From positions 16,107,807 to 16,171,806 of the forward strand of contig NC_134031.1 of NCBI RefSeq assembly GCF_964204645.1: a DNA stretch of 64,000 bases. Direction: 5' to 3'. Origin of the DNA: Tubulanus polymorphus. Taxonomy: Eukaryota > Animalia > Nemertea. Under the pieces are notes generated by a model that ran no database searches, was not told where the DNA came from, and was given only the letters and a program-made list of their open reading frames with translations. Positions 1 through 64,000 of the stretch are shown here, piece by piece. Each line of letters opens with the position of its first letter. The first letter of the stretch is position 1. The position numbers and the translations under genes are program-made.

Positions 1-3000
1 CTGGTGATTCGAGAGTAGCTGAGTTCATGGCGTGGGGCATTTTTTTACGAAACAGTTGTAAATTGATGTAATTCATCGGCTGTAACGAGAGTTACTACAG
101 CGCGAAAACTCGGGCAGCCGAGCATCAATCAATCAGACAACGCTGTATCTCATCATGCCGATGAACTAATATCACTCAATTCAACTACAATGCAATTAAT
201 CTTTATTCTCTAGTGCCAGAATCAGATTTCTGTGAGATTGTTGACGCTGTTATGCTTTGAAATCGGAGAAAATTGTATGTCTAGGATGAATGTATGTAAC
301 TTTTAATAGAAATGTGATCATGCAGGCTAATGCGGGTAATGTTTAGATGTTGAACTGAAGGCATTGGCTAATAATAGACGATATGATTCAAATACGATTT
401 AGGATTCAAAAGATTATACTTTCTCTATAGAACCAAGAACCTAGAGAGTCTATGACTATGTATAAATCAACTATGATTCAAACACAATTTAAGATTCAAA
501 AGGTTACAGATTTCTCTAGAACCAAGCATTTCTACTAGAGAGTCTATAACTATGTATACATTTGCTGAGTCTAACGTCCCATAACCCTCCGTGACATCTC
601 CGCGAACCCGAGCCCTCATCAGTTACATCGGGCTCTCATTTACAACACGGATAGAAAATATGATTTTCTCCTGGCGGTGGTCGTGATGAGGTGGTTTGGC
701 AAGAAATTCTTAACGAATTAGCATCGTCATACAAATGAATCACAGCGCACGCATATAGGGGCCAGTTTACTGAAACTTCCACCGACAATGAGAATAGAGT
801 CGGTTAAATTCATTACAGCCGATACAAATTCCGACAATTATTGGTCAACCCGTTGGAAGCAACAGTTCTCGCCGCAATCGGGCGAAATTCGATTACGGAA
901 ATAGACCGAAAGCAAGTCATTCATTACTAACAACTCCGAAAGTCAATAATAGCGGTTGAAGATGAGGAATGGAAGAGGGCTAAAATTCATCATCTGATTT
1001 AATGCAATTTTCACCACGCTCCCAAATTATCGATTTATACCTATGAATCACGAAGGTTTCGTGAGCGGCGATGTCGGGGAATGACCAGATCCCCCGATAA
1101 CCCCTCAAATGAAAAGAAATACCGTTACCATTCGAATCTATCTCTCATGGGGCAATAAAATATCGTGTTAACGCGAAGTAAAAGAAGAGGGAAATGGGAA
1201 CACATGACGAAATAACAAATCAAACAAAACAGCGTTTCTGATGTAAGCATGTTTGTCTTATCATCGATTAGATGGAGTGAGACTTATACAACTACCAGTA
1301 CTAATCTTGCGAATAAAAACTTTTATTGGATTTTAGGCTTGAAGTTGGCTGGCTGGTGGAATGCCAATGAACCATTATTTCACCGGGCAAAGCTGATAAC
1401 AGGTACTTTTCTTAATTTTCACGTATATACAAATCAAACCATCGTATTCATTTTTGTGAATGTTGTATTTTTCGAAAAAAGCGCCCTGGGTCTGTTTTTA
1501 TTACCAATGCTTGCAAACACGATGATAAATTATCATTAATTGATTGGAGCCGAGGCGATTACGGGCGATTGACCCGTCGATCGTCGCGAGTGGTTTTGCG
1601 CGGTGGATTTTGACAGTAAAATTACCTCGGTACAAACGAATACGCGTATAGACATAACCATTAACGTAAATGGTTGGCAATATATATGTATATATTTATA
1701 TACATATATACATTAAATGATCAAGTCAACGAGGACAAAATAAATATCGCTAAAAATTCCCGCTAGCAGGGATTTGTTTCGGGCATCTGACCAATATTCA
1801 ACATTATTCGAATGAAATTGTTTCTTGTGTACTTAGCGGCTAGACACTATGTACATACTCAAAAAGCTCTTCCTCGGTGGCCTGGTACAAGGAAACACAC
1901 TTTAGATGAAACGTTATATCACAATGGACCAAACACGTTCTCTGGTCATCCTTGGTCACAGATGATCTCTAATAGCAAAATTATAGTGGCTAGATTTGCA
2001 TGGTCATTAAGGACCAACCCGAGTCCGCCCGAAGCCTGGGGGATATACACTTCATCAATGCAGAATGAGATCCTTGATTAATGGATCACACATCTGTTAG
2101 TATTGCCCATGGGCAGCAATGAAACTGACCATAGATCTATCATAGGCTAATACACCTTCTGAAGCGTGGCATCCTCTTAATTGGAATTGAATAAGAAATA
2201 CCCAGAAAACATCCAAATACTTTGGCGCAGAATAGAATATGTTTGAATATAGATTGGTGTGTATAAAGTACTCTAGTCTTGGTAATTTTGACCACACATT
2301 CCTCCGAACGACCGAACTATCAAAATCACAAGCAAATGTCCAATTTGACACTTAACCGTGAACAAACCGTGAATGTTAAAAACTAATTTACTCATGGACG
2401 GGCCTCTGACTTCAATTGGCTTCACATTACATGCCTGGTTGCCGGTTTCATGGATTTAATACAATACGTATTCTCCATAAATACAAACACCGCTTATTAT
2501 GAATAAACAATAGTGAAGCATTATATATATTTAGTCTTCTACGGTGGATAGTGTTAGTAAAAGTACCTTGCCATATCCAGAAATTTTGAAGTCATATCTA
2601 TTTAGTTGCACAACCAGAAAACAACAATTTCGATGAGAAACAGTTTCCCCAACAACAGAAATACTTGTTTTAACTTCTTTTCGATAGGGTTCGTTAGGAA
2701 ATCAGGATATTGACTCTCGACCCGTGCATGAAGAGGTAGGCGCAATAAAAGTCGGTTAGAAAGACGAATCTAGACAGTGTACAGATTTAAAGTTCATAAA
2801 CTTCCAAAAAAGCCCCGGATCGGTAAACATATAAACTGCTCATTGGAATTGTAAATATTGAACTAATTGATTTAGGAAGGATTATCCCTTAAAGTATTTG
2901 GCCATCGGTGACACGGGAAAATACAGACGATTAAAAATTCTGGAGCACTTGCTACCTACAGTTTGTTCCATGCAGGGCAAAATTCTTTGACAATTAAGTA

Positions 3001-5253
3001 ATCGCAGTTGGATAATAGAATGTTGATAAGAAGGGAATTTGATCAAGATTTTTGTCATTTTATCTAATAGGTTCGGACTGGAATATGTCGAACAACGAAA
3101 TCGCCGTTGAGTCAGTTTGAAAATGTAAAGATTGGAATTTTTTCATACAATATCGCATTGCCAGTTTTAATATTCATTTGATCATGTAGTCAAAGAAATT
3201 TGATCATACTTAATAAAAACAGGGCATTCGGTGCGTTGTATGATTTGACGGTTTCGGAATCTTACGGGCAAATAATTGCCTATAGACCACCTGCTTGTTT
3301 CAACAAAACGATTTGACATTTGAAATGATTCAACTGAAATTTCCTTCAGTCATACAAAAGTTCCTGGTAAGGAGACCTGGAGAGTTCAAGGGATCCGCGG
3401 TCAAGTTACATCGACGTCGAAGTTTTTATGCACACTTACTGCGGGCCAGGGCAACTTTCTAATGATTTTTTTCTATCGAATACAAATATTATAAACGTTG
3501 TTAAATACACATGATGAAGAAAATGAAATCTTGTATTCACAACAGTAAAACGATGCCAAACCGCTAATTTCGTAAATTGATTTGTTTGTATTGCTTTTCT
3601 GCGGTGCCATTACATGTGACATAATTTGAAATCTGAGCACATAATAGAAAATACCATGTCAACAGTTAAACTCATCAAATTATAAACTCGTATGTGTCAT
3701 AAGCCAATGCGCAAACCTAATAAACGTGATTTCATTCTCGAGCCCCTAGGTGTAAGTCAGGCCAAGTTAAAAACAATTATTTCGCTCGAATACGAAGACA
3801 TTTCTGCACCACCCACGTTCAGCGATGTCTTCGCGATAAATATTACGTGATTTTCCTGTGGTCAGTGCATCTCAATCGCGGAGCTCAAAACTATATTCAA
3901 AAGTTTTATTCATTATAGAAGAATAAAGGAGGTCCCTCTATTTAGTCGGCTGGTTAATAATTCCCCCAATGATTCCGGGGTCACAGAATTCACAATGATG
4001 AGGCATACATCATTAATCAAAGTCCAATAAATCCATTGCTTTATCGAGGAAATTACAAGCTGCGGGTTACAATAGAAAATGAAACATTATCATGCGAGCT
4101 TATTGTCCATATCCACAGTAAGTTCAGATTCGATAAAGCCCGGTTTTCACAAGGAGAGCATTGCTTGAATGTCACGAAAAAGAATTTAAATTTTACGATC
4201 TTCGTGCAAATTGTAATATTTTGTCTGCCCGTGTTGATTACGGGCCAATTAGTTTATGTCACACTCCAAGATAAACCTCGTACCTCAAGTTTTTTTTTAA
4301 GTAAGACTTTTGATAAGACTTCTACAAAATTCTACGACTTTCTGGAACTCCTCAAGTATAATGAACATTGAATCAGTTTTATGGAAATTACTGTCATATA
4401 AATTAAGGTAGGGCGCTTTTTGCGGTCGCATAGCCCATTATACTCTTCAATTCTAGGAAAACACTTAGCAAACTCGTACAAAATCACTTTATGAAATACA
4501 AAATATACAGGAAGCAGATTCTCTTTCTATTAGATCGCGCTTTAAAAGTGAGTTTGACGCTCAAAGATACTATGTTATTGGCTTTATATGAAAGGTTCAA
4601 GTTTATCTATCTGTTTTTATACTTACATTCCTGCTTTTAATTCGACGGCCGAATTCCATTTTAATTTCAATAGATAAATTAATAAAAAGTTCTGTAATAT
4701 CCTATTTATCCAATGCGTAATCGACGTCATTTTTGAAGTAGAAATAAAACACGCGCTGATAAATACTTCGTCAGTAGTTTTTTCTGAAGGAAGGATGAAT
4801 AAGAAAGCGCTCGCTATCAATTGACTATCTGACGGGCGACTTATATTCTAAGTCGTAAAAAGAGTAATCAACTTTTATTCCGAAATCGGACGCTAGTCCG
4901 TAGTTGACACAAAACTTCACTAAACTCCATTTAGGATACTGGCGCTCTGTGGAAATGATGCGGTGTCGATGATATCTCGATATCTCTGGCGGCTTTACCG
5001 CGACCGAGCGCTCGAGTGTTGTTATCTGTTCGCGTAATATCAACACAAGCACGTGGGACGTCCCGAGGTCAGAGTTAACTGCGAACAATAAATAATCGAA
5101 TTTGAATTGAATATGATTCACTCTCCGGTTAGAGAGCGAACGTAGCTGTTTCGGCACGCGATCGTTCAAGGTCAGGTAGAGCAGCGGCACGAACACTTCC
5201 TGGTTCGAAAATATTGCAAAAATCGGTAAAAATCATGGCGTAAAAGACAGGAA

Positions 5254-7480
5254 ATGGGAAACAGAAGATATTCATTGAATGAAGATAATCAAGATAATGA
5301 ATATGACATTGTTTATAGCGTCACTAAATTATTGGATAAACATGTGAGGCTAATCAAGGCAAGTTGTTGTTGTTGTTGTTGTTGATTTAACGCTTTGGCT
5401 ACTCTACTCGTACGGACCCGTACGGATTACTCTGGAGACTATTCGTACGGGACTAGGATCTGTACGCTAATAACTGTCGCTGATTGGCCGATTAACGCCG
5501 CGCATGCGTACAGAGGTGCACGACTTAGAAAATTCAAGGAAAGTGTGGAGAATAGAGTTAGAGAAAAATAGCGGATAGAGCGAGACTCGAACCCGGGCCA
5601 ATAAATTACTAGCACAGCAGATGACCACAGAGTTTACAAGATGGATCCTCCACTAGACCACCGAGCTCGTTGACAGTCGGTCGAATGTTTTAACTACATA
5701 TAACCTCACCTTACCCTAACCCTATCCCTTCCCGTACACATAATTCCAGAGTTATCCGACGGGTGCGTACGAATAGCCTACGGAATTATTCGTATACGAG
5801 TAGCCACTTCGTTGATTTAATGCCTGCAGCTGCATTGGCCATCACGTAAATCCTCCTATTCCTTTCTTTGATGATTTTAATACGAGTGGTCCACGTATTG
5901 TCTTGGTTGGTCATGAGGGACATCCGTCCATGGCGGATTGCTGTCAAAATCTCTGGCTTCTTGCAAATTCCTACATTCATAAATCACATGCTGCAAAGTC
6001 TCCTCTTGATGACCACAGAGTTTACAAGATGGATCCTCCACTATACCAAACTTGTGAAGGTAGCTCTCCGTCGGAAAGCAGTAGTAAGTTTCAAGGCAAG
6101 TTTCAGGGTTAGAGGGTCCCTGACCCTGCGCCCCGATTCTCTGTATATCATCAATCAGACAGGATATGCAGTGGCAGATCCAGGGCCCTATCCATCTGAT
6201 CTGAGGTGTACTCCTTTCTTCCATCCTGAATTTGTCCCCTGACTTACTAACCAGTAAGTAGATTAAAGGTTATTCAGTACCTGTCAGTGTAGTTTCACAA
6301 TTGGATATTTTCACAAACAAGCCCATCCGATTATAAGATCTTCCCACCAACGATTAGGACACTAACTATTTCAATGTGGACTATTTATGTAATTGTTTAC
6401 TGTATTTCAGTGGTTTTGTTATGGAGTTGGCGTGGTTGGTGTTGTAGTTATTGTAAAGAATGTTTATATGGTTAGTTCTAGTATTATCCAATATACATAA
6501 TCATTGGACGTGAAAAGATCTACAAAAGTATATTTTCCGACATCCTATTTTTTTGCAGTTCAATCAGTTCGCTCATGCCACTGAGATTCCTGCTAGATTC
6601 ATTCAACGTAATGTCCGTCTCCGTGGCACGGTTCATAGTATCTCAGCTGATGGGATTCTTCAAGTTAAGCATATTCCGATAGCTACATTAAAATGGTTGA
6701 AATACTTCAAACCAGGTTCGCTAATTGAAATATAATTACCGTTGTCTCATTTCAGAAATGAATTTGTATTCAAATACATGTATTAAAAACCTTGAAATGC
6801 AGAAATTTTGCAACTAAAGTAATCTCAGGAGACCATTCATCTTCAATTTCAGCGAAAACTGGATTACTGCCAGTTAAGTTGGCGGCTGTGAATCTCACCG
6901 AATCGGCGTATCCTTGGATACACGATACACTAACGTCGAAGCATATCTGGTTTAGACTGATACATCGTCCTGATAGCGCAGAGACTGTACACTGTATTGT
7001 GACTACTGATAAGGTTTGTTAATATGATTAATAATATGAAATCCCACACTAAAGCTAAGCTCAGGTCGACTTAGCCGAGCTGCTTACGATGAAGACTCCG
7101 GAATGTTTTTGTGGCTTAATGATTTATTCGAAGTTTCGACTCAAGCCTTTCAGTTATCTTCACTGAATATACTTGAATTGTTTATTTTGTAGAGTTTTTG
7201 GAGCGCAATCAAAGTTAACGAAAACTTGGTCCGAAATGGTTTGGCAAATGTTCACGACGTATCTGAATACCCGAATGAAAATAAACTTGTTCTAAGATTT
7301 ATAGATAAACTTCACAAAGCAGAATCGTACGCGAAACGCAAAGGAAAAGGCGTCTGGAAGCGGCCATCGTTGAAAGAGAGAGTTTCTGAGAGGATTTCCG
7401 ATTATAAAGACGATATTCGAGATTGGTTTCACGGAAAATTGCAAACCATACGAAGCTTGTTCCCATGGAAGAGTAAATAA
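5254..7480 (+). CDS. C3orf33: C3orf33-like protein (TM segment plus SNase-like OB fold), 5 coding exons
   Basis: Exons 5254-5358 (GC donor), 6411-6470, 6559-6715, 6853-7013 and 7193-7480 splice in frame: ...LDKHVRLIK/WFCYGVGVVGVVVIVK.../FNQFAHATEIPARFIQRNVRLRG...HIPI.../LLPVKLAAV...WFRL.../VNENLVRNGLA...KAESYAKRKGKGVWK. These match recalled C3orf33 motifs (DIPVEFIRRNVKLRG, LLVKLAGV, KAELTALKKGEGIWK). Confidence 0.88.
5362..6240 (-). mobile_element. 3' fragment of a non-LTR retrotransposon (C-terminal CCHC zinc knuckle, 3' UTR, (CAA)n tail), interrupted by a MITE
   Basis: ORF 5877-6224(-) contains ESYLHKFG...SCKLCGHQEETLQHVIYEC, typical of LINE ORF2 C-termini. It is followed on the minus strand by ...GGCATTAAATCAAC and a (CAA)n tail at about 5362-5385. 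Confidence 0.7.
5396..5807. mobile_element. MITE with TGGCTACTC(G)TA terminal inverted repeats, carrying a tRNA/SINE-like core
   Basis: TGGCTACTCTACTCGTACG at the left end and CGTATACGAGTAGCCA at the right end. The internal segment 5520-5730 (ACTCGAACCCGGG B-box-like motif) recurs at about 46615-46790. Confidence 0.6.
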
Positions 7481-8351
7481 CGATTGCATACTCGTGTACA
7501 CACACTCTTGTTTTGTTGAAATAAATTTTCAGTTTTAAGATATTATAGGAAAGTGTCATCTCTGCCATTGGGATCATCCAGATTTGTAATCAGGAGATTG
7601 AATTCGGTTAACTTACAAAATCTTCATAGCTGCAATGGAGGTTTTACCAGTATTGGTCCAGGTTCATTCGAATATGGAGCAACAACAAATTAACAAATAC
7701 TCCGCATTTGATTTTCAAAAATGCATTTGTATATTCTTCATTATCATATAAATTATTTGGAATAACAATTAGCACATAAAACGTATACATTTGAGTAGAC
7801 ACACTTTTTACTGCAATTACGACGTATTATCGAATAAATCTCTTCTTGATTGCGTACTGATTATAATAATTATCTCTTTAACATCCTAACAACCGAAGTA
7901 CTTCTCTACGAGTACAAGTCATGAAAACACAGCATTATGCGAGTGTCGAACCAATGCAAGAGAAGTGTCCACGTGAGCGTGTACTACAGTCAACTACCGA
8001 TTATGGCGGTTAATGGATCATCTTTCAAATGACAACGAACTAAATTTTTGCAATCCGATCGGGGATTGAAAATTTGGGAGGTAAAGTAACCAAGGGGGCA
8101 GCGCATAATCGATGGTTGACTGTAAAAGGAAACTTAATTAAAGAAACGTTTTTGATTAAAAATAGGATGAAACCAATGTTTTACCACGTGTACCGAACTA
8201 TGGAATATAAGGCCGCATGTACACATAGTGACCCGGTATCTTATATGTGAGTTCTGAGCTGATGTGCGGCAGTAAATATAAAAATGTTTTTTGATCATCA
8301 CAGTTCGAATGTGGACGACTTTTACAGCATTGATCGGACACTCTTTATATC

Positions 8352-11300
8352 CTATGCTGAGTACGTAGAGGCGGAAACGTTTCCTCCCTTGCCCGTCCAG
8401 TTAGTGTGTACGAACTGACCCGGATTACTGAGCAACTCGTACGTATGAGCACCGAAGTAATCGCGTTGAGCCTGAAATAGAAAATGTAACGTAGCAGTGA
8501 AAAGTTAACAGGGAACGAGTTCATAGGCTGAGTATCAAAGTTACCCCTAGGGGATCATTCATTTATTACGTACGCGTAAAATTCGAATTTTCCAACCCCC
8601 CTCCCCCTCAGTACGCAAAATCGGCCATTTTTTCATATACATTAAGCATTACAGTACGCAATTGCACTGACCCCTCCCCCTCCCCTAATGCGAATGTAAT
8701 AAATGAATGGCCCCTAGAGGTAACTCCTCAACTTGGAAATAACTGACAAATTTCAAAATGTTTCCAGGGATTACTTTGCCCCCACATTCAAATAATATGC
8801 AACACCTAGGTGAAAACAGGTACGTCTGAAAAATTATTAGGATTCTGAACAAAAGTTTGTAGCAATCGAAGTTTAGAATATTAAAAAAGCAGACTTAGAA
8901 ATAATAATAACCTGAATGAGATTAGCCGGAAGACGTTCAGATCGATATCCGTCGTAAAAAGCCAAAGCACAACTAAACGCCGGCGTCGGGATTCCTAGCA
9001 TTACGGATGAAGAAACGACTTTCCTCCAGGACTCCTAGAAAATATGTATAATTAACCATAATGAATTTTCTTTCCGAAAAAAATATGAAAGAACGAAAGG
9101 GTCAAATTCCTACTTGCCTGGCAGTTATGAATTGCTTGCTTGAAGAAATCATCCATTAGTAAATTGTTCAAATCCGGGTTTTTATCAAAAGCCTCTTTGA
9201 TATTCCCTAAGAAATCGCTGAAACATAAAAAAACAAATCACCGGAATTAAAATCAATTATACTGATTTTCCATTGTGGTATAGTTAAGAGAGAGATATTA
9301 ATAGTTAGCTACCTTCTAATGATGCAACCCCCTCGCCACATCAGCGCGATACCACCGTAGTTCAGTTTCCAGCTAAATACTTTCGCCGCCTCGCGTAACA
9401 GCATAAATCCCTGAGCGTACGACACGATCTTCGATGCATAGAGCGCCTACAATCCATACAAATAAACACTCGAAATCAAGATCTTCGATTAGTTTCAAAA
9501 CCTACGTCAAGAACGGAGACATTCTCTACGGTTACGCACCAGTCTGATTTGTTCGATAAATTCCGTTTTGTCGCCGGTATATTTCGACGTTTTCGGCCCG
9601 TTCAACGTTTTGCTAGCTTCGATGCGTTCCGCTTGAAGCGACGAAAGACACCGCGCGAACACCGCTTCCGCTGAAATATCGAGAAATTATTTTATAGGAA
9701 CTGAAAATTTGACGATAAGATATATTGCAGAACCGCTTACAAATCAGCGTAGCTGGAACTCCGTATTCTAGAGCTGATATCCCTGTCCATTTACCAGTTC
9801 CTTTCTGAAATAAAAAACACAGATTTCTGGTGTGATTTGTTTAACATGGAATTTCACATACGGTATCCATTTTTTCCATTTTCAGATTCACACACATGCA
9901 TATATCCTTCTGAGGTTAAAACAAAAATAACATTCTGCAGGAAAGCACATTGAAATTCTATGCAAACTAAATTCTGAAACATTTCACACATTCTTTTTAC
10001 AGAAATTTCTTAAATTTTTCAAATTCAAATTTAGTTGCTATCAATCCCTTAACAAGTGCTTCGGAAAAGGTTTTGTTCTCACCTGGCCGGCGCTATCTCG
10101 TATTTTTTCTACCAGCGGACTGCCATCTGTGTCCTTGTAAGCCAGGATTGCGGCCGTAATTTCAATCAGGAATGACGATAGTTCACTCTTGTTCCATTCG
10201 TTGAATACCTAAATGAAAACAGCCTCTTCAACTCTGAGCCGTAATGACTACTGGAATCTATCAGTTATCTGAATCTATCAGTTACCTTGCTCATCTCATC
10301 GGGCTTCATTCCTAACGCATCTTTCATTACGTGATAAGCTTCGCAAATCAGCTGCATGTCTCCGTATTCGATACCGTTGTGTACCATTTTAACGAAGTGT
10401 CCAGCGCCCTCGGACCCGACCCAGTCGCAACAAGGTTCGCCGTTCACTTTGGCGCTAATACCCTGGAATATATCCTTCACGTGAGGCCAGGCTTCCTCGG
10501 CACCCCCGGGCATGATACTCGGCCCGTAACGAGCCCCTTCTTCGCCTCCGCTTACACCGGTGCCGATAAACAGTAAACCCTTCTCCTTTAATGATTGACA
10601 TCTCCTCTGAAAAGAAAGGACTTTAACTTGAATTTCAGAATAATAAATTATTCATATGATAGATGAAAGGCGCCTCATATCCTCATTTCATTGACGCCGA
10701 TCCTTCTCAGTAAGACAATCTACTAGTTCAATTGTATTTCATGCCATCTTATTCATACAACTTACATTGGAATCGAGATATTCGGAGTTTCCTCCATCTA
10801 TGATTATGTCACCGGCTTCCAACAATGGAACCTGGAAATGTCACAAATATTCATTCTTAGACAACATTATATTGTGTCAATCACTGACTATGATATACAG
10901 TAGTACTCAAAAGAAATGAATGTGAACTTTATCTAAGCTTAAATTCACTTACAATTCGATCAATGAACTGATCGACTGGTTTACCAGCTTTCACCATTAA
11001 CATCACCCGTCGTGGTTTCTTTAATTTGGCGACCATATCCTCGAATGAGCTGGCGCCGATAATCTTCGTACCTTTCGCTTCATTCGCGAGGAACGCGTCA
11101 ACCTTTTCGACGGTCCTGTTAAACGCACAAACCTGAAATTCAATAAAACGTTTTCATGTTATTTATTCAAATTAAATCAGATAGTAGTTTACAACTTTAC
11201 ACGATTGTTATTATTCATGGTAACACAACCTGTTACATTTTTCATACAAGTGAATGCAATAATTTTGTTACTTTAAGAAACAGGCAAAATATACAGAAAC

Positions 11301-11957
11301 TTTAGTTAATTCAGAAACTATAGATTGATAAATCATTTTCTTATCTAAGGTCAGATGGTCACAAGTCGAGGTTATAGGTTATCTCAAGTGTGAGGCTATC
11401 ATATCTTGTCTAGTCTCAGAGATAGCGATAAGTAAAATCATACCTATACTAACTAATACTCTTGTAAGAGATCTTAGACGCCTTAATAAATTTATCAATT
11501 ATTCTCTAACCCTTACAATACCCTTAAACCCTCCAATACCAGTAATTGTGCAACTGGAGTATCCATATTTACCACAAAACCATGATCATTCATATTTAAA
11601 ATGAGGTTTTGGCCCATTACGGCCAATCCTATAACGGCAATGTCTGCTTGTGCTCTGAAATTATAGAAAAAATTTCATTTTAAAAGATAAATGCAATAAT
11701 AACTTAATTTCTAGCCTAATTTTCATAACGTTCGAAAGTCGGAGCGCTCCACTTCCATTACCACCACCAGTGTTTCAGATGTTTTATAAGGATTATCCAA
11801 TTTCATCATCTTTGATCTCATAAAATGCCAGAAACCAATAAAATTATGATTTCATCTACTTCATTATAACTTTCATAAGCCATGTCACACTCGATAAATG
11901 AGGCAAAATTGCAAAAAATACTGCAGAGAATCTGAAATGTCAAACTTACTCGGCCAT
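8352..11957 (-). CDS. PGD: 6-phosphogluconate dehydrogenase, decarboxylating (multi-exon)
   Basis: [76 protein letters not shown] and C-terminal [15 protein letters not shown] (TAG at 8352-8354). Confidence 0.97.
8549..8715. mobile_element. PIF/Harbinger-like MITE (GGGATCATTCATTTATTACG TIR family)
   Basis: TIR pair GGGGATCATTCATTTATTACG ... GTAATAAATGAATGGCCCC. Further copies at about 20107-20248, 24142-24297, 44528-44924 and 48462-48616. Confidence 0.75.
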
Positions 11958-12106
11958 TTTCACTCGTAGAAACAAACGCTAGGTGGCAGCAGCAGCCGGT
12001 GACGTGTTCCATAAGAACTAAGCCGGTCGTTTAGGTTCGAATCCCATCGACGTCTATTTTAAACTTCGAATTAAACTATTTACTGGCAATAGAGCTAGGG
12101 AATTAC

Positions 12107-12299
12107 GGTAAAAGTGCAGATCCGCACCTCTCCGCGTAAACGGTTCAATCAATTACATTAAATATCAATGTTTCAGATTCAAAATTCAGTACATCGCCAT
12201 TGGTTGATTTAAGATATCTTCACTAGAAAGATTTTATCCTGGATTCTGTCATTCAGCAGATTGCGTCAATCACGAGATGTGCGGATCTGCACTTTTACC
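12107..12299. mobile_element. Merlin-like MITE with 8-bp TSD
   Basis: TIR GGTAAAAGTGCAGATCCGCAC ... GTGCGGATCTGCACTTTTACC, flanked by direct repeat GGAATTAC (12099-12106 and 12300-12307). GGNRM termini plus an 8-bp TSD fit Merlin. Confidence 0.75.
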
Positions 12300-12532
12300 G
12301 GAATTACTAACTAAATTCGTCAAGAAAGATAATTTAAGACAGATACAGATCATACAAAGACAGATTTTTTATTCTTAAATAAAAATTAATAATCTTACAA
12401 GGGACTCATCGGACACACTTAAGCGGAAATCACAATTATTGATAAATCCAGTTGTTCTTAGAAAGACTAATTGTCTCATACTCGAAACGAATGTTCATTT
12501 TTTGCGACGAATCATCATACTAAAGCTTCAGT

Positions 12533-13643
12533 CTATGATTTGGCAGCGGCTTTAGCCTGCGCCTGTTGAAATTGATGTTGTAATTTGTTCAAGTTTTCGC
12601 GGTGAGTTTCCTGCTTTTTGTCCAAGTCTTTAAGAGTTCCTTCTTGGCGTTTTCTGAAAGAAATGAAAGTATTCAAAATTATAGAAATACGCTGGGATCA
12701 GTTCATTCATTGAGTTTACAACCTCTCATGCTAGGATACAAACCCGATGGTACCCCTACCCTGGTATAGTCTATCATTGTGGTGTTCCGGTTAGGTTTAA
12801 ATAGAGATGACCAAGACCAGGTCTATAAACTTACATTTCACCATTGATATAATCTATTCGTTTTTGAACATTCTGTTTTGCTTCTTCTAAATCTTGTTTG
12901 ATGAGAACTGGACCGGTTAATTTATACACGTTGTTTTCACTGTTCAAAAGATCCAATTCCTGTGAAAAAAAATTGAATGTGAGAAAACAAAGAAATAGTC
13001 TGAGATGACCTTCAGAAAAAAAGAATGTAGATAAGTTGATAGGCATTCTTCAGTCAGAGGCTCGAGCCGAGGGAGGGGTCAGGTGTAGTGATCGAAACCC
13101 CTTAAATTGTCTAACCCCCTAGGTTGCCCTTCAGTCAGTGTAAAAAATTTAGGTCATAATTTTGCGACAAATGGTTTGTGAATATTTCCCAATTTTCAAG
13201 TTTTTTTTGGAAAATGAAAAGCAATCCGTTCTCAAATGATTTATTCAGGCTACAGGCACTTCATATTTTAAATGCGTCCTTTTTCAATTGAAATAGAACT
13301 GCCACTCAGCTCGGCCTGAATCATATTGCGATATTATTGGTTATCACCTCTTTAACTAGGGTATTTTCATTTAACTGAGCGTCAAGTTGTTGTCGTGCTG
13401 TTAAACATTTCTGATAATCTGAAATAGAACGAATAATGTAATCTAATTAAGACTATGTCTTGATTGATTTGTATATTTTGTACTATTGATTTGATTGATG
13501 ATAGCGATTTTTCTCCTAGACCGAGATGAGTCTCTGGCTATATTCATAGAGCTCAATCAATTAAGAAAATTAATTTAACCTTTTTGGACAGCTTTGAATT
13601 TCTCCAGTTCCGTCTGTAATTTCTTTTGCATGCCTTCACTCAT
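12533..13643 (-). CDS. PFDN6: Prefoldin subunit 6 (4 coding exons)
   Basis: MSEGMQKKLQTELEKFKAVQK / ...RQQLDAQLNENTLVKE / ELDLLNSENNVYKLTGPVLIKQDLEEAKQNVQKRIDYINGE / ...QQAQAKAAAKS*. Confidence 0.95.
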
Positions 13644-14100
13644 GATTTACGAAGAATTTACTGGAAGTCTTTACTTAAATTTACTTCTTAGGAAAAGCCG
13701 AGTTATTAATGGCCGTCACTATTGCTGGTGGTTCGAATCCCACAATGATAACGATTTATTGCGCAATCTTGCACCAATTAAATCTTATTAATATAAGCTC
13801 CTTCTGATCCTTATGATCTTCTGAAATTCAAACATTTCGTTCGTACATCAAATATCTAAATAGATGATAGATTCTCTTTATTTTCAAATTTTCAATGAAT
13901 TGACAAGTCGACATTGTACATTTCGCAAATCTCTCACACGCACCTGAGCGGAACGAAGTTCGACCAATCACCGTGCTCGTAACATTACGACAAGCGACGC
14001 CATCTTGAATTATTGAAGCGGTGAATTGTACAAAAAATCGCTATTTTCGGCGAATTATCATTGATTTTTACGTTAGATCGGTGATTAGCCTCTGAGGTAT
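13644..14100. promoter_or_regulatory. Bidirectional promoter of PFDN6 and the matrin-type ZF gene
   Basis: Divergent genes; CCAAT near 13965, YY1-like GCCATCTTG near 14000, and a first donor GAG|GTATGT near 14096. Confidence 0.55.
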
Positions 14101-14359
14101 GTATCGGGGATAGTTGCGGTAATTTGTTTCTAATCATGGGAGGCGTTTTTGTGTCAAAATAGAGCTTATAAAACGAGTCGTGTGATGTGCATGTAGAAAA
14201 CCTGTCGTCGACTATCCCCAACCAACAGGTGGCGCTTCAAATCGTCCCACGTTTTCCCTATCATCCAGTGTATTCCACTCATTTTGATATGCTTCATTGC
14301 ACTGAACGGTAACGTAGTCACATCAGCAAGATGAAGGCCTTTTTCTTATGAAGCTGAAG

Positions 14360-14598
14360 CAGGGGCAGATCTAGGCCGGGGATCTAGACCTTAACTTTGA
14401 AAATGAAGTGCCCTCAAAAATGTCACCGCAAAATTTTTTTGACCAAGGTTTTCTACCTATAATATTTTTTCAACGCATGAAATGACTGAAGCACCCCCTA
14501 GAATGTTGATGAAGTATCCGGAGTACGTGGTGTTTCGTAAAAAGTGACCTTTTTTCTCATTGGACACCCCCCCCATGGAACATCCTAGATCCGCCCCT
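14360..14598. mobile_element. MITE with CAGGGGCGGATCTAG-type TIRs
   Basis: CAGGGGCAGATCTAGG ... CCTAGATCCGCCCCTG; a related copy lies at about 42662-42908. Confidence 0.65.
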
Positions 14599-14984
14599 GT
14601 TAAGAAGAGTAAAAAAAGGATAGAGTGACTTTGCATCCATGATAATCGCATGCCATCGGTGTTAACAAAATACGCTGTGGCTTCAGTTACAGGAGTCGTT
14701 AAACGGAGTGCAATAGCTGCGGTTATGGGAGTACACTAGATACACTAGAATTCTGACTTGCAATATTGGGATTGGAAACCGAAGCAAAAATTTCTAGCAA
14801 TAGTCAAGTGCTTTACCCACTGAGCCACAGCACACAACTAGAAGTCATGCTGAAAGTTAATCTATGTAAAGCCTCACCTTACCTTACGCAGATATAGTAC
14901 AGACTCGCGTAACCGTAGACAGTTTGTTCAAAATAACGGCAAAACTAATGTGTTTCTAATCTGAATTTCAGCTTAAGCTTAAAA

Positions 14985-17900
14985 ATGGACTTCAACTCTT
15001 TACACATGATGACGAAACAGTTCCAGAATCAGGCGATGCAACAGATGCAGAATCAGATGATGGGCATGGGAGGCGGAATGCCGATGTTAAACCCGTTAGG
15101 CGCGATGATGGCTGCGGCAAACATGAGACGTATGTATCAATCGTTCGATCTAATCCGATCATGGTTTAGGTGTTTGATCATTGCCCAATTATCTATCATT
15201 AGTTATTAAGTCCTAAAACAGACAGATAGGCTATACGGGCAATTATGCCTTATAAAGTCTTAACCCATTTATGTCTTTATGTCTGCACCTGTCAAACAGG
15301 TCTAATTCTGGTTTTAAGTCATTTAAAGCACAATTCTTTGAAGCTAATAAATCAAACTGGTGTATCCAAAACTTCTACAGCAGACAGATTACTCCCATTT
15401 CACGTTTCCATTTCACCTTCATTCTACCTAATTTCATTAAATTTTGATCTTTTTTTCTGGGTGCTCGGATCCCTACGGGACACAGCCTCCATTGGCTTTC
15501 CAAGCATCCAGCCGTGTATGTATGTTAATTGTTTATAATCTATACATCATTTATACTGCATATGTACATGGCGAAATAAATATTATTATGTTATTAACAA
15601 GTGAAATCTTGGTAACTAACAATAAGTAATGAATAATAGTAACCACACTGCACTTTGATAAGATGCAATTAAAAGCGATATACGGATCATAAGGGTGGAA
15701 TTTTTCGAATGTTCATATTAACTCCAGCACTAGAGGGGTTTAGCAGAAGAAAAATCATAATCTGCCACGTTTCTTAATAAAAAACCTTTACATTTACTTG
15801 GGGAATATTGTCCTTGAAATGGGATGTATCTGGTTCAGAAATGAAAAAGTGGTCGCCCCAACCCTGAAAGAAAGGTATTTAACACATTCAATAACCCGAT
15901 GTATTTTGATTCAGATATGACTCAAGGAGGCCCGCGAGTTCCTAGAAGAAGTGACCGGCCGATGCGTCCGAGTCGTGGTGGACCGATTCGCAACAGCGAC
16001 CGTCGTTATAACAGCGGAGGACGTCATTTCTCGCCCCATCGCGAGGTAGGACAGTTTAAACCGTATATATCTTGTGGGCTAGCTGAGAATAACTTACCAT
16101 CATATAATCTCAGACATGACAATGACTATTCGTTCGAAGTTAACAACTGTTTTTAAGAGCAAAAAAATCAAAATACTCTATAAATCGCAATCAATTCTTC
16201 TATTTATGATGTCAAATTACTCAATTTTTGGTGAAAACTGCTACACTTAGGTATAGTTTGAGTCCGGTTTCATAGTCGAGACTTCAGTGCATAGTGGTTT
16301 TAAATCTTAAAGACTGGTCTTGAGTTGTTGGACCGACTTAGATGGTTGTAGACTGGTCTTAAGTTGTGTAAGCCATGACTATGGAACCAGTCCCCGGTCT
16401 GTAATCTAGGAATTTGGTCGATTGGCTATATTGAAAATAGCTCGGTAGCCTTAGCGGGTTTCGATGATTCGGGAAGGGGCAGTTGGTAAAAAAATGGCTG
16501 ATTAAATGGATTTCTGATCTAACCATACTTGTGTATTTCCCTATTGAAGCGCAGTGGCGGAATTAGGAGATCTCCGAATCGTCATAGCAGCGGTCGCGGC
16601 GGCCGACCGTCGCCGCGGCAACATTCGGACCGTAGTCGACCGACGTCGAGTCGCGGCGGACGAGACCATTACCGCAGCACGAGCGGTCGCAGCACGAAGA
16701 CGGGAACGTCGTCAAGTCATCATCACCACCACCGCAGCAGCAGCAGGAGCGGCAGTCGACACGGCTCGACGTCGACGAGTCACCGCGCGTCGTCTGGGCC
16801 GAGGAGGCACCACGACTCGGCGTCGCTGACGGACAAGCAACGCGACGACCTACGACGCAAACGTCAGGAAGAATGGAAGAAGAAGAGAGCGGTCGAGCTG
16901 AAGGCCGAGAAGAACCCGAACAGTTTGAAGGCGGCGGCGCACAAGGCGTTCGAGGAGTTGGAAACGACGGAACGATCGGCCGCGTCTGTTACGTCTCCGA
17001 TAGGTAAAACAACCGCTAGGTCACACTGCCAACAACGGCGGCCATTGATCAAATGTTTATTTTCAATAGGACCTTCGTCGACAGATGAGTGTCGTGTATT
17101 TACTGCTCATATAGGACGTTATATTCACCATCAGGTTCAGCAGTCGTTATTACGAGGACTCTTCTACTTCTACTACTCGAACAAACCACAAAAAAAAGAT
17201 TATCAAAATTATGTCTGTTTCTGCGTTTCTTTGCCAACGACGAGTGCCGACGATCGAGGCTACAGGACTTTGCGGAAACACGTAGCCGGCTGTTTTATTT
17301 ATCCGTGTTTTTAGCGCCAGCTCCGGCGGCGAGATCGCTGTACACACACACGTACGCACGCATGCATGCAACTGAAAATAAGGACTTGAAAAAAATCGTC
17401 AGCCTATTACTGCTCTAAATGCACTCAAATCGTACAGCGCTGCTTTGCTCGTAAAAAAAAAAAATCATCAGCGGGTTTATGCGTGGAGACAGTTGAGATG
17501 AGATTGCAACGTCTGAATTGATCGATTGATTCTGGAAGATGGTGGTGGTACTCTCGGGACTGTTCGTTGCGATAAATATTACCACCACGCAGTATAATCA
17601 GTTACCGTAGTCGAAGGCAACACCTTAGACGTAGTCTGCCCGTTGAAAACTAGAGACTAATTAGAAAAATTGTCAGATTCTTTAAATTTTAGACAGCTCT
17701 CCTAACTAACTAATCGTATATATTTTCGCAATTAGTTACGAACGACGAGTTTAGCCGAACCCTCGCTCGAACCTTAATTCGTGAACTTGTTGTTGATTTA
17801 CGCGTTTGTATTTATTGTAGAAGATGACGTGCCTAAGTGGCGAAGAATGGGAGTATTCAAAAGGGTACGTATGACCTGTAACTAGAGTTCGAATAAATGT

Positions 17901-20900
17901 TGTGTTTAAATTATGTTACGCCGTTATCTCCGAACGGTAGTACCTGCTGAATCGGGATCATTTCGCATGGAGAAATTGATTCTAGTTTATGAGAAATCCG
18001 GATTAGAAATTATATTTTGCGTATCTATGTCTACATGTATAGTTGGACTCAAAACCATATCTTGAAATCTGGATTAAACTGATTCGGATGAAAGGGGAAC
18101 TGCAGTGACGAAACTATAATTGGCCATTCATTAAGCTCTAGTCGATGTTTAACATAATGCTAGTTGAAATTTCCAGTTCTCCCTTATTAACTCATAAATA
18201 ACAATTTTAATACTGTTATCTGCAGAATTTACGGCAGATGAGATAAAGGTTTCAAATGCATATAAGATACAAAAAAAAGTTTTCACTGCAGTTCCCCTTT
18301 AAGCAGGTTTGACTGTAGTTCGAATATTTGAAAATGTTTGAAAACGGAATCTGATGAGTGATATTGTGTTGTCGATTGTTCCTGTTGAATAGATGTTATC
18401 GAATTTGTGATTTTTTTGCGGATTTTAATTTTCATTTATTCGTCCAAATTATGCACCATTGATATACTGGGAATAATTTGATGATGAAAAGCCATAGGGG
18501 GATTCTCATTAAAAATCACTAATCAGATCTGTTGTTGTTCTATTCGACAGAGAGACAGAGTGGTGAAACCGATAAGGCGTCCTTTGAAAAATTTCAAAGT
18601 TTTTCCCAAGGTAATTCTCGCAAACGACCGATCATTATTATTTTCGCTGAGAACGTGTCTCAGTATATCAGTGGTTTGAATACCTTCTTAAGCGCTTCAT
18701 TTTGTAAGGAAATATTGTTATGAAATTGTAATGAGAAAAAAATGAATATCATATGTGATTTATCCTATCTTCTTCAATGTCGATCGTGTTTACGTACGGC
18801 TATAATCCACGCACTTGAAGTTCGACCATTTTGCCACGCGATAATTCTCGTTAATATCTTGCGATCATTTCGTTTGTTTCTTCGTAGAAATTTATTCCGA
18901 AGGAAATCGTCGAGAAGCAGAAACAGAAGTTGTTGTCGACCCCGAATCTTTTGTCCGACAGGGTTACGACCAGATTGTTAGCCTCGGTCAAAACAAGGTA
19001 CAAACGTGTGTTTCATACTGCGGCTATTGCAGGGCGGGCACTGACTTAAATGCCTGGGAAACTCAGGGAATCAAAAATTTGGAAAACAAATCCGGGAAAA
19101 CAGGGATTTAACAAATTTTGCCAAAAAAACCTGGAAAACTCTGGATTTGGATTGTTGCTGACAATGCTTTTCTTTATCAATACGTGATTCGTAAAATATG
19201 TAATAAAATATGTATAAATTTTAATCCAAGAAATTCTTCACATTTACTCGGGGAATTTTGTGTTCTTACGTTGAGAAAATCTTGACAGAAAGTGGCCGCC
19301 CTGTATTGTGAAATGTTAAGAAGTTTTGCCCCGTATCAAATCTTGCTCTCATTTCTCAAATTCTCTTCATCCGTTTTTAGGACGATGAATTATTGTATCG
19401 TTTGTAAGAAGAATTTCTACGGAACGCGAGAAATTCATTCTCGATCAGAGGCCCATAAGGTAAGTGTTCATATCATAGAATAAGGTCTTCGTTGACCTTT
19501 GATTATTACGCAATATTTTTTAACGCCTCGTTGAGATTTTTATCGACGCAATGTTTTTCCCTCGTGTCTCTAGACTCAACTGAAAAATCGTATCAAGAAT
19601 CTGGGTTTGAATAAACGCTTGAAGACGCGACGGGAAATCGAAAAAGAGAAGAAAGCGAAGGAGGAGGCTGAGAAGGCAAAGGAAGCCAAGCAGCAGGAAG
19701 AAGAGGAAGAGGATGACGAGGATTTCATTTTCCCCGATAATTTGGACGACCTCGTCGTTATGGATGAAGTCGGCGAATCGGATGATGAAACTAAGAAAAA
19801 GGTATCGTATTCATTTATCATAACTTGTACAGGGTCTCGTTGATTCTGTAAAAACTGAAAATGATGCTTTTAAAGGTGCTTGAAATTCTTTAGATTTTAT
19901 CTAGCAAAATACCCAAAACTCAATTTGAGAAATAGGCAATTGGTCTTGTTTGTAGTGCTACAGTAAACTAAGCCAAAATCGGTACAGTAGGACCAGGATT
20001 CTTTCCAATTAGGTGGTTACCAAATTTAAACCTAGTTAAGGTAGTTTTTAAGGATACAAATTTCCTTATAAAACCACTGAATTAACTGTTTACCGAGATA
20101 ACAGCAGGGATCATTCATTTATTACGTACGCATAAAATTTGAAATTTTTAAATCGGCCATTCTTTCATATACATTAAGCATTACAGTACGCAATTGCACT
20201 GACCCCTCCCCCTCCCCTAATGCGTACGTAATAAAATGAATGACCCCTTACCGATTTCGGAGAAGTCTACAGTAATTAGGACATCAAAGTGATGCAGACG
20301 CTTCTTTGAAATTGTCTCCTTTAAAACTCCTTACATCCAGGAATGCACGATCTGTAAGGACCCTGTTATAGCTTAAATAAATGCTTAAAATAAGCAATTC
20401 TGAAAATCCTTACTTCAGGAATCTCCGAGCAAAAGTCGCCGCGACGATCGCCATCGCCACGACCGTCGTCACGACAACAGTAGCAGCAGCAGACGGCACC
20501 ACGACTCGCACCGTCGGGACTCGCATCGCAGCGGGGGTTATCACAGTTCGTCGCGACACGGCGACTCGTCTCGGTATCATCGGAGCAGAGACGATCGCAG
20601 TCGCCGCGGCGGTCATCATACGGATAAAAAAACCACAAATAAGGAATCGGAACACATGACGATGGAACAGGATCCGAACGGTGAGATCTTTTAAGTCGAT
20701 AGGTCAAGGACGTTATTACAATTCCAGGGGCTAGTGGAAACTGACCCGACTGTGAAGTTGGTTGATAAAAAGGACACATTTTCATCGGTAACAGGGTGGC
20801 CACTTACCTGAAAATCAGGGAAAAGATGGGAAAACTTCTTTCTTTAAAAAAAAAAATCAGGGAATTTTGTAAAACAGTTGAAAATCAGGGAAATTTGTTG

Positions 20901-22784
20901 AGATTGCTATTGGATTCTGAGCAGATAAAGTCAGGAAAAACAATATGCAAGTCGGGGAATCGTCAGGGGAAAAGTCAAATTAAAGTGGCCAGTCAGATTG
21001 TTTTGAAAACTCCCAACTGTGAATTTTGTTACTATCGATTACTTATTCATTATACAGGGTTTGAATATATTCTACCAGTGTCGGGATTCTTTTGTAAGTT
21101 GTGCACGAAGTTCTATCACACTGAAAGTGCCGCCAAGAAAAACCACGCGCGTTCGAAACCTCATCAAGAGAAACTACTGGTAAATCAGAATCAGCGAATC
21201 AAACATTTTGCAAATGTATTTGAATTTAGAGTGAGTAGTACGTTGTTTTAATTGTTTTATAGGCGGCTCGGGAAGAAATTGCCAAAGCCAAACTGGAAAA
21301 GGGCAAAAAAGAGAAAGAGGAACGCGAGAAAAGGGAACAAGAAGAAAAGCAGAAGAAAGAAGCAGAAGAAAAGAAAGAAGTCAAGCCCGAAGAGAATAAA
21401 GTATGGATTGGAAAAGTTTGACTCAACTGGATCTAGCTCCACGTCGATTCCTTACTGAAATGAGAAACGGTTGTTCGTTTGTTTTCAGGTTGACGGAGAA
21501 AAAGCCGATGACGAGAAAACCACTGAAGTGAAAGACGAAGAAATGACCGAATCGGAAGCCGTTGTCAAAGTCGAGGAGACGGCTACTACGGAAGAAAATG
21601 AGGACAGTTCGGCAACTGAAGCGAAAACAGAAATTAAAACAGATGAGTGTATGTATTCGATACAAATACTTCGATAAGTCAGGGTGGCCACTTATCTGGA
21701 TATCAGGGGAATTTTCTTAAAGAAAGTTAGGGAATAGTCAGGGAATTTTGTAAATAAGCTGAGAATCAGGAAAAGTAAGGGAAATTAGTTAAGACAGCTT
21801 AATCACAAGTAAAATCAAAGTTTCCGTATATGTCTTACATATTTGACTGCGTTAATTGATTGGATTCTTAGCAGATCAAAGCGGAATATGACGTGCATGT
21901 CGGGGAATAGTCAGGGAAAAAGCAAGTCAAATTTAAGTTGCCATCCTGTCAGCTATTCAGAAGAAGTAGATTGTTCTTCTTTTAATTCATACCATGTATG
22001 TGAGATTGCAGCAATCTCTATTCCAGCGGCAGCAGTGGAAACAGTCGAGAACGAATCGGAAGAAACCCCGGTCACATCTACAGCTGATGAGACGAAGATG
22101 GACGCGGAAATAAAAATTCGACCGGAGTTTAACGACGAAACCGATGAGAAGTGCGACGAAAACAGCGATAAAGAGGTCGAAGAGGAGATCATTGATGCTG
22201 ATGAGGATACAGAGGAACTGATTGTTCAGGTAAATGTAGGTTGATATCCAGCTAAACAAACCTGATTTAATAGTTTCGAATTAATTTTGATTGGGTACAT
22301 GAATTGGGTACTGGCTACTAATTCCACCTGAAAGTGCCAGGCTCGCTAGTGTAACGCTTCTTCAGGTCAATTAAGATTTAAGAAAAGAATTTCTCAAATT
22401 CTTTGGACAACGAATGAAAAGCCCGCAATATAATGAAAAACTAGAGATGAGAATTTGACAGCCTAATTCAGTGGGCCATTTCCTGAACTATGGAACCCAC
22501 AGAATTAGGCCGAAATGTCAAATTTTCATCTAAGTCTCATGAATTCTATGATTAATCAGAGTTTATCTAGTTAGCTAATTTTTGGATTTGAAAACTGAAA
22601 ATTATTGAAAATCAACTGATTTTGATCGAGCATGTCCGATATCTTTGCGTCGCGATCTGAACGGGATAGGGACGGTGTATCAGTGCCCTAATTTGTAAAC
22701 GTCGTCGTTTATTTCCAGGAATGTGAAGACGAATTGTTGGACGACGATTTGCTCGATATCGACGATACTCAAATCGAATCGTAA
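14985..22784 (+). CDS. Matrin/U1-type zinc-finger nuclear protein with RS/RH-rich and acidic regions (matrin-3/ZNF638/CIZ1/Pep-like), about 14 coding exons
   Basis: In-frame exon chain with YCIVCKKNFYGTREIHSRSEAHK (19381-19459), LDDLVVMDEVGE and GFEYILPVSGFFCKLCTKFYHTESAAKKNHARSKPH (21058-21179). Stop TAA at 22782-22784; probable non-coding first exon ends near 14096. Confidence 0.8.
18091..18302. mobile_element. Kolobok-like MITE
   Basis: AAAGGGGAACTGCAGTG ... CACTGCAGTTCCCCTTTAA inverted termini, with TTAA at the right end. Confidence 0.55.
19829..20366. mobile_element. Dispersed non-autonomous DNA element (CAGGGTC...GACCCTG termini) with a nested MITE
   Basis: Shares internal blocks (TTTGAGAAATAGGC, CCAGGAATG...GACCCTG) with copies at about 28500-28925, 39439-39888 and 48850-49193. 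Confidence 0.65.
20792..20991. mobile_element. CAGGGTGGCCAC-terminated, CAGGGAA-rich MITE
   Basis: Similar elements at about 19030-19302 and 21680-21950 share the terminal motif and internal CAGGGAA repeats. Confidence 0.55.
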
Positions 22785-23780
22785 AAACGTAACCTACTTA
22801 ACTTAAAACATAGTAAAGCACAATTTAGGTGTAGTGAAATTTGCGGATGTATATAAGACAATAGTTGTATAATACCAGGGGTATCCAGTTTCTCGGGATT
22901 GTTGCTCAAATTTATGTTCGTTGTAAATAGAAGCAAATTTCCGTTCAGCGGATTTTTATCAAAAATAGAAATGTATGTAAATAGATATATATGGAAATAT
23001 TTGATTGAATAAGTTGCAGATGAGATGTATATTTCGACATTGTGTTTGTCAGTTGATCAGGGGACGTCGTAGTCTTAACGAATGATATGATGATAAATTT
23101 CTCTTGTAAATAATCAATTTTAAGCTGCAGACAAATTGTGTTGCATTTAAAATGAAATAGTAATCACACCTCGCCTCAACAATCCATTAGCTAATTATTA
23201 TGAGCGGATTTGTAATCCGTATTGTATATAACGAAATCTCTTTGGTAACCGGTCTGAACGCTATAAGATTGTGTGTATAAGTTTAATGATTGCCATGTAT
23301 TTTTTTGTCAGATTAGATTATTCATGTATTGTGCCAGTGAGACCTTGAACATCTCTATAGTGTGGGGGTTTACTGCAAAACCATCAAACACATAACAGTC
23401 ATATAGACACATTTGACCTTAGGCAATTTATTGGAAGAATACTAAATTATCTTCTTGTTTTCTGTAAGTTTAAGTATTTCATCAGGACCAATAATAGCCG
23501 ATTATTCTGCTGTCTCTCGCGTTTAATTTATAAACTTATATGTAATCTCGATAAGATCTGTAGAAAAATATGTTGCAGTAAAAATCCTCACAATAAACAT
23601 TTCATATGAAAAATATCTTCAGTTTTGACTTGAGTGATGGCTTGGCAAATGGGAATTGGATTTGGTTCACTAGTTCAACTCCGGTTTCGTTGTGTCCTCC
23701 GAGGATTCATATTCATAAGAGGAATGCACGATTATCTGAGACTTCATATCAACAAGGCTAACGTCATTTCAGCCCTCTAA

Positions 23781-24138
23781 AGCCTAGCGCACATCGACAC
23801 TGCGATTGGAGACAACTAGTTGCAAGGCAGTTTTCGGCGCATGAGAGGAACTGGCTGGATACGATCAGTTGCTTGAATGTGTCGATTTGAGCGAGCTTAC
23901 GATTGGTAAGCGTCGATCGATCTCCAGTTCCAGCCAGTTGCCCATGTTCTACTTTTGAGCAACTGGTTGTACTCAATCGCAGTCATATCTGTCGATGTGC
24001 GCGCTCTGGATCTCGACGATCGACACACGCCATGTAGTTGCTGCTACTGACCGGTTGTAACTAGATTTCGATGTGCGCGGGGTTATCGTTCGGTAGCAAC
24101 TAGTTGTCTCCAATCGCAGTGTCGATGTGCGCTAGGCT
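23781..24138. mobile_element. PIF/Harbinger-type MITE with about 43-bp perfect TIRs and TAA TSD
   Basis: AGCCTAGCGCACATCGACACTGCGATTGGAGACAACTAGTTGC ... exact reverse complement, with TAA on both sides (23778-23780 and 24139-24141). Confidence 0.85.
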
Positions 24139-24804
24139 TAAGGGATCATACATTTATTATGTACGCATAAAATTAGAATTTTCCAACCCCCCTCCCCCTG
24201 TACGCAGAATCGGCCATATTTTCATATACATTAAGCATTACAGTATGCAATTGCGCTGACCCCTCCCCTAATGCCTACGTAATAAATGAATAATCCCAGA
24301 GCTATACATGAAATCAGGAGCCATTTTTTAAAAATATCGAAGACAAGTTCACCGCGTTTTGCCTCGAGTCAAAGGAAAGTTTTATTTTCTAGCAATCTTA
24401 TGTACATTGTCATGTGTTTCAGTAATGGAATGTTGACATTATGACATAATAGAATTCTATTTCAAGATAGTTAAATTAGAAAGATTAGCTTAACTAAAAA
24501 TATGAATCGACCAACATCTCAAGTAGATACATCGAATTAAGTACCTAACATATGATTTAGGACATTTTTCATAAAATTGGGACTTTTCAAACATCCATAC
24601 AATTTACTTTTTTATTTCATTAAAAAACAATCAAGACAAACATAATAGTAAAACGGTGTAATAAATAAGTCGATTAGAATATCGTGTATGCTTGAGTATA
24701 AGACAATCTTATCAAAATTTACAAATTACCGGTATATATATGTGAAGAAATATATTTTTGATCTGCAATTGGACCTAATCTGCTACTTCACGCGCATATC
24801 ATTC

Positions 24805-27800
24805 TCAATGCGGCGTTATTTTGAATCGTGATTTGATGTTTCGATCTTCATCCGAATACGGATACCACGTGATGTAATTCGTGCTCCACGCATTGTTGTA
24901 GATATTATACGCCACTCCGGTTACGTTTGAAATCGGACGCATATCTATAGGCAGAGCGTTCTGCGACATTTTCGACGTTATGGGCGAAACGAGAATCAAG
25001 TCAGAAGACGTGATTCTCAATCCGTGAGAAGAATCTCCGTAATAGAAACCTTTATCGCTTCCTATGATAAAGAAATATAAATTTCAGTAAGAAATTTCTC
25101 AAAACGTGATTAAGGACTGTTCAAATGCAAATACCACCAATTTTTACAAAGAAGTGATTTTTCTACCCTTCCCTCCTCAAAATACATACATTTTGAATAC
25201 TATCTTACTTAGATTATAACAGAATTTGCTTAATTTAGATTTTTTAATTGGACGAAATATTTGGTCCATTTAACCTGGAACCGTGTAAACTATGATTCAA
25301 AATTCGGATTTTACTTATTTCAGAGAAATCTGGGCAGTCCCTATTCATCAGAATTAAGCAAGTTCTATTTACTTCTAAAATGCATAGAAACATTACAGTA
25401 GAATTTGCTTAATTCAAATTTTTCAATCGGACGAAATATTTGGTCTATTCAGCCTGTAACCATGTAAACTATTATTCACAATTCGGATTTTACTTAATTC
25501 GGAGAAATCCCTAGTCACCAGAATTAAGCGAGTTCTACTTTACTTAGTCGGATAAAATGTATAGAAACATCAAAAGAACACAAGGATGTATATCGACATA
25601 CCGTGTTGATGTTGACTTCCGTTCATCATGACGTTTGCCATATCTATCGGTAATCCAAGCTTGTACAACGTCCACTTAAAACGAGGTTGAGGACGGGGCT
25701 TAAACACTACCCACAATGCTTCGGCCAATCTTGTCGTCGTTTTGTCCATCGTAAGATACTCGACTTCAACATCTGTTTAACAAATACTCGGATTAAATGA
25801 ACTGCGAGAATCATTTCAATACAAGGTCCTTACAGGTCAGGGAATCAAAATTTTCCAGATATTTTCCTGATTATTGTCCAAAACTTTTCTGATTGAATCA
25901 TTAGATACTCTCTCAGTGGGGATTGATTCTTATCAAGAGGTTCCATGTGCCACCCTGATCACCAGCAATCCACAATACCCTGATTTCCTGGACCTGTCAG
26001 AACTGTGTCAAAAGCTACCGGTATATTAATCTTGTATGATTCTTACCATTGTTGACAACTTTGTATTTAATCCACAAATGGTTCGGGGCTCCGTACCAGA
26101 AATGTGGCCACTCTTCGTCGGGTATGGCTCTCACTATTACATCACATGAGGTTTCTGGTGAAACAAAATGCGAAACATTAGTAAATAACATCCGATGATA
26201 GTTGGTTACAAAAGGAATCAGAATTAAACAAGCGATTGTCAGATATTAACGAAGTAAAAATCCACAATATAACGAAAAACTAAATGAGAATTTGACGGCT
26301 CAATTCTATTAGCCATTTCCTATGGAACCCACAGAATTGAACCATGGGCCAGTTGCTCAAAGGTTGGTTTGAGTTAACCAGTGGATAGTTGACATAGTGA
26401 CAATTAAAAGTTCTTTGTTACTATGGTATCTATCCACTGGTTATCTTCAACCAACTTTTGAGCAACTGACCCCATAACGTCAAATTCTCATCTAGTTTTT
26501 CATAAAATTGTGCGTCTTCACTTCATCGGAATTAAAGTCTAGACTTACGCGTGTTCATATAAGCATCGGTAACGTGAATCATCCAATCTCTACTTTCTGG
26601 ATGAGCTAACGTCTTATCGGAGTTCACTTTACCGAATGGAATTCCGTGAAGAAGCGGATAGTAGTTGAAATTATCGGCCATTATCCTAAAATCGGTTTGA
26701 TTGTAGGTCGTATACACGAACTTAGCTAACGGATATTCCTCAGATGCCCATTCAACCTGGAAATCGAAATACAGGCGAATCTCATTACAAACAAACTTCA
26801 TTGCGCTAAAATATCTCATCGAACATGACTAATTTTCTCACGCGATTATTAGGTGTATAAAGTCTATTGATGGCACCGTCTTTACCAATACTAAATATGA
26901 TACCACTTTTACATTTCATATTCGAAACATCGGCAACTCTAGCGTAATCTACACGGATAAATATAGAAAATGCTTTTATTGATCGTGCTTATTCAACGTG
27001 AAACCTGGGAATCTCTACGTGGGCACTCCAGGGGCCAGTTGCGCTGTCGAGGCTTATAATTTAAGACCAGCTCGGTTCTGACTGGAAGTCTGATATTTAA
27101 TCTCAGTATTTAGAGCTAACAAGTAAAAGCCCGCATTCGATGTTTAACAACTGTATTTCTTAATTACTGTAATTCATTATTATATGATTTTGGTTTCTTT
27201 GATGATGGAGTTTAGAACTCCGAAACTGTCAGACAATAAACGCTTTATTATCAATCAACTGTGGGTTTTTTACTTGTCAACTTGGTTCTATAGCCCAACT
27301 AACCAACCAACTTTAAAGACAAGTCTTAAGATTGAAATCCATATTTGGAGTTAATTCACGACAGTGCAACTGGCCTCCAGCAGTTTTTTTTTTCAAATAA
27401 GGAGCATAAGAATTCATAAGCAGTCAGGATTACATAAAATCATACCAGTTAAATCTGGAGCTGAAGCCTTCGTTTTGTAGATTTCATCTTTGATGTAAGG
27501 ATAAACGGGATGGGCCTGCAGTATATCGACTCCGAAGTTGAAACATTCTCGTTGACCATGCCAAGTTTTCTCAACCATTTGATATATTTTGGCTGAAATA
27601 AGATCATTCGAATCCTCGTAAAAATTCATCGCTCAACGTTTCTTAAGAGTAGAATATCGTAAATATTTGCAGACATACTTACTCGTTCTGACCTTCTCAA
27701 ACTGCTGATTGCTCCAGTTGACCAAGTCTGAAACTCCACCCGAACCCCATGTGTGTTCCATCGGTTTAATCAAAAACCTCATAGCATTGACAATAACCGG

Positions 27801-30800
27801 ATCATCCATCGAGCACATTCCTAAAATCACAAATGTTTCAAATCCATTAATTTTCAAGTACAGCAGTCTCTTAATCACTTTAAACAAGATTTTCATTGAA
27901 ATCACAGGGGCTAGTCACAATCAAGCGGGGGTCTAAAATAAATGCTAAAGCATCCTAAGAACCACCTAGGCTATTACGAATAAGAAATAGGTGGTAACTA
28001 CGAAAGCTACCACCCCAAGCTTAATAATAATAATGATATATTTCCTTATATAGCACATATCTATACAACAATCGATGCGCTTCACAATATAGGCCTAAAA
28101 CACAGTACAGAGAAATTGTTAAAATGACCAAGTATACATGCATAATAAAACAATACAGAGGTTTTTTTTTAAAAAAAACATTCATTTTAAAAAATGAAAC
28201 AGAAGCCTCAGAGTCAATTTCTTTTTGATTTCACAATCAAGTCTCACCTGATTGTACACATTGCTCCATCACTCTCATTACGGCGCAATATTCAGCTGTT
28301 TTGCGAGGATCTGATGAAATACCAGTTATCCAAACGTCGCCGATTTCTTCGGTCGCAATAGGCAACAACGATTTGTACGGAGCCAACGCTGCAAAGAAAT
28401 CGCCCATGGTTGACGCAACGATTTTCGCGTTTGGAAATTCTGCACGCAAAATCTCGTGGTACCCCAAAATCTCCTGAAATAACAAAAGTTGAGAAGTTTC
28501 AGGGATCTACAGATCAGTCATTCCAGGATAAAAGGAGTTTTCAAGTTTTAAAGGAGAAAATTTCAAGGTGAGTCAACATTACTTTAATTCATATCCCAAT
28601 TACTGTAGATTCCTCCAAAATCAGTACTGTTTATCTCAGTGAACCACTAATTCAGTGGTTTTGTAAGCAATCTTTTATCCTTTACGCTAGGTCTACCTAA
28701 ACTCAGTTTCTAATTCTGTAACCGCCTAATTGGGTAAAAAGATGTATCGATTCAGGGGAAGTCCATTTTACAACTACAAACACAAATTTTTAATTGCCTA
28801 TTTCTAACAATTTTAAGGAGTTTCAGGCATTTTGTTCGAATCAAAGGTGTATCAAGCAATTCAAAGGCATTCTCCATTTTCAATGAGTTTTTAAGGAATC
28901 AAGGAGTCGTACTAGGGACCCTGTATTTTTAGAACCCGAAAATATGTTCAAATGCATCGATGAAATCGCTCTATGATCTCATAAACTCACAGCCACACTC
29001 CCTGGTGGTCCACTGTTGTCCGTTCTAAAGGCAAAACAGAGAGCTTCAGGAAAACCATCGACCCAGTGACAATCATCCACTGATAACCCAGAAGGCGCAG
29101 CGGGATAAGGTCCAGGATTATTTGGATAACCACCTACAAATGAAAGCAGATAAGAATGAAAAAACTTTAATAGAACAATAGCTAATTTCACACTATTCTT
29201 TAGTGAAAAGCAGTTTTTATTAAATAATGTATATGTAACTGTTTGAGAAATGCTCTATTGCCTTTGGTCTTAAGTTATCTGGAGACTTTTTCCGGAATCC
29301 CTACATGTATTTCTATTTGCTTACCTTTGTGAATGACCGCTAATATTTCAGCACCGTTGTACCTCCAGATAAATGGAGTCGGTCCTGCGAAGTCGGTCGG
29401 CGGAGAACCGGGATTTATACCGATCGAAATAGCTTGAATATCGCTCTTTACCAGGTATGGAATGACCGCTTTCGTCGTACCTGAACCAAAAACGATACGC
29501 AGATTTTAAAATCAAATCAAAACTTCTCTCGGAAATTCTTGGGAAAAACTTCTTAGAGGCAAACACTACCTGGGACATCGCGTTGACTGACGGCGCGTGC
29601 TTTCCTACGAATTCCGAACCGGTCGTCCAAACGTCTGCTGACGTTCAAAGCCGATTCCACGAATAAACCATTACCATTCTCAAACTGCATATTCATCGGG
29701 CCGGCGTGCCAGGTAATAGCACCCTCTCTGATCGCATTCTCAAAGCTTTTCACCTGCGTCGCATTTGGGCACTGTAGAAACATTATAAAACGCTAATTTT
29801 CAGAATATAAGAATCAATCAGCAGTAATTAAAACGACAACCCAAATAAAATGGTGTTAGCTAAATCAAGCATAAATTGTAGTTTCACTTATGCCCTCATC
29901 CACAAATGCACTGGAGCCCTGCAGCAGATTGTGGCTGGGTTGGGTTTAGCGTCGCTCAAGGTCCTTGTCATGAAAAAAATTATGACAAGCCCCTGTGTGG
30001 GTATGAGCCTCATCTTTTGTTTATGACATGCTAACTATCAAGCAGTGCGTGGCAATCGAGGATTCCACTTATGGCAGGTGAGGATCCACCAGGTGCGCTA
30101 GTGGTTACTCGGTTACCGCGCTGCAATTTCTTCGACATCTGCATTAAATTCGAATCAACTTTTCTCATCGACCAATCAATTTTCAGTAAAACTATACCAT
30201 ACACTCATTGGGGACGCCTATTTTTTGATGATGACTTGTTTTACAAAATTTCCATTTGGGAGCCAAAAAGTCCAGTTGAAAGTTCATTGATAATGAACTA
30301 ATTTTCACTACGTATAAATGAGTGTATTATTACGCTATCTGGTGTGCGCCGGTACCCCATTATTCTAAGAAGCATGATGGTGGATTATACCTTTATATCA
30401 ATTCCTGATATGGTCAGATCTTTCGGGCAGTCTAAATATAAACTGACGAGCCATGGGTGAGTGGTGTAAGTGAATTTCTCCACGTAACCTTGTTTTATCA
30501 AGAGATCGTGAGTGCTGATCGCGCGAGGAAAGTAGACGGAGAAATAACCGTTGACTACTTCGAGCAGGTATCCGAATCCACCAGGAATCCAATAACCAAC
30601 ATCTGAAATCAAGGATAGCAAATTATACACATAATCTGGCAATTGTCAAGGAATTTTTATGATCGAATTATGAAGCTATTCTCTTCTTACCTAAGTGGTT
30701 CATGTAGATCAAATGGACTTTCGTTACATGGTTGTGAAGTTGTTGCTGGTTTGAATCAACCTAAAAAATTTGAAATTTGATTACATTATCCAAACAATTA

Positions 30801-31305
30801 TCAGTCCCCACTAGATTTTAATGATCTAATTAGAAACATTTCTGTAGAATATGAATTTGATATGAGTAATTACGACATTAAATGAAAACGGCAACCCAAA
30901 TAAAATGGTGTTAGCTAAACCAAGGTATTAATTGTACAGTTTCACTTAAGCCCACATCTACGAATGCACTGGAGCCCTGCGGCAGATTTTGGCTGGGTTG
31001 GGTTTAGTGTCGCCCAAGGTCCTTGCCATGTGGGAATGAGCCCCATCCATCTTTTGTTTAGAGGTGCCAAACTAGAAGACCATTCTTGCCCTTGTTTGTG
31101 TGTTGGTTACCAATCTCCACAAAAATGTCAGTCAGGTCAAAAAGTTGCAATAATCTTTTTTTAGTTCGTTCTTCTTCCTCTGGGGATTTTTGGGTACCCC
31201 TGGTCCCTGTCTCAAATAATAATCAAAGATTGCAGCGTTTACCTGAGAAAAACAGAACAAAACGACAAAAATTTGGACAAGAATCTGTTTGTTGGTTCCT
31301 GCCAT
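24805..31305 (-). CDS. Secreted DUF5054 / glycoside hydrolase family 38-like protein (multi-exon)
   Basis: Signal-peptide exon MAGTNKQILVQIFVVLFCFSQ (31243-31305), then KVHLIYMNHLDVGY, YFPRAI, FTYTTHPWLVSLYL, GAITWHAGPMN, SQRDVPG, DNSGPP, EEIGDVWITGISSDPRK, EHTWG and C-terminal YNIYNNAWSTNYITWYP, matching recalled DUF5054 proteins. Confidence 0.8.
25213..25570. repeat. Tandem duplication of about 180 bp in an intron
   Basis: Two diverged copies beginning ACAGAATTTGCTTAAT / GTAGAATTTGCTTAAT. Confidence 0.75.
26346..26473. mobile_element. Short palindromic MITE (GGGCCAGTTGCTCAAAAG TIR family)
   Basis: GGGCCAGTTGCTCAAAGGTTGG ... CCAACTTTTGAGCAACTGACCC; relatives at about 40940-41062 and 45503-45725. 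Confidence 0.7.
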
Positions 31306-31781
31306 TTTCTGAGATCATATGATTTTATAATGATAACATAAACATTGCGCAATGCACAGGAAGTTCACCACACGACCTTGACTCTTATTTCGGTGACACC
31401 TATCCACATTTTGACATTTACTTCCTGATTGTGGAAATACTGCATATGAGTTAAACTGCAGCGTCCCGTGAGAGGACCCGGGCCTGTGACGGGACATGGG
31501 TCCTCTCACGGGACAAATGTAGAATTCTTACATGAAACGTCGATTCCAATGCTAGCGGTTTCGAGTCCCAATATTCTTATGTATTCTGCCTATAACGATT
31601 ATGAATAAATAAATTCAACTATCGATTGTAATTATTACATTTTCCATTTTGATTTCATTTATAAATACATAAAGGCCTACCGAAAAATTCTAATTTACTG
31701 CAGGGCCAGGGGGACAATAGGGGATGTGAATGCACGTTTTTCACGCAGGATTTTACAACGGAACCCGCGATTCAAGTTACC

Positions 31782-32778
31782 GTCCCGTGAGAGGTCCCGA
31801 TTCAAGACAATGTCCCGTGAGAGGACCCGATTTTAAATACTGTCCCGTGAGAGGACCCGGTTCAACACACTGTCCCGTGAGAGGACCCGATTTTAAATAC
31901 TGTCCCGTGAGAGGACCCGGTTCAACACACTGTCCCGTGAGAGGACCCGATTTTAAATACTGTCCCGTGAGAGGACCCGGTTCAACACACTGTCCCGTGA
32001 GAGGACCCGATTTTAAATACTGTCCCGTGAGAGGACCCGATTCAACACATTGTCCCGTGAGAGGACCCGGTTCAACACACTGTCCCGTGAGAGCACCCGA
32101 TTTTAAATACTGTCCCGTGAGAGGACCCGATTCAACACACTGTCCCGTGAGAGGACCCGATTTTAAATACTGTCCCGTGAGAGGACCCGGTTCAACACAC
32201 TGTCCCGTGAGAGGACCCGATTCAACACACTGTCCCGTGAGAGGACCCGATTTTAAATACTGTCCCGTGAGAGGACCCGGTTCAACACACTGTCCCGTGA
32301 GAGGACCCGATTTTAAATACTGTCCTGTGAGAGGACCCGATTCAACACACTGTCCCGTGAGAGGACCCGATTCAACACACTGTCCCGTGAGAGGACCCGA
32401 TTCAACACACTGTCCCGTGAGAGGACCCGATTTTAAATACTGTCCCGTGAGAGGACCCGATTCTAAATACTGTCCCGTGAGAGGACCCGATTTTAAATAC
32501 TGTCCCGTGAGAGGACCCGGTTCAACACACTGTCCCGTGAGAGGACCCGATTTTAAATACTGTCCCGTGAGAGGACCCGATTTTAAATACTGTCCCGTGA
32601 GAGGACCCGAATCAACACACTGTCCCGTGAGAGGACCCGATTTTAAATACTGTCCCGTGAGAGGACCCGATTCAACACACTGTCCCGTGAGAGGACCCGA
32701 TTCAACACACTGTCCCGTGAGAGGACCCGATTCAACACATTGTCCCGTGAGAGGACCCGATTTTAAATACTGTCCCGT
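31782..32778 (+). repeat. 30-bp tandem array (about 33 units): TGTCCCGTGAGAGGACCCGR + TTTTAAATAC or TTCAACACAC
   Basis: Directly visible 30-nt periodicity. Confidence 0.97.
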
Positions 32779-33310
32779 CTATCCGGAATTGGGAAACATT
32801 GCGGAAGAGTAAAAGGGGAAATATGAAAGAATTGATGATAACCTTTTTTACCGTGTAAAGTAATAATTGATAATTAAATGATAAGAAATAATTTAGTTTG
32901 GCGACAAAGATTAAGTAACCTAAAATGCTAAATTGATTTCGAATTCCAACGTATGTTGTTTATGTTCAAATATGAATAATATAGTCTTCGAATGTAATAT
33001 GGTTTACAGATTTTGATAAATAAATAACTGAACATAATTTCACATATATACGATTTGTTTTATGTTTTAAGGGGACATAGCCAATTTGGCTTTTAGTACG
33101 TACATCCAGCCATCATTGTACGCATATTGTTGAAATAATAATTTCTTGTTGTAATTTTTATACATGGCAAAAATACATTATCATTATGAACATGGGACTC
33201 AACATTGACAAAGTGGACAATTTCATTAGGTCTACCAATCGTAGATCAGTGGATCCAGCCAACGGACGGCGAAGGACTCAAGTAACTAAATCGGGGCCGG
33301 GTAGAAACCT

Positions 33311-34610
33311 GTCCTCTCACGGGACAGTATTTAAAATCGGGTCTTCTCACGAGACAGTATTTAAAATCGGGTCTTCTCACGGGACAGTATTTAAAATCGG
33401 GTCCTCTCACGGGACAGTGTGTTGAACCGGGTCCTCTCACGGGAGAGTGTGTTGAATCGGGTCCTCTCACGGGACAGTGTGTTGAATCGGGCCCTCTCAC
33501 GGGACAGTGTGTTGAACCGGGTCCTCTCACGGGACAGTATTTAAAATCGGGTTCCTTCGCGGGACAGTATTTAAAATAGGGTCCTCTCACGGGAGAGTGT
33601 GTTGAACCGTCTCCTCTCACGGGACAGTGTGTTGAACCGGGTCCTCTCACGTGACAGCAAGTTGATTCGGGTCCTCTCACGAGACATTATTTGAAACCGG
33701 GTCCTCTCACGGGACATTATTCAAAATCGGGTCTTTTCACGGGACAGTAAGTTGAATCGGTTCCTCCCACGGGACAGTGTGTTGAACCGGGTCCTCTCAC
33801 GGGACGGCAAGTTGATTCGGGTCCTCTCACGAGACATTATTTGAAACCGGTCCCTCTCACAGGACAGTATTGAAAATCGGGTCCTCTCACGGGACAGTGT
33901 GTTGAATCGGGCCCTCTCACGGGACATTATTTGAAACCAGGCCCTCTCACGGGACAGCAAGTTGAATCGGGTCCTCTCACAGGACAGTATTTAAAATCGG
34001 GTCCTCTGACGGGACAGTGTGTTGAATCGGGCCCTCTCACGAGACATTATTTGAAACCGGGCCTTCTCACGGGACAGTATTCAAAATCGGGTCCTCTCAC
34101 GGGACAGTATTCAAAATCGGGTCCTCTCACGGCACAGTATTTAAAATCGGGTCCTCTCACGGGACAGTATGTGAAATCGGGTCCTCTCACGGGACAGCGT
34201 GTTGAATCGGGTCCTCTCACGGGACAGTATTTAAAATCGGATCCTCTCACGGGACAGTGTGTTGAACCGGGTCCTCTCACGGGACAGTGTGTTGAACCGG
34301 GTCCTCTCACGGGACAGTATTTAAAATCGGGTTCCTACTCGGGACAGTATTCAAAATAGGGTCCTCTCACGGGAGAGTGTGTTGAACCGGGTCCTCTCAC
34401 GGGACAGTGTGTTGATTCGGGTCCTCTCACGGGACAGTGTGTTGAACCAGGTCCTCTCACGGGACAGTGTGTTGAATCGGGCCCTCTCACGGGACAGTGT
34501 GTTGAACCGGGTCCTCTCACGGGACAGTATTTGAAATCGGGTCCTCTCACGGGACAGTAAGTTGAATCGGGTCTTCTCACGGGACAGTGTGTTGAATCGG
34601 GTCCTCTCAC
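33311..34610 (-). repeat. 30-bp tandem array (about 43 units), reverse complement of the left array and more diverged
   Basis: GGTCCTCTCACGGGACAGT(ATTTAAAATC/GTGTTGAATC) units. Confidence 0.97.
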
Positions 34611-35335
34611 TTTGAATTCTCTCTCGAGAGTGATCTAGGGCCATTAAGTTGCCCCCTCCACTTTTACTTTTGTTTGCAGTGTAACGCTTAACAAACGGTT
34701 ACTAACACCATTGGCACCAAAATTGTCAAGATACATTCACTTTATTTTCGATTAGTATGAGTCAGTCTATACACTAAAAATTGAAATTTCGATAGCTGTG
34801 GTTCTGTCTTCTCTTGATCCGATCTTCATTATTACATTTAATGTTTCGATTTGATGATATCATTGATCTGAAATAATAAAATTACGAACAAATTTCGATT
34901 ATTAACATGTTCTTAACATTATTTTGAGTGTATATAGTAACCAATCGAGTGCAGTTTCTTTCGACATTTCGTCTATGAAATGCAAAGTTTTCATTTTCCA
35001 TCGGGACCTGTGACGGGACAAGGATGTCCCGTCACAGGCCCCAGGTCCTCTCACGGGACATGCTGCATAGCTGCAGTTTAACCTGTTTCAAATACTGGAC
35101 ATTTTTCCCGGATATATCTGACGAATATCGATATGACAGCAGTCAGAGTGTGTCAGTTTCATTCATTTGGGTTGCTTTCTTAATCTTTGTAAGTAATAGC
35201 GTTTTCAGAAGTCTTTTTTTCAGCAGTTTGATGACTAAAAGTATTTTTGTAACTTATTCATAAAAAAAATGAGAGGGTATCAAAGTTTTGCAAAACACTT
35301 TCTATGGTCTTTCTATTATATATGGTGTCTGATAA

Positions 35336-35760
35336 GGGCCAAATACAATAATTTTCACACGATCTTGATTATAGAAAAACACAAAACGAAACTACAGTAA
35401 TAGGGCGAAAACAAACTTTTCGTTTTTGCTATAGGGCGCAAAAACGAATTTTACCGCGCAAAAACGAAATATTATAGAGCAAAAACGAAAATATTTGTTT
35501 TTGCTCTATGATTTTTTGTTTTTGTGCCATGAAATTCGTTTTTGCGCCCTAGAAAAAATGAACTTTCGTTTTTGCTCTATTGAATTATCTTCATATGACC
35601 TCGACTATAGAAAAACGCAAAACGAAACTTATGGAGCAAAAAGGATGGCGCAAAAACGAAAAATCATAGAGCAAAAACGAATATTTTCGTTTTATTGCTC
35701 TAGGCCTATGATATTTCGTTTTTACGCGTTAAAATTCGTTTTTGCGTTTGTAATAGGCCT
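35336..35760. mobile_element. MITE-like element with internal CAAAAACGAAA motifs in both orientations
   Basis: Imperfect termini GGGCCAAATACAA / TTGTAATAGGCCT and many AAAACGAAA / TTTCGTTTT motifs. Confidence 0.55.
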
Positions 35761-35977
35761 TTTGGCATTGATTGACTCATCATAAGAGTTGCATTGTTCT
35801 CACTTTCACACCGTCGAACTAGGTTAATTCCATGAATTATTGAAAAAAAGAGTTGCCAATTAACTTCCTAGTTCGACACTTTTAACCCCGGTACGTATTA
35901 ACCATGATGAGAGATTTCACTTCCTTGTTTTTATTTTTCTTTTCGCATTTCAGCGGCGCTATCGTAGAATTCCGAAA

Positions 35978-44044
<8,067 letters not shown>

Positions 44045-46377
44045 GGAAAATCGTTTCGTTTTTATGATGACTGCATACATGAATTTACGTGTCACTTTAA
44101 TATCCGGTGTATTTACTTCCTATTTTAGTTGAATTCTTTATGTTTTAATTTACTATTTCGTCTCTCCCTTTAAACTTTGAAAAAGTTTTGTTTTGAAAAT
44201 GTTTTTTTTTTTTATTTAGCGGGCGTATGCGTGTACGTGCGTATGTTTGCGTGCACTGAAATAGATAATGCCTGAATGGTCTAGCAGTGGTTCATCGATA
44301 TATACCATAGTTTTGAAAGCTGTATTGGTGCTATAATTCATGACGCAGTATTCTATGTGTATTTTCCATCGGAATTTAAAAGCTTTATTATATTTCAGAC
44401 TCCATCCATTCCTTCCCCTGCTTAAAGCACTATTTTATAGTAGTATTCTTTAGTTGAATCCGCTCTAAATTTCGTTCAATTCATAGACTGCTGATTGTTT
44501 ATGTTTAATGTGTAAAAAAAAACATGAGGGCACCATTCATTTATTACGTATGAGCATTGGAGGAAGGGGGGGTAATCGATATGTCTGCTGTGCACAAGTC
44601 TGTACGGGGAAGGGGGTCAAATGATATGTTGTACGAGGGATTTCTGTGACAACTAACAACCGATACAGGGATCGGATTCGAAAGTTGATACCCCAAAAAC
44701 TAATAATTACTAATGATACTCGGCGCTACCGATCTAATATCAATATAGAATATACCATGAAACCATGCAATGTGCATCTGTTTAAAGCTGGAAATACTTA
44801 TCATTAACGAGGTAATTCCAAAGGTAAAAGTTTATGCAGGGGGTGGCTCTAAATGAACGTATGCTTGTGTACAGGGGGTTGAAAAATCGAAATTCTATGC
44901 GTACGTAATAAATGAATTGTCCCTAGATAAGTTTACTAACACCAGTAATTAAGAAGTAAAGATCATGACGTTCTGTTATTTGTAAAAAAAAGTCATTCAG
45001 ATTCCGTAGATGATTTTCATGTTGATTTTCGATGTTTTCGTGTACTGATGATAAGGTCATTTTTAACCGAGTGTCATTTTAAAGTTTGAAAAGATAATAA
45101 CTCGTTAAAAGAATTTTTATTCTAAGTGAATAAGCGATTGTAGATTATGTTTTAATTCATGAGATTTTAGTTGTGTCATAATCGAGAGTAATGGATATAT
45201 CTATAGATGTCGACATTTAACCGATACAGATTTGATACCGGTAATTCCTCACTAAATGAAGTGATTGATACAATTATGTGATCACGTTATTGGTGCTAAG
45301 TATGCATAAAATACTTTTTAGATTTAAACTGTGTATATTTTTAGAAACTTGTTGGTGCAATCGAGAAATAAATATTGTACTTAAGTAATATTTGATAAAA
45401 AAAGATTTACATGCATCTTAATTGGTATGTTTCGTGCATCTACTGATGGTTTAGGCTTGCGATCTTCAAGTCCAGATCTTTGGGGAACTTATTGTACACC
45501 AGGAGCCAGTTGCTCAAAAGTTGGTTAAAGACAAACGCCAGGGTCCAGTTCCACAGAGTAAAGATTTGACAGAGTTAACTCATTGAAAATGAACTAACTT
45601 AAACTCAGAGTTTACTCTAACTTACAACTGTGGTACTTGGTCCTGATAAATACCATCATAACAATGAACTTTTGTCTCAATGACAACTATCTACTGGTTA
45701 ACTCTAACTTTTGAGCAACTGGCTCCTAGTAGTTCATTTACTGTTCCCCAAGGCAGGTTATCTCTTACTTCAGTCCATGATACTGTCTTTACTAGAAGAA
45801 AGCGCTCACTGATGAAGCCACAACAAGACTGGTAAAAGTTGACAAGATTGACTGGATTGACCTTACAAATGAAATAAAGATACCAAAATTTGTATATTAC
45901 TAATTAACTTCTATTGGAATGTACATACATTTATAACACAAAGCACATCAATAAGCCCTATTTACATAATAACCAATTATTACATGGATTGCATTTAACT
46001 GAATGAGGGATTTTTAGGAATGGTTTTACCAGTACATGAAATTACATTCTTGGAAATTTTAAATGATGCAAGTCATGTTTAATAATTCTAACCCTTTTGT
46101 ATAAAACATTCAATTAAAATTGAACATTGCTGAAGTAAAGCATAGATCAAATGACACTTGAGCTTTACCTATCATTTCAAATAAAAAGTTACATCAAAGC
46201 CTATTCTCTATTTTGATTGGAAACAATCAAGTAATTCTCACACATCCTAACATTCACAGCTCAGGATAATTCAACCAGACAAAGTTTTAGAATCACACAC
46301 TTTCATGAAAAGCACCATAGTTTAATACGAATCAAGATATCATATTTTTGATCATTTGAACGGCTCCAATGGAAAGT

Positions 46378-47589
46378 CTATTTCGGTGGTCCTGGCGATG
46401 GTGGATCCAATAAAGCCTTGCGTCTGGCAGTTTCTCGCGATACATTATAATGCAGCTTTCCCAAACGTTCCTACAAGTATAAAATATCTGATAAATTCGA
46501 TTGAAATATGATTCGATTGAGGCGGGTGATATTTTGCCAATGCGGTATTATCCCTAATTCCTGACAATTCGTTCGGATTGGCTTATTTACACCATGCATG
46601 CACACCCAGGCTCACAACTTATAAAATTCAAGGAAAGTGTGGAGAACAGAGTTAGAAAAAATAGAGCAGTATTCGAACCCGGGCCAGCATATTGCCAGCG
46701 CAGCATCTTCCCTCTGGACCACCAAAGCTTATGGAATCCGACTGAATGTTTAAACTACATATAGCACTTAACCTTACCCTAACCATATCCCTGGCTGCAA
46801 AACAGATCCTAAACCTAACCCTCTGGACCCTCTTAACTCTAAACCTATCGAACCCCTAACCCTAAACCTAATAAAATGATTCCATTGTTATTCTTATTAG
46901 TATATCTTATTACACAAGGATGTCAGCAAAATAGTCTTTACTAAAATAATGCTGTGTCGGCGAAGTATCCACTTCCTTCAAATAAAATGAATTCAAGTTA
47001 TGTTTATACCTGTGCGTTTTGAAGAATATTATTGACTAGACTGACGCGTCTTCTGGCATTATTCAATTTTTTCACATATGGATCGAGGTCGATTGGAACT
47101 CCTTTAGCTTCAGATATACGACGTAAATCTATAAGAAAATGCAATCTTAACGAAGAAACTGGCCAGTGCACACAGTGATTGGGTGTATTTAATTTAATTA
47201 AGTTCATGAATTTAAGATTAACGACAGCAGAGAAGAGTGAAGAAAGGGGGCTGGAAGAACTGACCATCAGCTAAACTGTCAATCTGCTGACGCAACTCTA
47301 CTTGACTCTGCCTGAAACAAAGAGACAAAAAATACGACCATCTGTCAAAAAATTGTCAAATTAACCCACCGTCATGTGGCGCCACCTAGCATAACATTCT
47401 ACGTTTCATACCAGATTCGAGCGTCTACAAAACTAACCTGACCGATATAACCCTTTCATCGACTTCTTCCACAACTGGTTTCAATAATCCGATAAGTCCC
47501 TCGGCGATTGCTTCTTTATTTGATGCATCGAGCGGCTTTGAATCGCGATTTTGCAGCAAAGTACTCGCACTTCCTGGTACAGCGGCCAT
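46378..47589 (-). CDS. SNAPIN: SNARE-associated protein Snapin (BLOC-1 subunit 7), 4 exons
   Basis: MAAVPG...AIAEGLIGLLKPVVEEVDERVISVR / QSQVELRQQIDSLAD / DLRRISEAKGVPIDLDPYVKKLNNARRRVSLVNNILQNAQ / ERLGKLHYNVSRETARRKALLDP. Confidence 0.95.
46615..46870 (-). mobile_element. tRNA-derived SINE-like repeat followed by (TAACCC)-like repeats
   Basis: Matches 5520-5730 (AAATTCAAGGAAAGTGTGGAGAA...TTCGAACCCGGGCCA...CCTTACCCTAAC). Confidence 0.55.
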
Positions 47590-47869
47590 TTTGTTGGTTT
47601 TCCCCAAATTCGTTACTCGCATGCCACAACAGGAAACGCCACGGGAGACTCCAATCATAATCCGCTAAATCTTAAACGAAACATTGCCCCGGAATTAGTA
47701 TTTTAAAAAAACAAATTTAACTTTAAGAACTAAGAGGAACATCGAACTATAACATTTTTACACAATTTGAATCAAAATCTAGTGAAGTATGCCATATCTC
47801 TGCATAGATAAATCAGATAGGTGAATATTTTCATTCGGTAAAATTCATTAGTGAATTTGCCACTTCATA
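47590..47869. promoter_or_regulatory. Compact bidirectional promoter of SNAPIN and ALAD
   Basis: Divergent start codons are only about 280 bp apart. Confidence 0.7.
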
Positions 47870-50816
<2,947 letters not shown>

Positions 50817-52334
50817 TGCATGTATGACCATTTACCCACCGCTGCAAAATTTATGCGGTGATTGTGTGAAACCTTTCTTTTGATGTTCAGATTGACCGTG
50901 GAAGTTATTTGAGAATGTTTTATGCCATTTTAGTCTGCTGCATGACGTACCACGCTGTTTATTGAAATAAACTTGTTAAACTGATGTCGTATCTTCGATA
51001 TTCTCTTCTTGGTAGTAACACTCACAGCTTCTCAATGATCAGTAGTCATTTAAACTGAAAGAATTTTCATTAAAAAATGGATACAGTCAAAGCCCGTTGT
51101 AACGCCATGATCAGGACCAAGAAGAATATGGCATAATAATAATAATAATGAATTTGTCGCAGAATCATGTGTTCATGGAATGGATTTGAGTCGGATTTGG
51201 CGTATGTTCTTGGAATGTTAATGTTAGGCCTAGTGAGCTTGGTCATTATAATTGACTTGGACTGTACATAAACCCTGAAACATGTTTCCTTTGCCTTTTA
51301 ATATAGTGGTAGCCATTGACCCAATTCTAAAATTTTCAAAAGCAGGATGGCCCCTTTCATTTGACTTGCCTTTTCTCTGACTATACCCTAACATGCACGT
51401 TGCTTTCCTGGACTTGATCTGCTAAGAATCCACACTATTAACACAGTCAAACACGCAAGACATAGATGGAAACTGTTTGATTTTACGCATGATTAAGCAA
51501 TCTCGACATAGATCCCTGACTGTTAGCTTTTTTACAAAATACCCGTCCCTGACCTTTTTAAAGAAAAGACATGTCCACAACAATTTGAGAATTCCTGTAC
51601 CATTCTCGACCATGAAAGTAAAATGACAAAATACCTCATGTTAGAAAGTATAATTTTAGTTTTATTGCTTTATGTAAAACTTAAGCTGATACATTTTACT
51701 CCATGGACGAAATATGTTTATGATTATGGCACAACGTACAAAAAAATTACTTTACAAAATTCTTGACTGCCGAAAAGCAACAGAACTATCCAACCGATAA
51801 ACCCTTACATGGCAGGTGTTCTAACAACCAGACAAAAATTTGGTTCTTAATTTCGTAATCTCAGTAAAATAATGTGTAAAATGAATGATATTTCCGTGTG
51901 AATAACAGGATTCTACAATAGCTACTAAAATAATCATATTACTACATCGAATTACATATACAATGTAATAGAGTTCTAGACAATATCTTTTTTTGTACTA
52001 ACGAAGCATGCGTATAATATATACAGTATATATATATATATATGTGATGTACATATAAGGTAAACTAGTGATTTACTAAATATATTGTATAAATTGATCT
52101 GTATATTATGATTGTATGAAACCCTGTTTCTTAATAGTGTCAAACACATTAAGCCATAGTGAAAAAAATGCATCCATTACTTACAATGAAACCACAGAAT
52201 CTTAGAATCAAAAGCCTTATTCAATTTAAGTTACATGGTAATATATACTTTTGGTGTTGCGGTTAATAATTGTGGCCAAATATATCGATCGATTCGAATC
52301 TTTTTCGAAAAAACCAAAATCATTCGCGCTGGAA

Positions 52335-52834
52335 TTAGACGTCGCACAATCGACCGGCTCCCTGATCCGACGTGCAATCATCGGGCATACCCTGCGACGA
52401 AGACCTCTTCGACAAATCCAACACTCGTTGCCGCAACAACTGAACGGCGTCCATCATGAAACTCTGTTCTTGTTGCTCGAACGGTAGCGTCAAATCGAGC
52501 ACGTCGCTTTCTTTCTTCCCCTCTTCAACTGTTTGAGAATTACTCGTCACGTAGTTATTATTCGACGAGTCGTCCGTCTGGAATTGCGGCGGCCATCGTT
52601 TCAGTTTCTTCTCTTTCATGCGTCGATTCTGGAACCAGACTTTGATCTGTCGTTCGGACAGACCGAGCTCGGCGGCGATCTCCGTGCGACGGTGCTTCGA
52701 GATGTAGTGATTGGCGAAGTACTCGCGTTCTAAGCCGACACGTTGTTGACACGAGTAAACCATACGATAGCACCGGCCGCCGTCGCGATACTTAAACGCT
52801 CGCAGACGGATGTCTCCTCCGCCGCTGCCGCCTT
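52335..52834 (-). CDS. Terminal exon encoding a Cdx/Caudal-like (ANTP-class) homeodomain; putative variable exon C of the TF locus
   Basis: Acceptor TTACAG|AA (phase 1). YRMVYSCQQRVGLEREYFANHYISKHRRTEIAAELGLSERQIKVWFQNRRMKEKK. AATAAA on the minus strand near 51661-51666. Confidence 0.85.
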
Positions 52835-53465
52835 CTGTAAACAAAGATTTTAAAAACATTTTAACTTCTCGAAACGGCGCGAAAAACTATCATGAATGCA
52901 GAAAACAATTTCAAACGATTTGTATGAGTACCGTAGTATAATAATATTGGATATATTTTTTTATGAGATTTCAGTTCTGACAAGATGAAAGCGATTTGTA
53001 ATCAAAATTGAAATCGACAACAGAAAGCTTGATTCGTAGTAGGCAAAATTTCATGCAAAATCACTAGCAAACGCATGCCATTAGTGTCTCACGTCATGCA
53101 ACTTACATCATGCAACTGCAATCATTTCAGCAAATAATTTATAATCAAGTTACCCTGATTTACTTGTATCCTTCAGATGGATCTGCTTTTACCATTACAA
53201 CCTTTAGAAAAAGCCCAGACTTTAGACTATTTCCCTATTAACTCTTGCGCATAAAATTGGTTTTGTTTGTATAATGATTTATTACAGAGACTGTCTGGTA
53301 ATAATACTTAAAGATCAATAAACATTTGAGGTTATGAAGTGAAAATAACTTCTATCAAATGGTAAATTGCTAACTGGATTCTGCAATAATCAGTACATCA
53401 TGGTTAATACATGGTTCAAGAGACAAATCTATAAAACATGATAGGGTTATTATGTCATTTCAACA

Positions 53466-53932
53466 TCATTGTATTCCAGATGATATGAACCCAAGCGGGG
53501 TGTACGTGACAACTTGATTGACACTAGGGGGCACTGAAGTCTGCGTCTGCGATTCTAGATTAACGTTCGCGTTCATCCACTGTAACAAATCAGAATTCAC
53601 AGTCGGTAAAGTCGATGCATTTGAATCCCCCGCTGTAACCGAATTCGTAGATGGGTCCACCAGGGTTTGACTAGAATTGAACGAAGCTAGCGAACTTAAC
53701 ATGTAGTTTCTGTAACACCGTGTTTTCATGTGCTGTTGCAGGTTGTCCTTCCTCGTAAATGCTTTGTGGCATATGCTGCACTTGTGCGGTTTAATTCCGA
53801 GATGCGCCATACGGTGGCGCTGTAAATGATGCGACAAAACGAACGCCCGGTTGCACATTTCGCAGACGTATTTGCGTTCAGCTGAACACCCTGGTCTCCT
53901 TCCCTGCCATGAGGAGGACGTGGCGAACCTTC
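53466..53932 (-). CDS. Terminal exon with a C2H2 + C2HC zinc-finger pair; putative variable exon B
   Basis: Acceptor TTACAG|GA (phase 1). CEMCNRAFVLSHHLQRHRMAH-LGIKPH-KCSICHKAFTRKDNLQQHMKTRC. Own stop codon and AATAAA on the minus strand near 53278-53283. Confidence 0.85.
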
Positions 53933-54520
53933 CTGTAACAATTAGAAAGAAAAGAAGTGTGATGCAGCAAATGACCGAATATGTCATCGTGACGACTACA
54001 AAATTACGACTAAGTAATTCGTCGCAGGATCAAATAGTGAATATTCCGAAATTAATGCAAATTCAAACTGATTACTTACATTCTGTCGAAAAAGGGAAAA
54101 AGAAATCATAAGAAAGGGCAAAACTGAATGGAAAAGGTCGGATAGAAAGAAGGCATAAAATAATGACAACAAAAATACAGTTAACAACAAAGGACAAAGA
54201 AGACAAAGGAAGGTAATAATAAAATGATTCTACGCAAACTCGGTATCGGATTCATCGAGTACCCAGATTAACAGGCTTGAAAAAAACTAAATCAATTCAA
54301 TGTACAATATGTAAAATATTTGAGAATTTATTTTGCATAAGAAGTGACAATAAAATAATTAGTTACATTATGCAGCGATATAAAAATGACCACAGATATT
54401 ATCTCCACATTGTTCAATTTACATGTGCATCAACGTATATACGAACAGTAGTAAAAATTCACTAGTTTCAACTATGTACAGAGTTTAATGTATATAAAGT
54501 TTCGTAGGTATCTTTTACAC

Positions 54521-54526
<6 letters not shown>

Positions 54527-54570
<44 letters not shown>
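54527..54570. repeat. (TAA)n microsatellite
   Basis: About 14 TAA units. Confidence 0.95.
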
Positions 54571-57198
54571 GGTATAAACGACGCGTAGGAAAACGCCAAA
54601 AACTTCTCATCATGTGTAAAAGCCAGCAACCACCCTTTAGAGAGAGAGATAGAGAGAGACTATCATAGTAATATATTGGTAATGTTTTTAATATCACAAT
54701 TTTTCCGAGCCAATTTTTGTTGCAGATGAACTCATTCACAACGCGTAACTTTACTTATTATACTGCTCAAAACATGGAAGGTGGCACCTCGAATTACAAC
54801 AGGATCGTTCAATATCGAATTAAGTATCTAACACTAGAAAAAGCGGTATTTTCAAAATCATAATTTTGAACATATAAATTTCTATTCCTGCGTTGATCAA
54901 AGCTGCCATCTTTACTCTCAAGGTTCTTAATTTGAGCATTTTCATTTGGGCCAGCCATGAATCCTAATTTCTCGATGTTACTTTCATGATTTTGTAATAA
55001 AGAACTGAATTCACTTGCCTACAAACTACGGGGCAATATCGAGTATAAAGTATTGTCAATATTATGATCGAGGAAGGCATCAATTCGGAATATTGAAATC
55101 GTGGTCATGTAAAAAAGAATCAAAGACAAGAATTTAACCAGTTTAAAAAAAAAAAAACAATTCTGTTGACTAAACCTACTGCTACCTAAACAAAACACTA
55201 TCGTTCAATAATATAGAAATTTCATAAAAAGATTTTTAACAAGATATATTCATATGCCGAGAATACGTGGAATGTATGAAGACGGAATATCTTAACGATA
55301 TAATAGTACGTAAAATTGATAGAAAAAGATTATGCATTTTTACACGTTGTATATATGTGTGAGTGTGCGCGGAAGGCAAATTTATGCGCATCCATTAGAA
55401 AATAATTTGCATAGCCTAGAGTGCGTTTCAACGAAACTAGTCACAAATCGACTCTGATATTTTCACCAGCAGAATAAATGGAAAAACTAAAATACGACCG
55501 AGGGTTTAAGTCTAGGAGGAAATAAAGGCTATGCAAAGTTTCAGATCATATACAGTACATTTGAAAAGAGTTGAGATTTTTTTGGAATGTTAATAGTATT
55601 AACGAATTCAGATCTATCTTCAAGAGATATATAAATATCTATGTATAATATATCGTATAATATAAGACTCAATTGAGAGAAGAGTTTGTAAAAAAAAACA
55701 ATAATTCTGAAAATAATAGTTGTATACCAAAGCTGTAGGTTAGAATCTTGCTCCGAGTCACATGATCGTAAATTAACTAATTACGACTCCATAGTCCTGT
55801 CTAATTGACGACTACGGGAGTCCAGAAGACTAAAATTGTCCGTGCCGTCGTTGAGATTCTTTGCGGTCTAATAGAGAGATGAACAAAAAATTTCCGAGAA
55901 GACCTGGTTCGGTTAATAGCAGCACAATTATTATGGTTTCATTCGCATAACCTGTAAAATGACTCTGACAGCCAGAGTGGTTATGTATTTATATATACAA
56001 AGTTTAATTCCATCAAAACAAACGTTATTGATATTCAACGGTACTCACGCACGCGCGCGCGCATCTGAACGTTGGAATGTTTTATATCATTATGCCGTTA
56101 ATATATAAAAAAAATAACTGCCGCGGCTGCGCGGGGCAGCGCATAATGCTTCGCCACGATCAATATGTTCATGATATATCATTCAATATTATTCAAACAT
56201 TAAGATGAAAATTCTAACGAGTATATAAATATATATGTATATAAAAAACGTGTCGAGTCGAGATTCGTAGAAATAAGAAAAACATTTCGTACTATACGAA
56301 AGTGTGGAGATTCGAATAATGATAGAAATTATGCTATGTTTTAAGTACGAGTTTACACGTATTCACTAAAAAAAGCACATTTTTTGCTCGCGCCAGGCCA
56401 GGCGACGCGAAAAAAACATACCTCTCACCGTCATGATGATTATGATGATGATGATAATAATATATTTTACTTTTCATATACATATATTTCTTGGATAATA
56501 AAATAACGACCATCCTTGCATAGTTAGAATTATCGTAACCAGTAGTTCTTGGCACCAAGTTTTAGGTACGGAGTTAAACGCACCCCTATCAACATTTTCG
56601 AAATAAACTACGCCCGATCATGTTTTCACCTACTAAAAAACCGCACAGTCTAATGGGGACGTGCAATGCCAGGTTTCCCCACCAGATGGCGCGACAAATA
56701 CTCGGCCTTTCGTCGTAAAAATCAAACCGAATTTTTAGGCTTCCGAATCCACACGTTATCATATGACCCAACAAATATACTTTAAATTCATTTTTCTACT
56801 TAGATACCGGTGTAGTTTCCATAGTATTTGATCTAATTAAGAGAGAAGTTCATTCAAGTTTTCATTGAAACGTAGAAGATATTGAACGGGAAAGACCGAG
56901 TAACTACTAGCGACACCTGGCGGGTCCTCGCTTGCCACAGGAGCGTTGGTAGTTCCCCATTATCGAGCGTCATCCCGTTGATTTGTCGTTCAAACTGAGA
57001 ATACGATCGATATATTGAACATGATTTTTTCGATTAAAACAAAAATTCACTAAAAACCACTCGATTATAATATCGCTCGCTAAACGAATAACTATCAACG
57101 CGAAAATAAAAGAAAGAGAGGTATAGACAGCGAAAATACGCAACGCAAACTACACGACTTCAAAAATGAAGCGCGCGAGTCGAAAGTCGATCGTCGAT

Positions 57199-57788
57199 TT
57201 AAGTAACTGGCGCCGTGGTCGGTTCTTCTTTCAGCAACTTCTGTCGACACGTCTTCTTATGTCGCGACAAGTTACTCTGCCAGCGGAAGATCTTCAGGCA
57301 ATTCTCGCACTGCAGCTGCTGGAACATGTGCATGCCCTTGATGTGCTGTCGCAGGTATCGACTCTCCGTGAATATGTCGCCGCAGATCTGGCAGATGAAC
57401 GACGTGCCCGACATGCTCGCGTTCTGCAGCTTGCCGGCGCATGTGCGCACGTGCTCGCGGTACTCGGCGTACATGAATCGGCGTCGACAGCCGCTGCACG
57501 TGTACGGCCGGATTCGCCGATGCGATTCCATGTGCTCCATGTACGTTTTCTGACTCGAAAAGCTGACGACGCAAATCGGACATTTGTAACAAACGCCGCC
57601 CTTCGCGATGCTCCCCGACGCGGCGACGCCCGACGACGACGTCGGCGACAGCTTGTTCTCGTTGTTGGCACAGTTCGACAACACGGCAACGGACTCTGTC
57701 GTCGCGCCGATTCCCGTCGCGCCCGAACGATGCTGCAGCAGTTGCTTAACGTGATTCATTCTCAGATCGAGGCTCTCCGGTTCCGGGC
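57199..57788 (-). CDS. Terminal exon with four zinc fingers (C2H2, C2HC, C2H2, C2HC); putative variable exon A
   Basis: Acceptor TTTTTAG|GC (phase 1), in frame with ORF 57199-57759: CPIC..HMESH-RRIRPY-CSGC..HVRTC...CQIC..HIKGMH..CENC..HKKTC. Confidence 0.87.
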
Positions 57789-58159
57789 CTAAAAATACAG
57801 CAATTTTTGAATGAAAAAAAAAAAATGAAAAGAAATTCTCGCAAAAACCGTTGACCTCAACTCGATCAATCGGAATAACTAAACAGAATTCAGAAAAGAA
57901 GAAAGATTTTTTTGTTAGAAAAATGAAGCAGTATGAAAAGTGAAGTGATATTTCGGTTGTTTTTGAAATGGCAATCGAAAGCGAATTCCAGTTGGCCTGA
58001 GCAGAACAGTGCGAGCCTCTCTCCGATAGTAGTCCACGAAAAAAAAAGAGCGTTAAAAAGTCTCGGCTAGTTACGTTAGATATGTGCGTTACTAAATATA
58101 CACGTCTTAAAAAAAGAATGTCAGAGTGACAAGCTCAAGAGACACCCTCATCCTACATC

Positions 58160-58868
58160 CTAGCAGGCCAGGTGATGATAGACAGTGAGTGCACCAGCAG
58201 GCCGGGTGATGATAGACAGTGATTGCACCAGCAGGCTTGGAGATGATAGACAGTGACTGCACCAGCAGGCTGGGCGATGATAGACAGTGACTGCACCAGC
58301 AGGCTGGGAGATGATAGACAGTGACTGCACCAGCAGGCTGGGCGATGATAGACAGTGACTGCACCAGCAGGCCAGGTGATGATAGACAGTGACTGCTCCA
58401 GCAGGCTGGGAGATGATAGACAGTGACTACACCAGCAGGCTGGTAGATGATAGACAGTGACTGCACCAGATGGCTGGGTGATGATAGACAGTGACTACAC
58501 CAACAGGCTGGTTGATGATAGACAGTAACTGCACCAGCAGGCTGGGTGGTGATAGACAGTGACCGCACCAGCAGGCTGGGTGATGATAGACAGTGACTGC
58601 ACCAGCAGGCTGGGTGGTGATAGACAGTGACCGCACCAGCAGGCTGGGTGATGATAGACAGTGACTACACCAGCAGGCTGGGTGATGATAGACAGTGACT
58701 ACACCAGCAGGCTGGTAGATGATAGACAGTGACTGCACCAGCAGGCTGGGTGATGATAGACAGTGACTACACCAACAGGCCGGGTGATGATGGACAGTGG
58801 CTACACCAGCAGGCTGGGTGATGATAGACAGTTACTGCACCAGCAGGCCGGGTGATGATAGACAGTGT
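58160..58868. repeat. 34-bp minisatellite (about 21 copies)
   Basis: GATGATAGACAGTGACTGCACCAGCAGGCTGGGT units. Confidence 0.95.
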
Positions 58869-60264
58869 AGCCCTATTAGAGATAAGCAAAGAAAATGAAT
58901 TGAGAGCGAAGCAAACCCTACTACCAAATGTGAATGACGAAGTAAAGTATAAGTAAAGCGTCCAACAAAAAATAAAATCCTGTGCGACCTGCTGAGTCAT
59001 AGCAACGTGTACTAGAAGTTAGATCTGCGGTAAGTAGGCAGCCGGCCAAGTGAACTATCGCAGATAAGACAACAACCTTTCTAAACCGTCGAAATCTTCA
59101 CCACTTGATGAAGAAATATCTCCGTTGATTACGAAATCTAAGTCCAGATTGCGTTATCAGTTAATAAATCTAAGCATCTAAACATGCATTCTGATCTAAG
59201 AGTTATATTGTTAGTAATCAATCGCCCTTTTGATTTTAGTTAAATTAATCTTCATTAGCGGTTTTGAGCACCATGCAAAATATAAGCCCAGTGTTCATAT
59301 ACATTTTGACTGCAATATTCTTAGATTAGCATAATATTTTGTTCATGCAAATTTTATTCTAGCATTATTACTGATTAGTAGCAATGTCTTAGTCGAAACA
59401 TAGAGACAAATCTCGCGTCTATCTCTTGAATATTTACGTTCGATTCCGACATCGATTTTTAATTGATTCGGCGAAATTAATACATCGGATTCTTCTAGAT
59501 TAGACGATATGAGTACAACGAAGACGATGACAAAATACACGTACACACAGCGTTGTGATCACAGAGATACAGAGGAGGAAAGAGAAAGGAGGAATGAGTA
59601 AGGAGGCAGAATGAAAAGGAAAGAAACCAGGTGCCACAGCGAGCGGTTGTTAGTTTAGAACGAAATCGTGAAAACGGAACAGAAATCGAGGCACAATTTT
59701 CAGTCGAATTTGAAATTACTTTTCACATCGATTTCTAGAAATTTCTACGAACGTCTAATTCGAATAAATAAATGAAATCTACTAGAGGCAAACATGCATC
59801 GATTGATTGTTTCATCAGCGCGGCAACGAATTACAATTTTTAACGCGGTGCGTATAGAAGCTATGACTGAAGCTGTACAACAAGTTTTGAACTCATGCAA
59901 GGTGGCGCCACTTTCCGCCTGTTTACAAATTTGGTTTTCCCGGATTTTTCCATGTGGTTACACGAAATTCAGCGAGTGAACCAAGAGAAATATCTAGATT
60001 GCAAAATGCTACGATTCTTAGATTTTTCATTGAATCACGTACATGTGTACTGATAAAGAAACCTGTGGTCGATAACACTATCCAAGTGTTTTTGGTTTTA
60101 GGTTTTTGGTCAAATTTATCAAATTCTCTTGAGTTTTCCCGGATTTTTTCCAGGTTTTCCAGGTCAGTATTCACCAATACGTCGTATACCTCAATCATAG
60201 CTTCCGTTCTTTTTCATCAATCACGATAAAATCATAATAATCTAAGAAACCGAGCATCACTCAC

Positions 60265-63030
60265 CTGCACGTTCCATCGCGACCGTCTGCTCGTCGGCGC
60301 CGTCCTCGTCGATGAACAAATCGGATTCGTTCTCGAGTTCGTGCGAGATCTCGAGCGTCGTCGAGCCGCCGTCGAACGAAGGTTCCTCTTTCACTTTAAT
60401 CGTGTCCGGCGTCGCGCGGCGACAGTTCATTTCGACGACGCCGCCCTCTTTTTTCACGATCGGCGTCGACTGCGCGTTCGGTATCGGCGCCGCGTCTTGA
60501 TGGTTGAGGTTGATGTCGCGCGCCACGCCGCTGCCGTGGTTCCACCGTTCGACGCTCGGCGAAAGCAACGATTTGTTGCGTACTTTTTTCTGGTGTCCGC
60601 CGATGGAAGTGTTCGACTGACGGAACTGTTCGCGGATCAGATCTAACGGATTGCCGCCACCGGTGGCGCCACCACCGACGAGGCTGTTATCGCAGTTTTG
60701 AAACGCAGCCATCTGGTAAACGGCTGTGTTGTTAATTTGTTCGGAAGCTTCTGCTAAACTATCGATATTATCATTATTATTATTATTACTACAACTGTTA
60801 TTGGAAGTGGGCGACATTCTACTGGACGCGGCGGTCGACTGCAGCAGCCCGGCGGCCGCCGTTATATTCGTCGGCTGCGGCTGAATCGTTGCCATGGAGA
60901 CAAGTGGATTTCGTGGAAGGAACGGATTGACGGGGATGGCGGTCGATATGTTTTTGGCGCAGTCGGACATACTATGGCTAGACGACATACTCTCGCTGGA
61001 AACGGAATGTCTTTGGCGTTTTAACGGCATCGAAGGAGCGTTGACGACGCCGCCGCTGCTGCTGTTGTTGTATTCGGATTTTTGGAACGACAGATTTTCA
61101 TCGTGCCCGCGGAAACGTTTCTTGTTGGCGTTGTCGCTGCGATACTCGAGTACGTATTCATCGTCCTCGTCGGAGACAACCTGGTCGACTGATATACGCA
61201 ACGGCTGACTTCTTTTACCTGAAGCACAATGTATAGGCATTGAAAAATCAAAAAAATCTCACCTCTTATTTGACTTTTTTTACACCTTTCCCTGACATTC
61301 TTTTAAATAAAAAAAAATTCCATGACTTCCCTGAATTTCAGGTTAATGGCCACCAACCTGTTTCAGTGTACTAGAAAGGTAGGTTTTACATATATCAGCA
61401 CTTTCACTACTACGCGCAGTTGAAATTGTGAATTTTTGAGTTTATTTTGTAATCAAAAATACATTTCATAACCCTTATCCTATTTTTGATAAATTTCAAT
61501 AACTATTTTTGAGAGGATGTGCACTAATATATCGGGGGCTACACTGGTTGCCTGTAGATTCAATTAAACTGATATCAAAATCCAAAGTATCTGTGAAGAT
61601 GCTTATTACTATTGATCCTTATATTATATAATTTATATTACATCATTCATTGCCAATAGTATTACGCAATATACCAGTATGTGTTATTTTTCAAGGCGTC
61701 AATAAACTTTCAAGTTTCTTGCTCGTACTTTCATTGTTAATTAACATAAGCGCTTTACAGATTGAAATAGAATTTCTAAGAGACTTCAACGCAGCTGGTG
61801 CATAAATTCTGATCGAAATATTTCTAGAGTAGACACTTTTCTCAAATTTTCCACAGATTTTCATTGAATACAGTATTTCACAGATTTTTCATTCAAATTA
61901 TGTTCACATCAATCTTTCCCCTGATTTGATTAATTCTTCAAGACGTAGAATATTCATTCATTTGAGGTCTATTCCTCTGATGACTTACGTCTGTTTTTCG
62001 CCGCACGCTTTGATTGCCATTTTAACCAGGTCGGTTCATCTACTTCTAAAACTAGATCTTCTATCACATCAATTTGGTCCCGTAAGCAATTTTTCAAGTC
62101 GTCCATGTGAACATGGAAAGGAATGTCTGAAAAATAAAAATACCGATATAGCCTAAATAGTTAAAACCCCTAAATCAGTCTGTTAACCCTTTCAGTGCGT
62201 CTACACTGCAGTGCAGTGTAATGATCGGTGATGTATTTTTGCTGGTACACCGCACTACGGTGTATTGATGTAATGAGTAATTAGTTTTTATCTCTACTGA
62301 AAGATGGCAGCACCTGTCAAACATAGTGAAATACTAGTAACTAATGATACACCGCGCCGCCGTGTAGACGCATTGTAGTGGTATACCCGTTATTCAAACG
62401 AATAGGGTGGAATTTTTTAAAATTTTCAAATTATCTCCAGCACTATCGGCTATTGGTAAGTCAGCACTGAAAGGGTTAATCTATCCGTGAATTTGCCCTG
62501 ACAATCATACAATCGAATTGGTATTGCATATGAGTCGGATTGGTACCGAAAAACCTGCGCAGTGAGGCAGGATTTTGTGCCGCGGCCGAGTCTTGCGATG
62601 CCATGGTTCGAATTCCTGCCAAGGGAGGAGGGGAAAGTGGCCACCCTGATCTACACTGCAGTGCGGTGTATTAATTGGTGATTGACTTCGGTGATACAAT
62701 ATTGATTCAATATCAGTTATCGCTATCAAAAGATGGCAGCACCTGTCAAACATTGCGAAATACAAGTACCTTAGTAACTAACACAGCACCACAGTGAATA
62801 TGCTCAATATCGGTATTCCCATTATACAAGGCACTAAGGGGTAAGAATTAGTTAGCACTGAAATGGTAAAGTGACCCCTCAAATTCATTTCCAAGAACCT
62901 AACCGTCTGGATTTCTTCAAATATATTGCCGCCAGGATTCAATCCATGAACCCTAAAGGATGACACATTAGGGAACCACTCAAAACCTTACACACGCTAC
63001 AGGTTTTTTCTGCTTACCTAATAAAATCAT
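60265..63030 (-). CDS. Constant N-terminal region of the modular transcription factor (3 coding exons)
   Basis: ATG at 63030 (MILL, donor near 63018), exon about 61989-62126 (DIPFHVHMDDLKNCLRDQIDVIEDLVLEVDEPTWLKWQSKRAAKNR), and exon 60265-61218 (low complexity, NLS-like KKRFR/LKRQR, SUMO-like VKKE/VKEE). Ends GCA G|GTGAGT (phase 1). Confidence 0.8.
62183..62479. mobile_element. piggyBac-like MITE (TTAA|CCCTTTCAGTGC TIR)
   Basis: TTAACCCTTTCAGTGC ... GCACTGAAAGGGTTAA; related copies at about 36470-36750 and 62650-62870. Confidence 0.8.
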
Positions 63031-64000
63031 CTTAAAAATGTCTTTGTTCTTTAAATTGTAGAGTTTTCTTTATATCATTTCAGTTCACCAGATCCGTTTC
63101 CTGAAATGAAATTAAAAAACATTGATTTGAAATACCTAGAATTATAATTATGATTAATTGAATTCATGACACATGTTTGATGACTAGCCTCTAAAATGAG
63201 GTGTTGAAGCATATTTAAGTCAAAGCCGCATTCGCACTACATTACTTACTAACTTGAAGGATGATCCTTCTTTATTTAGTAAGTTAGTACAAACCCCAAT
63301 TTAATAGAATCAGAGAATGATTGGACCAAGGCCGTGTTCACATACATTCTGAACTGGACGTTTTAGTAATGAGAAGGGCTAACTTCATGGGAAGGATGGA
63401 ACCAGGGTTTGTACATTAGGAAAGAGGTAACCAAGGCTAGAAATTCATGGAAAAAGGTTGGTCACGTTATTTTACAGCAAAAAACTGAACATTTTATCAC
63501 AGACTATTACTAAACTCTCGGGGTTTATTAGGCCAATTTTACTCAGTGATTTCCTAACCCTAAACCTAACCCTAATCCTAACCACTAGTCCCCTATTCTT
63601 GAATCTTACCAAAAGGTATTCTTACAGTTAATTTTCCGCTCAGATAAAATTCAGTTCGGATCCCTATAGTTATTTGTTCTTATTTCGACTGAAGCGACCT
63701 CTGGTGACACTCGCTTACCGGGGTAAGTAGGCAAGCGGACACCGGAAGTGTATCATGTCGAAACTGTCGCAGGATTACTCGCTTCCCTCGGTATCCTTTC
63801 AATTCAATTCAATTTAAAAATGTACGCGCTATCTAAATCTGTGCATTCAAAACGATTAGAAACGAAATCAATTTGTTGGATTTCGATAATTGAAATTTGA
63901 AAAAAAGATGCTACGTTTCGGACTCTCTTAGAGACCCTTATCGTCTCGAGTTGCTCGGCGTGCGTAGAGATGAGTCCTCCCGCCAATACTGTTAAGCCGA

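Follow-up and report, generated by a model that had tools for sequence, protein, structure and literature searches.

Can a single nemertean gene equip one constant protein head with alternative DNA-binding endings, and do these endings range from zinc fingers to a homeodomain? The question is raised by the NCBI gene LOC141908832, which lies on the minus strand of the window analyzed here, a 64,000-nt stretch of the Tubulanus polymorphus genome (C7:16107807-16171806). A first-pass annotation of this DNA had described one constant region followed by three alternative terminal exons and had read it as a BTB-less switchboard between unrelated DNA-binding folds. Its gene model is matched exactly by the three isoforms predicted by NCBI, X1, X2 and X3 (records P0001-P0003; 564, 534 and 523 aa), which have residues 1-368 in common and end in the three terminal exons, isoform X2 being the homeodomain-ending model. 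These database records are the only full-length isoforms used in this study, as the exons were searched individually, and isoform X2 may be prediction-based rather than read-supported. The sequence observation of the first-pass annotation is confirmed and its interpretation is supported in part. We propose as the likely reading that LOC141908832 is one gene, of which the constant head is joined to a two-finger, a four-finger or a (predicted) Cdx-derived homeodomain last exon. The new elements are the RNA-derived joints at this locus and the derivation of the homeodomain exon from Cdx.

The constant exons and the head-domain family

The constant part is encoded by three exons; a minisatellite lies in the intron that leads from their common donor to the first terminal exon:

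63018..63030, minus strand: exon 1, first coding exon; ATG with four codons (MILL) plus one base, donor GTAAGC, phase 1
61989..62126, minus strand: exon 2, N-terminal domain of ~46 aa; acceptor ttttcag, donor C|GTAAGT, phase 1 at both ends
60265..61218, minus strand: exon 3, linker of 318 aa, low-complexity and rich in Ser, Asn and acidic residues; acceptor gcttcag|GTAAAAG, donor GCAG|GTGAGT, phase 1
58162..58867, no strand assigned: minisatellite, ~21 copies of a 34-bp unit

Exon 1 contributes 13 nt of coding sequence from the ATG at 63030, in agreement with the first residues of P0001-P0003, and the 5' UTR reaches further upstream. Together the three exons would yield the 368-aa head, composed of the start exon, a three-helix domain and the linker, the latter being presumably disordered in view of its composition. 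As had been claimed, the constant region ends at a phase-1 donor, GCAG|GTGAGT, with 60265 as the last exon base, which can be read directly from the sequence: the distance from the ORF start at 61240 to 60265 is 976 nt and thus places the intron in phase 1. The plus-strand letters at this donor end begin CTGCACGTTCC. The same donor is common to all terminal exons, and all introns of the gene are in phase 1, so that any terminal exon would fit the reading frame.

The absence of a BTB domain stands: Pfam finds no family on residues 1-368 or on exon 3, and the nearest match to PF00651 on C7 is 360 kb away. However, the constant part is not domain-less: it starts with a conserved domain of ~46 aa, overlooked in the first-pass annotation, that is common to about 45 exons of the genome. 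The motif of this head domain reads hydrophobic-V-x-E-x-L-x-x-C-L ... L-D ... V-D/A-D-x-x-T-W-x-x-W ... R, with D34, W38, W41 and R45 as near-invariant residues that are all present in LOC141908832. Given these roughly 45 exons with a common head, LOC141908832 is a member of a lineage-specific switchboard family and not a lone invention. Head exons occur in clusters, e.g., about 15 of them at C8:11.41-11.64 Mb.

All named protein relatives of the head belong to T. polymorphus in a search of 1.84 billion representatives, which also returned one unnamed fragment of 78 aa with no recorded source; a word-based protein search with residues 1-60 retrieved the gene's own isoforms only. Pfam assigns no family to 29 head domains, and a profile search of the PDB gives nothing below E = 0.1. 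An AlphaFold model predicts three helices (pLDDT 86), and assignment of this model to a known fold failed: Foldseek finds no match in the PDB, the VIA wide fold search peaks at Z = 4.3, with unrelated helical rows, and the Atlas searches return short, unspecific helical matches by shape and nothing by features. In the literature we found no description of the head-domain family or of a swap between finger and homeodomain terminal exons. By analogy with the BTB domain in lola, the head might recruit partners or self-associate.

Zinc-finger endings and their joints to the common donor

Three terminal exons follow downstream of the constant part:

57199..57788, minus strand: exon 4a, coding part; acceptor tttttag|GCCCGG, four fingers, stop 57199-57201
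53466..53932, minus strand: exon 4b, coding part; acceptor ttacag|GAAGGT, two C2H2 fingers, stop 53466-53468, AATAAA at 53283
52335..52834, minus strand: exon 4c, coding part; phase-1 acceptor tttacag|AAGGCG, Gly/Ser-rich lead-in, homeodomain at 52605-52772, 90-aa tail, stop 52335-52337

Splice sites and frames read from the sequence agree with the first-pass annotation on all three phase-1 acceptors (57788, 53932 and 52834), on their common strand and on a separate stop for each exon (57199, 53466 and 52335). Each acceptor needs one base from the preceding exon to keep the ORF of the DNA-binding part in frame. Pfam and the finger motifs likewise bear out endings with four fingers, two fingers and a homeodomain, respectively: exon 4a scores 7.7e-13 for zf-C2H2 and combines two canonical C2H2 fingers with two of the C2HC type according to their motifs, while exon 4b scores 2.2e-11 for zf-C2H2. 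A start exon specific to any terminal exon was found neither by reading the sequence nor in the NCBI models, as previously noted. The expectation of an AATAAA behind each exon holds closely for exon 4b (183 nt past the 53466 stop), but the signals are distant for the other two, ~670 nt past the homeodomain stop and 2.9 kb past the 57199 stop of exon 4a, where an ATTAAA is present at 1.2 kb.

Contigs assembled from public run X2 contain two of the three expected joints. One contig covers 57066-57790 and continues with 27 letters identical to 60267-60293, corresponding to the joint 60265>57788. A loose end at 53935 extends over 26 letters identical to 60268-60293, corresponding to the joint 60265>53932, one of the junctions that the first-pass annotation had proposed to check. 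Both extensions occur once in the window and the joints are exact when 2-3 ambiguous letters are allowed. The depth of run X2 is zero at 57800-57999, which identifies it as spliced material, and a retrocopy is excluded because the constant exon 3 is single-copy in the genome. Swapping of finger exons from donor 60265 is herewith established. The transcript of exon 4a appears to run more than 3 kb further downstream.

These joints also bear on the most skeptical view of the locus, in which all the isoforms are artefacts of annotation and the DNA-binding exons represent three adjacent genes unrelated to one another. Nothing speaks for it except that automated models are in general prone to some error, whereas two joints from a single donor contradict an artefact for both finger exons, none of the terminal exons has a separate start exon and the paralogs repeat the design. 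We consider this view extremely improbable.

The paralogous loci are organized accordingly, as both loci examined besides LOC141908832 have lola-like arrays. The head-to-head neighbour gene carries at least nine twin-finger terminal exons, all of them with phase-1 acceptors. At C8:10774631-10797149 a head exon and a linker exon are followed by nine separate twin-finger terminal exons, again with phase-1 acceptors, and by a homeodomain exon in last position; no strong phase-1 GT was found in the C8 linker exon that could serve as the constant donor. With two of its three joints in public-run contigs and the phase-1 layout maintained throughout two paralogous arrays, the design of the locus is beyond chance. 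Mechanistically, donor 60265 would have a choice of three last exons, all of which end in a stop of their own and are followed by poly(A) signals; which of them is used may be settled by a competition in which a distal acceptor is spliced unless the 3' end is first formed at a proximal exon.

The predicted homeodomain ending and its relation to Cdx

The homeodomain of exon 4c is complete (PF00046, 1.6e-20, 73.1 bits against a Pfam cut-off of 22.9) and retains R5, L16, Y25, L40, W48, F49, Q50, N51 and R53. The first-pass annotation was right about a homeodomain, but missed its derivation. The best database matches are CDX-4 proteins with 57-59% identity, and in a tree of 60 alignment columns exon 4c is the sister of T. 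polymorphus Cdx and vertebrate CDX4 (support 89/92). The N-terminal arm is of the Cdx type (Y-R-x-V-Y ... Q-R), the motif L-G-L-S-E-R-Q is shared as well, and exon 4c is ~50% identical to T. polymorphus Cdx (C5:5608620). The latter lies 20 kb from another Hox-like homeodomain at C5:5588362, whereas exon 4c is on C7, outside the ParaHox neighbourhood. By these sequence criteria the exon 4c homeodomain is classified as Cdx-derived. As in T. polymorphus Cdx, the entire homeodomain, tail and stop are contained in one exon that starts at a phase-1 acceptor, which in true Cdx is located 8 codons ahead of the homeodomain. The last exon of Cdx may have been duplicated into the array, aided by its own phase-1 acceptor. 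Unlike Cdx, exon 4c has no counterpart of the Cdx N-terminal region; in its place, the family head is predicted to precede the homeodomain. The Caudal_act family (PF04731) has no match anywhere in the genome, true Cdx included.

Of the proposed swap between unrelated DNA-binding folds, run X2 shows the two finger joints but not the one to the homeodomain: the joint 60265>52834 is found neither among the contigs listed nor among the loose ends listed, and the depth is zero over 52000-53800. The same run also does not cover the body of exon 4b although the 4b joint is present, and such coverage holes prove nothing. A database search with the homeodomain exon returned no RNA-derived fragment bearing the joint and the 2015 run X5 gave nothing. 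Runs X3 and X4 were considered as RNA over the homeodomain exon and rejected, as they consist of DNA fragments ending in GATC plus a 12-letter tag; being DNA, their cover of exon 4c is uninformative on expression. The head is nonetheless probably joined to the homeodomain exon at 52834, as suggested by the NCBI model, the splice geometry and the paralogous locus on C8.

Two other origins of a homeodomain transcript have to be weighed against this joint. Swapping could be limited to the finger endings, with the homeodomain belonging to a separate, single-exon divergent paralog of Cdx that has its own promoter and starts at ATG 52859, which would render isoform X2 a prediction artefact. This ATG is in frame, has an A at -3, lies 25 nt upstream of the acceptor and would give a 174-aa homeodomain protein; the entire homeodomain lies within one ORF, and the missing joint and zero depth in the RNA-like run X2 would be explained. 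Yet, the ATG sits in an AT-rich, pyrimidine-rich stretch ending at a canonical acceptor, exactly where GC-rich composition begins. Moreover, the phase of this acceptor equals that of the donor, and 632 nt separate the exon from exon 4b, which precedes it in the same orientation. On C8, the paralogous locus is laid out alike, and its homeodomain exon contains no in-frame Met ahead of the homeodomain and therefore cannot stand alone. By our own estimate ~0.3 pairings of a homeodomain with a head domain are expected by chance, compared to 2 seen. We regard a separate paralog as unlikely.

Alternatively, the homeodomain exon could be spliced from an unannotated first exon with an internal promoter, resulting in a protein without the shared head. 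A separate first exon is usual in Hox-like genes and the partner upstream of acceptor 52834 has not been observed. Against such an arrangement, no ORF that combines a start codon with a phase-1 donor was found in the 450 nt between the poly(A) signal of exon 4b and 52834, no coding ORF besides exon 4b is present on the same strand from 57199 to 52834, and NCBI models no such first exon; it is a distinctly improbable arrangement. Under the preferred reading, in which donor 60265 also serves the homeodomain exon, the swap probably crosses fold classes, from finger to homeodomain.

Although the C8 locus shares this layout, it differs from LOC141908832 in the number of finger exons (nine vs. two) and in a far more divergent homeodomain that is not placed with Cdx. 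In the tree the C7 and C8 homeodomain exons are not clearly sisters, the C8 exon being on a very long, unplaced branch.

Comparison with other modular transcription factor systems

The Drosophila genes lola, mod(mdg4), fruitless and broad encode BTB transcription factors that combine common 5' exons with alternative 3' exons, and mod(mdg4) and lola use trans-splicing. To our knowledge, only a few such insect BTB genes provide detailed examples of a DNA-reading part that is switched through the last exon, and there one zinc module is always exchanged for another. LOC141908832 resembles the lola type in its shared N-terminal module and linker, its single donor and its alternative terminal exons with their own stop and 3' end. 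These endings are mostly small zinc-binding units (zf-C2H2 in exons 4a and 4b), and the paralogs hold arrays of at least nine exons. It departs from the lola type in that BTB is replaced by an undescribed three-helix domain of ~46 aa confined to T. polymorphus proteins, in that one (predicted) ending is the homeodomain of exon 4c and in that the family has grown to ~45 head exons. The earlier proposal of a lola-like but independently evolved system is in line with this confined distribution of the head, and the data suggest that a distant phylum has arrived convergently at the lola design, using another head domain.

On balance we lean towards a broader scenario in which a nemertean-specific family of ~45 head exons has independently reinvented lola-style switching and has recruited homeobox exons in at least two loci, one of them copied from Cdx, so that one gene would use a single promoter and a single partner-binding head for both finger and homeodomain factors. 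The locus would then offer a concrete instance of a developmental homeobox being brought into a regulatory switchboard by phase-1 exon shuffling. If the homeodomain joint is true, one promoter and one head for cofactor binding would serve two sets of target sites that are unrelated to each other. The finger joints provide read-level support for splicing in the head-domain family of T. polymorphus.

A second comparison concerns finger families that are specific to one lineage and have a private N-terminal module, i.e., KRAB-ZNF in tetrapods, ZAD-ZNF in insects and SCAN-ZNF. Like them, the head-domain family has a short effector or association domain at the N-terminus, followed by a linker and C-terminal C2H2 fingers, and has been amplified in clusters in one lineage. 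The head domain itself has no match in sequence and no clear match in fold to KRAB, ZAD or SCAN, and in the T. polymorphus family it is mainly the choice among terminal exons of one gene, and not the length of finger arrays, that generates diversity.

Gene model and domain content of LOC141908832

LOC141908832, on the minus strand, is a real, BTB-less switchboard that joins one constant region to alternative terminal exons, and a swap between zinc-finger and homeodomain endings is probable. Here we add read-level proof of two splice joints, an exact gene model, a structure model of the head domain (the N-terminal module of ~46 aa encoded by exon 2) and the placement of the homeodomain exon near Cdx, together with its phase-1 match to the true Cdx.

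The large constant ORF, used as a protein query, retrieved three NCBI models, the T. polymorphus LOC141908832 isoforms X1 (564 aa), X2 (534 aa) and X3 (523 aa), which have residues 1-368 in common and differ in their tails alone. The exon map was obtained by placing these proteins on the minus strand; exons were searched singly, the full-length isoforms being those returned by the database. The window corresponds to C7:16107807-16171806 of the 268-Mb assembly searched.

Exons of LOC141908832 (window positions)
63030-63018, minus strand: coding part of exon 1, ATG at 63030, four codons
62126-61989, minus strand: exon 2, from isoform mapping
61218-60265, minus strand: exon 3, from isoform mapping, ending at the common donor
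57788-57199, minus strand: terminal exon 4a, start to stop, preceded by a pyrimidine tract and AG
53932-53466, minus strand: terminal exon 4b, start to stop, preceded by a pyrimidine tract and AG
52834-52335, minus strand: terminal exon 4c, start to stop, preceded by a pyrimidine tract and AG

Every intron is in phase 1, since the donors of exons 1, 2 and 3 each leave one split-codon base (3/3), and all three terminal exons require exactly one base from the preceding exon to keep their frame. The coordinates and phases of the first-pass annotation, which had given each terminal exon its splice site, frame and own stop, are thus correct, because acceptors, one-base frame requirement and stops all match. 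According to Pfam, exon 4a carries zf-C2H2 fingers (7.7e-13; four by motif, two of the four C2HC-type), exon 4b two fingers (2.2e-11) and exon 4c a complete homeodomain (1.6e-20, 52605-52772). Neither exon 3 nor the stretch of residues 1-368 matched any Pfam family, in agreement with the earlier description of the constant part as BTB-less.

The minus strand of the window holds no finger or homeodomain ORFs beyond exons 4a, 4b and 4c. On the plus strand, 16529-22244 contains exons of another gene, with an Arg/Ser-rich ORF and two ORFs each bearing a single matrin/U1-like C2H2 motif; its sole Pfam hint is a weak CIZ1-like finger (E = 0.002, under the family cut-off). A large minisatellite block at 31730-34359, with long PVRGPDS/FKYC-type repeat ORFs on both strands, is probably a non-coding repeat. 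A ~60-nt element at 63553-63616, adjoining a short telomere-like CCTAACCCTAAA repeat, is a short dispersed repeat with more than 40 copies on many chromosomes (93-100% identity, one at 88%).

Finger exons swapped at a common donor

Five public sequencing runs of T. polymorphus were found, and four were compared with 52000-57999, the stretch spanning all three acceptors. Run X2 behaves as spliced RNA. Its contig over 57066-57790 continues with 27 letters that depart from the reference, and a second loose end at 53935 carries 26 such letters; each string occurs once in the window, on the plus strand at 60267 and 60268, respectively, where exon 3 ends. The ends of intron and exon have 2-3 letters in common, and once these are discounted the strings give precisely the joints 60265>57788 and 60265>53932. 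Depth in run X2 is zero at 57800-57999, and therefore the intron upstream of exon 4a is missing from this run. Since the constant exon occurs just once in the genome, a processed retrocopy is excluded as source of the joints. One constant donor at 60265 is thus spliced to alternative finger exons, as had been proposed; of the three junctions predicted from this donor, those to 57788 and 53932 are joined in run X2, and that to 52834 was not seen there. Depth in run X2 is also zero over 52000-53800, a stretch that spans the homeodomain exon and also the body of exon 4b; the latter lacks depth although its joint is present in the same run. Gaps in coverage are no proof of absence.

Runs X3 and X4, which are unlabelled, look like restriction/ligation DNA libraries and were rejected as RNA: their fragments end at GATC plus a constant 12-letter tag (GATGGACGAACC or its complement; contig ends at 52364, 53313, 55614, 56161 and 57187), and one contig crosses 57788 without a splice. 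Both runs are proximity-ligation-type DNA, uninformative on expression of the homeodomain exon they cover. Run X5 gave nothing on 52000-57999.

Run X2 covers 53906-57790 nearly gap-free, including nearly the whole 3.3 kb from the 4a stop to the 4b acceptor, and the first AATAAA past the 4a stop lies 2.9 kb downstream. A long 3' UTR on the 4a transcript is therefore probable, and it may overlap the 4b acceptor. At 56935, runs X2, X3 and X4 (all sample S2) depart from the reference at one base with identical 30 letters; the two sequenced individuals probably differ here by an insertion or some other structural variant. A minisatellite (58162-58867; 34-bp unit, 20.8 copies, 90% match) lies in the intron that separates the common donor from exon 4a and yields long repetitive ORFs when translated on the minus strand.

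The head-domain family

The constant part is not domain-less, as it starts with a conserved head domain, and LOC141908832 belongs to a family and is not an isolated invention. In a genome search with residues 1-368, exon 3 was unique and exon 2 had many relatives; a profile built on the N-terminal ~60 residues found 45 exons over ten chromosome-scale contigs, with a cluster of ~15 on contig C8 (11.41-11.64 Mb), three on C7 at 17.71 Mb and one 4 kb past the window end on the opposite strand. Among 1.84 billion representative proteins, nine matched at E <= 0.001, query included; eight are T. polymorphus proteins and the exception is one unnamed 78-aa fragment. C2H2 fingers form the C-terminal part of most of the head-domain proteins found, and for several the annotation lists more than one isoform. 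Across 29 aligned head domains D34, W38, W41 and R45 are near-invariant, and Pfam assigns no family to any of the 29. Modelled by AlphaFold from this alignment, the head domain is predicted with confidence as a module of three helices (pLDDT 86.4), which has no significant match in the PDB or the ESM Atlas. Judging from position alone, the head domain may serve in self-association or cofactor binding, because BTB, ZAD, SCAN and KRAB occupy that position in other families. P0033 (LOC141909522, C8) has the same head domain, lacks fingers and shows a sub-threshold Myb-like match in its tail (residues 767-820, E = 0.083), which may hint at further DNA-binding classes within the family.

The common head and alternative terminal exons follow the logic of lola, mod(mdg4), fruitless and broad, but the BTB domain that defines those genes was not found, and LOC141908832 thus falls outside their family. 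An independent origin fits the confinement of the head domain to T. polymorphus proteins among all those searched. Literature searches returned no description of this family, nor of a finger/homeodomain swap of terminal exons.

The probable homeodomain ending and its proposed origin

Paralogous loci repeat the design. In the head-to-head neighbour LOC141908711, at least nine twin-finger terminal exons, all with phase-1 acceptors, come after a head-domain exon. A second array also has a homeodomain exon in last position.

Array at C8:10774631-10797149, minus strand
Head-domain exon, phase-1 donor
Linker exon, phase-1 acceptor
Nine separate twin-finger terminal exons, phase-1 acceptors
Homeodomain terminal exon, the last (Pfam 1.1e-21), phase-1 acceptor

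Of the 45 head-domain loci, LOC141908832 and this C8 array alone are followed by a same-strand homeodomain within ~25 kb downstream, versus ~0.3 such pairs expected by chance (our estimate), and both place the homeodomain exon farthest from the head. This parallel layout is the main indirect support for the homeodomain isoform; in addition, the 4c acceptor sits exactly at the turn from AT-rich to GC-rich sequence, exon 4c follows the 4b stop after just 632 nt, and NCBI models it as isoform X2. An in-frame ATG at 52859 would permit a 174-aa stand-alone homeodomain protein instead of a spliced ending, and run X2 has no reads for the homeodomain joint; yet the C8 homeodomain ORF, with its parallel layout, has no methionine ahead of the homeodomain and so is not a stand-alone gene. 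We regard the predicted joint from 60265 to 52834 as likely to exist. In the cross-fold swap put forward by the first-pass annotation, the BTB-less switchboard stands on its two finger joints and the homeodomain joint is only probable.

The best database matches of exon 4c are CDX-4 proteins (57-59% identity), then posterior Hox; within the genome, identity is 45-55% with the Hox cluster (C6:5.32-5.63 Mb) as well as with C5:5.608 Mb, and the latter reads as the true Cdx of T. polymorphus. In a 60-column tree its homeodomain is sister to the Cdx clade (support 89/92), and the C8 homeodomain sits unplaced on a very long branch. Exon 4c retains every one of the usual DNA-contact and core residues. 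An orthologue of Cdx was rejected, as exon 4c is on another chromosome and lacks the Cdx front half. The true Cdx homeodomain exon has a phase-1 acceptor eight codons ahead of the homeodomain and holds the whole homeodomain, tail and stop; it could therefore enter a phase-1 array without frame change. The simplest origin of exon 4c would thus be that the last exon of Cdx was duplicated into the terminal-exon array. The Hox cluster itself looks intact: its eleven Hox-type homeodomains are collinear, share one strand and lie within 320 kb (C6:5.318-5.634 Mb). At C5:5.588-5.608 Mb the Cdx homeodomain lies 20 kb from a second Hox-like homeodomain, a ParaHox-like pair.
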